Shown piece after piece: positions 1-64,000 of a DNA stretch of 64,000 nt. The DNA is from Thermoguttaceae bacterium. Lineage in GTDB: Bacteria > Planctomycetota > Planctomycetia > Pirellulales > Thermoguttaceae. Within the stretch, counting starts at the first letter, position 1; every line of letters starts with the position of its first letter. The position numbers were made by a program, and so were the translations under genes. The stretch is from positions 63,737 through 127,736 of the forward strand of contig JBEKZV010000011.1 of assembly GCA_049509515.1 (NCBI GenBank), read 5' to 3'. The notes under the pieces were generated by a model that was given only the letters and a program-made list of their open reading frames with translations, searched no databases and was not told the origin of the DNA.

Positions 1-1256
1 TCCGGCACCGAGAACTTCTCGTGAATCTCGTGAAACTGCAGGATCGCGCGGTCCAGGACGTTGCGGAGCCCCGTCTGAAAATGGCTGTTCAGATAGGCCA
101 GCGCCAGGACCCCTTCATCCTCGTGGCGGACGACGTCGCAATGCCGCTCCAGGATCACCCGGTCCAGCGTGAGCGTGCCGGTCTTGTCCGTACAGAGCAC
201 GTCCATGGCGCCGAGATTCTGAATCGAGTTCAGCCGCTTGACGATCACCTTCTTCCGCGACATGCCGATCGCGCCGCGGGAGAGGCACACCGAGACGATC
301 ATCGGCAGCATCTCGGGCGTGAGGCCCACGGCCACGGCCAGTGCGAAGAAGAAGGCGTCCTTCCAGTTGCCCTTCGTCAGCCCGTTGATGAGGAACACCA
401 GGGGCACCATCACCGACATGAAATAGATCATCAGCCAGGTGAAGCGGGTCACGCCCTTGTCGAAGCTGGTGGGCACCACCTGCCCGACGATTGTCTGGGC
501 CATGGTGCCCAGGTAGGTCTTGAACCCCGTCTCGACGATCACTCCGGTGGCCGCGCCGCTTTCCACGCTGGTGCCGAGAAAACAGGTGTTCTTGAGTTCC
601 AGCACCGGCTTGGGGCCGCCGTCTTCCCTGGCGTCGAACTTCTCCACGGGCAGCGATTCCCCCGTGAGGCTCGACTGGATGACGAACAGGTCCTTGCAGG
701 ATACGATGCGGAGATCGGCCGGGATCATGTCCCCCGCCGCCAGCCGGACCACGTCGCCGGGCACCAGGTGGCCCAGCGGCAGCTCCCGCGGCTGCCCGTC
801 GCGAACCACCGTCGCCGTGACGCTGATCATGGCCTTGAGCTTGGCCGCGGCGTTGCCGGCCCGCGATTCCTGGATGAAGCGCAGGCCCACTCCCAGGACG
901 ACCATGGCCAGCATGACGGTTGGCCCCCCGGGATCGTGATCGGGGTCGCTCCACCAGGTAACGGCCGCCAACGCCAACAGCAGGATCACCAGGGGGTTGG
1001 CGCAGGCCCGGGCCAACAGTCTGACCTGTCGATACCGCTGTTCCTGCGCGACCACGTTGGGGCCGTGCTGCTGCAGGCGGCCGGCCGCATCGTCCTCGCT
1101 GAGGCCGTTGTCGCTCGTCTCCAGCCGGCGAAACACCTGCTGGGCATCACACCCGGCGACCTCCGCCAGCAGAGGTGAAACCTGAATGTGGTTCGGCGAC
1201 CTCCGCAGAGCGGTCAAGATGTTCTTCGGCAGGATGAAGGTCGGCAGGATCGACAT
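1..1256 (-). CDS. mgtA: Mg2+-transporting P-type ATPase (MgtA-like, type IIIB). The N-terminal ~418 aa lie in the window; the C-terminus runs past position 1.
   Basis: Minus-strand translation from ATG at 1256 (frame n=2 mod 3) reads MSILPTFILPKNILTALRRSP...LSEDDAAGRLQQHGPNVV...TGESLPVEK...PEMLPMIVSVCLSRGAIGMSRKKVIVKRLNSIQNLGAMDVLCTDKTGTLTLDRVILERH...LNSHFQTGLRNVLDRAIL. DKTGTLT is the P-type phosphorylation motif, and the flanking motifs follow the MgtA pattern. The ORF track omits it because its stop lies outside the window. Confidence 0.85.
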   Translation of the reverse strand, partial: MSILPTFILPKNILTALRRSPNHIQVSPLLAEVAGCDAQQVFRRLETSDNGLSEDDAAGRLQQHGPNVVAQEQRYRQVRLLARACANPLVILLLALAAVTWWSDPDHDPGGPTVMLAMVVLGVGLRFIQESRAGNAAAKLKAMISVTATVVRDGQPRELPLGHLVPGDVVRLAAGDMIPADLRIVSCKDLFVIQSSLTGESLPVEKFDAREDGGPKPVLELKNTCFLGTSVESGAATGVIVETGFKTYLGTMAQTIVGQVVPTSFDKGVTRFTWLMIYFMSVMVPLVFLINGLTKGNWKDAFFFALAVAVGLTPEMLPMIVSVCLSRGAIGMSRKKVIVKRLNSIQNLGAMDVLCTDKTGTLTLDRVILERHCDVVRHEDEGVLALAYLNSHFQTGLRNVLDRAILQFHEIHEKFSVP

Positions 1257-1450
1257 GTTCCGCTCGCAGGGAATCGCCGTTCGGCTCGCCGTCGCCCGAA
1301 TGACAGCACCGACCACAGCCCATTATAGAAGGCAAGAGCCGGCTTGCCAACCGCGGGCGGCGGGAGCGTGCGGTGGCCCGCCGACTCCGTGCTCGTGCAG
1401 GCGTGGGCATGGCGCCTGCCTGGAAGCGGACTGCGGACCGCAGTCCCCCA

Positions 1451-3073
1451 TCAGAAGATGATTTGGAACCGCGTGTAGAGCGCGTCTTCTCTGCTGAACG
1501 GGTTCACGACGTTGCCGATTTTCACCGGGCTTGCGAACGTGGCATGTTCCCAGTTGAATTGCGCCCGGGCCCACTTGTTCAAGTACCAGTTGAAGCCCAA
1601 GGTCGTCTCCGCGGCTTCGGGGCTCGAGCGGTTGGAGCTGCCCGCGGTCTCGGTGGCGAGTCTCGCCGTAAACGCCTCCTGGCCGACTTCCAGCCTTTCG
1701 ACGCGGAATACCAGTTCCCAGGCCCCCGGCGAAGTGATCGGCGCGCAAGGGTTGAAGGGACGGATCGGATCGATCTGTTGGGTGTAGTCGGTCCGCTGCT
1801 CCCCCGTCAGGAGATAAGTCACCATAAGGTAATAACCGTCGGTGGGCACCTCCACGATGGGCTTCGTGGCCGAGAGTTGCAGCATCTGGTCCTCTTGATA
1901 GTACTGCCAAGCCATCCCCAACGAGTGGTAGAAGTATACCACTTCCGGACTGATGCGATCGCGAACTCCGTTTTCCAACACGCCGGTATTGTAGGCGAAC
2001 CAGGTCACGGTAGCCGGCGTGGTTATGATGGACGGGTTCGTTGTGGGGCCGAGCGCCTCCTTCTCGACGCCCACGCCGCCGGATATCCCGACCCCGAAAC
2101 CGCGCAGAATCTCCCACCCTTCCGGATCGTTGAAAGGACGGCAGGCGATGCGACCGTTGAAGTTCTTGTGGTTGCTTGTATCGATCGTGCTGTCGTTTTG
2201 GTCGCCATTGGAAACGGCGACCCCATACTCGAACCGGTCGTCAAACAGCTTATGGCCGTGGATCATGACTCCTTCATCCCGCTGCGGCACCAGTTGATCG
2301 ATCATCGAGCGTTCCATGGTCGGCACGTAACGGTCCTGGATCAGTTGTTCGTAGCTGAACGGCTGCTTGAACTTGCCCACTTCGAATTGAAGTGCATCCC
2401 AGTAATGGACGTTCATATAGGCGTCGGTGATCGATTTGGATATCGTGCTCCCGGCGAAATCCGGCAACAAGCGAAACTCGTAGTAATCGAGCATCGTCGC
2501 CTCGATACCGAGCCGCGCGCGGCGGATGAGGAACGTATCCGGGCTGCCCGTGACCGGACTGCCCGCCACCAGCGGATTCGCGGTTGTGGACGTGTCGACG
2601 GGAGTAAGAAATCCGCGAAAATCGGCCTGGAGTTGGCCCGTGATGCGCAACAGGAACGCCTTATCGGCGGACTGCACGAAAAAGCCCTCATTCCAGCCGG
2701 CAGAACTCGTAGCGGAGGGGATGACCTCGCCGCCGGCCGGCGCAAGGGAAGCGTTCGCAGTGAACTGCTCGGCGGCCCCGCTGGGCAACATTGCGGCCGG
2801 CGCCGCGGCGGGAGCGGCCGGATCGCCCGCCGGCCATGAGACCGGCCCGGTTGGCGGCGGATTGGGGTTGCGTGCGTCTCGCAATTGCCGGACGACCGCT
2901 TCCAGATCCTGGACGCGTTGTTGGAGTTCCGCCACGGAAGCCGTGTTCGCATCCTGGCCGAGCGCATAGCCGGGCGCCGGCGCCTCCTGGCCGCGTGCCC
3001 CTGCCGGGGCCAGCACGGCAGCCAGGGCTGCGGCCCACAAGGAGAGACTCGTCTTGAAAACCCGCCCGCACAT
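1451..3073 (-). CDS. OprO/OprP-like (phosphate-selective porin O/P family) outer-membrane beta-barrel
   Basis: The 591-aa ORF is 1451..3226. The likely start is the internal Met at 3073, which gives a signal peptide MCGRVFKTSLSLWAAALAAVLAPAGA. A coiled-coil segment follows the signal, the body is aromatic-rich with alternating residues, and the C-terminus is ...YTRFQIIF (terminal Phe, typical of outer-membrane proteins). Confidence 0.7.
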   Translation of the reverse strand: MCGRVFKTSLSLWAAALAAVLAPAGARGQEAPAPGYALGQDANTASVAELQQRVQDLEAVVRQLRDARNPNPPPTGPVSWPAGDPAAPAAAPAAMLPSGAAEQFTANASLAPAGGEVIPSATSSAGWNEGFFVQSADKAFLLRITGQLQADFRGFLTPVDTSTTANPLVAGSPVTGSPDTFLIRRARLGIEATMLDYYEFRLLPDFAGSTISKSITDAYMNVHYWDALQFEVGKFKQPFSYEQLIQDRYVPTMERSMIDQLVPQRDEGVMIHGHKLFDDRFEYGVAVSNGDQNDSTIDTSNHKNFNGRIACRPFNDPEGWEILRGFGVGISGGVGVEKEALGPTTNPSIITTPATVTWFAYNTGVLENGVRDRISPEVVYFYHSLGMAWQYYQEDQMLQLSATKPIVEVPTDGYYLMVTYLLTGEQRTDYTQQIDPIRPFNPCAPITSPGAWELVFRVERLEVGQEAFTARLATETAGSSNRSSPEAAETTLGFNWYLNKWARAQFNWEHATFASPVKIGNVVNPFSREDALYTRFQIIF

Positions 3074-3496
3074 CTTTCCCCTCCGAGAAGGATGCAACGC
3101 TCCGTCGCTCCCCGCCTGAAGGAAATACAGTCCTCCCCGGCATAGCCCGCAGCAGCGGCGCCCGCAGTCCTCCACGTTTCTTTGATCGAAACGGCAAATG
3201 CGTGAACTTCGCTGTTTCAATGACAAACGGCGCGTCTGGACCCTGCGCCGCGCGGCACTTTCAGTACATCGCGAACCATCCGATTCCTCCGCGATTCCGG
3301 CCTTTCCGGCAATGCGGGTTGTGTCGATCGCGCGGCCGCTACAAGCGGCAGAGAGCGTTCTTTCGCAACCGGCGTGCCGACCCGCAAGAAAGCACCGCGC
3401 CGGCCACCCCCGCGGAGAGTGGGTAATCTGTGCCGAAGGTATCGCCGGTGCGCGGCGATCCGCCGCCCGCAGGCCGTCGGCCTTGAAGGCCGGCCG

Positions 3497-5548
3497 TCAC
3501 CGCGGATGGTCGGCCGTGCCGGGCAACGGGGCGCTCTTCCCGCTCTGTGCTTCGACGTTGGTGCCGACGGGCGAAAGGACCGACGCGATCGACTCGACCA
3601 GGCGTTCGCGGGGGACGGGCTTCGTCAGGTGGACGGCAAAGCCCGCTTCCTGGCTCCGCAAGATGTCCTCCGCCTGCCCGTAGCCGCTCAGCGCAATTCC
3701 GGGAAACTTGCGCCCTTGCGAGCGCAACTGGCGCATCAGGTCGTGCCCGCTGCCGTCCGGCAATCCCAAATCGCTGACGAGCAGGTCAAAGGGGTGCCGG
3801 TCGGCCAGCTCCAGTGCCGTGGCCACGTCGCCCGCCGTTTCGACCTCGTGCCCGTCCGCGGTCAACACCTGGCACATCAACTTCGCCGTGACGCCGTGGT
3901 CTTCGACCAGCAGGATTCGTAGCGGGCCGACGGCGGGTTTGCGGGACGCGCCTGCGGGCGCCCCGGCGGGGGCGAGCGTTTCGGCCTGGCCGGGGGCCGC
4001 AGCCAACGGCAGCAGGACGCGGAACGTCGCGCCCTTGCCCCGGCCCTCGCTGCTGGCCTCGATGCTGCCGCCGTGCATCTGGACCATCGCTTTGCTGATC
4101 GCCAGGCCCAATCCCAACCCGCCGAACTGCCGGCTGATGGATCGCTCCGCCTGCTCGAAGGCGTTGAACAGCCGCGGCAGCGCCTGCGGGTCGATGCCGA
4201 TGCCGCTGTCGCTGACTTCCACAGCCACGCGCCCCTGCCCGTCGAGGCGGCAGCGGACGCCCACGCAGCCCTCGCGCGGCGTGAACTTGATGGCGTTCTT
4301 CAAGAGATTCCAGAACACCTGCTGGAGACGGGTGATGTCGGCTTCCACCCAGTACGGCGCGTCCGGCCCCATTTCCACGCCGAACTTCAGTTTTCGCGCT
4401 TCGATGTCGGGCCGGCACACCTCGACGGCATAGTCGATCACCATGCCGAGGTCCACTCGCTGTTTGTAGAGCTCGACCGTGCCCCGCGAAATCCGCGTAA
4501 TGTCCAACAGGTCGTCGATCAGCCGGGCTTCCATCTCGGCGCTGCGGCGGACGATCTGCAGCGTCTCGCGCATGTCCCGGTCCAAGTCCTTTCGGTCTTG
4601 GAGCATCGACACGCCCATCACCACGGGCGCCAGCGGCGTGCGCAGCTCGTGGCTCAGGACGGCCAGGAAATAATCCTTGGCGCGGTTGGCGAGCTCGGCG
4701 ACGGCCTTGGCCCGCTCGGCCGAATCCTTCGCTGCGCGGAGCTCGGCCTCCATTTGCTTCCGCTCGCTGATGTCCTGGACCAGGACCAGAATGCAATCCA
4801 GCGTACCATCGTCCCTCCTCATGCACTGTGCCGAGAGGCTGGCGTAGACGATCTTGCCTTTCTTGCAGACGAAGCGTCGATCCGCGACATAGCCTTTGAT
4901 GACGCCGCCCAGCATCCGCTGGAACTGCGCCTCGTCGCCGGGCAAGTCGTCGGGATAGGTCAAGTCGGTCCAGGCTTTCTTGGTCAGTTCCTCTTCCGCA
5001 TAGCCGAGCATCCGGCACAGGCGATGGTTGACCTCGATCCAATCCTTGTCCGCCGACAACATCGCCATGCCCACCAATCCTTGCTCGAAATACCCGCGGA
5101 ACCGCTGCTCGCTTTCGAGCAGCCATTGCTCGGCCCGCTGGCGATCGGCAATCTCCTTTTGCAGCCCGCGATTGGCGTCCGCCAGCTCGGCATGCGCGGC
5201 CTCGGTCCGGCGACGGCTCGCGTGCAGCGATTCGCTCAGCAGGGCCACGACGACGCCCACGAAAAGATACAGCCCGAGGCTGACCTGGTGTTCCAGATCG
5301 TGGATCACGAACGATCCCCGCGGCTGGATGAACAAGTAGGTCGCCAACAGGGCGCCGGACACGAGGGCCAGCAAGGAAGGGCCAAGACCGCCGTACCAGG
5401 CGGTCAACATGATGGCCACGAAATACGCGGAGAAAGGCGCCGCATCCTCCAGCGCCGGGTCGAGCATCTTCCGCAGCAGCGTCGCCAGCACGGTGGCGAC
5501 GACGGCCACCCCGTATCGCAACAGCAGCGAACGCCGGGTTCTCGACAT
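3497..5548 (-). CDS. Hybrid sensor histidine kinase / response regulator (N-terminal membrane sensor, PAS, HisKA, HATPase_c, C-terminal receiver)
   Basis: 683 aa. Contains an N-terminal KdpD-like membrane sensor segment and a PAS-like region. HisKA H-box LSHELRTPL. HATPase motifs NLLKNAIKFT and GGLGLGLAISK. C-terminal REC domain ILLVEDHGV...LLVSDLGLPDGSG...HLTKP. Only 42 bp separate it from the upstream membrane-fusion gene. Confidence 0.85.
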   Translation of the reverse strand: MSRTRRSLLLRYGVAVVATVLATLLRKMLDPALEDAAPFSAYFVAIMLTAWYGGLGPSLLALVSGALLATYLFIQPRGSFVIHDLEHQVSLGLYLFVGVVVALLSESLHASRRRTEAAHAELADANRGLQKEIADRQRAEQWLLESEQRFRGYFEQGLVGMAMLSADKDWIEVNHRLCRMLGYAEEELTKKAWTDLTYPDDLPGDEAQFQRMLGGVIKGYVADRRFVCKKGKIVYASLSAQCMRRDDGTLDCILVLVQDISERKQMEAELRAAKDSAERAKAVAELANRAKDYFLAVLSHELRTPLAPVVMGVSMLQDRKDLDRDMRETLQIVRRSAEMEARLIDDLLDITRISRGTVELYKQRVDLGMVIDYAVEVCRPDIEARKLKFGVEMGPDAPYWVEADITRLQQVFWNLLKNAIKFTPREGCVGVRCRLDGQGRVAVEVSDSGIGIDPQALPRLFNAFEQAERSISRQFGGLGLGLAISKAMVQMHGGSIEASSEGRGKGATFRVLLPLAAAPGQAETLAPAGAPAGASRKPAVGPLRILLVEDHGVTAKLMCQVLTADGHEVETAGDVATALELADRHPFDLLVSDLGLPDGSGHDLMRQLRSQGRKFPGIALSGYGQAEDILRSQEAGFAVHLTKPVPRERLVESIASVLSPVGTNVEAQSGKSAPLPGTADHPR

Positions 5549-5590
5549 CGGCTTCCTCCCAATCCTCGACGGAGGTTCCCGGCAGCGGGA

Positions 5591-7000
5591 TCATTGAGCT
5601 GCTTTCTGGGCGACCTGTACGGTTTGGCCGTCCGTCAGCTCGCTGAGGTCGGCCAGGATGACCTGCTCATCGCCCGTAACCTTCCGCCAGGAATCGCCGG
5701 TCTTAACGCGGTCGATCTCGATCCACGTTCCGTCGCTGACGCCCACCTGCACCGAGGTCTTGACGGCCTTTGTGCCGCGGAGCAGGTAGCAATAGGTCTG
5801 ATTGCCCGACCCCATTGTCGCTTGTTGCGGCACGGCGTACACGTTGGACCGCTGGACGAGCACCTTGGCGTAGACGTACAGTCCGGGCCGCAGGCCATCC
5901 TTGACGGGCAAGTCGATCTCCGCCCGCAGCGTATGGTTCTTCTCTCGTATCGCCCATGAGGTGCGGGTCACGGTGGCGGGTATCTGCAAGCCGCTCAACG
6001 CTTGGGCCCGCACCACGGCCTTGGTCCCCGGCTGCACGTAACGGGCCTTCTCCTCGGGAACGTCCACGAAAACCCGCACCAGGTCGTTGCGCACCACCAC
6101 GAAGATCGCGGAGGGATTGGCGGTCGATTTGTCGCCCATGACCGCCTGCACGTAGTCCTGGGTGTTGGCGTTGCGGTCCGTCACCACGCCGTCGTAGGGG
6201 GCGGTCACTTTGGTATAGGCCAGCATGGCGGCCGCCATGCGCTCGTCGGCCTTGGACACCTTGACCTTGGCCTTTTGGGTCTCCACGTCGATCTTGGCCT
6301 TTCCCAGGTTGGCCTCGGCGGTCACTCGATCCGCTTCCCGCGCGGCCACGGCGGCCACCGCGGCGTCGCGGGCGGCTTTGCTCGAATCGAGTTGCCTCTG
6401 CGTCTCGGCGAGCACCTGCCTGTCCACAACCTTCTCCATGACCATCTGGGTCAGGCGTTGCACCTCGGACTCCCAGCGGACGACCTCGGCCTGGAACTTG
6501 CCCACGTTGGCTTTGGCCTCGGTCACCTGGGCGATCGCCGTCTGCACGTTGCTCTCGGCCACCTTCACCAACTGCCCGGTCTGCTCGAGCCGCGTTTCGT
6601 CCCACTCGACCTGTGCCGCCTTCCGCTGGTGGTCTTCGTCCAGCTCGGGAACGTCTATCTCCACCAGGAGATCGTCCTTTTTCACCGCGTCCCCGATGTC
6701 CACGTAGAAATGCTTGATGAACCCGGAGACCTTGGCAAAAATCGCGGTTCGCTCGAAGGCCTCCACGGATCCGGGGTTGTCGATGGCGTAGTCGATGGTC
6801 CGCAGCTCGGGTTTGACGACGTGTACCACGGCGGCGCCGTTGCCGGAACGCCCTGCCTCCGCCTGCCCGTAATCGCCTTTGCGGCAACCTATCGCCAGGG
6901 CGGCCAGGACCGCCAGGCCCAAGACACCGCCGGCCGCAACGCCGCATGAGGCTCGCCGCGCGTGGGCGGGCGTTCGCTCGGTCGAAGGCAAATTCCGCAT
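5591..7000 (-). CDS. RND efflux periplasmic adaptor (membrane fusion protein, HlyD/AcrA family)
   Basis: 469 aa with an N-terminal TM or signal segment, a biotinyl/lipoyl-like segment (KVSGFIKHFYVDIGDAVKKDDLL), long coiled coils and a beta-barrel C-terminus. Its ATG overlaps the stop of the upstream RND permease at position 7000 (ATGnTGA-style overlap). Confidence 0.85.
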   Translation of the reverse strand: MRNLPSTERTPAHARRASCGVAAGGVLGLAVLAALAIGCRKGDYGQAEAGRSGNGAAVVHVVKPELRTIDYAIDNPGSVEAFERTAIFAKVSGFIKHFYVDIGDAVKKDDLLVEIDVPELDEDHQRKAAQVEWDETRLEQTGQLVKVAESNVQTAIAQVTEAKANVGKFQAEVVRWESEVQRLTQMVMEKVVDRQVLAETQRQLDSSKAARDAAVAAVAAREADRVTAEANLGKAKIDVETQKAKVKVSKADERMAAAMLAYTKVTAPYDGVVTDRNANTQDYVQAVMGDKSTANPSAIFVVVRNDLVRVFVDVPEEKARYVQPGTKAVVRAQALSGLQIPATVTRTSWAIREKNHTLRAEIDLPVKDGLRPGLYVYAKVLVQRSNVYAVPQQATMGSGNQTYCYLLRGTKAVKTSVQVGVSDGTWIEIDRVKTGDSWRKVTGDEQVILADLSELTDGQTVQVAQKAAQ

Positions 7001-10000
7001 CAGTAATAGTCTCCGCCAAGTACGGTTCGACGCTCATCGGGCTGGGGGCCTCCGTGGGCGGCCCCCGCCGCGTGCTCGCCGGTATCATAATGCCGGCTGG
7101 AAGAATCGTCGGGATCGATCGACGGCGAGACCTTCTTCTTGTCGCCCATCACCAGGGCGAAGATGGCCGGCACGACCAGGAGCGTGGCGAAGGTCGAGAC
7201 CAACAGCCCGCCGATCACGGCCCGCCCCAGCGGGGCGGTCATTTCGCTGCCCTCTTCCAGCGCCAAGGCCATGGGCAGCGTGCCCAGCAGCATGGCGATG
7301 GCCGTCATCAGCACCGGGCGGAGCCGGTCGCGAGCCCCTTCGACCGCCGCCTGCCGGACCGTCGCGCCGGCCCGCCAGTGATCGTCCATGAAGGTGGAGA
7401 GCAGCACCGAGTTGGAGACGGAGACCCCGACGCACATGATCGAGCCCATGAACGACTCGATGTTCAGCGTCGTGCCGGTCAGCAACAGGATGCTCGCCAC
7501 GCCGCACACCACGCCCGGCACCGCCCCGATGGACACCAGCCCCAGCCGGAACGACTGGAAGTAGCCGGTCAACATGACCAGGATCACCACGACGGACAGG
7601 GCCAGGCCGAAGGCCAGCGACTGGAACATCTCCGTCATGGGGGCGACCTGGCCGCGGACCTGGACCCGCACCCCGCGGGGCATCTCCCCGGCATCGGCGA
7701 TGGCCTGGGCCTCGGCAGCCTCGATGGCCTCGGCGATCTCGACCGACGCCCGCCCCAGGTCTTCCCCCTCGACGTTGGCCGTGATGCTCAGGTAGCGCTG
7801 CATGGAGCTGCGATCGATCTGGCCGGGCGTGGTGCCGGTGCGCACGCTGGCCACGTCGCGGACCACCAGGTTGCTGCTGTCGGTGACCTTTTCGATGGGC
7901 AACGTCTCCACCTGTTGGGCCCGGTTCATGCGCTGCAAAGGCACCTGGACCTGGACCTGGTAATCCACGCCGGTGTGCGGGTCGCGCCAGTAGTTTTTGG
8001 CCACGTAGCGGCTGGAGGAAGTGCCCACCAGAAGCGCGTCGGTAACGTCCTTGATCGTCACGCCGCTCAGTCCCGCCTTCTCGCGGTCGATGTCCACCTG
8101 CACGGTCGGGTAATCGAGTTGCTGGTAAAGCTGCACGTCTTTGAGGCTGGGAATGTTCTGCATCTCGTGGAGGACCCGCAGCGCGTGCCGGCGCACGTCG
8201 GCCAGCTCCGGGCCGACCACCATGACCTCGACCGGGGTCGGCGAGCCGAAGCTCATCACCTCGCTGACGATGTCGCCCGGCTCGAAACTGAAGGAAATCT
8301 TCGCGGCCATCGACTGCGCTTCCGCGGCCGAGTACCCGTTCCGCTGCAATTCCTCTTTCAGCCACGGGACCAGCTCGTCGGGCAACGCCTTGCGCAGGCG
8401 CTGGCGCAGGTCCGCAAGGTGCAGCTCCGTCCCCGGCGCCAACCGCACGCGCATCTGCCCGTCGTCCGGGCCGCGCATGAAGAGCAGCATGTTGTTCGTG
8501 GCGGTGTTGGTGGCCGCCATGCCGACGTAGCCCATCGAGATCGCCACCTGGTGCTCGGTTTGCTCGTCGAAGACCTCCAGCATTTTGAGCGCCAACTTCC
8601 GCGTGACTTCGTAGTCGGAGCCCGGGGGCGCGCGGAAGCGGATCACGAACTGGCCCGCGTCCACCTGCGGAAACAGCTCGGTGCCCACCCGGATGCCGAC
8701 TTGCCAGAAGAGCAGGCCGCACGCCGCGAGGTAGGCCGGGACGGCGATCCACCGCAGCCGCACCACGGCCCCGACCAGCACCGCGAAGGGGGGCAGAACG
8801 CGGTCGAAAAGGCCCTCCTTGTGGGCCGCCTCGCCCCCGTGTTTCATGAGCCAAACCGAGAGCACCGGCACGAGGGTGCTGGAGAGCAGGTAGGACGCGA
8901 CCATCGAGAATCCCACCGCCAGGGTCAGCGGCATGAACAGCGAGCGGACCGGCTCGTTCAAGATGAACGTGGGAATGAACACCGACAGGATGCAGAGCAT
9001 GGCCAACAGCCGCGCCGTGGCCGTGGCCGCAGCGGCCCGCCGCGCCGCGCGGGCCACGGAGTCCGTGCGCTTCATCTGCGCATGGGTATTCTCGATGGTG
9101 ACCACGGCCTCGTCCACGAGAATCCCGATCGCCAGTGCCAACCCGCCCAGCGACATGATGTTCAGCGTGTTCCCGGTAAGCCGCAGGCCGATCAAGGCCG
9201 AGGTCAGCGAGCAGGGAATGCTCACCAGCACCACGACCACGCTCCGCACGTCCTGGAGAAACAGCAGGATCATCAGCCCCGTCAGCCCGGCGCCGATCAG
9301 GCCCTCGGTGCCCACGCTCCAGATCGCCGCCTTCACTGTCGGCGATTCGTCGAACTCGTAACGCACGCGGACGTCCGGGGGCACCACGTCTTGGAAAAGG
9401 TGCATCGACTTGTGGATCAGGTTCACCACGGTCAGCGTCGAAGCGGTGTCTTTCTTCACCACCGGGATGTAGATCGACTTGCGGCCGTTCACCAGCGCGC
9501 AGCCGTAGTTGATGTCCGTGCCGTCCAGAATGCCGTTGTGGGCGGTGACCACGTCGCGAATGTAGACGTTGCTGCCGGGATGAATGGGAATGTCGCCCAG
9601 GGTCTGCGGATCGGCGACCATCGCGTTGGTGGGCACCAGCGGCATTTGCGCCGGCAAGTACAAATTGCCGGAAGGCGTGACCACGTTGCCGGTCCCCAAG
9701 GCATTCACCACGTCCTCGGGCGAGAAGTTGTGCGCCCGCAACCGATCGGGATCGACCGTAATCACGATCGCCCGCGTATTGCTGCCGAAGGGCGCGAACG
9801 AGATCGTGCCCGGCAACTGGGCAATCAGCATCGGCCGGATCTTTTGCATCCCCAGGTCGGCCAACTCCCCCAGCGGGCGGCTCTTGCTCTCCAGCACGAT
9901 GTAGCCGATGGGCACGTTCGCGGCGTCGAAACGCATTACGAAAGGCGGCAACACGCTGGGGGGCATCTGCCCGCGGGCACGGTTCGCCAGGCTGACCACC

Positions 10001-10320
10001 TGGGACATCGCCGCCGACATGTCCGTCTCCGGGTAAAAGGTCAGCTTCAACAGAACCATATTCTGAATGTTCTTGGATTCGATCCCCTTCAGCCCGTCCA
10101 CGTACTGGAAGTTCAACTCGTAGACGTTGGTGATGATCCCCTCGATCTGCGAGGGGTCCATCCCCGCGAAGTTGTTCAGCACATAGATTTGCGGGGCGTT
10201 GATGGCGGGGAAGATGTCCACCCGCATCTTGGTCAGGGCCAGTCCGCCCGCTCCCAGGACGGCCACGATAATCATGACCAGCGTGACCGGCCGCCGCATT
10301 GCGAACACGGTAAGGTTCAT
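7000..10320 (-). CDS. RND superfamily efflux permease (AcrB/CzcA/CusA superfamily)
   Basis: 1106 aa and predicted 12 TM segments. Begins MNLTVFAMRRPVTLVMIIVAVLGAGG. Contains the TM4 motif ALAIGILVDEAVVTIEN and two large periplasmic loops. Translationally coupled to the downstream adaptor gene. Confidence 0.9.
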   Translation of the reverse strand: MNLTVFAMRRPVTLVMIIVAVLGAGGLALTKMRVDIFPAINAPQIYVLNNFAGMDPSQIEGIITNVYELNFQYVDGLKGIESKNIQNMVLLKLTFYPETDMSAAMSQVVSLANRARGQMPPSVLPPFVMRFDAANVPIGYIVLESKSRPLGELADLGMQKIRPMLIAQLPGTISFAPFGSNTRAIVITVDPDRLRAHNFSPEDVVNALGTGNVVTPSGNLYLPAQMPLVPTNAMVADPQTLGDIPIHPGSNVYIRDVVTAHNGILDGTDINYGCALVNGRKSIYIPVVKKDTASTLTVVNLIHKSMHLFQDVVPPDVRVRYEFDESPTVKAAIWSVGTEGLIGAGLTGLMILLFLQDVRSVVVVLVSIPCSLTSALIGLRLTGNTLNIMSLGGLALAIGILVDEAVVTIENTHAQMKRTDSVARAARRAAAATATARLLAMLCILSVFIPTFILNEPVRSLFMPLTLAVGFSMVASYLLSSTLVPVLSVWLMKHGGEAAHKEGLFDRVLPPFAVLVGAVVRLRWIAVPAYLAACGLLFWQVGIRVGTELFPQVDAGQFVIRFRAPPGSDYEVTRKLALKMLEVFDEQTEHQVAISMGYVGMAATNTATNNMLLFMRGPDDGQMRVRLAPGTELHLADLRQRLRKALPDELVPWLKEELQRNGYSAAEAQSMAAKISFSFEPGDIVSEVMSFGSPTPVEVMVVGPELADVRRHALRVLHEMQNIPSLKDVQLYQQLDYPTVQVDIDREKAGLSGVTIKDVTDALLVGTSSSRYVAKNYWRDPHTGVDYQVQVQVPLQRMNRAQQVETLPIEKVTDSSNLVVRDVASVRTGTTPGQIDRSSMQRYLSITANVEGEDLGRASVEIAEAIEAAEAQAIADAGEMPRGVRVQVRGQVAPMTEMFQSLAFGLALSVVVILVMLTGYFQSFRLGLVSIGAVPGVVCGVASILLLTGTTLNIESFMGSIMCVGVSVSNSVLLSTFMDDHWRAGATVRQAAVEGARDRLRPVLMTAIAMLLGTLPMALALEEGSEMTAPLGRAVIGGLLVSTFATLLVVPAIFALVMGDKKKVSPSIDPDDSSSRHYDTGEHAAGAAHGGPQPDERRTVLGGDYY

Positions 10321-10761
10321 GCCGGCCCACCTTCAGATCAGCCCAAGGAATCGGTCACTTTCAATCAATTATATGTGTCCGCACACGCCTGTCGCCAGGC
10401 ACCCGAAGACCGCCGGCTGCGGAACCTCCGGATGTGCGCCCCATTAAACCGTTCCGCTCTAACGAGTTGGCACCCCAGAGAGGCAAGCTCGCGGTGCCTC
10501 GGGTTTGCAAGCCGGCGGCACGCTCGACAATCATACGCCTGGCGAGATGGGTAATTTGGGAGATGTGTATCGAGGGCTGTTGGGGGTTGCCAGCGGGATC
10601 AACTCTAGGGGCCATGCCGTTACAACCGATACGATTGATAGGCTCTAGCAGTTCGTCAGAGTCGTTGCACCGTCACCATTGTCGCATTCTCCCAACAGTA
10701 GCACACTCGGCCCGGTTTGGGGAGGCGGACGCGGTGGCGGCGGCCCGTGGGGGGAGCGGTA

Positions 10762-12411
10762 ATGACGGCCACGATGCTGCCAAGACTGGCATTGCAGATT
10801 GCCATTCTGCTCGTGCTGAATGAAATCTGTGGTCTGGCCGCGCCCCCCTACGTGCCGGAACCTCCCGAGGCCATTGCGGCCCCCCCGCCACAGGCGCCCT
10901 TGCCGCCAAGACCGCTTCCGGGTGATGCCCAGCCCGACCAAATCTTCACATCGCCCGTCCTCAGCGAGAATTCACAGCCGCCGCCGATTCCGCCGGCCCA
11001 ACCCGCCAGATCGGACCAGCCTCTGCCGATCAACCTGGCCACGGCGCTGGGCTTGTCGAACGCGCGGCCGCTGGTGATCGCCTTCGCCCAGGCAAGCGTG
11101 GAAGAAGCGGCTGCCCGGCTACAGGGCGCCCAAGTCCTCTGGTTGCCGGACATCAATGCCGGCACGGAGTACTACCGTCACTCCGGAACGGATCAGTCGA
11201 CCGACGGCACGGTGATCCTCGACAACAAGCACTCCTTTTTTGCGGGCGGCGGGGTGACTCTCAACTTTGGAATCACCGACGCCATTTTCAGGCCGCTGGC
11301 CGACCGCCAGGAATTGGCCGCCCGCGAGTCGGACCTTCAGGCGGCGCAGAATGATGCGCTGCTGTCGGTTGCCCTGGCGTATTTCGACGTGCAGCAGGCC
11401 CGCGGCACCTTGGCCGGCACGCTGGACGCGGCGGCCAGGGCCGACGCGCTGGTCCGCAAGACCGCCGGCCTTGCCAAGGGGTTGGTGGCGGAAATCGAAG
11501 TGGACCGCGCCCGCGACCTGGCGTTCGATTTGCGACAGCAAATCGCCGCAGCGCGGGCCAATTGGCGGGTCACGAGCGCCCGGCTGACCCGCGTGCTCCG
11601 CTTGAACCCCGCCGCGGTGGTCGTTCCCCTGGAGCCGCCGCATCTTCAAGTGTCGCTGATCGCGCCCGGATTCAAGGTTGCCGATCTGCTCCCTGTCGGC
11701 TTGGCAAACCGCCCGGAGCTGGCCGCGCAGCGCGCCCTGGTGCAGGCCAGCTATGAGCGGGTGCGGCAGGAGCGGTTCCGCCCCTTTCTTCCCAGTGTGG
11801 TCGTGGGGGGGGAAAACGGACCCGGCGGCGCCTTCAACGGCGGCCTGTTCGGCGGTGGCACCGACAGCGGCCCGCAACTCTACGGCGGTCGCTTCGACGT
11901 GGACGTGGGAGTCGTCTGGACGCTCGACAACCTGGGCGCGGGCAACAGGTCCCTGGTCCGCCAGCGGATCGCTCAAGAACAGCGAGCCGCAATCGACTTC
12001 GCCAACGTCCAAGACCAGGTGGCCCAGGAAGTGGTCCAGGCGCACGCCCAAATGGAGGCGACGGCCGCCGAGGTCGATTACGCCATGACCGTCGTGAAAG
12101 AAGCGGTCATCACCTACAACGGCACGTTGCGGGGCCTCGATCCCCACCAGGTCGGCGACCTGCTGCAACTGGTCAGTCGCCCGCAGGAAGCCGTGGCGGC
12201 GCTCGAGCAGTTGAATCGGGCCTATGGCATCTATTTCGCCGCCGTCAACGGCTACAATCGCGCTCAATTCCAGCTCTATCAGGCCTTGGGCTTTCCCGCC
12301 CGAATTCTCGTGTGCGACCACCCGGTGGGAAAGGTGCAATCGCTGGACACGTCTCGGCCGCCGGGCATGGCCCCCGTCGGCCCCTTCATCCGTTCTTGCC
12401 CCTGCCCGTAA
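10762..12411 (+). CDS. TolC-like outer-membrane efflux protein (OEP family)
   Basis: Listed as an ORF from 10717. The internal Met at 10762 gives a signal peptide MTATMLPRLALQIAILLVL. Two OEP repeats with long helical segments. Transcribed divergently from the RND/adaptor operon, so the 10321-10761 spacer probably holds both promoters. Confidence 0.8.
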   Translation: MTATMLPRLALQIAILLVLNEICGLAAPPYVPEPPEAIAAPPPQAPLPPRPLPGDAQPDQIFTSPVLSENSQPPPIPPAQPARSDQPLPINLATALGLSNARPLVIAFAQASVEEAAARLQGAQVLWLPDINAGTEYYRHSGTDQSTDGTVILDNKHSFFAGGGVTLNFGITDAIFRPLADRQELAARESDLQAAQNDALLSVALAYFDVQQARGTLAGTLDAAARADALVRKTAGLAKGLVAEIEVDRARDLAFDLRQQIAAARANWRVTSARLTRVLRLNPAAVVVPLEPPHLQVSLIAPGFKVADLLPVGLANRPELAAQRALVQASYERVRQERFRPFLPSVVVGGENGPGGAFNGGLFGGGTDSGPQLYGGRFDVDVGVVWTLDNLGAGNRSLVRQRIAQEQRAAIDFANVQDQVAQEVVQAHAQMEATAAEVDYAMTVVKEAVITYNGTLRGLDPHQVGDLLQLVSRPQEAVAALEQLNRAYGIYFAAVNGYNRAQFQLYQALGFPARILVCDHPVGKVQSLDTSRPPGMAPVGPFIRSCPCP

Positions 12412-12506
12412 CGGATCGCTAACATCTTCCCAGGTCCGATTTGCCGGGGCGGCCCGCGAGATTGGCGTCTTGGCCGGAAGTCGGCCGGGCAACGGATGTA
12501 GCGGAT

Positions 12507-12527
12507 GCGCGGGTTTCCCGCTTTCTG
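12507..12527 (+). terminator. Candidate intrinsic terminator downstream of the TolC-like gene
   Basis: Stem gcggg, loop ttt, stem cccgc, followed by tttctg, about 100 nt after the stop at 12411. Confidence 0.3.
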
Positions 12528-12782
12528 CCGCTGACGCCGGCCGCGCGGCCTGTTCTCCGGGTCCGCTTCTGCGGGCTGCGCCGGTGGTGCCGGTGCCCGG
12601 GCCGGCACACTCGTGAATTCGGCTAGCTTTCGCACGGAGCTAACAATTGTCGCCAAAGGCGAGGCCGATACAACCACTGCCCGCCTCAAAACGGTGCCTC
12701 GCGGCTTTTTCCGTGCCGCTGTTCCACCAGGAATTTGCGGCAGCGTCTCGCCCGGGAACTTGTAACAAGGGAGCGGAAAACA

Positions 12783-14516
12783 ATGAAATGGATTTCCACC
12801 GCGGCCATACTCGCGGCTTTGGGCATCGGCATGTCCGGAAGCCCGGCGATGGCCCAGCAAGGAAGCGACCCGCAGAACTTCGACTACCTGCGGGCGCGCA
12901 TGGACCAGCAGGATGCGGAAATTCGCCACCTCCACGAGGAGTTGGCGGCGGCGCTAGGGGGCACGCCCGCCACCCCGGCCGCCTATGCGAATCCGGACGG
13001 CACCATGCCGGCGCCAGTTGCCGCCGACCCGGTGGGCCAGTGGCCTCCCGGGGCCGCGGTGGTCGGCAGCGACATGCACGTCACGGCCAGCATGAAAGAC
13101 GGCTTGTTCTTGTGGCTGGAAACGCCCAACAAGGACTTCACCATGCACATCGGCTACTGGATGCAACTGGACAACGTCTACTGGAAAGAGTCGCCGGATC
13201 TGAAGACCGCCGCGACTGCCCGGACAGGCGCCCCGTTCGGAGCGATTAGCGGTCCCGCGAGCGGCGGCATCGGCGAGCTGGAAGACGGCGAGTACTTCCG
13301 CCGCATCCGCCCGTTCCTCGAGGGCACCTTCTGGGAAACCGGCGAGTATCGCCTCATTCTGGCCCTGGAAAACGACCAGTACAGCGACACCGGGTTTGAT
13401 GAATTCTGGGTCGGCGAAACGAAGATCCCCGTGATCGGGAGCTGCCGCATCGGGCACGTCAAGGACCCGATGGGCCTGGAAGGCGATATGACGGCCTCCA
13501 GCCGCTGCATGACCTTCATGGAACGCTCGTCCTACTCCGAGGCCATCGAGCTGAACCAGAACTTCCTCACCGGCATCTGGATGAGCAACAATTACCTCGA
13601 CGAGCACGTGACGTGGGAGTTCTGCGCCGCTCGTCCCGATCAAGGCGCCTCCAGCGGGAGTTACTTCGGCGACGGCCAGTCGGCCGTGCAAGGCCGCATC
13701 ACGGCCCTGCCTATCTATGAGGACGAAGGCCGGCAGTTGCTGCACTTTGGCGTCTCGGCCGGGTGGCGCGATGGAGCGACCAATGGAACGATAGCCGATC
13801 ACCTGTTCCAGTTGCGGGCCCGGCCAGAGTTGCGCGACGACGACCCAGCCGGCTCCCCGTCCGGCGGCCAGGCCCTCCCGAATGCCGACAGCAACCGCAT
13901 GGTCGACACCGGGGCAATCGCGGCCAAGGAAGAATACCTGATGGGCCTCGAAGCCTTGTACATCCGCGGGCCCCTCTCGATCCAGGCCGAGTATGGCTGG
14001 AACTGGATCGACGGCGCCTATGGCATCGCGTATAGCAAGAGCGCGGTCACGCATTTTGCCAACGGCGCTACCGAGGACTACGTGTTCAACGGCGGTTACG
14101 TCCAGTTGGCGTATACCCTGACCGGCGAGAACCGCGCCTACGACAGGCGGATCGGCACCCTCGCCCGCGAGTACTACGGCCATAGCGGCCCGTACGAGAA
14201 TGCCTGGCTCACCCGTGATGCCGACGGCAACTTCATCTGGGGCCGCGGCGCGTGGGAAATCGCCGCCCGCTACTCCTACGTAGACCTCAACTCCGGCAGC
14301 AGCCCCAACAACATCCAGGGGGGCATGATGAACGGCTTCACCCTCGGCCTGAACTGGTATCTGAACAACAACCTGAACATCATGCTCGATTGGGTCTACG
14401 ACGACCGTTACGACCTGCCCGCCACAGAGACGAACGCCAAGGGCGTCGTCATCAACCCGGGCACCAACCCCGGCCACACCAACGGCCTGGGGATCGAGGT
14501 CCAGTTCCAACTCTAA
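12783..14516 (+). CDS. Second OprO/OprP-like porin, paralogous to the 1451..3073 gene
   Basis: Listed as an ORF from 12735. The likely start MKWISTAAILAALGIGMSGSPAMAQQ (signal peptide) is at 12783 and is preceded by agggag. Same architecture as the first porin: signal peptide, coiled coil, then beta-barrel. C-terminus ...GIEVQFQL. Confidence 0.7.
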   Translation: MKWISTAAILAALGIGMSGSPAMAQQGSDPQNFDYLRARMDQQDAEIRHLHEELAAALGGTPATPAAYANPDGTMPAPVAADPVGQWPPGAAVVGSDMHVTASMKDGLFLWLETPNKDFTMHIGYWMQLDNVYWKESPDLKTAATARTGAPFGAISGPASGGIGELEDGEYFRRIRPFLEGTFWETGEYRLILALENDQYSDTGFDEFWVGETKIPVIGSCRIGHVKDPMGLEGDMTASSRCMTFMERSSYSEAIELNQNFLTGIWMSNNYLDEHVTWEFCAARPDQGASSGSYFGDGQSAVQGRITALPIYEDEGRQLLHFGVSAGWRDGATNGTIADHLFQLRARPELRDDDPAGSPSGGQALPNADSNRMVDTGAIAAKEEYLMGLEALYIRGPLSIQAEYGWNWIDGAYGIAYSKSAVTHFANGATEDYVFNGGYVQLAYTLTGENRAYDRRIGTLAREYYGHSGPYENAWLTRDADGNFIWGRGAWEIAARYSYVDLNSGSSPNNIQGGMMNGFTLGLNWYLNNNLNIMLDWVYDDRYDLPATETNAKGVVINPGTNPGHTNGLGIEVQFQL

Positions 14517-14569
14517 CCATCGAGCGCGCGTGACATCACCGCGCTTGGTTTTCACGGGAGACAATCGCA

Positions 14570-15226
14570 ATGAACAAGTATCTTGTCGGATTTCTCGGAC
14601 TCGCCGTGCTGGGCGGCCTGCTCGCGGGGCAAGCCGCCGCGGACCCGGCGGCCTGCGGCACGGCGGCCTGCGGCGCAGCGACGTGCGGCGCAGGGGGCTG
14701 TGGCACGTGCGGCGCCACCTGCGGCTGCGGCGCACACTGCGGCTGCGGCGCCCAAGGCGGCTGCTGCCCGCACTGCGGCTGCTGCCTGGTCCCGGTGTGC
14801 CACGTGTACTGCACCACCAAGCAGGTCACGGAGCACAGGTACCTTTGCACCTGCGAAGAGAAGTGTGTCCCTCGTCCCGTGTGCCCCTGCCACAAGTGCG
14901 GCGACTGCGGCACTTGCGGCGGCTGCGGCGGCGACGCCTGCAACAACGGCTGCCAGGAATCCTGCGGCAAATGCTGCATTCACGAGGTACGCAAGCTGGT
15001 GGTGTACCCGTGCGTCAAGGAAGTGCCGGTCCGCAAGTGCTGGATCGAGTGGGTCTGCCCGAAGTGCGGCGATTGCTGCAACGGTCAGCCGGCCGCGACC
15101 CCGGCGCAACCGACGCCGGCGCCGACTCCCACCGCCCCGGCCCCGGCCGTCAGGCTGCCGGGCCCGCCGCAGGCGACGGGCGTGACGCCTTTGTTTTCGG
15201 TAAGCGGCCTCGTTCAGACACCCTGA
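14570..15226 (+). CDS. Secreted cysteine-rich repeat protein (~35 Cys in 218 aa) with a Pro/Thr/Ala-rich C-terminal tail
   Basis: Signal peptide MNKYLVGFLGLAVLGGLLAGQAAA. The mature region is made of C-G-x-x repeats (ACGTAACGAATCGAGGCGTCGATCGCGAHCGCG...CPHCGCC...CPCHKCGDCGTCGGCGGDACNNGC...) encoded by tandem tgcggc units. Tail QPAATPAQPTPAPTPTAPAPA. An RBS precedes the gene (gggagacaatcgcaATG) and a terminator hairpin follows it. Confidence 0.6.
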   Translation: MNKYLVGFLGLAVLGGLLAGQAAADPAACGTAACGAATCGAGGCGTCGATCGCGAHCGCGAQGGCCPHCGCCLVPVCHVYCTTKQVTEHRYLCTCEEKCVPRPVCPCHKCGDCGTCGGCGGDACNNGCQESCGKCCIHEVRKLVVYPCVKEVPVRKCWIEWVCPKCGDCCNGQPAATPAQPTPAPTPTAPAPAVRLPGPPQATGVTPLFSVSGLVQTP

Positions 15227-15263
15227 GTGACGTTAGTTCCCTAGTTCCCTGAAGTCCACGGCC

Positions 15264-15305
15264 ACCGGCCGCCGGCGTCTTCGTCGGCGGCCGGTCGCTT
15301 TTCTT
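15264..15305 (+). terminator. Intrinsic terminator after the Cys-rich gene (perfect 10-bp stem followed by a T-run)
   Basis: Stem ccggccgccg, loop gcgtcttcgt, stem cggcggccgg, followed by tcgcttttctt. It lies in the gap between the two convergent genes ending at 15226 and 15327. Confidence 0.45.
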
Positions 15306-15326
15306 GGGGAGTCGCGACAACACCAA

Positions 15327-16823
15327 TTACCTGGCCGGGTTGGCCTCGCTGGGGATGGGGCAGCCCAAGGCGCGGTACAGCCGGAACTGCCACTCGTCGT
15401 AGTCGCCGACCGCCCGCAGGTACTCCCGCCGGCTCTGGTCCAGGGCCTGGATCGACTGCAGCACCTCCAGCGGCAGGCCCTGCCCGCCCCGGATCCGCTG
15501 CAGGTTCCGCCGATACGACGCGGCGGCGACGTCGATCGCCGCGGTGGCCACGGCGATCTGGCCGCGGAGCGATTCCGCTTGGGCGTGCGCCTCGACGATC
15601 TCGCGGGCGACCTGGTCGGCGATGCGCGTTTCCAGGATCTTGGCCTGCTCGAGCCGCGAGCGCGCCGCCTTGCGGGCCGCCAGATCCCCGGCCCCGAAGT
15701 TGCGAAGCTGCCAATAGGCGGTGGCATCCAGGTCGAAGCGGCTGTGGAAATCGGCCAGGGTGTCGCCCGGGCCGCCGCCGTACCCGCCCTGGCTGATCCC
15801 CAGGACCACGCTCGGCAGGAGCGGCGCGTACTGCTCGCGGTCCAGATCGGCACTGGCCTGGACGATGCGGTCGCGGCTCTCGGTCAGCTCCGGCCGCCGC
15901 GACAGCCCGTCGGCGACCAGTTGCGGCCCCGACCTCTCCGCCGAAACCAGCTCGATCGGGCCCACGCCCGGCTCCTCCGGCACCAGCACGCGGTCCGGCG
16001 GCAAACTGAGCAATTGCACGAGGCGGGCCGACGCGATGCGAGTCTGCACCACGGCCTGCGCGAGGGCGTTCTTCCGTAAGGCAAGCTCCGTTTCCGCGCG
16101 ATCCGCGTCCGCCTGGTTTCCCTGGCCGGTACGGGCAAAGGCGGCCGTCGTTTCGGCGAGCTGCCTGGTGTGGTCCAGCGTGTCTTGTGCAATGGCGTGC
16201 TGCTGGCACGCCCGCAGGAGATCGAGATAAGCCACCGCCGCAAACAGCAGGATGTCGTGGGTGGCGGCCGTGGCCGCCTGCCGCCGGGCGGCCACCTCCT
16301 GGCCGGCGATCCGCGGCTGGAAGACCGCGTCGGTCATGCGGAAGTTGGCCGCCACGCCGGGGATGGCCGGCGAGCCGCCGCCGACCGCCGCCATCCCCAT
16401 GCCGGCCTCCAACGTCGAGCGGTGGCTCTCCACGATCGTGCCGTCGTCGGCCTGAAAGGGACCGTCGTGGTTGCCGTAATACACCCCGGCCCGAAGCGAA
16501 GGCAGCCACAGGGCCTGCGCTCCCCTCAACTGCGCGAAGGCCTCGTGGATCTGCTCGTTGGCGAAGGCGACTTGCGGATTCTGCCCCGCCGCCAGGGCCA
16601 ACACCCTGGGGAAATTGATGGAATCGCGGTTCTCTGCGGCCGCGGCCTGGCGGGCGGCCTCGCCGGGCGGCGCAGGCACGCTCTCGCGCGGGGGGTTATC
16701 GGGGGGCTGCCCGCGGGCCACGTGATTGGCGGAGCCGGCATAGACGAGCACCAACAGGAAAAGCCCCGCGGCCAACCATGCGGGACCGCTGCCGCCGGGC
16801 ATCCATGCGTGCTTGCTTGTCAT
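15327..16823 (-). CDS. TolC-like outer-membrane efflux protein (second copy)
   Basis: 498 aa with an N-terminal TM or signal segment AWLAAGLFLLVLVYAGSA and paired OEP helical repeats. Paralogous to the 10762..12411 gene. It is the last gene of the minus-strand efflux cluster. Confidence 0.8.
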   Translation of the reverse strand: MTSKHAWMPGGSGPAWLAAGLFLLVLVYAGSANHVARGQPPDNPPRESVPAPPGEAARQAAAAENRDSINFPRVLALAAGQNPQVAFANEQIHEAFAQLRGAQALWLPSLRAGVYYGNHDGPFQADDGTIVESHRSTLEAGMGMAAVGGGSPAIPGVAANFRMTDAVFQPRIAGQEVAARRQAATAATHDILLFAAVAYLDLLRACQQHAIAQDTLDHTRQLAETTAAFARTGQGNQADADRAETELALRKNALAQAVVQTRIASARLVQLLSLPPDRVLVPEEPGVGPIELVSAERSGPQLVADGLSRRPELTESRDRIVQASADLDREQYAPLLPSVVLGISQGGYGGGPGDTLADFHSRFDLDATAYWQLRNFGAGDLAARKAARSRLEQAKILETRIADQVAREIVEAHAQAESLRGQIAVATAAIDVAAASYRRNLQRIRGGQGLPLEVLQSIQALDQSRREYLRAVGDYDEWQFRLYRALGCPIPSEANPAR

Positions 16824-17126
16824 GGGCCGGGATTCGGGAACAGGGCCGAGGCGGTTGCGCGGTCTGCGCAGCCTGCCCCCTATGGCCGATGGCGCCTCCC
16901 TTCAGTTTTCGGCAGCCGCCCACTTTGCCCATCAGGAAAAACCGGCAGAATCGTCAAGACCGGAAAAGTTTCACCGGCTTACGCGGCCGTTCAAGAACGG
17001 CTACCCCTCTCCCCCCGGGAGAGGGCAGGGTGAGGGCCGCTCGCCCCTCCACTCTCACTTCGTCGCTTGCCATCTGCCACTCCTTTATGGGGGAGCGCTT
17101 GCTATAATCCAGATATCGCTTCGTAA

Positions 17127-17444
17127 ATGGCGGGGACGGGCTTTCCGGGAAAGGGCAACCCGATGTCGGCAGGTGGTTTCGATCAGGTCGTCGATCTGGC
17201 TTCGCGGCTCTCTCCCCGCGAACAGTTGGAACTCGTAGCGCAAATCGGCCAGAAGTTGAGCGGCAAGCTGGGGCCGGCAGCGATAGTGGAGCCCGCCGCC
17301 GGCTCTTCCGCTGCCGTGCTGCAGGCAATGCGCGCCCCGCCACACTTGGATGGCGCCGACGTGGACGAGCTGGAGCGTGCGGTGCAGGCAGGCCGAGTAC
17401 CGGCGCGGTTCGACGGCATCTTCGAGCGAGGAAACGCCGAGTGA
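17127..17444 (+). CDS. Hypothetical small protein (possibly addiction-module-antitoxin-like)
   Basis: 105 aa with GC-rich third codon positions. The segment LSPREQLELVAQIGQKL...DVDELERAVQAG resembles helix-rich antitoxin components. It is convergent with vapC. Weak call. Confidence 0.25.
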   Translation: MAGTGFPGKGNPMSAGGFDQVVDLASRLSPREQLELVAQIGQKLSGKLGPAAIVEPAAGSSAAVLQAMRAPPHLDGADVDELERAVQAGRVPARFDGIFERGNAE

Positions 17445-17456
17445 TATTGCCAGCGG

Positions 17457-17861
17457 TCACGGCTGCTGCCAGTCCTCAAGCGGCAGTCCTGGGATGCGGC
17501 TGAACTCCTCCGTATTATGCGTCACCAGGGTGCATCCGCTGGCCAGGGCGATGGCCGCAACCTGGAGGTCGTAGGGTCCGATCGGCGCGCCCAGGGTCTC
17601 CAAGCGACGACGAACACCGGCATACTGCTCGGCCGCCGCATCGTCAAAAGGAAGGCTGCGGTAGGGCCGCACCAAGGCTTCGACCTTGCCCCGGTTGGCA
17701 GCCGGGTTCGCACTGCGGAGGCAGCCGTAATACAGTTCCGCCACGACCACGGAACAGACGCACACGTCCCCGGGCTGCCCCGCGCGAAGCCGGGCCACGA
17801 CCGGCGAGCTCGGGTTGCGCAGGAACGCCACCCAGACGTTCGTGTCCAGCAGGTACGTCAC
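17457..17861 (-). CDS. vapC: PIN-domain toxin VapC (type II toxin-antitoxin)
   Basis: 134 aa beginning MTYLLDTNVWVAFLRN. Carries the conserved PIN acidic residues (D5, E, D, ...THNTEEF). Its start overlaps the stop of the upstream antitoxin gene by 4 nt. Confidence 0.85.
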   Translation of the reverse strand: MTYLLDTNVWVAFLRNPSSPVVARLRAGQPGDVCVCSVVVAELYYGCLRSANPAANRGKVEALVRPYRSLPFDDAAAEQYAGVRRRLETLGAPIGPYDLQVAAIALASGCTLVTHNTEEFSRIPGLPLEDWQQP

Positions 17862-18112
17862 GCCATCCCCACGGGCTTGGGCAACTCGCCCTGTGGCGGG
17901 CGGACGAAGGTCTCGTCGTCGATGGAGCCGGCCAGACTAAAGTAGTCGGGCGACCAGCCGGGCTGGTCGGGCGCTCCTGGCGAGGGCCCAGTCGCTTTCG
18001 GCTGAACGACCAGCACCACCTCGAAATCCGCCTCGGGCGCTCCCAGCGGAATGCTGACGTGCAGCACGCCGTCCTTCCCGGTGCGCTGGGTCACTCGCAA
18101 GGTCTGCCCCAT
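17858..18112 (-). CDS. vapB: VapB-family antitoxin partner of VapC
   Basis: The 117-aa ORF is 17858..18211. The likely start is ATG at 18112 (MGQTLRVTQRTGKDGVLHVSIPLG...), which has a GGAGG Shine-Dalgarno upstream. C-terminal motif WSPDYFSLAGSIDDETFVRPPQGELP, typical of a cyanobacterial/planctomycete VapB family. Overlap with vapC indicates translational coupling. Confidence 0.6.
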   Translation of the reverse strand: MGQTLRVTQRTGKDGVLHVSIPLGAPEADFEVVLVVQPKATGPSPGAPDQPGWSPDYFSLAGSIDDETFVRPPQGELPKPVGMA

Positions 18113-18313
18113 AGCGCCTCCCTCGTTGGAATGAGCTTGCTCCGCCCGTTCTGCCGCTGTATCCTGCGTTGCCGCCTTCCCTTTCTCCCCATCCGCTTCG
18201 GTTCGGGACACCCGCCCGCGACACCCTATAGTCTATGCCCAGGGGCAGAGAGCCGCAAGGCGGGTCGCACCTTTGTTTCCGGGAGCACAAAACCTTCAAG
18301 GCGGGCGGGCTAT

Positions 18314-19720
18314 TCACCGACTCTCCAGCGGTGGTGCCGCCACGGCCTGGCCGTCTTGGAGGGACTGGCCCGGGGCCTGGATCACGGCTTCCTCGCCCTT
18401 CAGACCGGAGACGACCTCGACCTCATTGCCGACTTGGAGCCCGAGGCTGAGCGGGGCCCGCACGGCCCGGCCGTCTTGAACCGTCCAGCAAAAGGCCTGC
18501 TTGCCCTCGCGGACGATGGCGGAGAGTGGCAGCACCCACGCGTCGGGACGCTCTTGGAGAACGATGTGCGCGGTGGCATACATTCCCGGCCGCAGCAGGC
18601 CGTCGGAATTGGCAAGGTCCAGCTCCGTCCGCAGGGTGCGGTTGGCGCCTAGGGCCCAACTGGTCCGGGCCACCTTGCCCACGATCCGGTCGGGGAGGGC
18701 CTGCACGCTGACGTACCCGCTCCGGCCCGCCTCGACCCACGGGGACTCCATCTCGGGGACGTCCACGAAGATGCGGACGATATCGGCCCGGGCGACGCTG
18801 AGGAGCGGCCTGGCGGTCATGGTGCTGGCCGGCTGCACGAAATCCCCGCGGTTCACGTTCCGCTCGGTCACGACGCCGGCATAGGGGGCGCGGATTTTCG
18901 TGTACCGCAGGAGGGCCTTGACGCGCGATCGGTCGGCCTTCGTGTTTCCAGTGCGGGCGCGGGCCACTGTCTCGGCGGCCTTGGCCTTCGCCAGGTCAGC
19001 CTGGCTTTGCACAGCGGTCGCCTTGGCCGCTTCCACCTTGGCGAGGGCCTCTCCACGCGCCGCCTCGGCGGCCTTGAGCGAGTCCCGCGTCTCGTCTTCC
19101 AGTTTCCGGTCCAGCGAGCCGCCGGCCACCAGTTGGCTGATCCGCGCGTACTGGGATTGCCAGCGGGTGACATCCGCCTCGGCGCGGATGTTGCCGGCCT
19201 CCATCAGGCGGACGTTGGCTTGGGCCGTCGCCACCGCGGCCTCGGCCGCACGGACCGCCGCCGCGGCCAGCTCGATCTCCGCCTGCGCCTGGGCCACCGC
19301 CGCCTCTTTCTGACGGAGTTCGTCCCTGAGCTCGGGGAGGAACAAATCCACGAGGATCTGCCCGGCCTCGACGCGGTCGCCGATGTCCACGTGGAGCTTC
19401 TCGACGTAGGCGGGCAGCTTGGCGAAAAGCGGCGTCTGCTCGAACGCCTCGATCTGGCCCGGCTGGACGCTCTCCAGGCGGAGCGTCTTCCGCGCCGGCC
19501 GGGCGGCAGCAACTGGGACCGCGGCTTGCTCCGCCTCCAGCGAAGTGGACGGATGACAGCCCGCGAGCGAACCCAACGCCGCGGCAGCCACGGCCAGGCC
19601 GGCGATACCAATCAGTTTCCGTTGCGGAAGGATGCCGATTCGTAGGGTGGGACGAGGTACGAGTCCCACCCTACTGTTGTTCCGGCAACAGAAACTAATG
19701 AGACTGGGCACGCGATTCAT
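18314..19720 (-). CDS. RND efflux periplasmic adaptor (membrane fusion protein), second system
   Basis: Listed as an ORF to 19774. The probable start is ATG at 19720 (MNRVPS...LIGIAGLAVAAAALGSLAGC, signal plus lipobox-like), which lies 1 nt from the RND stop. Biotinyl/lipoyl-like segment, coiled coils, beta-barrel. Paralogous to the 5591..7000 gene. Confidence 0.85.
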   Translation of the reverse strand: MNRVPSLISFCCRNNSRVGLVPRPTLRIGILPQRKLIGIAGLAVAAAALGSLAGCHPSTSLEAEQAAVPVAAARPARKTLRLESVQPGQIEAFEQTPLFAKLPAYVEKLHVDIGDRVEAGQILVDLFLPELRDELRQKEAAVAQAQAEIELAAAAVRAAEAAVATAQANVRLMEAGNIRAEADVTRWQSQYARISQLVAGGSLDRKLEDETRDSLKAAEAARGEALAKVEAAKATAVQSQADLAKAKAAETVARARTGNTKADRSRVKALLRYTKIRAPYAGVVTERNVNRGDFVQPASTMTARPLLSVARADIVRIFVDVPEMESPWVEAGRSGYVSVQALPDRIVGKVARTSWALGANRTLRTELDLANSDGLLRPGMYATAHIVLQERPDAWVLPLSAIVREGKQAFCWTVQDGRAVRAPLSLGLQVGNEVEVVSGLKGEEAVIQAPGQSLQDGQAVAAPPLESR

Positions 19721-19721
19721 G

Positions 19722-22700
19722 TCAGGGCGATCCTGGGGCAGCGGAAGGTGCATGGTAAATGCTCTGGGGGTCATCGGGGTCGAGAGAGGCCGACTCGGTA
19801 GTCGCGCGCGACTGCACCAGGGCGAAAACCGCGGGCAGGACCAGCAGCGTGGCGGTGGTGGCCGCCGCCAGGCCGCCGATCACTGCTCGACCCAAGGGCG
19901 CGTTCTGTTGGCCGGACTCACCCCACGCCAGGGCCATGGGCAGCATACCCGCCATCATGGCGCAGGTGGTCATCAGGATGGGACGCAGCCGGCTGCCCGC
20001 GCCCTCGACCGCCGCGTCCGTCCCGGCCGCGCCGCGGCCGGATGTTTGCGCCAGTGCCCGCCGCCGGCTCTCGGCGAAAGTGACCAAGAGGATCGCGTTG
20101 GCCATCGCCACGCCGACGGCCATGATGGCGCCGATCAAGGATTGGATGTTCAACGTCGTGCGGGTCAGGTAGAGCATCGCCACCACCCCGGCAATGGCCG
20201 CGGGGGCCGTGGAGACGGCAACCAGCGACAGCCGCACGGATTGAAAATTCGCGGCCAGCAGGAGGAAAATAACGACCACGGCCAGCGCCAGTCCCAGGGC
20301 CAGCCCGCTGAGCATGTCGCGCATCAGCGGAATCTGCCCGCGGGCCTCGACCTTGACGCCGGGCGGGGGCTCGCCCGCCTGTTCCAGGGCCGCAGCGACT
20401 TCCCGCGAGACGCTGCCGAGGTCCGTGCCGGCGATGTTCGCCGCCATGCTCACCTGCCGCTTCATGTTGTAGCGGTCGATTTCGCCGGGCATGGTTCCGC
20501 TGGAAACCGTGGCCACGTCCCGGACCAGGACCTGGCCGGCGGCGTTGTGCTTGACGGGGACCATCTTCAAGTCGCCGATCGAGCCGATCGGCCGCATGCC
20601 CTTGGGAGACCGCACCACCGGCCGCGGCACTTCCACCTGCACCTGGTAGCCGATGCCGGTCTTGGGATCGGCCCAGAAGTTCGGCACCGTGAAGCGGCTG
20701 GAGGAGGTGGCCTCGGCCAGCGACCTTGCCACGTCGCTGGGCGTGACGTACACGGTTCCCGCTTTCTTGCGGTCCACGTCGACCCGGACCACCGGGTAGT
20801 CCAGCGATTGGACGATCTGGAGATCCCGCAGGCCGGCAATCCGGCCCAGCCCGTCCATGAGTTTGTCGGCGTAGGGGCGGGTCTCCGCGAAATCCGGTCC
20901 GTTGACGGCCACCTCCACCGGCGTGGGCGAGCCGAAGCTCATCACCTCGTTGATGATGTCGGCCGGCTCGAAGGAAAAATGCACGCCCGGCAGGGCGTCC
21001 GCGAGTTTGTCGCGGAGTTCCTCTTTCAGCGGCTCGACGTGAATGCCGCTCTGCCTCTTCAAGGCCACCCACATCAACGCCTCTTCCGGCCCGCGCATCC
21101 ATTGAAACACGCCGTTGATCGGGTAGCTGGAGCCGATCGTGCCGAGATAGCCCAGGCTCGTCTGGACGTTGTCCGCCCCCGCGGCGTCGCGGATGACCTC
21201 CAGGGTCTTCAGGGCAATCTGTTCGGTCCGGTTGATGTCCGTTCCGTCCGGGGCGCGGATCCGCAGGCGGAATTGGCCGGTGTCGATGGTCGGGAAAATC
21301 TCCGTGCCCAGCCGCGCGCCCAGCCCCCAGATGATCGCCAACGATACGGCGAGATAGGCGGCCACGATCCCCCACCGCAAGCGGACGATCCGCGCCAAGA
21401 CCCGCTCGTACCCTTGCCGGAAGCGATCGAAGGGGACCCCGCGCAGCCAACCGAGCGGCAAGGTGCCGCGGCCGGACGCAGGGCCGGCCGCGGGCGGGGC
21501 GGCAGGCGGCCCGTCGCCCAGGTGTACGTGACGCAAGAGCCAGACGGAGAGCACGGGCACGAACGTGCTCGACAGCAGATACGAGGCCACCATCGCGAAC
21601 CCGACGGCCAGCGACAAGGGCACGAACATCGCCCGCGGCGCACCCTGCATGAAAAACGAGGAAATGAACACGGCCAGGATGCAGACCATCGCCAAGAGCC
21701 GCGGGACGGCGGTCTGCGCATTTCCCAGCCGCACGGCCCGGGCAATCGAGGGGGCGTGGCCCATCTGGGTGTGGATGTTCTCGATCTCCACGGTCGCCTC
21801 GTCCACCAGAATCCCGATGGCCAGCGCCAGTCCGCCCAAGGTCATCACGTTGATCGTCTGTCCGCTAAGCCACAGCGCGAGCACGGCCGCCATCAACGCC
21901 AGCGGAATGTTCAACAAGACGATGATCGCGCTCCGCCAGTCCCGCAGGAACACGAGAATCATCAGGCCCACCAGCACGGCCCCCAGCGCCCCTTCGCTCA
22001 CGACGCCCCAAATGGCCCGGGTCACGTAGGGCAACTGGTCGAACTCGTAACTGACGTGAATGTCCCGCGGCAGGACGGCCTGCATCTCGGGCAACGCCGC
22101 CTGCACCGCGTGGACCACGCTGTAGGTCGAGGCGTCGGCACGCTTGGTGACCAGGATGTAGACCGCCCGGCGACCGTCGGCCAGCGCATAGCCCGTGGGA
22201 GCGTCCGTCGTGTCCTGGACGTATCCCACGTTGTGAATATAGACCGGCGCCTTGGGGCCGGTCCGCAGCGGGATCGTTTCCAGGTCCTTTACCTCGCGGA
22301 CCACCGAGTTCACCGGAACGAAAGGGTACTTGCCCTCCAGGGGAAGGTTGCCCGACGGGCTGATCGCGTTGCCTTCGGCCAGGGCATTGACGATATCCTC
22401 CGGGGTCATGTCGTAGGCCCGCAGCCGCTCGGGATCGACCGTAACGACCACCGTCCGCTGGTTGCCGCCGAAGGGAGGCGGCGCGGAGACGCCCGGCAGG
22501 CTGGCGAACATCGGCCGCACCCGGAACAACGCCAGGTCCTGGATCTCGCCGATACTGCGGGTCTCGCTGGAGAGGACGAGGTAGCCGACCGGCACGCTGC
22601 CCGTATCGAAGCGCATCACGAATGGCGATACCGTGCCCGGCGGCATGAACGCCCGGGCACGATTGACGTAGCCGACCGTTTCCGCCATCGCCTGGGCCAT

Positions 22701-23000
22701 GTTCGTGCCCGGATGGAAGAACAACTTCATCAGGGAAAGGCCCTGGATGTTCCGCGACTCGACGTGGTGGATGCCGGTGACGTACAGGAAGTGATACTCG
22801 TAGTAATTGGCGAGGAACCCTTCCATCTGCGCCGGGTCCATGCCGCCGTAGGGCTGGCAGACGTAGATCACCGGCAGGTTCAGGCTGGGGAAAACGTCGA
22901 TCGGCATCCGGCGGATTGCCAGAATGCACCCCAGCGTGACACCCACCAGCGCCACCATGACGGTGAAAGGGCGCCGAAGTGCGAATCGGATCAGCCACAT
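19722..23000 (-). CDS. RND superfamily efflux permease, second system
   Basis: 1092 aa and predicted 12 TM segments. Motif ALAIGILVDEATVEIEN. Roughly 50% identical by eye to the 7000..10320 permease. Confidence 0.9.
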   Translation of the reverse strand: MWLIRFALRRPFTVMVALVGVTLGCILAIRRMPIDVFPSLNLPVIYVCQPYGGMDPAQMEGFLANYYEYHFLYVTGIHHVESRNIQGLSLMKLFFHPGTNMAQAMAETVGYVNRARAFMPPGTVSPFVMRFDTGSVPVGYLVLSSETRSIGEIQDLALFRVRPMFASLPGVSAPPPFGGNQRTVVVTVDPERLRAYDMTPEDIVNALAEGNAISPSGNLPLEGKYPFVPVNSVVREVKDLETIPLRTGPKAPVYIHNVGYVQDTTDAPTGYALADGRRAVYILVTKRADASTYSVVHAVQAALPEMQAVLPRDIHVSYEFDQLPYVTRAIWGVVSEGALGAVLVGLMILVFLRDWRSAIIVLLNIPLALMAAVLALWLSGQTINVMTLGGLALAIGILVDEATVEIENIHTQMGHAPSIARAVRLGNAQTAVPRLLAMVCILAVFISSFFMQGAPRAMFVPLSLAVGFAMVASYLLSSTFVPVLSVWLLRHVHLGDGPPAAPPAAGPASGRGTLPLGWLRGVPFDRFRQGYERVLARIVRLRWGIVAAYLAVSLAIIWGLGARLGTEIFPTIDTGQFRLRIRAPDGTDINRTEQIALKTLEVIRDAAGADNVQTSLGYLGTIGSSYPINGVFQWMRGPEEALMWVALKRQSGIHVEPLKEELRDKLADALPGVHFSFEPADIINEVMSFGSPTPVEVAVNGPDFAETRPYADKLMDGLGRIAGLRDLQIVQSLDYPVVRVDVDRKKAGTVYVTPSDVARSLAEATSSSRFTVPNFWADPKTGIGYQVQVEVPRPVVRSPKGMRPIGSIGDLKMVPVKHNAAGQVLVRDVATVSSGTMPGEIDRYNMKRQVSMAANIAGTDLGSVSREVAAALEQAGEPPPGVKVEARGQIPLMRDMLSGLALGLALAVVVIFLLLAANFQSVRLSLVAVSTAPAAIAGVVAMLYLTRTTLNIQSLIGAIMAVGVAMANAILLVTFAESRRRALAQTSGRGAAGTDAAVEGAGSRLRPILMTTCAMMAGMLPMALAWGESGQQNAPLGRAVIGGLAAATTATLLVLPAVFALVQSRATTESASLDPDDPQSIYHAPSAAPGSP

Positions 23001-23874
23001 GGTCCGACCTCAAGGCGGCGGGGCGGGCCGCGACATTTTCCGCGGAAAAAGATGCCACGGAATAATACGTCGCGGCGGCGGCGACGGCCAGTTCACCCCC
23101 GCAGAGGGGGTGCGCTGAGCGTCGGCGGCCGTGCCCTGAAGTATGGATCGCAACCGCCGACGGCATGGAAGGTAGCAGGCACGCTCCGTGTGCCGTCCGC
23201 GGAAGCCGAGGAGGGCGTGGAAGAACTCGGCCTCTGTCGACGAAAAGCGGCTGCAAGTAGGAGGGTGATTTCGTTCCGGGGTATTTCGCCGATGTTCGGG
23301 CCGAAGGCCCAGCCGTTCTCTCAGCCCCGGGCATCGCCCAGGGTGACGAAGCGCGGCGATTTCCTGTCGGCCCAACCGGCCAACCGTTCTTCGGGTTGAA
23401 GGCCTGGCCCGTCGGGCCGCAATCTTTGCCCGCCGCGACGCCTCGCGCGCCCTGAATCGGGACTGGGGAAGCGTCGACCAGAAAACGCGGGCAGCCGCTC
23501 CCGACAGCCGCGATTGACACATCATGCCTCGTAATCCAATTCCAGAGGCACGCAAGAGGAGTCGGGAGTCGCCGGCGGGGTAGCGGAGCTTAAAGACTCC
23601 CGCCCCCCTTGTGCAGTCTCCTTTTCCAAGCTTCTTGGCACAGTCCCGCTTGCTCGCTCACCTGACGCTTCAGGATCACGTGTCCGGCCTCGTTGCGAAG
23701 ATTCACGGTCAACTGCTTGCGGTGCTGGTCGTTGGCAAGGTACAACATACTCGGCCCTACTGTCTGTGCTTTGGTGAGTGAAACAAACCACTACACCGTG
23801 TATAGCACCGGGAGGACCGCTCTTTCATAGAATCAGAATCCCCCCGAATCCCCCCGCAGGGGTTCGCTGCCGAC

Positions 23875-24072
23875 CTATCGTTCGGTCGCTGACTTGACGA
23901 CCCGCCTCAGAATGAACGCGCACCAGAACGACGCGATGCACACAGCGGCGGCCTGTATTTCCGTCGATGCCAGCGTGGGGAAGGACCAGATCAGGTCCGG
24001 CGCCGCGGCCACGATCAGGAGGTTCCCGATCATGGCGAACCAACACAACGCCAGAACAAGTCGCCGTCGCAT
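23875..24072 (-). CDS. Hypothetical small two-TM membrane protein
   Basis: 65 aa, MRRRLVLALCWFAMIGNLLIVAAAPDLIWSFPTLASTEIQAAAVCIASFWCAFILRR, with an ATG start. It lies in a lower-GC spacer. Low confidence. Confidence 0.3.
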   Translation of the reverse strand: MRRRLVLALCWFAMIGNLLIVAAAPDLIWSFPTLASTEIQAAAVCIASFWCAFILRRVVKSATER

Positions 24073-24261
24073 TTTGGGGCCTGCAAATGGGGTCGGGAGT
24101 CTTTAATCTCTGTCAGGGCCATGCGAAGCCAACCCCCGTCGCCCCCAATATAGCGGCCCCCCGCGGGGCGCCAAGGCGGGTAGCTGCCAATCCCTCTCCC
24201 CTATCCCCCCGGCAAGCCGGCCCGATTCCAGCTATTGAACACACGTCGACTATCCGCTATC

Positions 24262-24606
24262 ATGGAGGGCGTCAAAACCAAGCCCAAAACCCGGCGGGCA
24301 ACCAGGAACAGGCCGGCGGCCGGCAAGGCCCGCGGGCCGAAACGGCCCGCCGCCAATCGGCGGAAGAGGAAAGCGCCCCGCCCCGAGCCGGCCCCGCCGC
24401 CCGGCCCCGACCGTGCCGTACCGGATCCCAAGAGGCTCCGGCTGGGCGGCTCTCTGCCGGACGACCCGGCAGAGGCCGTAGCCCAAGTCCTGGCCCCCGC
24501 TCACAGGCAGCTCGTCCTGGAGGTCCAGGGGCACGTGGGGCGCGCCGTGGGCATCACGCTCGCCCATCTGATGTGGCTCGATCCCCTGGCTGCCTCCCCC
24601 GGATGA
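24262..24606 (+). CDS. Hypothetical basic protein with a Lys/Arg-rich N-terminus
   Basis: ATG at 24262 (MEGVKTKPKTRRATRNRPAAGKARGPKRPAANRRKRK...). GC3-rich codons. Convergent with the glycosyltransferase gene. Uncertain. Confidence 0.3.
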   Translation: MEGVKTKPKTRRATRNRPAAGKARGPKRPAANRRKRKAPRPEPAPPPGPDRAVPDPKRLRLGGSLPDDPAEAVAQVLAPAHRQLVLEVQGHVGRAVGITLAHLMWLDPLAASPG

Positions 24607-24912
24607 AGGGGGAGGAGGGGAACAAGATATCGGAAAATCGCAAAAGCGCTGACCAACACACGCATCCTGCCCTGGCACTGCTCGCAGCGCGGCCGGAGCT
24701 GTTCGCGCGGCAAGGATCGGTCGTCGCTTCCTGGCGCCGCCGCGGGACGAAGACCTATGGGCCTTATTCACGTCTCGTTCCCACCGGGCACCGCCGGGCA
24801 CCATCGACAGATGGTCGGCGTGGTCGCCGCGGGAACGCACCGAGATTCGCCCGGACGTTCACGTCTGGGGCCAACGAGCGACCCCGGCCGATTTCCTATT
24901 TCGTTCCGCCCG

Positions 24913-26046
24913 TTACGGTTGGCCCCACGCCAGGGCGAACCGCGCCACGTCGAACGCCGCCTGCGGCCTTCCCAGGCGCCGGGCATTGGCCTTCATGCCG
25001 GCCAGGCGGGCCGGGTCGTCCAGGAGCTTCGCCAGCTTGTAGGGCAGCGTGGCGATGTTGTTCACCTTGATCGCCGCCCCGTTCTCCAGCAGAAAGTCGC
25101 TGTTGCGGGCCTCCTGCCCGGGGATCGGGTTGGCAATCATCAGCGCCGCGCCCCGGGCGAGCACCTCGGAGGTGGTCAGCCCGCCCGGTTTCGAGAGCAC
25201 CACGTCGGCGGCGGCCATCAATTCGTCCATCTGCGTGGTAAAGCCGAGGATCTTGACCTGGTGCCGCGGAGGGACCTCGATCTGCTCCAGCCGCCGTTGC
25301 AGCTCCTCGTTCCGGCCCGACACGACAATTACCGCCAGCGGCCCGGCCATGGAGAGCAATCCCTGAAAGAGCTTTTCCACCGGCCCCAGGCCGAATCCGC
25401 CGGCAAGCTGGAGGATCACCGGCCGGTCGTCCGCGAGGCCAAGCCCCGCGCGGCACTCGCGGCCGCTCTTCGCCTCGCTGAAGACCGGATGGATGGGGAT
25501 TCCGCTGACCGTGATCTGGCCGGGGGGAACGCCCCAGTGTGCCAGGTACGCGGCCCCTTCTTCCGTGGCCGTGAAGTAATGCTCGCACGGTTGGTTGACC
25601 CACAGGCGGTGGGTCTCGAAATCCGTGGTCACGGTGAGCTGCCCGGTGGCGATTTCGTCACGTCGCCGCATCGCGGCGATGATTTCGGCCGGCAGGAAAT
25701 GCGTGTTGACGATCACGTCCCAGCTCTCCGACCGCAAGAGCCGCGAGAACCGCCTGAGGTTCAGCCGCTCGACCAACAGCCGCAGGCGGTCCGCCTTGCG
25801 CCGGGCCGACGGCGGCTGATCGAGCAGGTCGTACACATAGCCCAGCACGTGCGGGGCCTTGTTCACCAGCTCGAAGTACGTCCGGCTGTACACGCGGCGA
25901 AAGGCCGCGTTGGTGAGCTCCAGCACGTCGAGGTTCTTCACGACGGCGTCGGGCGCCACCTGCCGCAGGGCGGCCTCGACGGCCTCGGCCGCCCGCAAGT
26001 GCCCCGCCCCAACCGAGGCGGACAAGACCAGAATGCGTCGGGACAT
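24913..26046 (-). CDS. Monogalactosyldiacylglycerol-synthase-like glycosyltransferase (GT28 family, MGDG_synth N-terminal domain plus Glyco_tran_28 C-terminal domain)
   Basis: 377 aa beginning MSRRILVLSASVGAGHLRAAEAVEAAL. Also contains VIVNTHFLPAEI, a nucleotide-sugar-binding C-terminal half, and GLTTSEVLARGAALM. Confidence 0.8.
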   Translation of the reverse strand: MSRRILVLSASVGAGHLRAAEAVEAALRQVAPDAVVKNLDVLELTNAAFRRVYSRTYFELVNKAPHVLGYVYDLLDQPPSARRKADRLRLLVERLNLRRFSRLLRSESWDVIVNTHFLPAEIIAAMRRRDEIATGQLTVTTDFETHRLWVNQPCEHYFTATEEGAAYLAHWGVPPGQITVSGIPIHPVFSEAKSGRECRAGLGLADDRPVILQLAGGFGLGPVEKLFQGLLSMAGPLAVIVVSGRNEELQRRLEQIEVPPRHQVKILGFTTQMDELMAAADVVLSKPGGLTTSEVLARGAALMIANPIPGQEARNSDFLLENGAAIKVNNIATLPYKLAKLLDDPARLAGMKANARRLGRPQAAFDVARFALAWGQP

Positions 26047-26062
26047 GGAATGTCACCCGGCC

Positions 26063-27238
26063 TCACTGCAAATCCAGGCAGACCAATTCTCCCGCATGAC
26101 TGCGGCAGTACACGCGGCCGTTGGCCACCATCGGCATCGTCCAGCACTGGCCGTCGAGGATTTTGGCCCGGGCCAACTCCTTGAAGGCATTGGGCGACGC
26201 CTCGGCCACCAGCAGGGTGCCGCCGTCGAGCATGACGAACAGCTTGCCGTCGGCCAGGGTCAGGCCGCCGCCGACCGGCAGGCCCTTCTGGCCCCACTGG
26301 ACCTTGCCCGTCTCGAAGTCCAGGCACTTGAGGCTGGCTTTCTGGCCCTGCTGGCCGTCGACGCCGTACAGGTAGCCGCCCGCGAGCACGCAGGTCTGGC
26401 AGTGGTTGCACATCTCCTTGTTTTCCCAGACCTTGGTGAGGCTGTCGTCCTGGAGCTGCAAGAGGGCGCAGCCGCGGCCGTAGCCGCTGGAGATGAAAAT
26501 CTTGCCGCCGGAGACGATCGGCGTGGCCGCATTCACGCCGTAGGCTGTTTCCCAGTGGTGCTTGGCGATCGGCTCGCCTTTGGCCAGGTTGTAGACCGCC
26601 AGGCCGGCGCCGTTGAACGAAGTGACGAGTTTTTGGCCGGCGTGGTTGAAGACGACGGCCGAGGCATAGCCGGCGGTTTCCGAGCCGGCCTTCCAGACCA
26701 GCTCACCGGTCTTGGCCTCCAGCACGAAGACCACGCCGAGGTCCATGATCACCTGGCCACCCAGCACCAACGGCGAGGCGGACAGTGCCCAGCCGCCCTG
26801 TTTCACTCCGAAGGCGTCGACTTTTTTCGACCACTGGAGCTTGCCCTTGGCCGCGTCGAGGCACACGAGCGTGTGGTCGTTGCCGAGCGCGAAGACCATC
26901 TCTCCCGCGACAGCCGGCGTGGCGGTGGTCTCGCCGCCTTTGCCCTTGCCGGCCGGGTAGTTCCACACGCTGTCGCCCGTCTCGGCATCCAGGCAGCGGA
27001 CGGCGCCCTCGCCTTGCGTGTACAGCCGCTTGCCGACCGCGACCATGCACGAATGCCCGCTGCCCACGTTCTTCTTCCAGAGCACCTTCGGGCCGTCCTC
27101 GGCCCAGAGCTTGAGGCCCTTGTCGGCCGAAGTATTGTTGCGACTGGCGCCGAGGTAACACGGCCAGTCGGCCGCTTGGCCCGCGGCCCCCCAAAGTACC
27201 GTGCACAGAGTCAGGGCGAGCATGTGTCGTGTGGTCAT
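26063..27238 (-). CDS. Secreted PQQ-like beta-propeller repeat protein
   Basis: Listed as an ORF to 27310. The signal-peptide start MTTRHMLALTLCTVLWGAAGQAA is at 27238. Repeated WxxxxGG...Y/LY propeller blades (LWKKNVGSGHS...RLYTQ, VWNYPAG..., LQWSKKVD..., LVWKAGS..., VQWGQKG...). Only 16 bp upstream of the glycosyltransferase gene, so probably in the same operon. Confidence 0.75.
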   Translation of the reverse strand: MTTRHMLALTLCTVLWGAAGQAADWPCYLGASRNNTSADKGLKLWAEDGPKVLWKKNVGSGHSCMVAVGKRLYTQGEGAVRCLDAETGDSVWNYPAGKGKGGETTATPAVAGEMVFALGNDHTLVCLDAAKGKLQWSKKVDAFGVKQGGWALSASPLVLGGQVIMDLGVVFVLEAKTGELVWKAGSETAGYASAVVFNHAGQKLVTSFNGAGLAVYNLAKGEPIAKHHWETAYGVNAATPIVSGGKIFISSGYGRGCALLQLQDDSLTKVWENKEMCNHCQTCVLAGGYLYGVDGQQGQKASLKCLDFETGKVQWGQKGLPVGGGLTLADGKLFVMLDGGTLLVAEASPNAFKELARAKILDGQCWTMPMVANGRVYCRSHAGELVCLDLQ

Positions 27239-27638
27239 CGGATAGCTCCCTTGGTGTTGGAATGGACGGACAACCTGGCGGCATTTTACCGCGCCGCGCG
27301 GCCCGCACAAGATGGGGCGAGGGGACGATGCGCCGCGGGCCGGCAGAACTCACGGCCCCCCAGTTGAACGCCTTCCCGACTGGTGCTACAACCGTCTGGA
27401 GGTCGGTATCCAAGCGGACCGTGAGGACCGTGACAACCGCCTGGTACGCTACTGCCGACGACCTCCAGCCGGATACGATCAGCACGTTTTGAACGTCGGC
27501 CGCCTCGGTGGAACCTCGCATGGGTTCGGGGCCCTCATGGCGAGCGACGAAATACTCCCAACCTGGCGGCAGCGTGTTATATTGACCGTTGCACTTCGCC
27601 ATTTCAGGGGGGGGCGTTTGGCCGATCCCCAAGGCAAA

Positions 27639-29006
27639 ATGGCTTCAATACCCGGTTGCCGTCCCATGAGCATCCCGATCGACGACCTCCTGTTTGGACT
27701 CCGGCCCGCCCGTTGGGCCTGGAAGCCGCTGCTGAAGCGTTTGGTGACCGGCAGCTTCGCTCCGCTGGCCATGGGGCCGGGCGAAACGGAGGTGCCGGCG
27801 GGACTGCAACGGCTGGGGCTCTACCTGCATGTCCCTTTCTGCCACAACCTTTGCCCGTATTGCCCCTACCATCGGGTGAAGTTCGACGAAGGACTCTACC
27901 GCCGCTACGAGGCGGCAGCCCACCAGGAAATCGACCTCCGCGCGCGGCAGATGGCCGGGAGCCTCGCCAGGAGCGGCGGCCAGCGGCCGCGGATCGTCTC
28001 CGTGTACGTTGGCGGCGGCACGCCTACGGTTGTGCCGGAGGGGCTCTCGCGGCTTCTGGCCCATCTGGCCGAGGCCTTCGGGCCGGCCGGCGACGTGTGC
28101 GTCGAGCTGCACCCTGCCGCCATGGACGACGGCTGCCTGGCACTCCTGCGGGCCTCGCGCGTCACCATGCTCTCGGTGGGTGTCGAGAGCCTTTCGGATC
28201 GGCTCCTGGGACTCGTCGGCCGATCTCACGATGCCGCCGCGGCCGAGGACGCCGTCCGCCGGGCGGTAGCGCGCGGCTTTGAGGCGGTCAACGTCGATTT
28301 GATGTTCGCACTGCCCACGCAGACGGTCGACGAGCTGGACCAAGACCTCCGCCGCGTGCTGGCCTTGGGAGTCGATCAGGTCTCGACGTACCCGATCTTC
28401 GGCTTTCCTTATACCGAATGGGGGCAGGAGTTGGGGCTGGCCAGGATCGGCCGTCCGCGCGGCGACGTGATCCGCCGGATGCTGGACTTGATCCGCCGGC
28501 GGTGCCGCGAGCACGGCCTGGAACAGTGCGCCGTCTGGTCCTTCCTGCGGCCGAGCAAGAAGAAGTTCAGCTCCATCACCCGGCATCACTACCTGGGCTT
28601 CGGCCCAAGCGCGGCCTCGATGACCGGCAGGCAGTTCTGCGTCAACACGTTCTCGGTCGACGAGTATGCGGCCGCACTGCCGGGACGCTCCCCCGTCGCC
28701 CTGGTCCTGCCGGTGGACCGGCGGCTGGAAATGGCCTATTGGCTGTACTGGCGGGTCTATGAAATGAAGCTCGGCTGCGCCGATTTCCGGGAGCTGTTCG
28801 GTGAAGAGCTGGAGGTGGTCTACGGCAGGCTGCTGAGGGCACTGGTGCGCCTGGGCATGATGGAGCGACACAACGGCTCCTACCGGGTCGCCCAGGGCGC
28901 CGCCTACTGGGTCCATCGCTTCCAGAACGAATACTCGCTCAACTACATCAATCGCCTCTGGGGCCGCTGCCGCCGGGAGGCCTGGCCGCCCGAGGTGAGG
29001 CTGTAA
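27639..29006 (+). CDS. HemN-family radical SAM protein (coproporphyrinogen-III-oxidase-like, HemW-like or class C rSAM methyltransferase-like)
   Basis: ORF frame 27312..29006. ATG candidates at 27639 and 27666. CxxxCxxC cluster HVPFCHNLCPYCPY. HemN hallmark VYVGGGTPT. Stop overlaps the next gene's start (TAATG). Confidence 0.8.
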   Translation: MASIPGCRPMSIPIDDLLFGLRPARWAWKPLLKRLVTGSFAPLAMGPGETEVPAGLQRLGLYLHVPFCHNLCPYCPYHRVKFDEGLYRRYEAAAHQEIDLRARQMAGSLARSGGQRPRIVSVYVGGGTPTVVPEGLSRLLAHLAEAFGPAGDVCVELHPAAMDDGCLALLRASRVTMLSVGVESLSDRLLGLVGRSHDAAAAEDAVRRAVARGFEAVNVDLMFALPTQTVDELDQDLRRVLALGVDQVSTYPIFGFPYTEWGQELGLARIGRPRGDVIRRMLDLIRRRCREHGLEQCAVWSFLRPSKKKFSSITRHHYLGFGPSAASMTGRQFCVNTFSVDEYAAALPGRSPVALVLPVDRRLEMAYWLYWRVYEMKLGCADFRELFGEELEVVYGRLLRALVRLGMMERHNGSYRVAQGAAYWVHRFQNEYSLNYINRLWGRCRREAWPPEVRL

Positions 29007-29926
29007 TGGGACGTACTCGCGGCTCTCCGGGCCGAAAAGCCTGGTACTTCCTGCGTCTCGCCGGGAGCCTGGCCCGCGGCACGCCCCGTCCGGTCGTGGG
29101 CGGCATTTCGCTGACCGACGTGTGCAACCTCGACTGCGTCCACTGTTGGCGAAAGAACCAGGGGGCGGGCCACGTTCCCCTGGGGCAAGTGCTGACAAGC
29201 CTGCGCACCTTGTACGCGATGGGCGCCCGGTATCTGTACATTCAAGGAGGCGAGCCCTTCACTTGGCAGGATGGCAGCCGGCGGCTCGACCACGTTGTCG
29301 ACGAGGCCAAGGGGATCGGTTTCTTCCACGTCGCCGTGTGCACCAACGGCACCTTTCCCCTGGACGCCGAGCCGGATTCGTTTTCCGTGAGCCTGGAGGG
29401 GCGGCCCGGCTCCCACGACGCGATCCGCAGCGGCTCGTTCGAGCGGGTGATCGGCAACGTCGCGGCGAGCCGCCACCCGAACATCTTCGCCAACGCGACG
29501 TTCAACCGGCAGAATCAGGAGGATCTGGCCTTCTTGGCCGAGTTCGCGGCCTCTTCCCGCCAGTTGCGCGGAATCCTGGTCAACTTCCACATTCCTTATC
29601 CGGGCGTCGAACACCTGGCCCTGAGCATGGAGGAGCGGGCACGGCTGGCCCGGCAGGCCATGGAACTCAAACGCCGCGGCTACCCGATCCTCAATACGTA
29701 CGGCGGGCTGCGGGCGCTGGCCCGAAACAACTGGCGGCGTCCGCTGGACCTTTCCGTCGTGACCGACTGTCGCACGTACTACTCCTGCTGCCGCGCCCGG
29801 GGCAACGACCGCATCTGCCGGGAGTGTGGATACGCCGGCTGGGCGGAGTTGGCCCAGGTCTTCGCGTGGGACATACGCAGCGTCTTCGAGGTGCTCGGCA
29901 AGCTCCATCGGCGGCCGAAGCGATGA
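29006..29926 (+). CDS. Radical SAM protein with a C-terminal auxiliary Cys cluster (SPASM/twitch-like)
   Basis: 306 aa. The segment GISLTDVCNLDCVHCW is the CxxxCxxC cluster. C-terminal cysteines CRTYYSCCRARGNDRICRECGYAGW. Overlaps the upstream stop and the downstream start (ATGA at 29923-29926). Confidence 0.8.
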   Translation: MGRTRGSPGRKAWYFLRLAGSLARGTPRPVVGGISLTDVCNLDCVHCWRKNQGAGHVPLGQVLTSLRTLYAMGARYLYIQGGEPFTWQDGSRRLDHVVDEAKGIGFFHVAVCTNGTFPLDAEPDSFSVSLEGRPGSHDAIRSGSFERVIGNVAASRHPNIFANATFNRQNQEDLAFLAEFAASSRQLRGILVNFHIPYPGVEHLALSMEERARLARQAMELKRRGYPILNTYGGLRALARNNWRRPLDLSVVTDCRTYYSCCRARGNDRICRECGYAGWAELAQVFAWDIRSVFEVLGKLHRRPKR

Positions 29927-30765
29927 CCCCGAGCCATCTCCCCAGCACAGGCGGCCCCGATCGGCCACGGATCGGATTGGTGGTCGTGGACGACGGCCTC
30001 TATGCACACCGCTGGGTGGCATCCGTGCTGGACCAGGAGAGCATCCGGCCGATCTGTGTGGCTTGCCTGAGCCCCTTTCGGGCCGTGAACCTCAATCCCG
30101 GCGGGGCCCGCGGCTTTTGGGCGGTCAGCCGGGCGAGACTGGCCTACTATGGACGTGTTGCCACATTGAAATTCGGCTGGAAGGCGGCCGGGGCGGTAAT
30201 CGGCGGGCTACGCTTTCGGCTGGGGCTGGGAGGCGAGCCTCGCAGCGTGGCTGCGTTGGCCCGCGCCCGCGGAATCGAGGTGCTGCGGCCGGCCCGCAGC
30301 GACATCGACGACCCCGCCTTTCGCTCCAGGCTGAAAGGCCTTCGCCCGGACCTGCTGGTCTGTGCGTTTTCCCAGAGGGCGAACCGGGATTTTCTGGAGG
30401 TGCCGCGGCTCGGCTGCCTGAACGTCCATTTCTCGCGGCTGCCCGAGCATCGCGGCCGGGAGCCCCTGTTCCACGCTATGCTCGCCGGCCACGGCGCGGG
30501 CGTCTCGGTGCACTGGATGGCCCCCAGGCTGGACGCCGGTCGTATTGTCCTGCAAGAGCCGCTGGACGCAACCGGCCACTGCACGCTTCACGGGCTGATC
30601 CTCGCGGCCTGCGACTTGGCCGCCCGGGTTGTACCGGCGGCGATCGAGAGGGCGATTGCCGGGCCTCCGGCGGAAACCGATACTGGGCCGGTGCCTCCCA
30701 TGGCCGGGTGGCCAGGGCGGGCAGAGGTCGCACGGTTCAGGTCGCGAGGATTCCGCTTTGTGTGA
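29923..30765 (+). CDS. Formyltransferase-domain protein (Fmt/ArnA N-formyltransferase-like)
   Basis: This is the C-terminal, in-frame part of the 547-aa ORF 29122..30765. The true start is ATG at 29923 (MTPSHLPSTGGPDRPRIGLVVVDDGL...). Formyl_trans_N motifs: LLVCAFSQ..., NVHFSRLPEHRGREP (HxSLLPxxRG-like) and VHWMAPRLDAGRIVLQEP. Confidence 0.75.
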   Translation: MTPSHLPSTGGPDRPRIGLVVVDDGLYAHRWVASVLDQESIRPICVACLSPFRAVNLNPGGARGFWAVSRARLAYYGRVATLKFGWKAAGAVIGGLRFRLGLGGEPRSVAALARARGIEVLRPARSDIDDPAFRSRLKGLRPDLLVCAFSQRANRDFLEVPRLGCLNVHFSRLPEHRGREPLFHAMLAGHGAGVSVHWMAPRLDAGRIVLQEPLDATGHCTLHGLILAACDLAARVVPAAIERAIAGPPAETDTGPVPPMAGWPGRAEVARFRSRGFRFV

Positions 30766-30884
30766 TGGACCGCGTTGCCAAGGACAGAGTTGCCCTGGCG
30801 AAGCCACCAATGTCCTTACCCGCATCAGGCCGGCCAGTTACGGCCAATCGTCGCGAGCCGCATCGCCGCGCCCCGATCCGGCGG

Positions 30885-31757
30885 TCACCATTCGAGCGAT
30901 TCGAGGAACTGCAAACTTCGCGGAATCTGCTGGAGAACGGCGGGTGATTCATCCTCGATGAAGTAGTACTTGATGCCGGCCTTCTGCGCGGCGCGGAACA
31001 GGGCGGGCCACTGGACCTGGCCGCTGCCCAGCGCGACGTCGTTGGTGAGCGCGGTGCCGCCCGACAGGCTGCCCGTGGGCACGCCCTTCTTCAGGTCCTT
31101 CAAGTGCATCAGGAGCCAGCGGCTCGGGTACTTCTCGATCAACTGGACGGGGTCCTGGCCGGGCAGCACGGTCCAGAGCACGTCCATCTGGAAGAAGACC
31201 GTCTTGGGATCGGTCTCGCTTGCCAGCAGGTCGAACAGGGTCCCCTGGCCATACGGCTGGAACTCGTAGCCGTGATTGTGATAGTAGAACTTGATCCCGT
31301 GCTTGGCCAGCGCGGCGCCGGCCCGGTTGAACACGCGAGCCGCCTCGCGGCACTGCTCCGGGGTGAACGGGTCCTTGTGGGGAATCCACGCGCAGCCGAC
31401 GTACGGGATTCCCAGGACCTTGGCGTCGCGGGCCACGCCTTCCACGTTGTCGCGGAGCTGATCGAAAGGGAAATGGCGCCCGATGGGGATAAGGCCCCGG
31501 CGGTCGAGCTGTTCCTTGAACTCCGCCGGTGAAAACTTGCCGAGGGCCGCCACCTCGACGTACTTGAAGCCCAGGGCGACGGCCTTGTCGAGCGCGGCCT
31601 CGACACCCTGGGCGCTCTGCATGTCGCGCAGGCTGTAGAGCTGAAGGCCGGTCGGCCCGTGATAGCTCTTGCTCGTGCCCACTTCGCCCGCCGCGGCAAC
31701 GCCGCAGGCGAGCACCAGGGACACCCACACCGCCACGAGTTGCGACTGCTTCTTCAT
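30885..31757 (-). CDS. Secreted sugar phosphate isomerase/epimerase (xylose-isomerase-like TIM barrel)
   Basis: 290 aa. Signal peptide MKKQSQLVAVWVSLVLACGVAAA. AP_endonuc_2/TIM-barrel signatures (LGFKYVEVA, YHNHGYEF, DVLW). Its start overlaps the flotillin stop. Confidence 0.75.
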   Translation of the reverse strand: MKKQSQLVAVWVSLVLACGVAAAGEVGTSKSYHGPTGLQLYSLRDMQSAQGVEAALDKAVALGFKYVEVAALGKFSPAEFKEQLDRRGLIPIGRHFPFDQLRDNVEGVARDAKVLGIPYVGCAWIPHKDPFTPEQCREAARVFNRAGAALAKHGIKFYYHNHGYEFQPYGQGTLFDLLASETDPKTVFFQMDVLWTVLPGQDPVQLIEKYPSRWLLMHLKDLKKGVPTGSLSGGTALTNDVALGSGQVQWPALFRAAQKAGIKYYFIEDESPAVLQQIPRSLQFLESLEW

Positions 31758-33793
31758 CGTGTATCTCCCATTTTCCCGGGCTTGACCTCGATTCCCAGTT
31801 TCTCCGTAGTCAGGATGCTCAACAAGGCCCCCAGCATACTGCTCGCTTGGCCTTGGCTTTCGCCGCCGGCGCCGAAGTTGATCAACTGCGACGGCACCAG
31901 CGGCTGCTGGCTTTGACGGAGCTCGCCGGCGACAATGGCCATCGCATACAGCTTCGGATCGCCGTAGGAGTTGATTTTCAATTGCAGGACCTGCGCCTCG
32001 GCGTTGCCGACGGCGGCAATCGCCTTGGCGTCGCCTTCACCGATCAAGGCGGCTTTCTGGCCCTCGCCCTGGCCGATCAATTGGGCCTGTTTCGCCTGGG
32101 CCTCGGCCAGCACGAGCAGCTTGCCAGCCTCGCCTTCGCCCTGCAATTTGGCTTGCTTGGCTTGGGCCTCGGCCTGCACGACCGTGGTTTCGGCTTTCTT
32201 CCTGGCCTGCGCCAATTCCGCCTCGCCCATGTTTTCGGAAATCCTGATCTGCACCTGGGATTTCGTCAGCTCGGCCTGCAATTGGGCTTGGGCTTGCGCC
32301 TCGTTGAACGACTTCTGGCGGACCGCCGCCTCCTGTTGCTTCTGGAAGGTTTCGACCTGCTCGATGGCAAACTGCCGCAGACGCAGCTGTTCGAGCAGGT
32401 TCTCGATCTTGGTATCGCCCTGCTTGCTCTCGGGCCGGCCGATCAGCACGTCCACGCACTCGATGTCGAAGTGAGTGAACTTCTGCCGCAGCTCATCCCG
32501 CGCCTGCTGCTGGATGTCGTCGCGGTCGTGGATCAGCTGCAACATCGACTTCTTGTGCGCCACGTCGCGGAAATACGCAGAGAGCAGCGGATCGAGCGTC
32601 TGCGTAATGAGTTGTTTCACGTCGCCGAACCGCTGAATGACCGACGGGGCCTTCTGGTAGTCGATGTGTACGACGACCGACAGGGGCAGCGTCGGCTCGT
32701 AGGCGTCGGCGGTGATCAACTCGATGGATTTCAGGGTCTCGTCGTAGTGGTGCTGTTCGGTCCGCCCTGTGATCCAGTGCAGCACGAAGTTGGTGGTCGG
32801 CACAAGGACAATTTGGCCGCTGGCCGTATTGAAGGCGTATTTGCCGGGGCCGAGGGCAACGTCCCAAACGCCCTTCTCGCCCTCCTTGACGCGCTCGCCG
32901 TGCCGGAACTCCTTGCCCGAGGTGTCGGCTCCCTTCTTCCCGTAGTAGCTGACCACGACGCCCACGAAACCGATGGGAACGACTTGCTTCGGAATCAATT
33001 CCACCGTGCAGAACCAGCGGTTGAGGAAATAGGTGCCGTCGATCAGCGGCATGTATTGCAGGCCGCGACGGCCGCCGGCAGCCAGGAACGCCTCGATATC
33101 CTGGTAGTTGTTGTGGAAGTTCGCCTGATCCTTGTCGGTTCCCACGGCCGGGGCGATCAGCTCGCCGGGGGGCAAGGTCGGGCCTTCGTGTACGGTCACG
33201 ATTCCGATTTCATCGGACTTGCCGCCGATTATCAGCGGGCTGAAGCCGTGCAACTCCCTGAGCTGGTGTTGCCACTCTTCCAGACTCTTCGCCCACTCCA
33301 ATGTGAATACGTGGTCCTCGGTAATCACGTTGAACAGAGCGATGTTCACCGCGTATACGCCTTCACGCAGGATGCCGCGCTGCCGGCCTTTTTGCCCGCC
33401 GTTGGCGAGAAACTTCCGCGCGTCTTGGAAGTTGTTGCAGTCGACAATCTTGGCCAAGGTCTGCGACGGCATCAACTGTGTGCCGCCCCGAGAGAAGGCG
33501 TAGCCGATTCTACCCTGCTTGATGGTCACCAACGGGAACTTGTGGAGCGCGTATTGCCACCGCCAGAGACCGAAGTGCAGACCGCCGCGGAGAATGTCCG
33601 CCTGGTAGCCTGCCTCGCGGCTAAGCGCAATGACCGCACCTTCCTTGAGGGAACCTCTGAACGACCATAACTTCTCCACAATGCCGATGCGGTCGTTGGG
33701 AATGTACCTCAGGGTGAGCCAGGCAAGGACCAATACGCCGGCAACGATTTCTGCGGCAAGAAGCATGGGAAACCCTTTCGCAAGTCCCGTCAC
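31754..33793 (-). CDS. Flotillin / SPFH (band 7) domain protein
   Basis: 679 aa with an N-terminal TM segment, an SPFH domain and a long coiled coil with Ala/Glu/Gln repeats (AEAQAKQAKLQGEGEAGKLLVLAEAQAKQAQLIG), typical of flotillins. Confidence 0.85.
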   Translation of the reverse strand: MTGLAKGFPMLLAAEIVAGVLVLAWLTLRYIPNDRIGIVEKLWSFRGSLKEGAVIALSREAGYQADILRGGLHFGLWRWQYALHKFPLVTIKQGRIGYAFSRGGTQLMPSQTLAKIVDCNNFQDARKFLANGGQKGRQRGILREGVYAVNIALFNVITEDHVFTLEWAKSLEEWQHQLRELHGFSPLIIGGKSDEIGIVTVHEGPTLPPGELIAPAVGTDKDQANFHNNYQDIEAFLAAGGRRGLQYMPLIDGTYFLNRWFCTVELIPKQVVPIGFVGVVVSYYGKKGADTSGKEFRHGERVKEGEKGVWDVALGPGKYAFNTASGQIVLVPTTNFVLHWITGRTEQHHYDETLKSIELITADAYEPTLPLSVVVHIDYQKAPSVIQRFGDVKQLITQTLDPLLSAYFRDVAHKKSMLQLIHDRDDIQQQARDELRQKFTHFDIECVDVLIGRPESKQGDTKIENLLEQLRLRQFAIEQVETFQKQQEAAVRQKSFNEAQAQAQLQAELTKSQVQIRISENMGEAELAQARKKAETTVVQAEAQAKQAKLQGEGEAGKLLVLAEAQAKQAQLIGQGEGQKAALIGEGDAKAIAAVGNAEAQVLQLKINSYGDPKLYAMAIVAGELRQSQQPLVPSQLINFGAGGESQGQASSMLGALLSILTTEKLGIEVKPGKMGDTR

Positions 33794-34238
33794 AACCAGG
33801 ATCTGCCCCCCGGAGCGTCTATCCCAGTTTACCTTATGGCATGGGTGTGGCCAGCCCCTTGTGCCTCGCTTTCCGGCGGCCGGCTGCGATCCCCAGCAAC
33901 GCGCATCCCCCCCAAGCGAGTGTCAGAAAGACGGCAGACTGCCCGCTCGCGAATCTCGTCTACGGGATGAAGGACGACCTTCTCAACGGTGCCGCCGGTG
34001 GCCACGGTACCCATGACATGCCCGACCTCGTGACGGCCATCCCGGGCTTCGACCCGGCAATTCCGGAGGCCGTGACCTCGATGGCACCGGCAATTTCGTG
34101 GTGGGCGGGCCTGAAGGGGATAACGGTCCGAGCGGCAAGAAACTTGACAGCCGAGTTTCCAGGGGAGAGAATCGTGTGCTGGAAGCGTACCCGGCCAGAC
34201 TACAAATGGGCAATCTCGATTGAAAGGAAGTCGGCATC

Positions 34239-35582
34239 ATGCGCAAGAGTTACTCGCGACGCGGGTTTATCAAGGGTTCTGCGGCTGCGGCCGGCGTTGC
34301 CGCGCTGACCGGCGTTTCCGGCGGCCCCTTCGTGCTGGCCCAACAGTCGCCGGGCGACAAGCTGCGTGTGGCCGTGATCGGCGCAGCGGGCATGGGCGGC
34401 TACAGCGTGGGCTGCGCCCTCGCCGAGAAGCTGGTCGCGTTGGTTGACGTGGATGAGAACAACATCGCCAAGGTCATGGCGGAGAGCGTCAAGGACACGG
34501 CCAAGCCCAAGATATTCCACGACTATCGGAAGATGCTCGACGAGTGCCACAAGGATCTCGACGTGGTCCTGATCGCCACTCCCGATCACAACCATGCTCC
34601 GGCTGCCATCCGCGCCATCAACTACGGCAAGCACGTCTTCTGCCAGAAACCCCTGGCCCACAATATCGCCGAGTGCTATGCCCTGGCCAAGGCCGCCCGG
34701 GAGAAGAAGGTCCTCACGCAGATGGGCAACCAGGGCTATTGCGGCGAGGCGATCCGCCGCGTGGCGGAATATATTGCCGCCGGGGCCATCGGCACCGTCA
34801 CCGAAACCCACACGCTCTTGGACCGGAACTTTGGCGGCACGGGTGGCCGGCCTCCCTCCAAGCCTGTTCCGGCCGGCCTGCACTGGGACGAGTGGATCGG
34901 CCCGGCGCCCTACCGCGACTACCACGACGGCCTGCACCCCTTCTCGTGGCGCGACTGGAAGGCTTTCGGCACCGGTACCATCGGCGACATGGCCTGCCAT
35001 CGCCTGTGCTTCCCCTTCATGGCGCTGCGGTTGTGGGAGGTCAAGAAGTTCACCGTCGAGTGCATCCATACGAAGAACGGTAGCGACGAGAAGTATCCGC
35101 AGGACAACGTCGTCTGCTACCACATCCCGGCCCGCGACGCTTTCCCGGCCTGCAAGTGCTACGTCTACGACCACGAGGCGCTCCGGCCCGACGTGATGAA
35201 GGAGTTGGAGAGGAAGTATGCGGTCAGGTGGTCCGAGGCCACGCTGTTCGTCGGCACGAAAGGCTATCTGAACAACCACTCGCGGATCATTCCCGAGTCG
35301 GAGCACCGCAAGGTTCCGGTGCCGCCCAAGACGCTGGTGCGTCCCAAGGCCGGCGGCCCCGTCGAGGACCTCTGCGCCTGCATCCGCACCGGGGGCGCCC
35401 CGGTTTCCAATTTCACCGACGCTGCTGGCCCGCTCACGGCCATGGCCCTGACGGGGCACCTCGCCCAGTACGCCGGTATCGGCGGCAAGGTCGAGTGGGA
35501 CGTCGAGAAGATGCAATGCACCAACAAGCCGGAGCTGAACAAGTTTGTCCGCCGCGAGTACCGCCGCGGATGGGAAATGTAG
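34239..35582 (+). CDS. Gfo/Idh/MocA-family oxidoreductase with a TAT signal
   Basis: 447 aa. Begins MRKSYSRRGFIKGSAAAAGVAALTG (twin-arginine). Rossmann motif VAVIGAAGMGG. Ends with the planctomycete-type C-terminal domain ...FVRREYRRGWEM. Confidence 0.85.
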   Translation: MRKSYSRRGFIKGSAAAAGVAALTGVSGGPFVLAQQSPGDKLRVAVIGAAGMGGYSVGCALAEKLVALVDVDENNIAKVMAESVKDTAKPKIFHDYRKMLDECHKDLDVVLIATPDHNHAPAAIRAINYGKHVFCQKPLAHNIAECYALAKAAREKKVLTQMGNQGYCGEAIRRVAEYIAAGAIGTVTETHTLLDRNFGGTGGRPPSKPVPAGLHWDEWIGPAPYRDYHDGLHPFSWRDWKAFGTGTIGDMACHRLCFPFMALRLWEVKKFTVECIHTKNGSDEKYPQDNVVCYHIPARDAFPACKCYVYDHEALRPDVMKELERKYAVRWSEATLFVGTKGYLNNHSRIIPESEHRKVPVPPKTLVRPKAGGPVEDLCACIRTGGAPVSNFTDAAGPLTAMALTGHLAQYAGIGGKVEWDVEKMQCTNKPELNKFVRREYRRGWEM

Positions 35583-35605
35583 TACGACGGGTCGCTGCGC
35601 ACGCG

Positions 35606-36349
35606 TTACGGCTTGACAGAATACTCGATCCCGTCACCCAACGGCAGTGTGGCCGTGACGAGGCCGTTGGCGGGATGGCGGACGAACTCCAAGTAGCCCG
35701 CCACGTCGTCTGGGAAAAGGGTCACGTCGTCGGCCAGGACCACGGCCCCCTGGCGAAGATTGGGCATGACGAGCTTCAGCACGTCGGGGTACATGAGCTT
35801 CCAACCGTCGAGGAACAGCAAATCCACCGTTCCGCCGACATTCCGCAAGGTGCGGAGGGCATCGCCCGCGCGAATGTCGGCAAATTGGGAAAGCCCGGCC
35901 TCGGCAAGATGCCGGTTCGCCTTGGCGACCTTGCTCCCCTCGAGTTCGGAGCCGATCACCACGCCGCCGCCGTTGTCCCGTAGAGCTGCGGCGAAGTAGA
36001 TTGTGGACACCCCGAACGACGTGCCGAACTCCACAATCCGTTTTGCGGAAATGGAACGGGCCACGGCGTAGAGGAATCTCCCGGCATCCCGCGAAACGGG
36101 GAGCAGTGCGTCCTGCAACATCGCCGCCTTCTGCTCCGACGTGGCGGCATTCCAGGCTGCGTCGTCACCGCGCACCTGCCGAACCAGTGCCTCGTCACGG
36201 GCGTCGGCCAGGGCGTGGAGCCGTTCGAGCACGTTCTGCACGCTGGGGAGCAATAGGGAGTTTGTCATAGGGTTTCCCACCGACTGGATGCTACCGCTGG
36301 CGGTCGAGGCGTAAAGTTGCCGCAATGCTTGTTCACGGGTGAGGGGCAT
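35606..36349 (-). CDS. Class I SAM-dependent O-methyltransferase (family 3, caffeoyl-CoA-OMT-like)
   Basis: Listed as a 438-aa ORF to 36922. The credible start is ATG at 36349 (MPLTREQALRQLY...). SAM-binding motif RIVEFGTSFGVST, then DLLFLDGWKLMYPDVLKL. The upstream ORF extension is Arg/Gly-rich junk. Confidence 0.7.
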   Translation of the reverse strand: MPLTREQALRQLYASTASGSIQSVGNPMTNSLLLPSVQNVLERLHALADARDEALVRQVRGDDAAWNAATSEQKAAMLQDALLPVSRDAGRFLYAVARSISAKRIVEFGTSFGVSTIYFAAALRDNGGGVVIGSELEGSKVAKANRHLAEAGLSQFADIRAGDALRTLRNVGGTVDLLFLDGWKLMYPDVLKLVMPNLRQGAVVLADDVTLFPDDVAGYLEFVRHPANGLVTATLPLGDGIEYSVKP

Positions 36350-36420
36350 GGCGAGACTCTGCTCCCCGATTGCGGCACTCCAGGTAGTATTTCTGTTGGC
36401 GATGATCCTCTTGCTCGTTG

Positions 36421-36759
36421 CTAATGAAGCCTCTCCAATTGCCGCAACGGTGCCAACGCCTGGTTCAGCACATACCACACTTGCCAGAGAAAGAACAGGC
36501 TGATGCCCACCACGATGACCGAGAGTGCAAGCTTCCAGGGGCGTGTGAACAGGCGACTCCGCCACAACAGCGGCAACGCGAACGGCCCCAATATCAGAAA
36601 GAGCAGCGGCAACACCACCCACGGGCTTTCCCACCACGCCGCCAAGCCGGCCAGTCCCGCTGCCGTTGGCGTACCACATTGGGGACAGTAGTTGTCCGAT
36701 GCGCCAATCGCGGCCTTGCAGTTGCGGCAGACGACTTGTGGGGTGCTGGGGTTGCTCAT
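36421..36759 (-). CDS. Zinc-ribbon membrane protein
   Basis: Starts at ATG 36759 (MSNPSTPQVVCRNCKAAIGASDNYCPQCGTP). CxxC...CxxC ribbon followed by three hydrophobic helices. Immediately upstream of the methyltransferase gene. Confidence 0.45.
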   Translation of the reverse strand: MSNPSTPQVVCRNCKAAIGASDNYCPQCGTPTAAGLAGLAAWWESPWVVLPLLFLILGPFALPLLWRSRLFTRPWKLALSVIVVGISLFFLWQVWYVLNQALAPLRQLERLH

Positions 36760-37075
36760 GTGGGCTGAGTAGAGAATAAACCGACATTTCCCATTTACGG
36801 TGAGCCCGGAAGCCCTCCAGGCGCACACAACCTCTCATCTTATAACGGCGTGCCTCGCGTGCCCAGCCCCCGAGCGGCGTTTCTCCGCCTGGCCGCCATT
36901 CTCGTTCGCCTCGAAGCCGCATTCCATACCCCCGCCGGAGGAATCCCGGCAGTTCCTGGCGACTGGCGGGCGCCGCTTGCCTCGTCGGGGTATAATGGGG
37001 AGGGCCAGCCGATTCGCAGCGCTGCCCTCAATTCGTCCACGGTCCCCGTCCTTCCTGGCCCCAGGAGACCAGGCG

Positions 37076-39013
37076 ATGCACTTCCGCGTATGCCCGGTTG
37101 TGAGTATGGGGTTTTGCATGGGGGTGTGGGCGGCGGTTTTCGCCGCCGAGCCGCCGGCCGCGGTGCCTCAGACCTTCGACGCCGTTGTGCTGCCGTTCGT
37201 CAAGCGGTATTGCCTGAATTGCCATCGGGGGGCCGACGCCAGACGAGGTGTCCAATTGGACAAATACCGCACGGTCGCGGCCGTGTCGGAGGATCGGGCG
37301 ACGTGGAGCAGGGTGCGTAGCATGCTCCGCGCCCGCAAGATGCCGCCCGAGGACAGCCGCCGCCCGAAAGACGAGGAGTACGACGCGGTCGGCGCCTGGC
37401 TCGCAGCCACGCTCGGCCCGGCCGACCGGGCCGGCCCCCCCGATCCCGGCCGGGTGACGATCAGGCGCCTGAACCGTGCGGAATACTCGAACACCATCCG
37501 CGACCTGCTGGGCGTCGAGTTCAACGCAGCCGCCGATTTCCCCTCCGACGACGTGGGCTACGGGTTCGACAACATCGGCGACGTGCTCACGCTCCCGCCG
37601 CTGCTGCTGGAGAAGTACCTGGCTGCAGCCGAGCAAATCGCTGCGAAGGCAATTGCCGCGGACAAACCGGGCGACAAACTTGCGGACCACCCGGAATCGC
37701 ATCGCCGCATCTTTTTCGTCGCACCGGGGGGGAAATCGTCGCCCGAAGAGGCCGCCGAGCAGATTCTTCGCCGGCTCGCCACGCGGGCTTACCGCCGCCC
37801 GGTCAGCGACCAGGAACTCGCGCGGCTGCTGAAACTCGTCGCAGCCGCTCGTGCGCAAAACGACGGGTTCGAGGCGGGCATCCAACTGGCGCTCGAAGCG
37901 ATCCTCGTCTCGCCGCACTTCCTGTTCCGCGTGGAACTCGACCCGGAACCGAACGGCGTCGGGCGGATCCGCACGCTGAACGAGTACGAATTGGCGTCGC
38001 GGCTCTCCTATTTCCTCTGGAGCAGCATGCCCGACGACGAGTTGTTCGAGCTGGCGGCCCGCGGCAAGCTCCACGAGAACCTCGACCGCCAGGTGCGGCG
38101 GATGCTCGGCGATCCGAGGTCCAAGGCGCTCGTGGAGAACTTCGCCGGGCAGTGGCTGCAACTGCGGAACCTCGACCGGGCCGCGCCCGACAAATCGCAA
38201 TTCCCGGCCTTCGACGACGACTTGCGCCGCGCGATGCGAACCGAGTCCGAGATGTTCTTCGAGACCATCGTGCGCGAGGACCGCAGCGTGCTGGAGCTGC
38301 TCGACGCCGACTTCACGTTCGTCAACGCGCGGCTGGCGCGGCACTACGGGCTGGACGGCGTCGAGGGAGACCGGTTCCGCCGGGTATCGCTCCCGGCCGG
38401 CGGCGGCCAAGATGCCCTGCACGCCCGCGGCGGCGTGCTCACGCAGGCCGCGATCCTCACGGTGACGTCGAATCCCGCGCGGACCTCGCCCGTGAAACGC
38501 GGCAAGTGGGTGCTGGACAACATCCTCGGCACGCCGCCCCCCGATCCGCCGCCGAGTGTTCCCAGGTTGCAGGACGATGCCAAGGCGGTGGCCGCCGGCA
38601 CGGTGCGGCAGCGGATGGAGCAGCACCGCAAAGACCCCGACTGTGCCGTGTGCCACAAGGAAATGGACGCCTTGGGCTTCGCCCTGGAGAACTTCGACGC
38701 CGTGGGCGCCTGGCGGACCAAGGACGGCAACTTCCCCATCGACGCCGCCGCGCAGTTGCCCGACGGCCGGTCGTTCAACGGCCCGCGGGAGCTGAAGGCC
38801 GTGCTCCGCGGCAGCAAGGAACAGTTCGCCCGCTGCCTGACCGAGAAGCTGCTGACCTACGCCGTCGGCCGCGGCGTGGAGCCCTACGATAGGCCGGCAG
38901 TCGAGGGAATCGTCAGTGCCGCGAAGGCCGGCGACTACAAGTTCTCGACGTTGGTCCTGGGCATCGTGCACAGCGACCCCTTCCAGAAACGCCGCGGCAA
39001 GAACAAGGAGTGA
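37076..39013 (+). CDS. DUF1592/DUF1587/DUF1585/DUF1588/DUF1595 multidomain protein, typical of Planctomycetes
   Basis: Listed as an ORF from 36800. Probable start ATG 37076, preceded by aggaga, giving signal MHFRVCPVVSMGFCMGVWAAVFAAE. Contains CLNCH, CAVCH and the conserved blocks of this family. Confidence 0.85.
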   Translation: MHFRVCPVVSMGFCMGVWAAVFAAEPPAAVPQTFDAVVLPFVKRYCLNCHRGADARRGVQLDKYRTVAAVSEDRATWSRVRSMLRARKMPPEDSRRPKDEEYDAVGAWLAATLGPADRAGPPDPGRVTIRRLNRAEYSNTIRDLLGVEFNAAADFPSDDVGYGFDNIGDVLTLPPLLLEKYLAAAEQIAAKAIAADKPGDKLADHPESHRRIFFVAPGGKSSPEEAAEQILRRLATRAYRRPVSDQELARLLKLVAAARAQNDGFEAGIQLALEAILVSPHFLFRVELDPEPNGVGRIRTLNEYELASRLSYFLWSSMPDDELFELAARGKLHENLDRQVRRMLGDPRSKALVENFAGQWLQLRNLDRAAPDKSQFPAFDDDLRRAMRTESEMFFETIVREDRSVLELLDADFTFVNARLARHYGLDGVEGDRFRRVSLPAGGGQDALHARGGVLTQAAILTVTSNPARTSPVKRGKWVLDNILGTPPPDPPPSVPRLQDDAKAVAAGTVRQRMEQHRKDPDCAVCHKEMDALGFALENFDAVGAWRTKDGNFPIDAAAQLPDGRSFNGPRELKAVLRGSKEQFARCLTEKLLTYAVGRGVEPYDRPAVEGIVSAAKAGDYKFSTLVLGIVHSDPFQKRRGKNKE

Positions 39014-39016
39014 GCC

Positions 39017-40351
39017 ATGGGCAAGAACCGGCAGATTTCCCGGCGGACCGTCCTGCGGGGCGTCGGCACGGCGATCGCGTTGCCGTGGTTGGAGTCGATC
39101 ATGCCCCGGCTGTCGCAGGCGGCGGACGGCGGACCGCCGCGGCGGATGGCCTTCTTCTCGGTTCCCAACGGCATGCACATGCCCGACTGGACGCCGAAGG
39201 AAGAAGGCCCGCTCGATGTCCTGCCCCCGATCCTCGCGCCGCTGGAGCCGCTCAAGTCGAGCGTCACGGTCCTGAGCGGGCTGACGCTCGACGGCGGCCG
39301 GCCGCAACGCGACGGTCCCGGCGATCACGCCCGCTCGGCCGCCTCGTTCCTCACGGGGGCCCATCCGTACAAGACCAACGGCAAGGACATCCGCAACGGC
39401 GTTTCCGTGGATCAGGCGGCCGCGGAGAACATCGGCCGCCTGACCCGTTTCGCGTCGCTCGAACTGGGCTGCGAGCCCAGCGCGCAGGCGGGCAACTGCG
39501 ATTCGGGCTACAGTTGCGCCTATACGTCCAACATCTCCTGGCGCACTCCGACCTCGCCCCTCGGGAAAGAGGTCAACCCGCGGGCCGTGTTCGACCGCCT
39601 CTTCGGCCCGGCGGAGCCGACTGCGGAAGACCGCGCACGCCGCGGCCAACAAGAACGCCGGCGCATGAGCATTCTGGACTTCGCGGCCGAGGATGCCGCC
39701 GAGTTGCGTCGCAAACTCGACCGGAGCGACGGCCGCAAGCTCGACGAGTACCTGTACGCCGTGCGCGAGATCGAGCGCAGAGTGCAGGCGGCCGAAGGGG
39801 TGGCGGCCTCGGTGCCCGCGAGTGCGCGACCTGCCGGCACGCCCAAGGAATTCGCCGAACACGCGCGTCTGATGATGGACATGATCGTCCTGGCCTTTCG
39901 GACCGATTCCACGCGGATCGCCACCTGCATGTACCTGAACGAGGGCAGCAACCGCAGCTATCCCGAGATCGGCGTGCGGGCCGGCCACCACGAGTTGTCG
40001 CACCACGGCCGCGACCCGGCGAAGCAGGCACAGATCAGCAAGATCAACCGCCATCACCTCGGCCTGTTGGCCGAGTTCTTGCAGAAGCTCAACGCCGCGA
40101 AGGAAGGCGACGGCACCTTGTTACACGGCGCAATGATCCTGTACGGCAGCGGACTGAGCGACGGCGACCGCCACAATCACGACGACCTGCCGATCCTGCT
40201 GGCCGGCCGCGGCGGCGGAACGATCGCCGCCGGCCGCCACCTCCGTTATCCCAAGGAGACTCCGTTGACGAACCTTTACCTGGCGATGCTCGACCGTGTG
40301 GGCGCCGCGATGCCGAAGTTCGGCGACAGCACGGGCAAACTCGAGTTGTAA
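39017..40351 (+). CDS. DUF1552 protein with a TAT signal, the canonical partner of the DUF1592 gene
   Basis: 444 aa. Begins MGKNRQISRRTVLRGVGTAIALPWL. Starts 4 nt after the previous stop. Confidence 0.85.
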   Translation: MGKNRQISRRTVLRGVGTAIALPWLESIMPRLSQAADGGPPRRMAFFSVPNGMHMPDWTPKEEGPLDVLPPILAPLEPLKSSVTVLSGLTLDGGRPQRDGPGDHARSAASFLTGAHPYKTNGKDIRNGVSVDQAAAENIGRLTRFASLELGCEPSAQAGNCDSGYSCAYTSNISWRTPTSPLGKEVNPRAVFDRLFGPAEPTAEDRARRGQQERRRMSILDFAAEDAAELRRKLDRSDGRKLDEYLYAVREIERRVQAAEGVAASVPASARPAGTPKEFAEHARLMMDMIVLAFRTDSTRIATCMYLNEGSNRSYPEIGVRAGHHELSHHGRDPAKQAQISKINRHHLGLLAEFLQKLNAAKEGDGTLLHGAMILYGSGLSDGDRHNHDDLPILLAGRGGGTIAAGRHLRYPKETPLTNLYLAMLDRVGAAMPKFGDSTGKLEL

Positions 40352-41007
40352 CCGCTGTCATCGTCCGGCAAGGCTTGAAAACCAAGATTAGCGAGTATCG
40401 GCCGCACGTCCCTACCGGGAATCTCGTACTCGTTTCCTACGGGCGTCGGCAACGAGTTGTGGCGGGCGGGCGGCGAGTTGCTCTGCCACCGGCTCCCGGA
40501 CCGTGCCGGCGATTCCCGGCTTCTTCGACCTCAAGAGCCTTACCGGGCGGCTTGTCCACATGCCGGCCTTTGAAGACGAGGCGGCTGCCCACCCAGCTTG
40601 CTATGTAGCACACGGCTTATCTTCCAAGTAATCATGCCGGCGAAACCAGAATAGGCGTTACATTCGGCAGTTTATGGCAAGACAGTTGGCGACAAACGTG
40701 ACGTTCTTGTCGAAAAATCTGACCCTTTCGGGTCAATCTTGGCGACTAAACGAATAAAATGCTACAAGCCGAGCAAGACACATAACGGTTGCAAACCCTA
40801 CCCAATGATTCCCCGACAAGTCCCGACCGGCCCCAGTCGAAAGACGTGACTGTTGCAGTAACGCCTTTAAGGCGAGGCCGGCCGGAAACACCCCCCAAGC
40901 GATCCCGCCAGTAGAAACGAAGGGAAACAGCAGATCGATCTCGGTGGAGGATCCCGCCGAGAGCATCCATGTCCACCCGACGGGGTGGCCCACAAGGAGG
41001 TGGCACT

Positions 41008-42516
41008 GTGCGCACGATCAGGCACACCAGAGGCGAGTTTCGGGGCTGTCGCGCGGGTCTAGTCGTGCTGGGGGTTTTGTGCCTCGGGCTCGGCGCGTGC
41101 CGGTCGTCCAGCAACGACTGCCCGCCGCGGCGGATGGAACCCCGATTGGACCCCGGTTGGCCCAGGGCCAATAACTTCTTCACGCAGGTCTCGTACCAGG
41201 AGGTCCGCGCGGCGCTGCCGAAGATCGCGGGGGCGGAGTACGTCAACGACGCCGAGATCTGCGCCACATGCCACGAGACGTACACGAAGTCGTTTGCCGA
41301 CAACGTACACCGCCGCGACAACTGCGAGTCGTGCCACGGCCCGGCCAGCCGCCACGTCGAGACCCGCGGCAAGGAGCCGGGGCTGATCTTCAGCTTCAAG
41401 CAGGGGGATCCCTACGTGCGGGCGGAGGCCTGCCTGCGGTGTCATGAGGAGAACCAGTGCACCCAGGGGGCCCAGTGGCGGACCTCGAAGCACGCGCACT
41501 GCGGCGTGACTTGCGTCGATTGCCACCGCGGCCACTACAACGTGCCTTACGGCACCCCGGCCACCACCGCGCCCGGCGAGGCCCGCGGTCCGCTGGGCGA
41601 GATAACCCAGTTCGCCTCGTTGCGGCTTGCCGCCGAGCCTGCCCCGCCCAAGACGGAGCTGCCTTCGCTCCGCGGGTCGTCGCGGCACCTCGGCGCGGTG
41701 GCGCCGAACGTCTGCTACCGTTGCCACTGCGACATGCAGGACATGCAGCAGATCGCGGGACCGCACCAGGTTTGCGGGCCCAACGGATTCAATTGCACCA
41801 CGTGCCATGATCCGCACGGCGTGCTGAAGGAGTCCTCCAGGAAGGACCTCTGTCTGTGCTGCCACGCGCAGCATGCGCCCACGATGGCCTGGCACTCCTC
41901 GATCCACGCCAATAACGGAGTGGCGTGTACCGACTGCCACAATCCGCACCCGCGGGCCTGCGTCCCGCGGTTCGTCGAGATCGACCACTACCAGGTGAAG
42001 CGGCCCAAGCGGATGCCGATGTCCGTCCAGGAGCCCGAGGCGTGCTACAAATGCCATGCGAAGATGTACGGCCTGAACGCGATGCCTTCGCACCATCCGA
42101 TCAAGGAAGGGAAGATGGTCTGCTCGGACTGCCACGACCCGCACGGCCAGTACCTCGGCAACCTCAAGGACGAAACGATCAACCTGGTGTGCTACCGCTG
42201 CCATGCCGAGAAGCAAGGGCCGTTCGCCTACGAGCACCCGCCGGTGACCGAGAACTGCTGCATCTGCCACGAGCCGCACGGGGCCGTGGCCAAGGACTTG
42301 TTGCGGCAGCCGGTGACCTTCCTGTGCATGCGGTGCCACCCCGGCCACGCCAACAACTCGCATGCCAACATCCTCGTCGGTACGAAAAGCGGCGCCGTTA
42401 CCACCAGCGCCGCGCAATACCAGAAGGGCTTCTACACCGACTGCACCGCCTGCCACGCCGACATCCACGGCAGCAACAGCGCGTCGGTCAGCGGCCACGG
42501 AACCTTAACGCGTTAA
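41008..42516 (+). CDS. Multiheme c-type cytochrome lipoprotein (~14 CxxCH motifs)
   Basis: Listed as an ORF from ATG 40969. GTG at 41008 has a perfect AGGAGG 7 nt upstream and gives a lipoprotein signal ...AGLVVLGVLCLGLGAC. Heme motifs: CATCH, CESCH, CLRCH, CVDCH, CYRCH, CTTCH, CLCCH, CTDCH, CYKCH, CSDCH, CYRCH, CICH, CMRCH, CTACH. Confidence 0.85.
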   Translation: MRTIRHTRGEFRGCRAGLVVLGVLCLGLGACRSSSNDCPPRRMEPRLDPGWPRANNFFTQVSYQEVRAALPKIAGAEYVNDAEICATCHETYTKSFADNVHRRDNCESCHGPASRHVETRGKEPGLIFSFKQGDPYVRAEACLRCHEENQCTQGAQWRTSKHAHCGVTCVDCHRGHYNVPYGTPATTAPGEARGPLGEITQFASLRLAAEPAPPKTELPSLRGSSRHLGAVAPNVCYRCHCDMQDMQQIAGPHQVCGPNGFNCTTCHDPHGVLKESSRKDLCLCCHAQHAPTMAWHSSIHANNGVACTDCHNPHPRACVPRFVEIDHYQVKRPKRMPMSVQEPEACYKCHAKMYGLNAMPSHHPIKEGKMVCSDCHDPHGQYLGNLKDETINLVCYRCHAEKQGPFAYEHPPVTENCCICHEPHGAVAKDLLRQPVTFLCMRCHPGHANNSHANILVGTKSGAVTTSAAQYQKGFYTDCTACHADIHGSNSASVSGHGTLTR

Positions 42517-42589
42517 CCGAGGTTTTACCGCCCGCGGGCGCGCCGACCCGCGGGCTTCTTGATCACCGTTCGCGGCAGGGGGGCTGCTC

Positions 42590-44911
42590 ATGTTTCGGAA
42601 ATACGTGCTCTGCGCCTTCGGGGCGATCACCTGTGCCACGGCTCTGGCCGTGGCGGCCCGCGCCCAGGACGTTCAGGACCCTTACCTGGCCGGGCCGAGC
42701 TGCGGCGTCGTGTCGGACCTGGATGTCCGCATGGGCTACTGGGCGTCGCACACCACGGGCAGCCCGGTCAAGGTCGGCGAGTACCAGGACTTGGCGTCCT
42801 CCCTGTTCTACGACGTGGACATGCTCCGCAGCAACGGTACCCGCACGTTGGACTTCACCGCCAACGGCACCGACCCCGACGCCAACAACGTGTACCTGCA
42901 CTACTTCGGCCCGGGGCTGGCGGGCCAGGGGCTGGAGGCCAACGTCAACTACCAGAGCTTCATACACAACCTCGGCCACGACAATCTGGGCCAGTTCACC
43001 GACTCGGGCGGAACCAACAACAACACCGACAACGGCGCCACCGGCGCCAACATCCGCGGCCAGCAGTTCCTCAGGCAGGACTTCAACCCCGGCGAGGACT
43101 ACGCCATTCGCGTGCAGGAGTTCAAGGCGAACTTCAAGGCCGAGTTGACCCCGGACCTCCGGATCCGGTTGGACGTGTGGGGCATCGACAAGGAGGGGAC
43201 CCGCCAGGTCAACTCGATGCAGGAGTGCTACCCGCACACGTACGCCACCATCGACCCCACCACCACCAGCCTGCCGGCGCAGAGTGCCGGCGGAACCAAC
43301 CACTGCCACATCCTCAGCCAGTCGCAGCACATCGATTGGCAAACCACCGAGGTCAAGCCGGTCGTCGAATGGAACCTCGGCCCGGTCGTCATCGAGTATT
43401 CCCGGCCGATGCGGACCTTCACCCAGGACGATCAGACCGTCTACCGCTTCTATGACTTCGAAGGCGTGACGCCGGGTTCCAAGCCGTACAGCCTCGTCCC
43501 CGACAACACCACGCAGATCGACCAGTTCAAGCTGAATGTGCTGGTGAACGAGGACAACCGCTTCTACGGATTCTTCTACACCGGCAACACCCGCAGCGAG
43601 GGAGAAGCGGTGCTGCCGAGCGGGGAACTGGCCGACGAGGTCAACAACCGCCGCATGACTGGCGCCGACATCCGCTGGACCAACACGACCATCGACAACG
43701 TGACGATCACCCCCTATGCCCGCTACGTGAAGGAAACCAACCTGTTCAGCGAAGAGGCGGATACCACCTTCCCCATCAACTACGAGCGCTCGCAAGCGGG
43801 CGTGCGAACCCTCTGGCGGCCTTTCGGCGGCGGTTTCGGGCTGGGAGGGCTGGCCATCAAGGCCGAGTACGAGTACGGCGATCTGCACCGCGCCAACCTG
43901 GACTTCCCGCAAGACGGCATCGGCCCCGCGGGTGGCCCCGGCCCCAGCATCGCCGCCGGTGAGATCGACGAAGAGCACACCCGTAGCAACATCTTCTCCA
44001 TCGGTCCTACGGTGCGGTGGTCGCCGCAGTTCGACACGTACCTCAAGTACAAGTATTACGATACCCAGGACGCGTTGTACGCCGTGGCTTACCACAACCC
44101 CAGCAGCCGCGACAGCCCCCCCTACTCCTACGCCGGCCTGTCGACCAACAGCGCCCTGCCCGAGTACGACAACATCATCGAGCTCGGCGGCACCTGGCTC
44201 CCCAACGACCGCTTCATGCTCAACGGCTGGATCGGCTTCGACATGCAGAGCCAGAGCGAAGGCCAGTTGGTGATCAACAATACCTTCGCGCCCAGCGCGT
44301 CGCGGACGGAAGCCCTGACTTCCAAGACCGACAACTACCCGTGCGGCCTGAACGGCTCCTACCGGGCCGGCGACAAGTGGACGCTCAACTTCGGCGCCGC
44401 CTATTTCACCAACTGGATCGATCAAGACGTGACCTTCAGCCCCGGCTCGGATCACGGCTTCGGCGGCACGGTCACTCCGCCTTTCCCCGCCGGACCCAAC
44501 CAGTACGGGGCGCTGCTGAACCGCCTCGCCTATGGGGGCCGGGCCGGGGTGTTCAACCTGGGCGCCACCTATCGCCTCAGCCCCAGGCTGCGATTCCAAG
44601 CCCAAGGCGAGTATGTCCACGGCATCGACTCCGCGTACCAACTCTCCGGCGATCCCAACTTCCCGCAGACCAACGCGGCGACCGCGAGCATCCCCGGCAT
44701 CTTCCGCGACGACGTGGTCATTACGCGGGTCTCCGCGGGGATCGATTACCTGGTCTCGAAGCGGTGTACCGCTTACTTCCGCTACGTGCTGTTCGACTAC
44801 CAGGACAGCGCAGACAAGACGCAGTTGGCCGCCTCCACACTGCCGGTCGACGGCCTGCCGCTCTCCGGCACGTCCAACCTGTTCCTCACCGGACTGAACG
44901 CGACGTTCTAG
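42590..44911 (+). CDS. Large outer-membrane beta-barrel protein (773 aa), candidate porin partner of the upstream multiheme cytochrome
   Basis: Signal peptide MFRKYVLCAFGAITCATALAVAARAQD. Aromatic-rich body with alternating hydrophobic residues and many Y/F/W-G-N motifs. C-terminus ...LFLTGLNATF (terminal Phe). No CxxCH motifs. Starts 73 nt after the cytochrome gene. Confidence 0.7.
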   Translation: MFRKYVLCAFGAITCATALAVAARAQDVQDPYLAGPSCGVVSDLDVRMGYWASHTTGSPVKVGEYQDLASSLFYDVDMLRSNGTRTLDFTANGTDPDANNVYLHYFGPGLAGQGLEANVNYQSFIHNLGHDNLGQFTDSGGTNNNTDNGATGANIRGQQFLRQDFNPGEDYAIRVQEFKANFKAELTPDLRIRLDVWGIDKEGTRQVNSMQECYPHTYATIDPTTTSLPAQSAGGTNHCHILSQSQHIDWQTTEVKPVVEWNLGPVVIEYSRPMRTFTQDDQTVYRFYDFEGVTPGSKPYSLVPDNTTQIDQFKLNVLVNEDNRFYGFFYTGNTRSEGEAVLPSGELADEVNNRRMTGADIRWTNTTIDNVTITPYARYVKETNLFSEEADTTFPINYERSQAGVRTLWRPFGGGFGLGGLAIKAEYEYGDLHRANLDFPQDGIGPAGGPGPSIAAGEIDEEHTRSNIFSIGPTVRWSPQFDTYLKYKYYDTQDALYAVAYHNPSSRDSPPYSYAGLSTNSALPEYDNIIELGGTWLPNDRFMLNGWIGFDMQSQSEGQLVINNTFAPSASRTEALTSKTDNYPCGLNGSYRAGDKWTLNFGAAYFTNWIDQDVTFSPGSDHGFGGTVTPPFPAGPNQYGALLNRLAYGGRAGVFNLGATYRLSPRLRFQAQGEYVHGIDSAYQLSGDPNFPQTNAATASIPGIFRDDVVITRVSAGIDYLVSKRCTAYFRYVLFDYQDSADKTQLAASTLPVDGLPLSGTSNLFLTGLNATF

Positions 44912-46383
44912 GGCGTGATCCCGATTGCTTGCGACGGCTTCTGCGCCGAAGTTCGCTCGGCGGGCAGTGGCGGGAGGTCGACCTTCGGCTCGGCCAGGCC
45001 CAGCTCGCGGCAGAGGGCGGAGATGCGATCGGCCACGGCGTGGTTGAGCGTCGTGGCATAGTGCATGTTGTGCACGTCGTTGCCCGTGCGCAGAAAATCC
45101 AGGTCGTGCTCCACGTTCTCCAGCTCGGTGCGGAGCGCGGCCGCGCGGCCGGCGGCGAGATGGGCCGCGGGGACCGCCGCGCGGATCCGCGCCAGGGCGG
45201 AGGCCAGCTCGGGCAGCGACGCGCGGAGCTGGGCGTGGTAGACCTGGAACTGCTTCACGGCGGCCGCGTCGTGGCACATCGAGCAAACGGCCGGCGAGCC
45301 TCGCACGAGCACCGTCCCGGTGGACGAGACCTCTTTCTGCAGATGGCAGGTGCGGCATTCGAGGCGGACGACCGCCATGCCGCCGGACTGGGCGGCGATG
45401 GTCCGGCCGCCGCTTCCCCGGAGCATCTGCACCTGCTCCCCGTGGTGGTTCGGGTGGCAGGATTGGCAATTCGCCGCGGCGTGTTCCAGCTTGCGGCGGT
45501 CCAGCGAGTGCTCGATGGGATTGTGGCAGTGCAGGCAGTCGATCTTGTGCTCGGTGACGTGCTTGGCGTGCATGAACAGCGGGTCGTGGATGCGTTCCAG
45601 GTCGCCCGGGCGGTTGTGGCAGGAGAGGCAGCGCTCGGGGGCCACCTGGCCGTCGCCGCGGATCACGTCGCCGTGGCAGTTGGCGCAGTCGACGCCCTTC
45701 TCGTACGCCAGGTCGTGGGTGAAGGTGACGCCGCCGCCCAGGTCGAACTTCGTGTCGGGGATCTGGTGGCAGTGGGTGCAGGCGCCGAGGCCCTCGTTGA
45801 GCGGCTCGTCCTTGAAGTGGCACAGGAAGCAGGTCGAGGTGGTCACGGTCATGTGGCTGCCCTGGACGATCTGGCTGTGGCAGCTCGTACAGCGGAGCTG
45901 CTTGCCGCGGCGGGTTTCCTTGAGGTGCGGCGTGTGATCGAAGGGCACGCCGTGGAAATCGACCCGCCCGACCAGGAGCCGCGTCTCGTGGCACCCCGAC
46001 CGCAGGCAGCTTGCGTCGGGGATTTCCGCGGTGGGGCGGGTGCCCGCGCTCTGCGTCACGTACTTGGCCAGTTGCACCAGGCCGAGCATCTTGCCGCGGA
46101 GTTTCCCGCCGAGGCCCGGCGGGAAATGGCACTCGATGCAACTCACGTCCTTGTGCGTCGAGGCCTGCCACGACTTGTAGTAGGGCTCCATGATGTGGCA
46201 GCTATTGCAGAACTCAGGGCGCGAGGTGTACCAGCCGGCGCAGGCCACCAGCAGCACCACCAACAGCGCCAGCGAGCCGGCCAGCGCCGCTCCGCGGGCA
46301 GCCAGGCGGCGGAGCGTCCGCCAGGCCGGGCTGGATCGGGCGGCGGCCAGGAACCGGACCAACCGTTGCCATGTTCCGCGCAC
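44908..46383 (-). CDS. Membrane-anchored multiheme c-type cytochrome (~12 hemes, NapC/NirT/NrfH-like N-terminus; ImcH-like architecture)
   Basis: GTG start at 46383. N-terminal TM anchor AALAGSLALLVVLLVACAGWY, then CNSCH, CIECH, CLRSGCH, CTSCH, CFLCH, CTHCH, CANCH, CLSCH, CLHCH, CQSCH, CRTCH, CSMCH. Its stop overlaps the barrel gene's stop at ctag 44908-44911. The start lies 1 nt from the stop of the upstream cytochrome gene. Confidence 0.8.
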   Translation of the reverse strand: MRGTWQRLVRFLAAARSSPAWRTLRRLAARGAALAGSLALLVVLLVACAGWYTSRPEFCNSCHIMEPYYKSWQASTHKDVSCIECHFPPGLGGKLRGKMLGLVQLAKYVTQSAGTRPTAEIPDASCLRSGCHETRLLVGRVDFHGVPFDHTPHLKETRRGKQLRCTSCHSQIVQGSHMTVTTSTCFLCHFKDEPLNEGLGACTHCHQIPDTKFDLGGGVTFTHDLAYEKGVDCANCHGDVIRGDGQVAPERCLSCHNRPGDLERIHDPLFMHAKHVTEHKIDCLHCHNPIEHSLDRRKLEHAAANCQSCHPNHHGEQVQMLRGSGGRTIAAQSGGMAVVRLECRTCHLQKEVSSTGTVLVRGSPAVCSMCHDAAAVKQFQVYHAQLRASLPELASALARIRAAVPAAHLAAGRAAALRTELENVEHDLDFLRTGNDVHNMHYATTLNHAVADRISALCRELGLAEPKVDLPPLPAERTSAQKPSQAIGITP

Positions 46384-46384
46384 G

Positions 46385-48733
46385 TCAGCCCCCCAACCCG
46401 GCGTAGATCATGCCCGCCAACAGCGCCAGCCCCACGCCCAGGGCCCCGTAGCCCAGGGCCGTCACGAGCCACAGCGTCGCGCGGCCCGGGGCGGTCGTCC
46501 GCAGCCCCTCCAATTGCCCCTCGCGGCGGAGCCGCTCGAAGAGCACCGGGCGCGTGTCCTGGAACTCCTCTTCGCTCACCAGGCCGGTCAGTACCGAGCG
46601 GTCCACGGGGAAGACGTCCGGGCGGAGGTGCGTGTTGAAGAAGTGTACGGCGAACACGAAACCGGTGGCCAGCAGGGCCTGCGTGGAGTGGATCACCTGG
46701 GCCACGTTCACGCCGATGCCCGGCAGAAAACGGCAGAAGAAGTTGGGGAACCACAGCACCAGCCCGGTCGAGCCGATGATCACGATGTCGGCGGCCGCGC
46801 CCCAGAAATCGAACTTCTCCCAGTAACCCCAGCGATCGAAGGTCGGCTTGGGCCCCAGGCCGACGAACCACCGCAGCATGGCACAGACATCTTTGACGTC
46901 TTGGAGATTGGGGATGGGAGAATCCGGGCCGAACACCAGCGCGGTCCTCCGCGTGCCGCGGCGGCGGCCCTGCACGTAGAGGCACACCAGCCGCACCAGG
47001 TACGCCGTGAAACAGCCGAAAGTGACCAGGGCGAAGACCCGGTGCCAGAAACTGGTCGAGGCGAAGCCGCCCATGGCCTGTGCCACTCGCTGGGCCCACT
47101 CCATGGAGCTGTACTTCATCGGCAGGCCGGTCAAGGCGAGCCCCAGGAAGGCCAGCAGCATGACGGCGTGTCCGATGCGGTGGAAGCGGGGAAAACGGAC
47201 GTAGGCCGGCCCCAACGGCTGGAGGCGCCGCGGGCGGCCGCCGTGGAACACGTCCACCAAGCCCCGCACGAACCACAGGACCGAGTGCACCCCGAACAGC
47301 CCGAACGTCGTCAACAACACCGTCAGCAGGACCACGTAGACGCCATGCACGATCGGGCTGCGCTGGGGATCGGTATAGTCCGTGTGCGGATCGAAGGCCA
47401 GGAAATTGCCCGAGGCGTTGGCATGGCACTGCCGGCAGGTCTCGGCGCGATTTTCCGCCGACAGCCGCGAGCCGGCCTCGGAGGCCGGCAGGATGTCGTG
47501 GGCCCCGTGGCAGTCCGAGCACTTGGCGGCCGGGGCGTACCCCAACTCCGTCAGGTGGCCGTGGGCGCTCAGGGCGTACTGGCTCTCGAGGTCGGCGTGA
47601 CAGCTTCCGCAGCGGGTTGGCGACTGCAGCCGGAACGCCGCAGAAGTCGGCTGTGCCAAATCGTGCCCCACGTGGCAGGAGGTGCAAGTAGGTCTCTGGT
47701 TAGCCAGTTCGCCCGGCGCGTGCCGGGCACCCGGGGCTTCCCGGGCGGCCGGGCCGCCCGGCGCGCCGCCCCGGCCGTGTACGCTGGCCGCCAGCCACTC
47801 TTCGATAAACCGGTGGCACTTGCCGCAGGTCGCAGCGACCCGCGTGCTGCTGAGCGTGGACCGCTTATCGGGAGCGCGGTAGACCCCGTGGGCCCCGTGG
47901 CAGTCCGCGCAGGCCGGCACCACCAACAGGCCCATCTTGTGCAGCCCCCGCCCGTGCACGCTCTGCATGTACGTTTCGAGGTGCTCCGCATGGCACTCGC
48001 CGCAGACCTTCAATTGGTGGTCGAGGAACACGGGCGACGCCGGGTCGCGGACCCCCAGCAATTGATGTGCGACCGGGCCGTGGCACTGGTCGCACGCCAG
48101 CGGGGTGCCCCGGCCGCGGTCGTCCTTGGCCCCCGCCTTGTCATGCACCCCCTTGACCAGGTCGATCGCCTGCTCTTTGTGACAGGCCGCGCAGAACTTC
48201 TTCACCTCGGCCGGCTTGGAGCGGAAGCCGTCCTCGGCGGCGTGCGGCGTCTGCTTGATGTCCTCCGCCCGGACATTCCCGCCGTGGCAGTCGTGGCAGT
48301 TCACGCCGGCCAGCCAATGCACGTCGCGTTTCAGCCCTTCGCGGGAGATGAACAGCCGCTTCTTGTCGCCCTCCCACAGGTCCGGCTCGCCGTGGCAGAC
48401 GATGCAGTTATTCTTGTCCGGGGGGACGTGGGAGCCTTTTGGCGGCGGCAGGACGATCGCTGCGGGGGCTGCGGCGGCCGGGGCGGTTACGGCGGGAGCC
48501 GGAGTGGCGACCGGAGCCGAGACGGCGCCGGGAGCCGAAGTGGCGATGGGCGCCGGGGGAGCATGCGGGCCGCCCGGTTGGAGAACCGGGGTGGATGCCG
48601 GCGACGGCTGGGCATCGGCCTCGGCCGCCTGGGCCACATAGCCGGGGACCGCTGCCTGCCAGGCAGGCACGGCGCTACCCGCTACCGCCAGGAGGATCGC
48701 TGCCGGCAGCAACCACGCGAAAAACCGTTTCAT
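46385..48733 (-). CDS. Fusion of an ~11-heme c-type cytochrome domain with a multi-TM b-type cytochrome domain (CbcL-like architecture)
   Basis: Listed as an ORF to 48805. Start at ATG 48733 (MKRFFAWLLPAAILLAVAGSAVPA, signal). Heme motifs: CIVCH, CHDCH, CAACH, CDQCH, CGECH, CADCH, CGKCH, CTSCH, CGSCH, CSDCH, CRQCH. The C-terminal ~300 aa has at least 6 TM helices with conserved His residues (RFHRIGHAVM, VIHSTQALL, AVHFFNTHLRP), similar to HydC/FdnI-type diheme cytochrome b. Confidence 0.85.
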   Translation of the reverse strand: MKRFFAWLLPAAILLAVAGSAVPAWQAAVPGYVAQAAEADAQPSPASTPVLQPGGPHAPPAPIATSAPGAVSAPVATPAPAVTAPAAAAPAAIVLPPPKGSHVPPDKNNCIVCHGEPDLWEGDKKRLFISREGLKRDVHWLAGVNCHDCHGGNVRAEDIKQTPHAAEDGFRSKPAEVKKFCAACHKEQAIDLVKGVHDKAGAKDDRGRGTPLACDQCHGPVAHQLLGVRDPASPVFLDHQLKVCGECHAEHLETYMQSVHGRGLHKMGLLVVPACADCHGAHGVYRAPDKRSTLSSTRVAATCGKCHRFIEEWLAASVHGRGGAPGGPAAREAPGARHAPGELANQRPTCTSCHVGHDLAQPTSAAFRLQSPTRCGSCHADLESQYALSAHGHLTELGYAPAAKCSDCHGAHDILPASEAGSRLSAENRAETCRQCHANASGNFLAFDPHTDYTDPQRSPIVHGVYVVLLTVLLTTFGLFGVHSVLWFVRGLVDVFHGGRPRRLQPLGPAYVRFPRFHRIGHAVMLLAFLGLALTGLPMKYSSMEWAQRVAQAMGGFASTSFWHRVFALVTFGCFTAYLVRLVCLYVQGRRRGTRRTALVFGPDSPIPNLQDVKDVCAMLRWFVGLGPKPTFDRWGYWEKFDFWGAAADIVIIGSTGLVLWFPNFFCRFLPGIGVNVAQVIHSTQALLATGFVFAVHFFNTHLRPDVFPVDRSVLTGLVSEEEFQDTRPVLFERLRREGQLEGLRTTAPGRATLWLVTALGYGALGVGLALLAGMIYAGLGG

Positions 48734-48744
48734 GCGTCGCTGGC

Positions 48745-49281
48745 CTACTGCTTGTCGTAAGCCGGGTGCGGCTTGTGCTGCTGGTCGATGTGGCAGCGGA
48801 CGCAAACGTTCTGCGGCGCGATCTTATAGATCGATCCCCGCACTTCCTTGTCCTGGTCCGGCGAGAGGACTTTCACGTTTTCGTATTTCTTGGCGATGAC
48901 GGCGTGCTGGCTGCCCGGGCCGTGGCAGGCCTCGCACGTGGTGCCGGCGAGGTTGGGGGTCGAGGTCGCATCCTTGAAACCGGTGGCGGCCCCGTAGCCC
49001 GTGGAGTGGCAAATCAGGCACTCGGCGGTGCCGCGATACTTGGCCGGCACGCTCTCGAATGCCTCTTTGGCGTGCTTGGTCTTCTTCCATGCCATGTAGG
49101 CCTTCAGGTGGCAGGCGGCGCACTGCTTGGTTCCCGTGTAGGTCTGGTCCGCCGGGGGATGGACCTCCGTGACCGGTTCCGCCGGCGGCTGCGACCGCGC
49201 CGGCAGCCCCCACAGCATCCAAATTGCAGCCAACGTCCCTGCCCCAAGCAGTGCCAACCAATCACACCTCGGCCTGACCAT
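48745..49281 (-). CDS. Periplasmic tetraheme c-type cytochrome
   Basis: 178 aa with a signal peptide. Heme motifs CAACH, CLICH, CEACH, CVRCH. It is the first gene of the minus-strand cytochrome operon; 11 nt separate it from the next gene. Confidence 0.8.
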   Translation of the reverse strand: MVRPRCDWLALLGAGTLAAIWMLWGLPARSQPPAEPVTEVHPPADQTYTGTKQCAACHLKAYMAWKKTKHAKEAFESVPAKYRGTAECLICHSTGYGAATGFKDATSTPNLAGTTCEACHGPGSQHAVIAKKYENVKVLSPDQDKEVRGSIYKIAPQNVCVRCHIDQQHKPHPAYDKQ

Positions 49282-49712
49282 GTTCTTTCTCCTGACTACA
49301 CGGGAAGGTATGGCCTCGGCTTCGACGGCACACCCGCTGTTACGCCGAATCGAGGTACTCGAATCAGTTTAATTTAGTCTGGCGTAGCAATCAATAAGTG
49401 GGTCTCATAATTTTTCGTTTTGAGGCCGTGGTTGACGGGATTGTTGAAACACGTTTTGATTTAAGAACTTATATCGTTTGGAAAGCCTCCGCAAGCAAAC
49501 GAAGCGGCCGATAGATTATCATGCTACTTGTCTTTATGGCTAGACTAGGAATGATTTCCAAACACCCCATGCTAGACAACCACCCCGTCAGGTGGTTCAT
49601 AACCATGCTCAGTTGGCTTTTCCGTCTGAACCCCTTTGACAAGACGCATATGAACCTGGTATAGACATTCCATGAGAGACGTGCCTGCGGTTCACTTCAA
49701 GGAGGCCGGTCG
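49282..49712. promoter_or_regulatory. AT-rich divergent promoter/regulatory region between the two cytochrome operons
   Basis: About 430 bp at roughly 40-45% GC within a ~68% GC context. Contains a sigma70-like ttgaca-17 nt-gtatag candidate, three catgcta repeats, a ctagactag element, and AAGGAGG 7 nt before the Rieske ATG. Confidence 0.5.
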
Positions 49713-50177
49713 ATGACCGAATCCGTTGCCCGGCGCAATTGGTTGCTGCGGTGCCTGGAGGCCGGGATCGCCATGACCGTGGCAGCGATCTTCTACCCGG
49801 TGGCCCGGTTCCTTCGGCCCAGGACGGCGACACGGTCGGGCGGACTGGAGATCGTCGCTCCATACCGCATGGATCAGCTCAAGCCGGACGCCGAAGGTCG
49901 CTGGCCGCCACCGTTCGACTTCGGCGGCAAGCCGTGCCTGCTGATCCTGGTGGACGGCCAACCCAGGGCGCTGAATGCCGTGTGTACGCACCTGGACTGC
50001 ACGGTCGAGTATCGCCCCACCCCGGGCGATATCTTCTGCAACTGCCACAACGGCCTGTACGACCTGAACGGCCGCAACATTTCCGGCCCGCCGCCGCGGC
50101 CGCTGGAACTCTACAAGGCCGTCAAGGGCAAGGGGAATCCCGGCCAGGAGGAGATCCTTGTCTCGCGCATCGTCTGA
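49713..50177 (+). CDS. Rieske [2Fe-2S] subunit of a cytochrome bc-type complex
   Basis: TAT-type N-terminus [19 protein letters not shown]. Cluster ligands CTHLDC...CNCHNGLYD (CxH...CxxH). Confidence 0.9.
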
Positions 50178-51531
50178 AATCGCGTCGGGGAACCGGGGCT
50201 GGCTGGGGCGCCTCGGGGAGTTCTTCTACCAGCGGTTGGGCCTGGACAGCGCCGCGGCCCTGGCCGCCAAGAAACACGTCCCCGTCCACCGCACCACTTT
50301 CTTCTATTTTCTCGGCGGGATGGCGCTATTCTTGTTCGGCGTCCAGGTGGCCACCGGCATCCTGCTCTCGCTCTACTACAAGCCTTCGCCCGACCAGGCC
50401 TTCGAGAGCGTCCGCGCGATCATGACCGAAGTGGACTTCGGCTGGCTCTTCCGCTCGATCCACTCCTGGAGCGCCAACCTGCTGATCGGGATCCTGTTTC
50501 TGCACCTGTTGACGACGTACATGATGCGGGCGTACCGGCGGCCCCGTGAACTCACCTGGATGACCGGCGTCGTCCTGCTGGGCGTCTTCCTGGCCTTCGG
50601 CTTCAGCGGCTACCTGCTGCCGTGGAACCAGCTTTCCTTCTTCGCCACCCGGGTGGGCACGGCCATCGCCGGCGCGGTGCCCGGCATCGGCAAGTACGCC
50701 TTGCTCATGGCCCGGGGGGGAGAAGAAATCACCGGCGACACCTTGGCCCGCTTCTATGCCCTGCACGTCGTGATCCTGCCGCTGGCGACAATCGGCCTTA
50801 TCGGGCTGCACCTGTTCCTGGTGCAGAAGCACGAGATCAGCATCCCGGAGGGAGCGATCCGCGAGCACGGCGGTGTGGACAAGGTTCCCCACATGCCCTT
50901 CGTGCCGCATTTCCTGCTCCACGACATGGTCGGCTGGTATCTGGCGCTGGGAATCCTGGCCGCCCTGGCCGCCCTGTTCCCGTGGGAGCTCGGGCAGAAG
51001 GCCGACCCCTTCGGCTCCGCCCCGGCGGGAATCAAGCCGGAGTGGTACTTCCTGTTCATGTTCCAGGCGCTCAAGCAACTCCCCGCCAACCTCTGGGGGA
51101 TCGAATGGCTGGAGGGGGACATGGTCGGGGTGCTGTTCTTCGGGTTCTGCGGCGCGGTGGTATTCTTAGTGCCATACCTGGACGCGGACGTCACGCGGGA
51201 GCGATCCCGCCGCCTTCTGACCTTGTTGACGGCCCTGCTCGCGGCATTCCTTGCGGCGGTGGTCTTCTGGTTCCTGTGCAATGCGGCCGGCGCGCTCGTG
51301 GTGTACCGGTTCACCGATCCGTCGCAAGCGCGAGACCTCGACCGGGAAGCATCGGTGGCCTGGTGGCTGCAATACGTGGCCTACCCGGCGTGTTGCGGCG
51401 CGGCGATGATCCTCATCGCCCTGGCGACGTTCGGACGCCCCCGCCGGCAGCCGCGGTTGAACGTCAACCTCATGGCCGCCTTGGCCGTGTTGTTCTTCAT
51501 CGTCATGACCGCCTGGGGGCTGGCCAAATGA
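50158..51531 (+). CDS. Cytochrome b subunit of a bc/b6f-type complex (fused b6 plus subunit-IV-like, 457 aa)
   Basis: TTG start at 50158 with AGGAGGAG upstream; it overlaps the Rieske gene by 20 nt. Cytochrome-b signatures: [22 protein letters not shown], His ligands in [14 protein letters not shown] and [12 protein letters not shown], and [13 protein letters not shown]. The stop overlaps the next gene's start (ATGA). Confidence 0.9.
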
Positions 51532-52901
51532 GAACGATCCGAGCGTTGTCCCTGGCGATCATGCTTGCGGCGGCGTCCGCAGCCGCGGCGGCGGAGCCCA
51601 AGGTCCAGGCCGGCCAGGCCCCGCCGGGACCGAACAACTGCATCCTCTGCCACAGTAACAAGGACCTGTGGGAGGGCGAGCAAGCGAAATTGCTCGTCAC
51701 CGAGGCCGATCTGGCCGGCGACATCCATTGGCAGAGCGGACTGCGCTGCCAGGACTGCCACGGCGGCAACCCCCGGGCGGAGGACATCAAGCAGGCGCCA
51801 CACGCCGCCGAGGACGGGTTCCGCAAGGTTGGGTCGCCCAAAGACGTTCCCGAGTTCTGCGGGAAGTGCCATGCCGACATCGAGTACATGCGCCGCTACC
51901 GCCCCTCGCCGCGGACCGACCAGCTTGCCGAATACTGGACCAGTGACCACGGCCGGCAGCTCAAGACCGCCGGCGATTTGAAGGTGGCCACGTGCATCTC
52001 CTGCCACGACCGGCCGCACGGGTCCGGCGCCGAGCGGCACCCGCACGGGATACGGCCCGTCAGCGACCCGGCCTCCTTCGTCTATCGCACCCGCGTGGCC
52101 AAGACCTGCGCCACCTGCCACGCGGACAAGAAGCTGATGGCCGGCCGGCAGTATCACGGCCAGCCCCTGCCGTGCAACCAGTACGAGCAGTGGAAGGAGA
52201 GCGTCCACGGCAAGGCCATGATGGAGAAAGGCGACCTCAGCGCTCCGACCTGCAACAACTGCCACGGGAACCACGGGGCGGTCCCCCCGCAGGTCGACAG
52301 CGTGGCCAACGCCTGCGGCGCCTGCCACGGCAAAGTGGCCAAGCTGTTTGCCGAGACCCGCATGAGGCACAAGTTCGAGTTGGTGGGCCTGCCGGGATGC
52401 GCGACCTGCCACGGCAGCCACGAGATCCGCCAACCCACCGATGCGATGCTGGGCATGCAGACCGGGGCCGTCTGCGCCCGCTGCCACGAGCAAGGCAAGT
52501 TCGGGGCCACGCTGGCCGGGGCGGCGACCGCCAGGAAGCTCCGCGCCGGCCTCGAACGGCTCAAGCGTGGCATCGGCAAGGCGCAGGACACCCTCAGCGA
52601 GGCGGAGCAACTGGGCATGGAGGTCAGTCAGCCGCAATTCACCCTCCGCAAGGCCTCCGACGCCCTGACCAACGCCCGCTCCCTGATCCACGCCTTCCAG
52701 CCCGACCCGGTCGAAAAGGCCCTGGCTACCGGCCAAGAAGTCGTCGAGGAGGTCCAGGAGCAGGGCGACCATGCCCTCCAGGAGCACACCGCGCGGCGGA
52801 TCTGGCTGGCGGCCTCCCTGGCGCCGATCCTGCTGGTGATTCTCTTGCTGCTGCTCTACATCCGCAGCCTGCCGGCGCCGACGGACGGCGCGGACAGTTG
52901 A
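51528..52901 (+). CDS. Nonaheme c-type cytochrome with a C-terminal TM anchor (the c-type subunit of the bc complex)
   Basis: True start ATG 51528 ([22 protein letters not shown], signal), inside the spurious 759-aa ORF 50622..52901. Heme motifs CILCH, CQDCH, CGKCH, CISCH, CATCH, CNNCH, CGACH, CATCH, CARCH. C-terminal anchor [21 protein letters not shown]. The N-terminal ~90 aa are paralogous to the N-terminus of the 46385..48733 protein. Confidence 0.85.
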
Positions 52902-53038
52902 TCCATCCTGCCCAGTCTCTCTGCCCCGCGGCATTTTCCCGAAAGTCACATTGACAGGGTTGCCCGTGCGGGATTATCGTTAGCGGCCCAAAAAGTTGGG
53001 CGATCGCGGCTCCAAACCTTGGCTGCCAACGCACCGCC

Positions 53039-55030
53039 ATGACAACTCTCGGCCAGCTCTGCTTGTTGATCGCGCTGGTGGGCTCGGGGTATGCGGCCTT
53101 TGCGTGCATCGTGGGGTGGCGGGGCGGGCACGGCGCGGTCCTGAAAGGCGGCTTGGCGGCGGCATGGGCCGCGCTGGCCGGGCTGTGCGGAGCGGCGGTG
53201 ATCCTTGCCCATGCACTGTTGATCAAGGACTTCCGTTTCGACTACGTCGCCCGCTACTCCGACGCCCTCCTGCCGGTACATTACTCGCTGTCGGCATTCT
53301 GGGTCGGCCAGGAAGGATCGCTCTTGTTGTGGGCCTGGTTGGTCGCCCTGGTGGCGATCAGTTACCGCTTCACCGCGGGCAAACAAGCCGACGGGCTGCG
53401 CGAGCTGGCCTTCGGCGTGCTGATGGCCTACGCCTGTTTCTTGGTGGCGATCATGGTGTTTGCCGCGGATCCGATGCGGCCCGGCCTGACCGCCCGGACG
53501 AGCGGTGAGGGACTGTCGCCCCTCTTGCAGCATCCGGCGATGCTGGTTCACCCGCCGATCGTCTTCCTCGGTTACTCGCTGTGGGGCGTCCCGTTTGCGC
53601 TGGCCGTGGCCTGCCTGGTCAGCGGCCGGTTCGAAGCCGCGTGGCTTCGCCAGGCGCGGGCTTGGGCCCTGGTGGCCTGGGCAGTGCTGGGCGGCGGCAT
53701 CCTGTGGGGTGCCGAGTGGGCTTATGAAGAACTCGGCTGGGGCGGCTACTGGAGCTGGGACCCCGTCGAAAACGGATCGCTCATGCCGTGGCTGGCAGGA
53801 ACCGCCCTGATCCACGGCCTGCTGGCCTGGCAGCATTCCGGCGGCCTGAAGAAGACCACCCTGGGGTTGGCGGTGGCGACGTTCGCGCTGTGCAACTTCG
53901 CCGCCTTCCTCACCCGCAGCGGCATCTTCAGCAGCCTGCACGCCTTCAGCCGGTCGCCGATCGGCTGGATGTTCCTGGCGTTGATGTTGTTTCTGGTGAT
54001 CGGAGGGGCCGCGCTGCTCTTGGCCCGCAGGAGCCGGCTGGCGGCCGAGCGGCCCATCGCCGGCCTCTGGAGCCGCGAGGCCCTTGTGCGGCTGGGAGTA
54101 CTGGCGCTGGTGCTCCTGGCTGCCGTCACTCTGGCGGGCACCTTGGTCGTGCCCGTGGCCAGTATCCTCTGCGGTCCGCGAATCGTCCTGGGCGCCGGTT
54201 TCTACAATTGCGCCTTGATCCCCGCGGGATTCGTGCTCTTGGCGGCCATGGTGGCGACGCCGTTGTGCCGGTGGCGGGGTTCTCCGACGGCCGCGGGGAA
54301 GCAGTGGCTCACGGCCGCCGCCGGCGCGGGGGGCATCGCTGCAGCGACGGCCTTCCTGCGCGGTGCGCGGCATCCGGTCACCTTGGCCGTGGCCGGGCTG
54401 GCCGCCTCCGCCGCAGTCGCGACGGTGGCCGCCTGGATCCTCGACGCGCGCCGGCTCTCGTCGGCGCGGCCCTGGCTCCGACCGCTCCGCGCACTCGCCC
54501 TCCGCCGCAGGCAGTACGCCGCCCTGGGCATCCACCTGGGCTTCGTCGCGCTGGCGATCGGCGTGACGGGCTCCTCGCTGGCCGTGCGATCTCACGACGC
54601 CACCCTGGCGCAGGGCGACGTGCTCCACTGGGCCGGCTACTCGATCCGCTGCCTTGCCGTGCGAGCGCGCGACCTGCCGGACCGCTCGATCCTGGCCGCG
54701 GAACTTGAGGTGTCCGAAGGCGGGGCGACGCCCTACCAAGTCACGCCCAGCAGGGCCTGGCACCGGCCGCTGAACCAGTGGACCACGCGCGTCGCCATCC
54801 GCTCCCGCTGGGACGGCGACTTCTACGCGATACTGCGGGGCGAGGTCGAGCCGGGCAAGGCCGATTTGACGTTCCAGGACAACCCCATGATGCGATGGCT
54901 GTGGGCCTCGGGGTGGATCGCGGCCGCCGGCGCCGCGATCGGACTGGGGCCAGCGAGACGGCGCGGCCGGCGCCTGCCGGAAGCACGGCCGGCACTCCTG
55001 CCCCACGCCGCGCGTTCGAACCGCCATTGA
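53039..55030 (+). CDS. ccmF: Cytochrome c-type biogenesis heme lyase, CcmF/NrfE family
   Basis: 663 aa and polytopic. WWD motif WAYEELGWGGYWSWDPVENGSLMPWLAGTALIHG, with conserved His residues in the flanking TM segments. Confidence 0.85.
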   Translation: MTTLGQLCLLIALVGSGYAAFACIVGWRGGHGAVLKGGLAAAWAALAGLCGAAVILAHALLIKDFRFDYVARYSDALLPVHYSLSAFWVGQEGSLLLWAWLVALVAISYRFTAGKQADGLRELAFGVLMAYACFLVAIMVFAADPMRPGLTARTSGEGLSPLLQHPAMLVHPPIVFLGYSLWGVPFALAVACLVSGRFEAAWLRQARAWALVAWAVLGGGILWGAEWAYEELGWGGYWSWDPVENGSLMPWLAGTALIHGLLAWQHSGGLKKTTLGLAVATFALCNFAAFLTRSGIFSSLHAFSRSPIGWMFLALMLFLVIGGAALLLARRSRLAAERPIAGLWSREALVRLGVLALVLLAAVTLAGTLVVPVASILCGPRIVLGAGFYNCALIPAGFVLLAAMVATPLCRWRGSPTAAGKQWLTAAAGAGGIAAATAFLRGARHPVTLAVAGLAASAAVATVAAWILDARRLSSARPWLRPLRALALRRRQYAALGIHLGFVALAIGVTGSSLAVRSHDATLAQGDVLHWAGYSIRCLAVRARDLPDRSILAAELEVSEGGATPYQVTPSRAWHRPLNQWTTRVAIRSRWDGDFYAILRGEVEPGKADLTFQDNPMMRWLWASGWIAAAGAAIGLGPARRRGRRLPEARPALLPHAARSNRH

Positions 55031-55040
55031 GGAGGTTGCC

Positions 55041-56027
55041 GTGGGAATGGTTCAAGCACTGCTGGTGATCGGCGCGGTCCTGTCGGGCCCGCTGCCGGGG
55101 AGTAACGGCACGATCCGCGGCACCGTCGTGAACCGGTCAGCCACGAGGCCCGTGCCGTGCCAGGCCACCGTGGTCCTGAGGATTGAATCGGGCGGCCAGT
55201 TCGTCCCGCTACGCCAGTTGGAAAGCGATTCGCAGGGACGGTTCCGCTTCGACCGATTGCCGGTCGGGGCCATTTACCGGTACTTGGTTGGGGCCAACCG
55301 GGACGAGGTGCACTACCCCGGGCCGCGAATCGTCCTGACGGACGGGCGGCCTGAGGCCGAGGTCGAGTTGGGCGTCCGCGACGCGGTTGCCCGGCCCAAC
55401 CCCCTCCTGATTCGCAGCCTGGAAATTGTGATCGTGCCGGAGCCCGGCGCGCTTCGGGTGTCCGAGTCCCTGCGCATCGAGAACCCTTCTTCCACGTGTT
55501 ACGTGGGCGAGCCGCCCCCGGGAGGCGGCACCCCGGTAACGCTTGCCCTGGGCATCCCTGCCGACTTCGAGCGCACGACGTTCGAGAAGGAGTTCTACGG
55601 GCGGCGGTTCGCGGTGGCTGACGGCAAGGTGGTAACAAGCCTTCCGTGGCCGCCCGGCCGGCGGGAACTCCGCTATACGTATGTGCTCCGCAACGACCAT
55701 GCCTACCGGTGCTGGGAGCGGCCGCTTGACCTGCCGTGCTCCCACGTGCGGGTCCGCGTCCGCACGTCCAAACCCAACGACGTGCGGTGTAATCTGCCTT
55801 GGCTGCCCGCCGAATGTGACGGCGAGATCCTTTTCCAATCCGACGATCCGATCCTGCCGGCCGGGCACGTCCTGCGCGTCGAATTGGGCCGCCTGCCGCT
55901 CGGCTGGATGGACTATGCCAGGCCCGCCGCCCTCCTGAGCCTGATCGGGCTGATCGCCGCCACGAGCTGCGTGCTGGTCCGACGACGACACACGCACCCC
56001 AAACCCGTTCGCGGCTCCAAGCCATAG
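55041..56027 (+). CDS. Membrane-anchored protein with an N-terminal carboxypeptidase-regulatory-like (transthyretin-like) domain
   Basis: 328 aa. Signal or anchor, then GTIRGTVVNRSATRPVPCQATVVL...DSQGRFRFDRLPVGAIYRY. C-terminal TM helix LLSLIGLIAATSCVLV. Starts 11 nt after ccmF. Confidence 0.5.
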   Translation: MGMVQALLVIGAVLSGPLPGSNGTIRGTVVNRSATRPVPCQATVVLRIESGGQFVPLRQLESDSQGRFRFDRLPVGAIYRYLVGANRDEVHYPGPRIVLTDGRPEAEVELGVRDAVARPNPLLIRSLEIVIVPEPGALRVSESLRIENPSSTCYVGEPPPGGGTPVTLALGIPADFERTTFEKEFYGRRFAVADGKVVTSLPWPPGRRELRYTYVLRNDHAYRCWERPLDLPCSHVRVRVRTSKPNDVRCNLPWLPAECDGEILFQSDDPILPAGHVLRVELGRLPLGWMDYARPAALLSLIGLIAATSCVLVRRRHTHPKPVRGSKP

Positions 56028-56058
56028 TGCCGGACATTTCTTGATCGCCGGCAGACGC

Positions 56059-57414
56059 CTATTCCACCTTTGGAGAACCGCCAGTCACAGCGGTCCCTTG
56101 CGATGTACCCTCACCCCTCTCCCTGTTCCTTGCCGGCCTCGCCGCGTTGTTGGCGATCTCAACGCTGCCTTTGCTGTTGTTGGCGATCTGCGCCGGGCCG
56201 GCGAAGACGTTGCCGGTGATCACCGCCCGGTCCACGGCCTCGCCCAGTCGGATCTGGGGCCGGTTGGCGCGGAACTCGCAGCCGCGCACCAGTACCGTGC
56301 CGCTCTCCGCCTGCACGGCGTGGCGTCCTTCGCCCTTGGAGTCCCACTGGACGAACGTGCAATCGCTGAATCCCACCGTCCCCCGCCCGGCGATCTTGGC
56401 AATTTGCCGGCACGGACCCCAGAAAGCGCAATTCACGAACCGCACGCTCCCCGTGTGGCCCTGGTCGATCTCGACCATGGTCGGGTCCGGCCCGTGGAAG
56501 GAAACGAATTCGCCGTTGGTAATCAGGAGTCCGAACGGGGCGCTCTCCTTGACCATTACCGCCCGCCGGCAATCGTCGGCTCCCAGGCCGAGGAAGTTGC
56601 CGTTGCACGACCCCGTGCCGCTTGTGATGAACTTGTATCCCACGTTGTAGCCGAAGCAGAACGTGTTGAACATGTACTGCCAATCGCTGCGGGCCAAGAT
56701 GAATGCCTCGCCGTTTGCCATCTGCCACGCCATGAGTTTGGGCTGGTTGCTCCACCAGGGATTGAAATGGACGTTCTCGATCCGGCCGACATCGTAGATC
56801 GCGTCGACGAAGACGCCGCGGCGGAGAGGCTGGCCCTGGACGTTGCGGATCAGGTGGCGCTCGTTGCGCGAAGCGTCGATCCCGGAGTAGGGATTGAGCA
56901 TTTCAACGTCGAGCACCGCCGGATTCTTGCCCCGCATGGCGATGGCATAGGGATAGGGGCTGGGCACCTCGTCCGGCTTCTGCTGCGGGTAGTAGAGCGC
57001 GACGCCCTTGAGCGTGCTGTTGGTGTTGAGCGTGATGAAGGCCGGCCCAGTCTCGCTCCCGGCTCCCTCGGTGACCAGGAAGGTCGTGCCGTCGTCGGTC
57101 GGCTTCGGGAGTCCCCGGTCGCGGAGGCCGTTGTGGGCGGGGACCGATTCCCAGATGCCCGCAAGCGTGACGGCCGCCGGCACGTTCAAGTGTCCTGCGA
57201 AGAAGTACGCGCCCTGCGGGGCCATGACCTTGCCGCCGCCGGTCTTGGCCGAGGCATCCAGCGCCCTCTGGAACGCGGCCGTGTCGTCGGTCTTCCCGTC
57301 CCCTTTCGCCCCAAAATCCCGGACGTTGAGCATGCCGGGAGTACTTTGTCCCCACGCCACTGGGCTGAGCAGCAACAAGACCAACGGAAGCACGGTAGGA
57401 GTGAGCCGTCGCAT
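56059..57414 (-). CDS. Secreted right-handed beta-helix protein of the pectate-lyase superfamily (GH55/GH28-like)
   Basis: Signal MRRLTPTVLPLVLLLLSPVAWGQ. The Pectate_lyase_3 N-terminal motif NVRDFGAKGDGKTDDTAAFQRALDA. Confidence 0.7.
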   Translation of the reverse strand: MRRLTPTVLPLVLLLLSPVAWGQSTPGMLNVRDFGAKGDGKTDDTAAFQRALDASAKTGGGKVMAPQGAYFFAGHLNVPAAVTLAGIWESVPAHNGLRDRGLPKPTDDGTTFLVTEGAGSETGPAFITLNTNSTLKGVALYYPQQKPDEVPSPYPYAIAMRGKNPAVLDVEMLNPYSGIDASRNERHLIRNVQGQPLRRGVFVDAIYDVGRIENVHFNPWWSNQPKLMAWQMANGEAFILARSDWQYMFNTFCFGYNVGYKFITSGTGSCNGNFLGLGADDCRRAVMVKESAPFGLLITNGEFVSFHGPDPTMVEIDQGHTGSVRFVNCAFWGPCRQIAKIAGRGTVGFSDCTFVQWDSKGEGRHAVQAESGTVLVRGCEFRANRPQIRLGEAVDRAVITGNVFAGPAQIANNSKGSVEIANNAARPARNRERGEGTSQGTAVTGGSPKVE

Positions 57415-57492
57415 CGCCTAAGTCTCCTTTCGCGTAGTGTGGAACGACAGGGCTGGCAGTCGTTGGCGGCGCAAACAAAGCTTAGTATCGGC

Positions 57493-60039
57493 CTAGGGCT
57501 GAGGGTACGGCTTCTCGGAGATCGGCAGCGGCCCGCGGGGCGTGATTGCCAGCCCCAAGAGCCCGCCTGCCGTGGTCTCGACGGGCTGCGGCTCGCCCTG
57601 CGGGGCGCCGCGGGCATCCATGCGCGCGAGTCTCCGGCTCCCGGTGAACAGGGCCCACACCGAACCGCGGGTGTCGGCACGGAGGATCACCGGGAGCGGG
57701 GACCCGGCGGGCAGCCGGGCGCCCGCGGCGGCCGCAGGCGGCGAGCCGGCCACGTCGAACTGCTTTACGCCGCGGGAGCTGTAACAGGCCGCGTGGCCCG
57801 CCACGTCGGCCAGCCATACCCGGCCCGACGGATCGACCGTGACCGAGCCGGCCGGCGCCTTGATCTCGCTAATCCGTGCCGCATCGGCCACTCGCACGAG
57901 CATCACGCCTTCACGGACCTGCGCCCCGTGGTACTGCGAGACGTTGCGATAAGACGCTAGCAGGACCGGTGTAGCGTCGGCCCGGGCCATCACGAGGTCC
58001 AGCGGGGCGTCCAGGAGGCTGACGGCCCCGAGGAGCCGGCCGTCGGGCGAGAACTTCTTCAGCGCCCCCTTGGCCCCCACGACGCTCTCCTCGTAGGGCG
58101 ATCCGTCCTGGTTGAGCCGGAAAGCGCTGGTTGCGCCCCAGGCATTGGTGGTCACCCAGAGGTTGCCCTGGCGGTCGACGGCCAACGCGCGGCAGTCGCT
58201 CCCCAGGGTGTCGTCGTTCTCGGCCGGCTGCTCGGAGAAGCGGCCGAACCGCTTGACGACGCCCGACTGGCCGAGCCGCACAACGTCGCTCCGCTGCCTG
58301 GCCGGATCGACCACCAGCGCGACCAATCCCTTGCCGTCGGCCGCGGGGGCGACGTTGCGGAGCCGGGCTCGGTCGGCCCCCAGCGCGGCGAGCAGCTGTT
58401 CGGGGTTCTCCGGCCAAGCAGCCGGCACGTCGGGCAACAGGGCCTTGATCGCGGGCGACTCCTTTTCCTTCCAGAGCCCTAGCACGCGAACGCTCGCCGG
58501 GGCGTGGCCCAAAACGGCCCCGCCGGCCGGCCGGTCCGGCCAGACAGTTCGATCGTGGAAACTCAGCAGCAGATCGGCGCCGCTCATCCACATCATGTCG
58601 AGCCTGTGGGATTCGTCGTTCTTCTCGTTGAGTTTCTTGTTGACTTCCGCCAACTGGACACGGAGTTGCGCGGTCGCCCGTGCCGTCTGCCGCTTGGCCT
58701 GCTCCTCGGGCGGGACGACCTCGAACTTGCCGGTGGCGATCTCTCGGCCGCCCGCCTCGGTCATCTTCCAGGTGTAGACGCCCTTAACCGCGGCAGGGAT
58801 CTTGGCCTCGGCGCTAAGCTCGGCGAAAGCGAACGGCTGTACCAGGCCGCCCAGCTTCTTCGAGAGCAGCTTTTCCCCCCTGGGGTCCTTGACCTCCAGC
58901 AGGGCGCCGAGCGGCTCGGGCTGGCTGCGGACGGTCGTGGCGCGAGTCCGGATACGCAGTGCGGCGTCCGGGACCATCTCCTCGGGGACGGTCGGACGCT
59001 CGTAAGCGATCGTCGGCGAGTGGAACGGAACGTCATTGCTGTCGTAGGCCAGCGTGAACGAGCAGCTCAGCGCGTCGCCCGGCTTCAGGTCGACCGGCCT
59101 GGTGTGCGGTTCCCAGGTGAGGTGCCACTCGGCGTCGCCGCCGAACCAGTACTGGATGAAATCGAACAGCTTGGGATCGTAGTACATGAAAACGGGGCCG
59201 GCGGAGGTAAGGCCCGCCGCCCAGCCAGCGGCCTCGTAGCGGGGCTTGTCGGCCTGTCGGCCCGGCGTGAAGCGGCTGAAGGGGTGGCCCAGCGGCGCGC
59301 CGCCGCCGGCGACCCCCATCTCCCGCTCCCCGCGGGCCGAGTCGAAGAACTCGACCCCCGCGGGCGTCGGCAGGAACCAGAAGGCCCGGCCACCGGGCAT
59401 GGCAGGCACCTGGCCGAACACCGCATGGACCATGTACCGCAGGCTCGGCGCCACGTCCCGGCCCGCATTGCCGAGATCGACCTCGATCTTCAGCCGGCTG
59501 GAATCGGCGTCGATCGACACGGTGCGGCGGATGGTCAAATCCAGCGGGTTGGGAATCTCGATGCCCAGCACGTCGCGGACCAGCCCGACGGACACCTTCC
59601 CGCCGCCGGAGACGGTCACGGCCGCGCGCTGGGGCCCCCGGGCGTCGATCCGGCTGGTGAACGGTTTGCCTTCCCATCGTCCGCCGTAGTGATACGGGCA
59701 GTCGTCCAACCACTCGAAGGCCGAGATGGTCTTGGTTTTGTCGACGTACCGCGAGACGCGGCCTTCGAGCTCGGGGACGACCTCCACCAGGATCCGGTCG
59801 TTGTCCAGGACGATAATCTTGCGATCGGCCCCTTCGAACTTGCGGACAACCGTCGTGAGGCGGCACGCGGCGTCCGCCGCGGCTGCGGCCCAGCACGATG
59901 CCAGCAGGCAGCCGCAGACCGCGGCGAAGAAGGGGACAGGTCCATGTTTTCGGACCAGGCATTCCCCAGGAGCGGCGCCTCTCGGCCGAAAAATGGACAA
60001 GTCCCCGGTCGGCACGAGGAATCTTGGGCGTCGGTTCAT
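57493..60039 (-). CDS. Large hypothetical secreted protein with a beta-propeller-like C-terminal region
   Basis: Listed as an ORF to 60216. The plausible start is ATG 60039 (MNRRPRFLVPTG...FFAAVCGCLLASCWAAAAA, signal). No confident family assignment. Confidence 0.5.
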   Translation of the reverse strand: MNRRPRFLVPTGDLSIFRPRGAAPGECLVRKHGPVPFFAAVCGCLLASCWAAAAADAACRLTTVVRKFEGADRKIIVLDNDRILVEVVPELEGRVSRYVDKTKTISAFEWLDDCPYHYGGRWEGKPFTSRIDARGPQRAAVTVSGGGKVSVGLVRDVLGIEIPNPLDLTIRRTVSIDADSSRLKIEVDLGNAGRDVAPSLRYMVHAVFGQVPAMPGGRAFWFLPTPAGVEFFDSARGEREMGVAGGGAPLGHPFSRFTPGRQADKPRYEAAGWAAGLTSAGPVFMYYDPKLFDFIQYWFGGDAEWHLTWEPHTRPVDLKPGDALSCSFTLAYDSNDVPFHSPTIAYERPTVPEEMVPDAALRIRTRATTVRSQPEPLGALLEVKDPRGEKLLSKKLGGLVQPFAFAELSAEAKIPAAVKGVYTWKMTEAGGREIATGKFEVVPPEEQAKRQTARATAQLRVQLAEVNKKLNEKNDESHRLDMMWMSGADLLLSFHDRTVWPDRPAGGAVLGHAPASVRVLGLWKEKESPAIKALLPDVPAAWPENPEQLLAALGADRARLRNVAPAADGKGLVALVVDPARQRSDVVRLGQSGVVKRFGRFSEQPAENDDTLGSDCRALAVDRQGNLWVTTNAWGATSAFRLNQDGSPYEESVVGAKGALKKFSPDGRLLGAVSLLDAPLDLVMARADATPVLLASYRNVSQYHGAQVREGVMLVRVADAARISEIKAPAGSVTVDPSGRVWLADVAGHAACYSSRGVKQFDVAGSPPAAAAGARLPAGSPLPVILRADTRGSVWALFTGSRRLARMDARGAPQGEPQPVETTAGGLLGLAITPRGPLPISEKPYPQP

Positions 60040-60184
60040 CGTTTCACTCCTTCTGCGGGCGGCGCCGCAACTACGGCGGGGGACAGGAGGATCAGGCCCT
60101 GGAGTCCGCCGTGCGTCGTATAGTCGGCCCGGATCGATATCCGCTCCCGCAGCGGCGGCGACTCCGCGACGGGCACCAGGATGG

Positions 60185-61156
60185 TCATGGCGGCAGCGGC
60201 AGGCCCATGACGCCACCGCTGGTGGCGCGGACGGTCATCTCGACTTCCGCCTTTCCCGCCGCCGGCAGCGGCTTTGCCAGCGGCAGCCAATGGGGAAACT
60301 CGTCCCCGTCGGCAATGAGCAGGAGCCGCTTGCGCTCGTTCTCCGGGCCCTTGAACGGGCAATGGAACTCGACCCAGTGCGTCAGGACGGCCACGTCCTC
60401 CGCCGGCGAGGTTTCGCCGACGTCCATGCCGTTGACGCGGACGCGGGCGCTGTCCGAGGCGCCCCATACGCCTACCCCGCGCGGCTGCAAATCGCCGCTT
60501 GCGTTCCACGAGATCGCCCGCTTGAGCGTGACCCAGCCGCGAAATCCCTCGTCCAACGGCAAGCGGCCGGGCTGGACGATCCGGGCCGGAAGTGCGGGGG
60601 CCTTCCAATCCTTGGCACGTCGCGGCATCTCGCCCGGAAGGACTTCCGTCCCCGCCACGTTCCAGAGACCGGCCAAGTCCACTCGCTTGCGGACCCCGAC
60701 GGCCACCTCGCGGCTTGCCGTGGCCGAGCCCGGAGACCCGCCGGGCACGACCTCCGCCTCGACCTGGACCGTGCCGAACAGCATGTCGCCGAGGCTCGCC
60801 GCGAACGGCACCTCGGCCGTTTGCGCCGCGATCGGGCGGTTGAATATCTCCTCGGTGCGCCACCCCGGCGTCTGGCGACGACCGCCCGCAACGTCGATCC
60901 GCCGCGTCAGAACGACGTGCAGCCTGGCCCCCGGCAGCACCCGGGGCGGCAGGTCGAGTTTCACGACGCCGCGGGCCACTTCACCGGCCGCAAAATAGGC
61001 CTTCTCGAATTCCACGCAGCGGATCGCCGGGTAAGCGGCAAGCGAGGTCGGCGGAGGAGCACCGCCCGCCGCGCTCTGGGCCGCTGCCAGGCCCGCCACG
61101 CCCATCCACAGCCAAGACACGAGCAACAACAGTTTCTCGCACCATCGAGTACACAT
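60185..61156 (-). CDS. Hypothetical secreted protein
   Basis: Listed as an ORF to 61492. The signal-peptide start MCTRWCEKLLLLVSWLWMGVAGLAAAQSA is at 61156. The ORF upstream of that start is Arg/Pro-rich junk. Confidence 0.45.
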   Translation of the reverse strand: MCTRWCEKLLLLVSWLWMGVAGLAAAQSAAGGAPPPTSLAAYPAIRCVEFEKAYFAAGEVARGVVKLDLPPRVLPGARLHVVLTRRIDVAGGRRQTPGWRTEEIFNRPIAAQTAEVPFAASLGDMLFGTVQVEAEVVPGGSPGSATASREVAVGVRKRVDLAGLWNVAGTEVLPGEMPRRAKDWKAPALPARIVQPGRLPLDEGFRGWVTLKRAISWNASGDLQPRGVGVWGASDSARVRVNGMDVGETSPAEDVAVLTHWVEFHCPFKGPENERKRLLLIADGDEFPHWLPLAKPLPAAGKAEVEMTVRATSGGVMGLPLPP

Positions 61157-61284
61157 GCCGGGCGCTCCTGGTCGGATGGGGGGCGGGCGCCTCGGTGCCC
61201 GTCGCGTCAAGGGGGGACCGCTCGGAGGGAGGACACACACAGCCGACTGGCCCCCCATCATAGTTCCTCGCGGCGCGACTATGC

Positions 61285-61638
61285 TCAGACGATTTCCCAG
61301 CCCTTGCGGCGAGACTCGTTGATTAGCGTGTCGGCGTCGGCGATGCCCGGGACCCGAAGGTTGCCCGGGTCCCAGGCGATTCGCTTGCCAAGTCGCAAGG
61401 CGAGGACTCCCAGCAGCACCAGTTCGGTAAGCCCGGCGCCGTACTGGAAATTGGAACTCGCGGCCGGCCCGCCTTTGCAGGCGTCGAGCCAATCGCGGTG
61501 ATGTCCCTTGGAACGGGGCAGGGTTTTCGGCGGCTTCTTATAGGCATGGGTCTTCTCGTACGGCAGCGGTCGCTGCCGGCCGGCCCAGCCTTCGGTGAGC
61601 AACTTCCCCTCAAGGCCCCACAACAACGCAGTTTTCAT
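61285..61638 (-). pseudogene. Remnant encoding only the C-terminal ~115 aa of a Gfo/Idh/MocA-family oxidoreductase
   Basis: MKTALLWGLEGKLLTEGW...GGPAASSNFQYGAGLTELVLLGVLALRLGKRIAWDPGNLRVPGIADADTLINESRRKGWEIV matches the C-terminal domain of planctomycete Gfo/Idh/MocA proteins (compare ...FVRREYRRGWEM of the 34239 gene). The N-terminal Rossmann part is absent, and that space is occupied by the next gene. Confidence 0.45.
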
Positions 61639-61654
61639 GTCGGATCGCAATGCT

Positions 61655-63613
61655 TCACGGGGACTGTCCCGATTTTCCTTGTGCCGCGGGCGACGGGCGC
61701 AGATCATAGCAAGCCAGCAGATCCCCGTGGCGCAGATAGAGCTGGCCCTGATGCACGACCGGGTAAGGCCATGCGGGACCGTCGGCGGTCAGGGGGGCCA
61801 GCCGGCCCTTGGCCCGAAACGCCGCCGGATTGGCTTCCACCAGGACGATCGTGCCGCGGTCGTAGCGAAACAGCAGGTGGCCGTCGGCATAGAGCACGGC
61901 CGCCGAGCCCGGCGCCGGGGCCTTGGCTTTCCAGCAAATTCGCCCCGTGGCGAACTCGATACACACGGGGTCGCCGTGGTTCAAGCCATGTCCGCCGAAG
62001 AGATAGTCTCCCACCAGGACCATGCCGCCGTGGTGGTTTTGGAACTTGTCGGGCGTGAGGAAATAGCACTCCTCGGCCCGGAACGAGTCGCCGTCCCGAA
62101 CGACCTTCACCAGCGCGCTGCCCATGTTGTACGCCGTGGAGGCGAAGACGCAATCGCCGCGCACCACCGGCGTGGCGGCATTGCAGATGGTGTTGGCAAT
62201 CGCATTGTATCCCCAGAGAAAGCGGCCGGTGCGGGCCTCGACGCCCGCCAACCCGCGTCCCAGCAACTGCACGTACTGCCGAACGCCGGCGATTTCCGCA
62301 ACCATCGCGGAAGCATAGGAGGCACCGTCGTTTCCGCGCGGGCCCAGCGGCGGCACGGCACACTTCCAGATCAGCTTGCCGGTCCGCTTCTCCAGGGCGA
62401 TCATCGTCGCTTCCTTGCCGCCGGGCGTGCAGACCAGGCGGTCGCCGTCCACCAGCGGCGATTCGCTGAACCTCCAGCGCGACATCACCTGACCGCCGAA
62501 GTCGCGCACGAAGTGCTTCCACCACAAGACCCGGCCGCTGGACGTCTCCAGGCACACCAAGTCGCCATCGGTCCCGATCGCATACAGCCGGTCGCCATCC
62601 AGAGTTGGGGTGCAGCGAGGGCCGTCTCCCTGGGCCGGTCCGATTGTGGCGGCCCATAGCTCGCGGCGCGTCGCCAGGTCGAAAGCCAGCACCAATTGGA
62701 CCTCGGTTTGGCCCTCGCCCGGCCGGTCGCCCATGGTGTAGAGTTTCCCGCCGGAAATGGCGACTGACGAATACCCCTTGCCCAGCCCGGACATGCGCCA
62801 CACGAGCTTTGGCTGGCTGTCCGACCAATCTTGCAAGAGTCCGGTTTCCATGCACACGCCATCCCGGCGGGGTCCGCGAAACTGCGGCCATTCCTTGGCG
62901 CCCTGCGCGGTCCAGGGGGTCGGGTGCAACAGCCGGCTGCCGTGGGGGCTCGCCGCGGGTTGGTCGCCGGCGTGAACCGCGGGCACCACGGGCTTTGCTT
63001 GGATCTGTGCCAAGGTCGAGTTGATTCGGTCCCGCAAGCCGGGCGGGGCCGACCGGGCGGCCTTTTCGAGCGTGGCAGCCGCGGCCGCCGCATCGGGACC
63101 GATCGCCCCCAGCACCCGGCAGATCAACATCCGCGTGTCGCTCGAGCCCTTGTCGAAACCCTCGATCAAGTGCGGCACGGCGGCGCGGCCCAAGCCGCTC
63201 AGGACTTCCGCCGCCGCCGTGGCGACCCACATTTGGTCGTCGAGCCGGTGGACCAAGGCTGCCGCGGCGGGCTGTGCGTCGGGCCCCAGCGATCCCAGGG
63301 TATCGACCGCGGTTACGCGCACCGCCGCGACCTTGCTCTCCAGCGCCTGGCTCAAGGCTGCGACGATCCTGGGCTTGGGTTCCGCCGGATTCTCGGCGGC
63401 AGCTTGCTTGAGCCAGTACGTGATCTTCTTGCCAAGATAGAGAGCATCGTCTGCGGCCAGCGCGCCGGCGTCGACTTCGCGCCTCGCCGGAGTTCCCGCC
63501 GCACCTTCGCCCGCCGCCACGGCGACTTGCAAGGGCGGGAACGGATTAGTGCCCCCAATCGCCGTCAGGAAAACCGCTCCGCAAACACCAGCTACGCAAG
63601 ACCATTTGCACAT
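61655..63613 (-). CDS. Secreted protein with an N-terminal HEAT-repeat domain and a C-terminal PQQ-like beta-propeller domain
   Basis: Listed as an ORF to 63721. Signal start MCKWSCVAGVCGAVFLTAIGG at 63613. HEAT-like repeats (VRVTAVDTLGSLGPDAQPAAAALVHRLDD..., RMLICRVLGAIGPDAAAAA). Propeller blades (LVWRMSG..., LWAATIG..., VLWWKHF..., LIWKCAV..., FLWGYNA..., ICWKAKA...). Confidence 0.7.
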   Translation of the reverse strand: MCKWSCVAGVCGAVFLTAIGGTNPFPPLQVAVAAGEGAAGTPARREVDAGALAADDALYLGKKITYWLKQAAAENPAEPKPRIVAALSQALESKVAAVRVTAVDTLGSLGPDAQPAAAALVHRLDDQMWVATAAAEVLSGLGRAAVPHLIEGFDKGSSDTRMLICRVLGAIGPDAAAAAATLEKAARSAPPGLRDRINSTLAQIQAKPVVPAVHAGDQPAASPHGSRLLHPTPWTAQGAKEWPQFRGPRRDGVCMETGLLQDWSDSQPKLVWRMSGLGKGYSSVAISGGKLYTMGDRPGEGQTEVQLVLAFDLATRRELWAATIGPAQGDGPRCTPTLDGDRLYAIGTDGDLVCLETSSGRVLWWKHFVRDFGGQVMSRWRFSESPLVDGDRLVCTPGGKEATMIALEKRTGKLIWKCAVPPLGPRGNDGASYASAMVAEIAGVRQYVQLLGRGLAGVEARTGRFLWGYNAIANTICNAATPVVRGDCVFASTAYNMGSALVKVVRDGDSFRAEECYFLTPDKFQNHHGGMVLVGDYLFGGHGLNHGDPVCIEFATGRICWKAKAPAPGSAAVLYADGHLLFRYDRGTIVLVEANPAAFRAKGRLAPLTADGPAWPYPVVHQGQLYLRHGDLLACYDLRPSPAAQGKSGQSP

Positions 63614-64000
63614 GGGAAGCCAGTCCAGATTCACGGGGTCCGTGCGTCTGTCGTGGCCACCCGGACCCCACGACGGTGGCGCGATGAGGTTTAGTTTCGT
63701 CGCGGTTCTCGGCGTTGTCAAGCGCCGCCGAGAATTCTGGAGATTGCCCGGGCGGGATCGTCAAGGCTGCGGCAAGAAAAAGCCGCTGCCGTGGCAGGAC
63801 CAAGCTCGGGAAAGCACAAGTGCCAGTGTGTCGTAGGGTCGGTCTGGCACGGAGAGAGCCCCCGGAGAGGCCTTCCCAGTGTATCTGCCTGCCACGGCAG
63901 CATGTTTCCAAGGATGAAGCCGAACCCAGGCGTAGGCCCGGGACTCATTCTCCAATCCCTAATCTCTAATCCCTAATCCCTTCCTCCGCCGCCAGGCGGC

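What the first reader, a model, noticed from the sequence alone, without database searches (positions are those of the whole stretch)
44908..49281. Operon of inner-membrane quinol-oxidase-like multiheme cytochromes with ImcH-like and CbcL-like architectures plus a tetraheme carrier
Three minus-strand genes lie 1-11 nt apart. The first is a periplasmic tetraheme cytochrome. The second is an 11-heme c-type domain fused to a HydC/FdnI-like diheme-b membrane domain, which is the architecture of Geobacter CbcL. The third is a TM-anchored NapC/NirT-type cytochrome with ~12 hemes, the architecture of Geobacter ImcH or CymA. Together with the adjacent porin-cytochrome pair, this covers every compartment of an extracellular electron-transfer chain: quinol pool, periplasm, outer membrane.
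Basis: partly seen in the sequence, partly recalled or inferred. Interest (0 to 1): 0.8.

Follow-up and report, generated by a model that had tools for sequence, protein, structure and literature searches.

The report
Planctomycete Mtr-like electron conduit, inner-membrane half
These three genes encode haem-rich proteins that most likely carry respiratory electrons from the inner membrane of a peat planctomycete to a neighbouring outer-membrane conduit, a new variant of the known Mtr/Mto type of mineral respiration rather than a new kind of system.

Summary
Three minus-strand genes lie 11 and 1 nt apart. They encode a 4-haem c554-like cytochrome, an 11-haem domain fused to an FdnI-type dihaem-b membrane domain, and a single-helix NrfH-type cytochrome with 12 haem motifs (11 CXXCH plus one invariant CX4CH).

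- The fused protein fits the published CbcL/MtoC/MtrH family. That survey already lists a planctomycete protein with the same motif and helix spacing.
- The third protein is not ImcH-like. It has one helix rather than three, no CX3CH motif, and 12 haems. It belongs to a large uncharacterised family.
- True ImcH-type genes sit next to CbcL-like genes in 11 of 20 loci from other lineages, and in none of 60 Pirellulales-type loci. The 12-haem protein therefore looks like a positional replacement.

The neighbours support an extracellular electron-transfer role. The barrel model best matches MtrB (E 3.8e-21), and the 14-haem protein passes the DmsE/MtrA family cut-off. The ~14 kb locus also holds a Rieske/cytochrome b complex, whose 9-haem subunit is a paralogue of the fused protein's haem domain, and a CcmF-type lyase. 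It recurs in many Planctomycetota genomes assembled from metagenomes. No reductase gene lies in the window. The direction of electron flow is unresolved.

The parts
48745..49281 (-). Four-haem c554-like periplasmic cytochrome (178 aa), first gene of the trio
   Evidence: 4 CXXCH. Pfam PF13435 Cytochrome_C554, 51.8 bits against a cut-off of 20.8. Matches PDB cytochrome c554 1bvb, E 1.1e-11, and weakly MtrA 6r2q_A. N-terminal hydrophobic segment at residues 8-26. Present in 29 of 33 related loci that have enough flanking sequence.
46385..48733 (-). CbcL/MtoC/MtrH-like fusion (782 aa): signal peptide, Pro/Ala-rich linker, 11-haem c domain, six-helix FdnI-type dihaem-b domain
   Evidence: 11 CXXCH. 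PF01292, 31.0 bits against a cut-off of 30.1. A profile of 21 homologues hits FdnI 1kqf_C, with H522/H564/H682/H697 aligned to FdnI H18/H57/H155/H169. Six hydrophobic helices with a positive-inside charge pattern. Motif and helix spacing equal to OHB84720.1, which is listed in the family.
44908..46383 (-). NrfH-type, single-helix, 12-haem inner-membrane cytochrome (491 aa), here called napC12; probable quinol dehydrogenase
   Evidence: 11 CXXCH plus a CX4CH, all invariant, and 12 further invariant His. PF03264, 40.9 bits against 24.1. Residues 31-99 match NrfH 2j7a_C, with the CNSCHIM motif and K98 aligned. Residues 162-273 match the ActA subunit of alternative complex III. One helix at 31-49. 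Present in 25 of 33 loci.
42590..44911 (+). MtrB/PioB-type outer-membrane beta-barrel (773 aa), convergent with the trio
   Evidence: AlphaFold2 model has pLDDT 77 and pTM 0.70 and is an all-beta barrel. The best PDB match is MtrB 6r2q_B, E 3.8e-21, TM 0.62/0.72; the next match has E 2.6e-9. The N-terminal part matches the NCBIfam GSU2204 family. 5 of 36 homologues hit PF11854, and one is named MtrB/PioB by NCBI. It has a signal peptide and a C-terminal Phe.
40969..42516 (+). MtrA/DmsE/OmcK-family 14-haem cytochrome with a lipoprotein signal (515 aa)
   Evidence: 14 CXXCH. TIGR03508 DmsE family, 231.7 bits against a cut-off of 192.2. GSU2203 family, 279 bits against 325. The lipobox LGLGAC is conserved as LASC/FASC/AVSC in homologues.
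49282..49712 (.). AT-rich divergent intergenic region between the trio and the Rieske operon (probable promoter and regulatory region)
   Evidence: Read directly from the sequence. One weak sigma-70-like match lies on the minus strand at 49542-49515, no more than shuffled sequence gives.
49713..50177 (+). Rieske iron-sulfur subunit
   Evidence: PF00355, 38.7 bits. b6f-type PetC models are the best NCBIfam hits. In the same locus in 18 of 33 cases.
50158..51531 (+). Cytochrome b6 fused to subunit IV
   Evidence: PF00033, 172.7 bits, plus PF00032. NF002990 cytochrome b6, 214.6 bits.
51528..52901 (+). 9-haem cytochrome c with a C-terminal anchor, third subunit of the Rieske/b complex; paralogue of the haem domain of the fused protein
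   Evidence: 9 CXXCH. 34% identity over 322 aa to the 782-aa protein, E 9e-48. C-terminal hydrophobic helix.
53039..55030 (+). CcmF/NrfE-family haem lyase
   Evidence: PF16327 plus PF01578. TIGR00353, 341.9 bits, below its cut-off. Within range in 12 of 33 loci.

Best explanation
The trio is the inner-membrane and periplasmic half of a conserved planctomycete Mtr/Mto-type extracellular electron-transfer locus (about 40.9-55.0 kb in the window).

Shown here:
1. The 491-aa protein is anchored by one helix. It keeps the NrfH-type quinol-site signature (CXXCHXM with Met65, and Lys98) and continues as a 12-haem chain with enough invariant histidines for bis-His ligation.
2. The 782-aa protein joins an FdnI-type four-histidine, two-haem-b transmembrane wire to an 11-haem periplasmic domain.
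3. A small four-haem c554-like cytochrome is encoded with them.
4. Next door lie a 14-haem MtrA/DmsE-family lipoprotein and an MtrB-fold barrel.
5. A Rieske/cytochrome b complex lies on the other side, and its 9-haem subunit is a paralogue of the 11-haem domain.

Inferred:
- Menaquinol is oxidised by up to three alternative modules: the NrfH-type protein on the periplasmic face, the FdnI-type protein across the membrane, and the Rieske/b complex by a Q cycle.
- Electrons then pass through the haem chains and the four-haem carrier to the MtrA-like protein threaded through the barrel.
- From there they reach insoluble or humic acceptors outside the cell.
- The parallel quinol modules would let the cell match its energy yield to the acceptor's redox potential, as ImcH, CbcL and CbcBA do in Geobacter.
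- Every haem appears six-coordinate, so these proteins are wires, not enzymes.
For: Anatomy and haem counts.

NrfH-like N-terminus with aligned Met and Lys, and an ActA-like middle section.

FdnI histidines and six-helix topology with the haem domain outside.

Family context in the literature: CbcL/MtoC/MtrH proteins have 3-23 haems and six helices, often sit beside mtrAB/mtoAB, and include planctomycete entries (PMC6295460).

Outer-membrane half: DmsE family above cut-off; barrel model best matches MtrB at E 3.8e-21; the GSU2204 family is described as an MtrB/PioB barrel (PMC13188914); GSU2203 (OmcK) and GSU2204 were up-regulated with iron oxides in Geobacter (PMC4070692).

Synteny in 33 Planctomycetota loci with at least 8 kb on both sides:
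- four-haem gene in 29
- 12-haem gene in 25
- MtrAB-like pair in 20
- Rieske/b complex in 18
- all of these in 12

The 9-haem and 11-haem domains are paralogues. ImcH-type and napC12 genes are mutually exclusive beside CbcL-like genes. No terminal reductase lies in the window.
Against: - Everything rests on sequence. There is no expression or physiology for this organism or any close relative, and I found no paper showing extracellular electron transfer in non-anammox Planctomycetota.
- No MtrC/OmcA-like surface cytochrome gene is in the locus.
- 13 of 33 loci lack the MtrAB-like pair within the sequence held.
- The direction of electron flow cannot be read from sequence. The same family serves iron oxidisers as MtoC.
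- Homology to reference CbcL or MtoC could not be scored directly, because no reference sequence was available.
- The structure model of the 12-haem protein was poor (pLDDT 61.7).
- Only 64 kb of the genome was seen, so partner enzymes elsewhere cannot be excluded.
Confidence: 0.62

Rival explanations
1. The hardware is the same but runs in reverse. The locus takes electrons from extracellular Fe(II), Mn(II), reduced humics or cathodes, as the MtoAB-MtoD-MtoC/CymA system is proposed to do. The fused protein and/or the NrfH-type protein reduce menaquinone, and the Rieske/b complex serves uphill or downhill branches.
For: MtoC of iron oxidisers belongs to the same family. The 2018 survey found no feature that separates quinol oxidases from quinone reductases (PMC6295460). 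The locus has an MtrA-like and an MtrB-like gene but no MtrC-like gene, as in mtoAB and pioAB. The spacing of the four membrane-proximal haem motifs (25/30/28 residues) equals that of MtoC Galf_2006 and MtrH Rfer_4073. It differs from Geobacter CbcL, which has 28/43/28. A bc-type complex is adjacent.
Against: Many carriers are MAGs from anoxic or organic-rich settings: peat, an anaerobic membrane bioreactor and a sulfidic spring. There, heterotrophic reduction of Fe(III) or humics is the simpler reading. MtrH of the iron reducer Rhodoferax has the same motif spacing, so spacing does not decide direction. An FdnI-type quinone reductase working against the low menaquinone potential with Fe(II) as donor would be energetically demanding; this is my inference. 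No carbon-fixation or oxidase genes lie in the window.
Confidence: 0.2
2. The trio is a quinol-to-periplasm electron-delivery module for a soluble nitrogen or sulfur enzyme encoded elsewhere. Known models are NrfH with NrfA, and cM552/c554 with hydroxylamine oxidoreductase. On this reading the adjacency to the barrel pair is incidental.
For: The best named matches are the nitrite-reductase subunit NrfH for the N-terminus of the 12-haem protein (TIGR03153 E 7.8e-17; PDB 2j7a_C) and Nitrosomonas cytochrome c554 for the four-haem protein. The phylum is rich in octahaem enzymes (my knowledge). Only 64 kb of the genome is visible.
Against: No NrfA, HAO, Nap, Nar or Nir gene lies in the window. I did not screen the related loci for such enzyme genes; those loci were compared only against the nine proteins of this locus and, for the distant ones, scanned for haem motifs. 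All equivalog scores are far below cut-off: NrfH 61.6 against 134.2, and Cyt554 46.1 against 400. The conserved partners in the loci are the MtrAB-like pair (20 of 33) and the Rieske/b complex (18 of 33). A 12-haem chain is much longer than any known NrfH-type adaptor.
Confidence: 0.08
3. The three proteins are accessory electron carriers of the ordinary planctomycete respiratory chain, passing electrons between the Rieske/b complex and terminal oxidases, with no role outside the cell.
For: The Rieske/b operon is transcribed divergently from the trio and is syntenic in 18 of 33 loci. Its 9-haem subunit is a paralogue of the 11-haem domain. A haem lyase gene lies alongside.
Against: Two extra quinol-interacting modules are redundant for a simple bc-to-oxidase chain. 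The MtrAB-like pair is at least as often linked (20 of 33). Several loci carry the trio and the MtrAB-like pair without the bc genes: L023, L045 and L060. No oxidase genes are in the window.
Confidence: 0.08

Closest known systems
CbcL / MtoC / MtrH family of inner-membrane cytochromes (Geobacter GSU0274, Gallionella Galf_2006, Rhodoferax Rfer_4073)
   Same: Both have an N-terminal periplasmic multihaem c domain, six helices, an FdnI/HydC-type dihaem b, and frequent linkage to mtrAB/mtoAB. A planctomycete protein (OHB84720.1) with the same motif and helix spacing is already listed in the family.
   Different: This protein has 11 haems, against 9 in the named references. It has a long Pro/Ala-rich linker after the signal peptide. 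The spacing of the last four motifs follows MtoC/MtrH, not Geobacter CbcL. Its haem domain is a paralogue of the cytochrome subunit of the neighbouring Rieske/b complex. Identity to the reference proteins was not measured.
Rhodoferax ferrireducens cymA-cymA-mtrH-mtrABC cluster and the mtoAB-mtoD-mtoC/cymA clusters of Gallionella, Dechloromonas and Sideroxydans
   Same: One locus encodes a NapC/NirT-type and a CbcL-type quinol/quinone module, a small periplasmic cytochrome, an MtrA-type cytochrome and an MtrB-type barrel (PMC6295460).
   Different: - The NapC/NirT-type protein has 12 haems rather than 4.
- The carrier is a four-haem c554-like protein, whereas MtoD has one haem (the MtoD haem count is from my own knowledge, not from a call).
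- The MtrA-like protein has 14 haems and a lipobox.
- There is no MtrC.
- A Rieske/b complex and a CcmF-type lyase are part of the conserved locus.
- The host is Planctomycetota, not Proteobacteria.
ImcH (Geobacter GSU3259)
   Same: Both are inner-membrane multihaem cytochromes with a NapC/NirT-like region next to the membrane. Both are encoded beside a CbcL-like gene: ImcH-type in 11 of 20 distant loci, napC12 in the Pirellulales-type loci.
   Different: - One helix rather than three.
- The first motif is a canonical CXXCHXM rather than CX3CH.
- 12 haems rather than 6-10.
- Similarity is limited to about 85 residues (27-37% identity, E 1e-6 to 1e-9).
- A helical C-terminal region is present.
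NrfH / NapC / CymA quinol dehydrogenases
   Same: All have a single N-terminal helix and a PF03264 match. The first haem motif CXXCHXM and a lysine align with Met49 and Lys82 of Desulfovibrio NrfH (the role of these residues is from my knowledge of the NrfH structure).
   Different: It is three times as long, with 12 haems. The third motif is CX4CH. The NrfH equivalog score is far below cut-off. No NrfA partner is nearby. The residue aligned to the NrfH quinol-site aspartate is not conserved as Asp (inference).
Geobacter OmcK (GSU2203) / GSU2204 pair and Shewanella MtrA/MtrB
   Same: The best NCBIfam families for the neighbouring pair are GSU2203 and GSU2204. The barrel fold best matches MtrB. 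The Geobacter pair was induced by iron oxides.
   Different: There are 14 haems rather than 10. A lipoprotein signal is present. The barrel has only an XXXCH remnant of the family's CXXCH motif. The window protein itself does not hit Pfam MtrB_PioB.
Nitrosomonas cytochrome c554 (CycA)
   Same: Four haems, a Pfam Cytochrome_C554 match, and PDB 1bvb at E 1.1e-11.
   Different: It is shorter (178 aa against 211). The equivalog score is 46.1 against a cut-off of 400. No hydroxylamine oxidoreductase or cM552 gene context is present.

Membership tests
CbcL/MtoC/MtrH (782-aa protein) | N-terminal periplasmic domain with 3-23 CX2CH motifs | tested here: met
   11 CXXCH after a signal peptide. Related copies in the loci most often have 11 or 13 (35 and 15 of 61), with smaller counts in a few.
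CbcL/MtoC/MtrH (782-aa protein) | Six transmembrane helices in the C-terminal half | tested here: met
   Hydropathy peaks at 464-482, 520-538, 566-584, 643-661, 680-698 and 754-772, with Lys/Arg-rich alternate loops. This is a simple hydropathy scan, not a dedicated topology predictor.
CbcL/MtoC/MtrH (782-aa protein) | HydC/FdnI-like b-type domain with conserved haem-ligand histidines | tested here: met
   PF01292, 31.0 bits against a cut-off of 30.1. The profile hit to FdnI 1kqf_C aligns invariant H522, H564, H682 and H697 with H18, H57, H155 and H169.
CbcL/MtoC/MtrH (782-aa protein) | Sequence homology to reference members (reported range 28.6-100% identity) | tested here: inconclusive
   No reference sequence could be obtained. 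Indirect support: motif and helix positions match OHB84720.1, listed in Table S2 of PMC6295460. Full-length relatives at 33-38% identity occur in Gammaproteobacteria, Acidobacteriota and Verrucomicrobia.
CbcL/MtoC/MtrH (782-aa protein) | Quinol oxidase or quinone reductase activity feeding extracellular electron transfer | not testable with these tools
   Needs genetics or biochemistry.
ImcH (491-aa protein) | Three N-terminal transmembrane helices | tested here: not met
   One helix (31-49). The same scan finds three in the ImcH-type proteins of L076, L080, L082, L083 and L086; the others gave two or four peaks.
ImcH (491-aa protein) | [quoted passage not shown] | tested here: not met
   No CX3CH. 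The first motif is CNSCH. In total there are 11 CXXCH plus one CX4CH at the third position. Reference pattern from PMC6295460.
ImcH (491-aa protein) | Full-length similarity to ImcH-type proteins | tested here: not met
   BLASTP to ten ImcH-type proteins from the loci aligns mainly residues ~24-117. Two comparisons reach residue ~264 at 22-24% identity. E values are 1e-6 to 1e-9.
NapC/NirT/NrfH/CymA (491-aa protein) | Single N-terminal helix plus the NapC/NirT N-terminal haem region | tested here: met
   PF03264, 40.9 bits against a cut-off of 24.1, over residues 39-114. NrfH 2j7a_C matches residues 31-99.
NapC/NirT/NrfH/CymA (491-aa protein) | Small four-haem (or five-haem) protein of about 140-390 aa that passes the equivalog models | tested here: not met
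   12 haems in 491 aa. TIGR03153 NrfH scores 61.6 against 134.2, and TorC scores 30.3 against 455.
NapC/NirT/NrfH/CymA (491-aa protein) | Partner reductase gene adjacent (nrfA, nap, tor) | tested here: not met
   None in the window.
Cytochrome c554 (178-aa protein) | Four-haem c554 fold family | tested here: met
   PF13435, 51.8 bits against 20.8. PDB 1bvb, E 1.1e-11.
Cytochrome c554 (178-aa protein) | Orthology to Nitrosomonas CycA and a hydroxylamine oxidoreductase context | tested here: not met
   NF043010 scores 46.1 against a cut-off of 400. No HAO gene is in the window.
MtrAB/MtoAB-type porin-cytochrome pair (neighbours) | MtrA/DmsE-family periplasmic multihaem cytochrome | tested here: met
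   TIGR03508, 231.7 bits against a cut-off of 192.2. It has 14 haems and a lipobox, unlike MtrA.
MtrAB/MtoAB-type porin-cytochrome pair (neighbours) | MtrB/PioB-type large beta-barrel | tested here: met
   The model's best PDB match is MtrB 6r2q_B, E 3.8e-21, TM 0.62/0.72. Sequence-level Pfam PF11854 is hit by 5 of 36 homologues but not by the window protein.
MtrCAB (Shewanella type) | MtrC/OmcA-type surface decahaem lipoprotein encoded in the cluster | tested here: not met
   Only five frames in the window carry 4 or more CXXCH, and all are accounted for.

The most novel reading that the evidence does not exclude
Non-anammox Planctomycetota (Pirellulales, Thermoguttaceae) carry a self-contained respiratory 'gearbox' for extracellular acceptors. 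Three different quinol oxidoreductases are wired to one MtrAB-like conduit:
- a previously uncharacterised 12-haem NrfH-type family that replaces ImcH;
- an FdnI-type CbcL/MtoC homologue;
- a Rieske/b complex that carries a paralogous multihaem wire.

The conduit's barrel may itself bind a haem through a single-cysteine XXXCH motif. A dedicated CcmF-type lyase may mature the odd CX4CH and XXXCH sites. If so, a Q-cycle complex would feed extracellular electron transfer directly, which has not been shown in any organism.
Probability: 0.25. Interest if true: 0.72.

Novelty: new variant of a known kind. Interest (0 to 1): 0.5.

Why it matters
Planctomycetota are abundant in peat, soils and sediments, yet they are generally treated as aerobic or fermentative polymer degraders. 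A complete, widely conserved route from quinol to the outer membrane would make them candidate reducers or oxidisers of iron, manganese and humic substances, which affects carbon and metal cycling in peatlands.

The locus also offers natural comparisons for an open question in extracellular electron transfer: how inner-membrane cytochromes are matched to acceptor redox potential. Here an NrfH-type 12-haem protein stands where other phyla have ImcH. The same multihaem domain is attached either to an FdnI-type or to a Rieske/b-type quinol module.

Tried and rejected
- **Structure of the 12-haem protein.** AlphaFold2 with 33 homologues gave a poor model (pLDDT 61.7; the haem core was below 50). 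Foldseek against the PDB found nothing significant (best E 0.04, the C-terminal helices of NrfA and MccA). I draw no conclusion from it.
- **Solved structures.** A sequence search of the PDB found no structure of ImcH, CbcL or MtoC to compare with.
- **Reference sequences.** GSU0274, GSU3259, Galf_2006 and CymA could not be fetched.
- **Longer contig.** An attempt to recover the 127.7 kb NCBI contig around the locus returned only short metagenome contigs.
- **Promoters and terminators.** The scan gave counts close to shuffled sequence. It did not define the operon boundaries.
- **Literature.** Searches for this locus in Planctomycetota found only survey-level mentions of porin-cytochrome or CbcL hits.
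- **Small ORF.** A 47-aa ORF is called on some contigs in the intergenic region. I judged it spurious because it lies in the AT-rich stretch.
- **A catalytic enzyme?** I considered that the 12-haem protein might be one, given its CX4CH motif and NrfA-like helices. I rejected this for now, because 12 invariant non-motif histidines plus Met65 suffice to ligate every haem.

Full report
**What is there**

The window has about 66% GC. Its flanks carry typical planctomycete genes (PSD/PSCyt and DUF1552). The third gene of the finding is 100% identical to an NCBI protein from a Thermoguttaceae genome assembled from a metagenome (P0121). The barrel gene is identical to ABSG86_06245 of the same taxon.

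The three minus-strand ORFs are at 48745-49281, 46385-48733 and 44908-46383. They are separated by 11 and 1 nt. Independent gene callers give the same products on metagenome contigs.

Haem motif counts are 4, 11, and 11 plus one CX4CH. Of 306 long frames in the window, 299 have no CXXCH at all. The five with four or more are all cytochrome genes between 40.9 and 52.9 kb.

**The four-haem protein**

It matches Pfam Cytochrome_C554 well above cut-off. It also matches the Nitrosomonas c554 structure (E 1.1e-11) and, weakly, MtrA. It is far below the CycA equivalog cut-off (46.1 against 400). It has an N-terminal hydrophobic leader. I read it as a small periplasmic, or membrane-tethered, electron carrier.

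**The fused protein**

After a signal peptide and a Pro/Ala-rich linker come 11 CXXCH motifs, then six hydrophobic helices with alternating Lys/Arg-rich loops. That pattern places the haem c domain outside the membrane.

Pfam PF01292 is passed narrowly (31.0 against 30.1). A profile of 21 homologues hits E. coli FdnI. Invariant H522, H564, H682 and H697 fall on FdnI H18, H57, H155 and H169. From the published FdnI structure (my knowledge), these are the ligands of the two b haems, so a transmembrane two-haem wire is conserved.

The survey of Zhong and Shi (PMC6295460) defines a CbcL/MtoC/MtrH family by exactly these features. Its members have 3-23 haems, occur in 15 phyla and often sit beside mtrAB/mtoAB. 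Its Table S2 lists a protein from Planctomycetes bacterium RBG_16_64_12 whose motif and helix spacing coincide with this one. The last three motif intervals (25, 30, 28) equal those of MtoC of Gallionella and MtrH of Rhodoferax. They differ from Geobacter CbcL. I could not obtain reference sequences, so direct homology to them remains unscored.

**The 12-haem protein**

It has a single helix (31-49). Its N-terminus matches NapC/NirT and, best of all, NrfH. The first motif CNSCHIM and K98 align to the CXXCHXM motif and lysine of the Desulfovibrio NrfH structure. In that structure they form the quinol-side haem site (my knowledge).

Residues 162-273 resemble ActA, the five-haem subunit of alternative complex III. 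All 12 motifs, including CX4CH, are invariant in 33 homologues, as are 12 further histidines. That fits an all-six-coordinate wire.

It is not ImcH. GSU3259 has helices at 13-35, 45-67 and 100-122, and motifs at 132 (CX3CH), 156, 205, 311, 428, 448 and 486. Proteins with that exact pattern exist in my fetched loci from Gammaproteobacteria, Acidobacteriota, Verrucomicrobia and other Planctomycetota. There they sit directly next to the CbcL-like gene.

The 12-haem protein aligns to them almost entirely within residues ~24-117. Two comparisons extend to about residue 264 at 22-24% identity. ImcH-type genes occur in 11 of the 20 distant loci and in none of the 60 Pirellulales-type loci, while the 12-haem gene shows the opposite pattern. 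I read it as a positional and probably functional replacement for ImcH.

Its family is large. 369 cluster representatives score E 1e-30 or better. Some are longer forms with extra haems or other fusions. Members occur in Gemmatimonadota and in a cultured planctomycete, ZRK34.

**The neighbours**

- The 14-haem protein passes the DmsE/MtrA family cut-off and is close to the GSU2203 (OmcK) family.
- The 773-aa protein gave a confident barrel model (pLDDT 77). Its best PDB match is MtrB of the Shewanella Mtr complex (E 3.8e-21, TM 0.62/0.72), twelve orders of magnitude ahead of the next match.
- The N-terminal part of the barrel protein matches the GSU2204 family, which a 2026 review describes as an MtrB/PioB barrel.
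- GSU2203 and GSU2204 were induced by iron oxides in Geobacter.
- On the other side, transcribed divergently, lie a Rieske protein, a fused cytochrome b6/subunit IV and a 9-haem anchored cytochrome.
- The 9-haem protein is 34% identical over 322 residues to the haem domain of the fused protein (E 9e-48).
- A CcmF/NrfE-family lyase follows.

**Conservation**

A scan of one genome per species found 282 relatives of the fused protein; the best 80 loci were kept. Among 33 Planctomycetota loci with at least 8 kb on both sides:

| Component | Loci (of 33) |
|---|---|
| Four-haem gene | 29 |
| 12-haem gene | 25 |
| MtrAB-like pair | 20 |
| Rieske/b complex | 18 |
| All of the above | 12 |

**Mechanism**

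- Shown: the parts list, topology, ligand conservation and synteny.
- Inferred: menaquinol is oxidised by the NrfH-type protein at the outer face, by the FdnI-type protein across the membrane, and possibly by the Rieske/b complex. Electrons then run through the haem chains and the four-haem carrier to the MtrA-like protein inside the barrel, and out of the cell.
- Because an FdnI-type site normally lies on the cytoplasmic side, outward electron flow through it would consume membrane potential. That would suit low-potential acceptors, as proposed for CbcL. This is inference only.
- The reverse direction, as in Mto systems, cannot be excluded.

**Rivals**

A nitrogen-oxide module is unlikely. 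No reductase lies in the window, the equivalog scores fail, and the conserved partners are the barrel pair and the bc complex. I did not screen the related loci for reductase genes, and the rest of the genome is unseen. A purely internal respiratory role is weakened by loci that keep the trio and the barrel pair without the bc genes.

**Novelty**

The building blocks and the idea are known, and surveys have flagged CbcL or porin-cytochrome hits in Planctomycetota. I found no description of three things: this conserved locus, the 12-haem family, or its exchange with ImcH. I rate it a new variant of a known kind, of moderate interest.

Noticed in passing
window 42590-44911 (residues 236-240, TNHCH): The MtrB-like barrel has an invariant Cys-His pair (xxxCHVLSQxQHIDW) across 36 homologues. 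Two distant members (P0323, P0329) keep a full CXXCH, and the matching NCBIfam family is named 'CXXCH-containing (seleno)protein'. The barrel may bind a haem through a single cysteine.
   Followed up: partly
window 40969-42516 (N-terminus, Cys44): The 14-haem MtrA-like protein carries a lipobox (LGLGAC). It is conserved as LASC/FASC/AVSC in most complete homologues, so the protein is probably a lipoprotein, unlike Shewanella MtrA. Four homologues have 19 haems.
   Followed up: partly
window 53039-55030: A CcmF/NrfE-family haem lyase sits without other ccm genes next to the cytochrome genes. It lies within range in 12 of 33 related loci. It could be a dedicated lyase for the CX4CH motif of the 12-haem protein or the XXXCH site of the barrel. 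This was not tested.
   Followed up: no
L076, L078-L084, L086, L070, L073 (next to the match at about 10001): In Gammaproteobacteria, Acidobacteriota, Verrucomicrobia and other Planctomycetota, an ImcH-type gene lies directly beside an 11- to 19-haem CbcL-like gene. It has a CX3CH motif and, in most cases, three predicted helices. In the Acidobacteriota loci L078 and L079, a 10-haem MtrA-sized cytochrome gene lies a few kb upstream. The 2018 survey had reported no mtrAB next to imcH.
   Followed up: partly
P0433, P0411, P0441 (relatives of window 44908-46383): The 12-haem family includes forms with an N-terminal cyclic-nucleotide-binding domain (P0433). It also includes 1320-1440 aa proteins in which the homologous region is C-terminal.
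   Followed up: no
L034, L038, L042, L043, L045-L049, L055, L056, L059, L060, L075: Many Pirellulales-type loci carry two CbcL-like paralogues flanking the 12-haem gene. In the Verrucomicrobia and Eremiobacterota loci L068, L069, L071 and L077, an 11-haem and a 9-haem paralogue lie in tandem.
   Followed up: no
window 42530-42555: A perfect 9-bp GC hairpin (GCCCGCGGG...CCCGCGGGC) lies between the MtrA-like gene and the barrel gene, followed by a weak T tract. It may be an attenuator or an RNA-processing site.
   Followed up: no
window 49282-49712: This 431-nt intergenic region between the trio and the Rieske operon is markedly AT-rich in a 66% GC genome, as expected for a shared divergent control region.
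   Followed up: no
window 55041-56027: A 328-aa protein is encoded directly after the lyase gene. It has a weak carboxypeptidase-regulatory-like domain match, below the Pfam cut-off, and a hydrophobic stretch near its C-terminus. Its function is unknown.
   Followed up: no
window 3497-23000: Two RND efflux systems (AcrB-type pump, membrane-fusion protein and outer-membrane factor) are present. With them are a hybrid PAS histidine kinase and a phosphate-selective-type porin. None is obviously linked to the cytochrome locus.
   Followed up: no

Follow-up and report, generated by a model that had tools for sequence, protein, structure and literature searches.

Gene content of the locus

The window (the whole stretch of 64,000 nucleotides that was analysed) carries a Rieske/cytochrome b operon, a divergently transcribed cytochrome operon, and the remainder of a cytochrome c maturation (ccm) operon. 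The five genes between 49713 and 56027, encoding a Rieske protein, cytochrome b, a nonaheme cytochrome, CcmF and a last protein here called X, lie as the initial annotation had placed them. The features are listed below.

44908-46383, minus strand: NapC/NrfH-like membrane-anchored multiheme cytochrome, last gene of the divergent operon (PF03264, TIGR03153)
46385-48733, minus strand: CbcL-like fusion protein, in which a signal peptide and a c domain with 11 hemes precede a membrane domain of the HydC/FdnI cytochrome b type
48164-48421, minus strand: three-heme N-terminal module of the CbcL-like protein, the stretch closest to the nonaheme subunit (alignment)
48745-49281, minus strand: c554-like tetraheme periplasmic cytochrome, gene 1 of the divergent operon (PF13435, E=1.6e-13; 4 CXXCH)
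49282-49712, no strand: intergenic region between the divergent operons, 431 bp, AT-richer
49713-50177, plus strand: Rieske 2Fe-2S subunit, 154 aa, ATG start (PF00355, E=9.6e-10)
50158-51531, plus strand: cytochrome b of the fused b6 + subunit IV type, 457 aa (PF00033, PF00032)
51528-52901, plus strand: nonaheme c-type cytochrome in the cytochrome c1/f position (9 CXXCH)
51624-51887, plus strand: three-heme N-terminal module of the nonaheme subunit (alignment with the CbcL-like module)
52951-52980, plus strand: promoter-like site TTGACA-18-TATCGT ahead of ccmF (10/12 matches)
53000-53038, plus strand: first deletion junction, the ccm leader running into the ccmF start with no ccmE in between (DNA alignment with L003)
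53039-55030, plus strand: CcmF heme lyase, 663 aa, apparently intact (PF01578 and PF16327 above cut-offs)
54960-55030, plus strand: second deletion junction, ccmA, ccmB, ccmC and ccmD missing (alignment with L003)
55041-56027, plus strand: X, 328 aa, periplasmic, with two predicted β-sandwich domains, last gene, GTG start

A bc-type complex with a nonaheme subunit

The Rieske subunit matches PF00355 with 38.7 bits against a cut-off of 20.3, has both cluster-binding boxes, CTHLDC (C-x-H-x-x-C) and CNCH (C-x-x-H), and carries a twin-arginine-like ARRNWL at its N-terminus. It is 87% identical to the orthologue in L003, the closest relative. Cytochrome b begins with TTG, overlaps the Rieske gene by 20 nt, and is preceded by the ribosome-binding site GGAGGAG. 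No alternative in-frame start exists ahead of its conserved N-terminus, and L003 has the identical start and overlap, which bears out the initial annotation. The protein matches PF00033 (E=1e-50) and, at residues 282-370, PF00032 (E=1.5e-9), and its best matches in the PDB are cytochrome b6 (E=4e-55). The heme ligands H102/H116 (H-x13-H) and H203/H218 (H-x14-H), and the PEWY Qo motif at 294-297, are invariant among aligned relatives. Alignment with these relatives also reveals a lineage-specific insertion of about 83 aa, which gives two extra transmembrane helices.

The ATG of the nonaheme gene overlaps the cytochrome b stop codon (ATGA). Its product has a signal peptide, a C-terminal transmembrane helix at residues 425-443, and nine conserved histidines beyond those of the nine CXXCH motifs, eight of them invariant and H173 present in at least 90% of the sequences. 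Orthologues directly follow cytochrome b in more than ten related loci, and no relative is detectable among solved structures. A membrane-anchored nine-heme cytochrome replacing the monoheme c1, as originally claimed, agrees with these features and with the absence of a c1 match.

The complex resembles b6f-type Rieske/cytochrome b complexes in its Rieske motifs, b6-like heme ligation, PEWY motif, and the gene order Rieske, cytochrome b, C-terminally anchored c-type subunit. In contrast, its c subunit carries nine hemes instead of a single one, and its cytochrome b has the two additional helices. The b6f subtype is ruled out by FLGG in place of CxGG (heme c_n) and by the fusion of cytochrome b to subunit IV, and the bc1 subtype by a third gene with nine CXXCH motifs and no c1 family match. 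Among the closest known systems are the planctomycete cytochrome b clade described by Dibrova et al. (PMC5600118) and the anammox Rieske/cytochrome b complexes with multiheme subunits. The bc-nonaheme genes are widespread among Pirellulales (Thermoguttaceae and relatives), and the bc part is therefore an ordinary member of a little-studied kind. By homology, electrons would pass from menaquinol at the PEWY Qo site to the Rieske cluster, then along the nine-heme chain to the periplasm; the activity of the complex and its electron partners are likewise proposed from homology.

The divergent operon and the shared heme domain

The operon divergent from the bc module encodes the c554-like tetraheme cytochrome, followed by the CbcL-like quinol oxidase and the NapC-like cytochrome. 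Between the two operons there is a single weak promoter-like site, which reads on the minus strand (49542-49515). The c554-like gene occupies the same position in L003, L011, L012, L022, L025, L030 and L043. The CbcL-like gene most likely starts at ATG 48733 and encodes 782 aa, since a start at TTG 48805 would overlap the upstream c554-like gene; the length of 806 aa first given corresponds to that TTG. Its product has 11 CXXCH motifs followed by four predicted transmembrane segments beyond residue 460, and matches PF01292 (31.0 bits; cut-off 30.1) as well as multiheme families. The NapC/NrfH-like protein (PF03264, E=5e-10; TIGR03153, E=8e-17) has an N-terminal transmembrane helix, 11 CXXCH motifs and one CX4CH, and its counterparts adjoin CbcL-like genes in L001, L024, L026 and L045. 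The window has 49 CXXCH motifs within 12 kb. Its PSD/PSCyt and DUF1552 genes, like the Thermoguttaceae and Pirellulales names of the X homologues, support the placement of this DNA in a Thermoguttaceae-like planctomycete of Pirellulales.

Members of the CbcL/MtrH/MtoC family have, by definition, a cytochrome b membrane domain of the HydC/FdnI type with a multiheme c domain attached at its N-terminus (PMC6295460). Described from Geobacter and others, the family is already known from Planctomycetes, with 3-23 heme motifs (PMC6295460, PMC9129911). The protein in the window has the same fused architecture, the assignment being by architecture and Pfam. It has 11 CXXCH motifs against 9 in G. sulfurreducens CbcL and, unlike known CbcL, a c domain paralogous to the bc-complex subunit encoded next door.

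This likeness was first noticed in the initial ~90 aa of the two proteins. The high identity there is real (about 55% over the first ~88 aa, about 27% in the remainder), but the homology extends further. It covers the whole nine-heme domain, because BLASTP of the nonaheme protein against the CbcL-like c domain gives E=1e-47 with 34% identity over 322 aa, and heme motifs 1-9 are colinear. The two three-heme modules share 55% of amino acids and 68% of nucleotides, including a 51-nt patch with only 3 differences. Similarity to the other multiheme proteins of the window is far lower, at E=7e-5 for the adjoining NapC-like 11-heme protein and about 1e-6 for a 14-heme protein. The earlier suggestion that one multiheme module sits on two quinol-oxidising anchors stands clear of this background of 1e-5 to 1e-6, and by sequence the two domains are true paralogues. 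The pair also occurs in L001, L003, L011, L012, L025 and L043; the paralogy is old and common to Pirellulales.

A reduced ccm operon

The gene after the nonaheme cytochrome encodes a CcmF-family heme lyase, as the matches to PF01578 and PF16327 affirm. Its NCBIfam subfamily score of 342 lies below the cut-off of 569, so it is a divergent family member. All catalytic residues are kept: the WWD motif WGGYWSWDPVEN at 234-245 and His171, His259, His301 and His499 are invariant in 31 orthologues, in line with the two periplasmic and two membrane histidines conserved in the CcmF/NrfE family. For both ccmF and X, dN/dS is 0.31, and Tajima relative-rate tests find no excess change on the window lineage compared with L003, which has the full operon. 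Both genes are thus still under selection.

The promoter-like site ahead of ccmF has the same sequence in L003, where it sits ahead of ccmE. With this conserved site of its own, ccmF-X is more than a continuation of the bc operon. All relatives examined keep the ancestral arrangement, ccmE(Cys-type)-ccmF-ccmA-ccmB-ccmC-ccmD-X with its own promoter. By the alignments, ccmF-X is what remained after two clean deletions, which took out ccmE and ccmABCD and left the promoter driving only ccmF and X. The junctions are clean, and the ribosome-binding site of X is conserved with L003, as is the promoter-like site; the last ~25 codons of ccmF are non-homologous to L003. In the 64-kb window, tblastn finds no ccmE, and ccmA, ccmB, ccmC and ccmD are equally absent. 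The same gene order, nonaheme-ccmF-X-pectate lyase, is seen in 4-5 assemblies of independent origin. The genes for heme delivery, ccmABCDE, are predicted at another site of the genome; because further searches did not find them either, it is an assumption that the organism has a working System I.

NrfEFG is a dedicated CcmF-type lyase system encoded beside its substrate cytochrome. The window resembles it in having a CcmF/NrfE-family gene immediately 3' of a specific multiheme cytochrome, with a TIGR03145 score of 316 bits. However, this score is far under the NrfE cut-off of 927, the CXXCK motif is absent from the cytochromes neighbouring ccmF, and the gene is orthologous to the ccmF of the relatives' general operon.

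Protein X and its genomic context

The GTG start of X aligns with the ATG start of X in L003. An AlphaFold2 prediction (pLDDT 89) shows two β domains between a signal peptide and a transmembrane helix at 289-317, and X is accordingly modelled as a C-terminally anchored periplasmic protein with a transthyretin-like domain and a second, larger β-sandwich. The first label, carboxypeptidase-regulatory-like, rested on a weak match: X scores 23.6 bits against CarboxypepD_reg (PF13620), under the gathering cut-off of 32.3, and membership is rejected. The folds it matches are generic β-sandwiches of the sort that peptidases, pilins and OST1 contain, and neither Pfam, NCBIfam nor the source annotations give X a function. 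Conserved features are a probable disulfide C233/C250 and aromatic residues; X lacks CXXC as well as any conserved His or Met that could serve heme or thiol chemistry.

In classical System I, the apocytochrome-handling partners of CcmF are CcmH, which is small and helical and carries CXXC, and CcmI, which has TPR repeats. Like them, X is membrane-anchored, has a periplasmic domain and is encoded next to ccmF, but it has no sequence or fold relationship to either. Its identification as CcmH or CcmI is rejected, as it lacks CXXC, is all-β, and has no Pfam or NCBIfam match to those families. No fusion of X to any Ccm protein was found.

X loci were collected from 37 species-level genomes, about 34 of them with upstream DNA, and from 11 metagenome contigs (3 large ones found through X and 8 reached from CcmC). 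X comes immediately after ccmE-F-A-B-C-(D) in all of the ~34 species genomes with upstream DNA, in 3/3 large contigs found through X, and in 8/8 loci reached from CcmC. All 37 species-level loci belong to Planctomycetota, and the X homologues are named Thermoguttaceae or Pirellulales. The adjacency spans Thermoguttaceae, Lacipirellulaceae, Pirellulaceae, one Gemmataceae MAG and one Ca. Anammoximicrobium MAG, with X identity falling to 35% across families and with varying genes flanking ccm-X. The operon directly follows bc-nonaheme genes in about one third of the loci and lies beside the c554/CbcL cluster in others; bc and CbcL genes are missing within 10 kb in L002, L014, L016-L018, L020, L029, L050, L052 and L053. 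X was never found in a context lacking cytochrome genes, and wherever upstream DNA was covered it was the terminal ccm gene. By gene order, X is tied to cytochrome c maturation as a whole and not to the particular heme-rich proteins of this locus. The initial idea of a maturation or assembly factor thus withstands its own refuting condition, an occurrence of X in unrelated contexts lacking cytochromes, and is refined in that X follows Ccm generally.

System I* cytochrome c maturation has a Cys-type CcmE and neither CcmH nor CcmG (PMC3601427; PMC9084895). The loci of the relatives agree with this: of the 39 that match CcmE, 37 have the Cys type ([RKQ]C[AT][SG]KY, with C-x-x-K-Y as in System I*), the other 2 being unreadable, and ±10 kb around 53 loci yield no CcmH-like LRCxxC ORF. 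System I* of Desulfovibrio and Archaea is said to be described in work by Allen in 2006 and Goddard in 2010, and the latter reportedly gives the Desulfovibrio order as ccmEFABCD, as in the planctomycete operons. In contrast to System I*, a seventh conserved gene, X, closes the operon throughout Pirellulales, and the window keeps only ccmF and X.

Role of protein X

The locus is probably a respiratory module beside a reduced ccm operon, with X a Planctomycetota-specific partner of CcmF. On gene order and topology, a lineage-specific partnership with the CcmF lyase is the most likely role of X. It would hold or present unfolded apocytochrome to CcmF at the periplasmic face, the task of CcmH/CcmI elsewhere, both of which are lacking near these Cys-CcmE systems. 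More tentative, and with a somewhat less than even chance, is that X is an all-β, non-orthologous replacement of CcmH/CcmI working with CcmF in a planctomycete System I*. X need not be essential, because System I* of Desulfovibrio and Methanosarcina works without any X-like protein (PMC3601427, PMC9084895).

It is unlikely that a redundant second ccm operon is decaying here, with ccmF-X its non-functional residue and with another complete ccm operon or System II maturing the cytochromes. The deletion of ccmE and ccmABCD, needed upstream of CcmF in the pathway, and the replaced C-terminal codons of ccmF fit such decay. Rearrangement or duplication is plausible because the ccm operons of close relatives sit in different genomic places, linked to the bc complex in L003 and unlinked in L050 and L051. 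Yet both reading frames are intact, 5/5 invariant catalytic CcmF features are kept, dN/dS is 0.31, there is no rate acceleration relative to the full-operon L003, the promoter-like site and the ribosome-binding site persist, and the arrangement is stable in 4-5 samples.

Two other readings leave the partnership with CcmF aside. X may be an envelope or periplasmic protein outside cytochrome maturation, such as a binding or scaffold protein, its place as last gene on the ccm transcript being due to chance. The generic sandwich folds, the missing heme- or thiol-handling motif, and the databases silent on function are compatible with this, but it is improbable given the strict adjacency to ccmD (ccmF here) across families despite low identity and changing flanks, and given that X stayed beside ccmF while four to five neighbouring genes were deleted. 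A role of X in the bc-nonaheme or CbcL-like complex, as an additional subunit or an assembly factor and not as a Ccm component, is very unlikely. The analogue of X would be Kustc1130, the small transthyretin-like assembly factor of anammox hydrazine dehydrogenase, and the frequent proximity of ccm-X to the bc-nonaheme genes or the c554/CbcL cluster agrees with such a role. However, dozens of unrelated transthyretin-like domains score equally, and X stays with ccm in the ten loci listed above that are free of bc and CbcL genes within 10 kb.

Significance

The bc part is already common in Pirellulales; the new part of the locus is X, a previously undescribed protein. Whether non-orthologous proteins replace CcmH/CcmI in Cys-CcmE systems has been asked explicitly (PMC9084895). 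Fixed at the operon end and retained beside ccmF, X is a concrete candidate for how System I* copes without them. If X is indeed such a replacement, the locus would be an experiment made by nature, with the lyase module (ccmF-X) physically split from the heme-delivery module (ccmABCDE). The bc part adds that, in soil and peat planctomycetes, which are abundant and whose bioenergetics are almost unstudied, one nine-heme domain is common to a complex of the Q-cycle type and a quinol oxidase of the CbcL type.

Gene content of the region

Given the GC content of about 66% in the window, genuine genes were chosen by codon-position GC. The initial annotation placed a Rieske protein, a cytochrome b, a nonaheme cytochrome, CcmF and a last protein, here called X, at 49713-56027. 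Five plus-strand genes are present there, and these identities are backed by Pfam and NCBIfam. The proposed TTG start of cytochrome b and its overlap with the Rieske gene are confirmed, with a ribosome-binding site upstream, and the c subunit is indeed nine-heme and membrane-anchored.

Genes of the bc/ccm region and the adjoining cytochrome genes (window coordinates)
49713-50177, +, Rieske protein, 154 aa (Pfam and NCBIfam)
50158-51531, +, cytochrome b, 457 aa (Pfam and NCBIfam); TTG start, 20-nt overlap with the Rieske gene, GGAGGAG ribosome-binding site upstream
51528-52901, +, c-type cytochrome (nonaheme), 457 aa; start codon overlapping the stop of cytochrome b (ATGA); 9 CXXCH, signal peptide, C-terminal transmembrane helix
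53039-55030, +, CcmF, 663 aa (Pfam and NCBIfam)
55041-56027, +, X, 328 aa; GTG start; CarboxypepD_reg match sub-threshold, 23.6 bits against a cut-off of 32.3
48745-49281, -, c554-like tetraheme cytochrome; like the next two genes, divergent to the Rieske-cytochrome b-nonaheme genes
46385-48733 (from the likely ATG), -, CbcL-like protein; 11 CXXCH and a PF01292 cytochrome b domain
44908-46383, -, NapC/NrfH-like protein, 11-heme
40969-44911, +, DmsE/GSU2203-family cytochrome (14 CXXCH, 515 aa), then a GSU2204-family protein (773 aa) without CXXCH

The NapC/NrfH-like protein has one further CX4CH motif, CLRSGCH at residue 126, which could be a non-canonical heme site. Its gene is convergent with the pair at 40969-44911. 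The 14-CXXCH cytochrome and four other cytochromes comprise 49 CXXCH motifs in 12 kb, a set that could serve as an electron conduit, either periplasmic or extracellular. The window is assigned to Pirellulales/Thermoguttaceae by its planctomycete-specific PSD/PSCyt and DUF1552 genes (36.8-40.3 kb) and by the names that homologues carry. Unrelated to the bc/ccm finding, the stretch 3497-23000 encodes a hybrid PAS histidine kinase (3497-5548), a phosphate-selective porin (12735-14516) and two RND efflux systems, whose AcrB-like genes (7000-10320 and 19722-23000) are both accompanied by HlyD-like and OEP genes.

The bc complex

The cytochrome b is fused to subunit IV and has b6-type ligand spacing (H-x13-H and H-x14-H) and the PEWY motif, while the CxGG cysteine for heme c_n is absent and replaced by FLGG. 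It comprises 457 aa, and all relatives have 354-393 aa. An insertion of about 83 aa specific to this lineage (51211-51450) adds two predicted transmembrane helices ahead of the last helix, which itself seems partly duplicated.

The nonaheme subunit belongs to a large family with 5980 matches at E≤1e-5, and its named homologues are mostly "predicted CXXCH cytochrome family protein" (JGI) or "cytochrome c3 family protein" (NCBI). It has nine additional conserved histidines, eight invariant and one (H173) shared by at least 90% of sequences, which could be the distal ligands. A sequence search of the PDB gave no match, and a Foldseek comparison of the AF2 model, of moderate quality (pLDDT 72), found nothing in the PDB under E=0.1.

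The Rieske-cytochrome b-nonaheme set with divergent c554 and CbcL-like genes recurs in many Pirellulales loci. CbcL-family proteins of Planctomycetes and the multiple bc clusters of Lacipirellula are already recorded in the literature. The bc/CbcL part is an ordinary example of a type that has been little studied, for which homology points to an electron-transfer role.

Paralogy of the nonaheme and CbcL-like proteins

The nonaheme and CbcL-like proteins align by BLASTP over 322 aa with 34% identity (E=1e-47), and the nine heme motifs of the former line up in order with motifs 1-9 of the eleven in the latter. The best E-value of the nonaheme protein is 7e-5 against the NapC-like protein and about 1e-6 against the upstream 14-heme protein, so the likeness lies far above the multiheme background. 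The shared heme domain claimed in the initial annotation therefore reflects true similarity, but its limit of about 90 aa does not stand, since the whole heme domain matches. Similarity is highest in the N-terminal three-heme module, with 55% amino acid identity against about 27% elsewhere, and a 17-codon stretch of the two modules in the window has only 3 nucleotide differences.

The paralogue pair is also present in related genomes. In a neighbour-joining (NJ) tree of the three-heme modules, those of CbcL type do not form a single clade. In three related loci (L011, L012 and L043), the CbcL-like module pairs with its nonaheme counterpart from the same lineage at 78% bootstrap. The two modules share 68-76% protein identity within these genomes, and 82% (L011 and L043) or 73% (L012) nucleotide identity. 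This grouping and the nucleotide identity suggest that, in this lineage, gene conversion has taken place between the gene for the bc subunit and the one for the CbcL-like protein. Conversion is rejected as the general cause of the high N-terminal similarity in the window genome, because the two modules of the window and of L003, its closest relative, cluster in 0 of 500 NJ bootstrap replicates; their separation indicates old paralogy. The 17-codon patch also occurs in the nonaheme module of L015 and the CbcL-like module of L025 and could thus be ancestral, so that this short patch is possibly either converted or ancestral. In another relative (L001, 17337-19638), separate genes encode the multiheme c part (430 aa) and the cytochrome b part (339 aa) of the CbcL-like protein, and the fusion is therefore not fixed.

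The ccm operon of relatives and the reduced ccmF-X locus

Homologues of X number at least 246, and about 160 clusters match at E<1e-30 in the representative library. All named homologues are "hypothetical protein" or "carboxypeptidase-like regulatory domain protein", and the best match among GTDB representative genomes, which do not include the window organism, is 73%. In relatives the operon order is ccmE-ccmF-ccmA-ccmB-ccmC-ccmD-X, with X last. When each species was represented by a single genome, a scan yielded 37 loci, every one of them from Planctomycetota, and X immediately follows the ccm genes in every one with upstream sequence. Loci reached through CcmC, a route free of X bias, have X after ccmD in 8/8 cases. 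Among the loci with upstream sequence, the last gene was in no case encountered in surroundings lacking cytochrome genes.

The CcmE of these operons is of the Cys type (RCASKY and variants), and no CcmH-like LRCxxC ORF lies within 10 kb of them. These features correspond to the System I* variant (Allen 2006; Goddard 2010; PMC3601427), and the planctomycete ccmEFABCD-X operon would be System I* plus one extra conserved gene, X. No description of X or of any ccm-linked CarboxypepD_reg-like protein was found in the literature.

Downstream of X, eight loci have a conserved protein of about 180-250 aa and a radical-SAM enzyme (about 380 aa), both of which may likewise be connected with heme or cytochromes:
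L001, 11151-13007
L002, 11341-13154
L053, 9955-11855
also L013, L014, L016, L018 and L046

The small protein occurs near X in 18/53 loci, in L026 the radical-SAM gene stands alone and on the other strand, and the window has neither. The CcmC proteins of L003/L004 and L050/L051 are 95-96% identical, and their ccmEFABCD-X neighbourhoods differ: the operon follows bc genes in the former and an ACT-domain gene in the latter. Within the genomes of these close relatives it is evidently mobile.

In the window the operon is reduced. No match to ccmE, ccmA, ccmB, ccmC or ccmD was found anywhere in the 64 kb by tblastn. For the ccmABCDE genes of the window organism, a CcmC homologue and cluster search with five context look-ups gave only close relatives with complete ccmEFABCD-X. 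L003 (78-91% protein identity) has the order Rieske-cytb-nonaheme-ccmE-F-A-B-C-D-X. DNA alignment with it reveals two clean deletions. The first lies between the ccm leader and the start codon of ccmF; the second begins near the ccmF 3' end and stops shortly before the ribosome-binding site of X. A promoter-like TTGACA-18-TATCGT precedes ccmE in L003 and is conserved before ccmF in the window. Misassembly is ruled out as the source of the missing genes by the same order, nonaheme-ccmF-X-pectate lyase, in 4-5 independent assemblies. A dedicated NrfE-type lyase is likewise ruled out by the lack of a CXXCK motif and by orthology to the operon ccmF of relatives.

Architecture and proposed role of X

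In the AF2 model of X (pLDDT 89), residues 22-112 form a transthyretin-like sandwich and residues 123-282 a second β-sandwich, which is larger; a transmembrane helix (289-317) then leads into a short basic tail, and a signal peptide is predicted at the N-terminus. Conserved residues are chiefly Gly, Pro and aromatics, plus a Cys233/Cys250 pair; a CXXC motif is absent, as is any conserved His. Seven long family members were scanned for fusions to known domains and gave only a weak CarboxypepD_reg match.

X is tentatively proposed, at a little under an even chance, to associate with CcmF in the periplasm and to hold or present apocytochrome there, taking the functional place of CcmH/CcmI. The initial annotation had considered the last gene a possible maturation or assembly factor, and the consistent ccm-operon context supports this with the refinements made here. 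That same context speaks against two less likely alternatives, that X is an unrelated protein co-transcribed with the ccm genes and that X is an assembly factor for the respiratory complexes. Less likely, too, the ccmF-X pair might be a decaying relic, the two deletions having removed the rest of the operon. CcmF retains the WWD motif and all four functional histidines. Relative to L003, ccmF and X each have a dN/dS of 0.31 and the bc genes 0.17-0.24, and relative-rate tests with three outgroups give no acceleration of ccmF-X on the window lineage. By these measures the pair looks functional, which implies heme-delivery genes elsewhere in the genome.

For X as the partner of CcmF, the joint survival of exactly ccmF and X fits the two-module logic of System I, in which CcmABCDE would form the heme-delivery module and CcmF with X the ligation module. 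On comparative genomics, X and the reduced ccmF-X locus would represent a variant of a known system.
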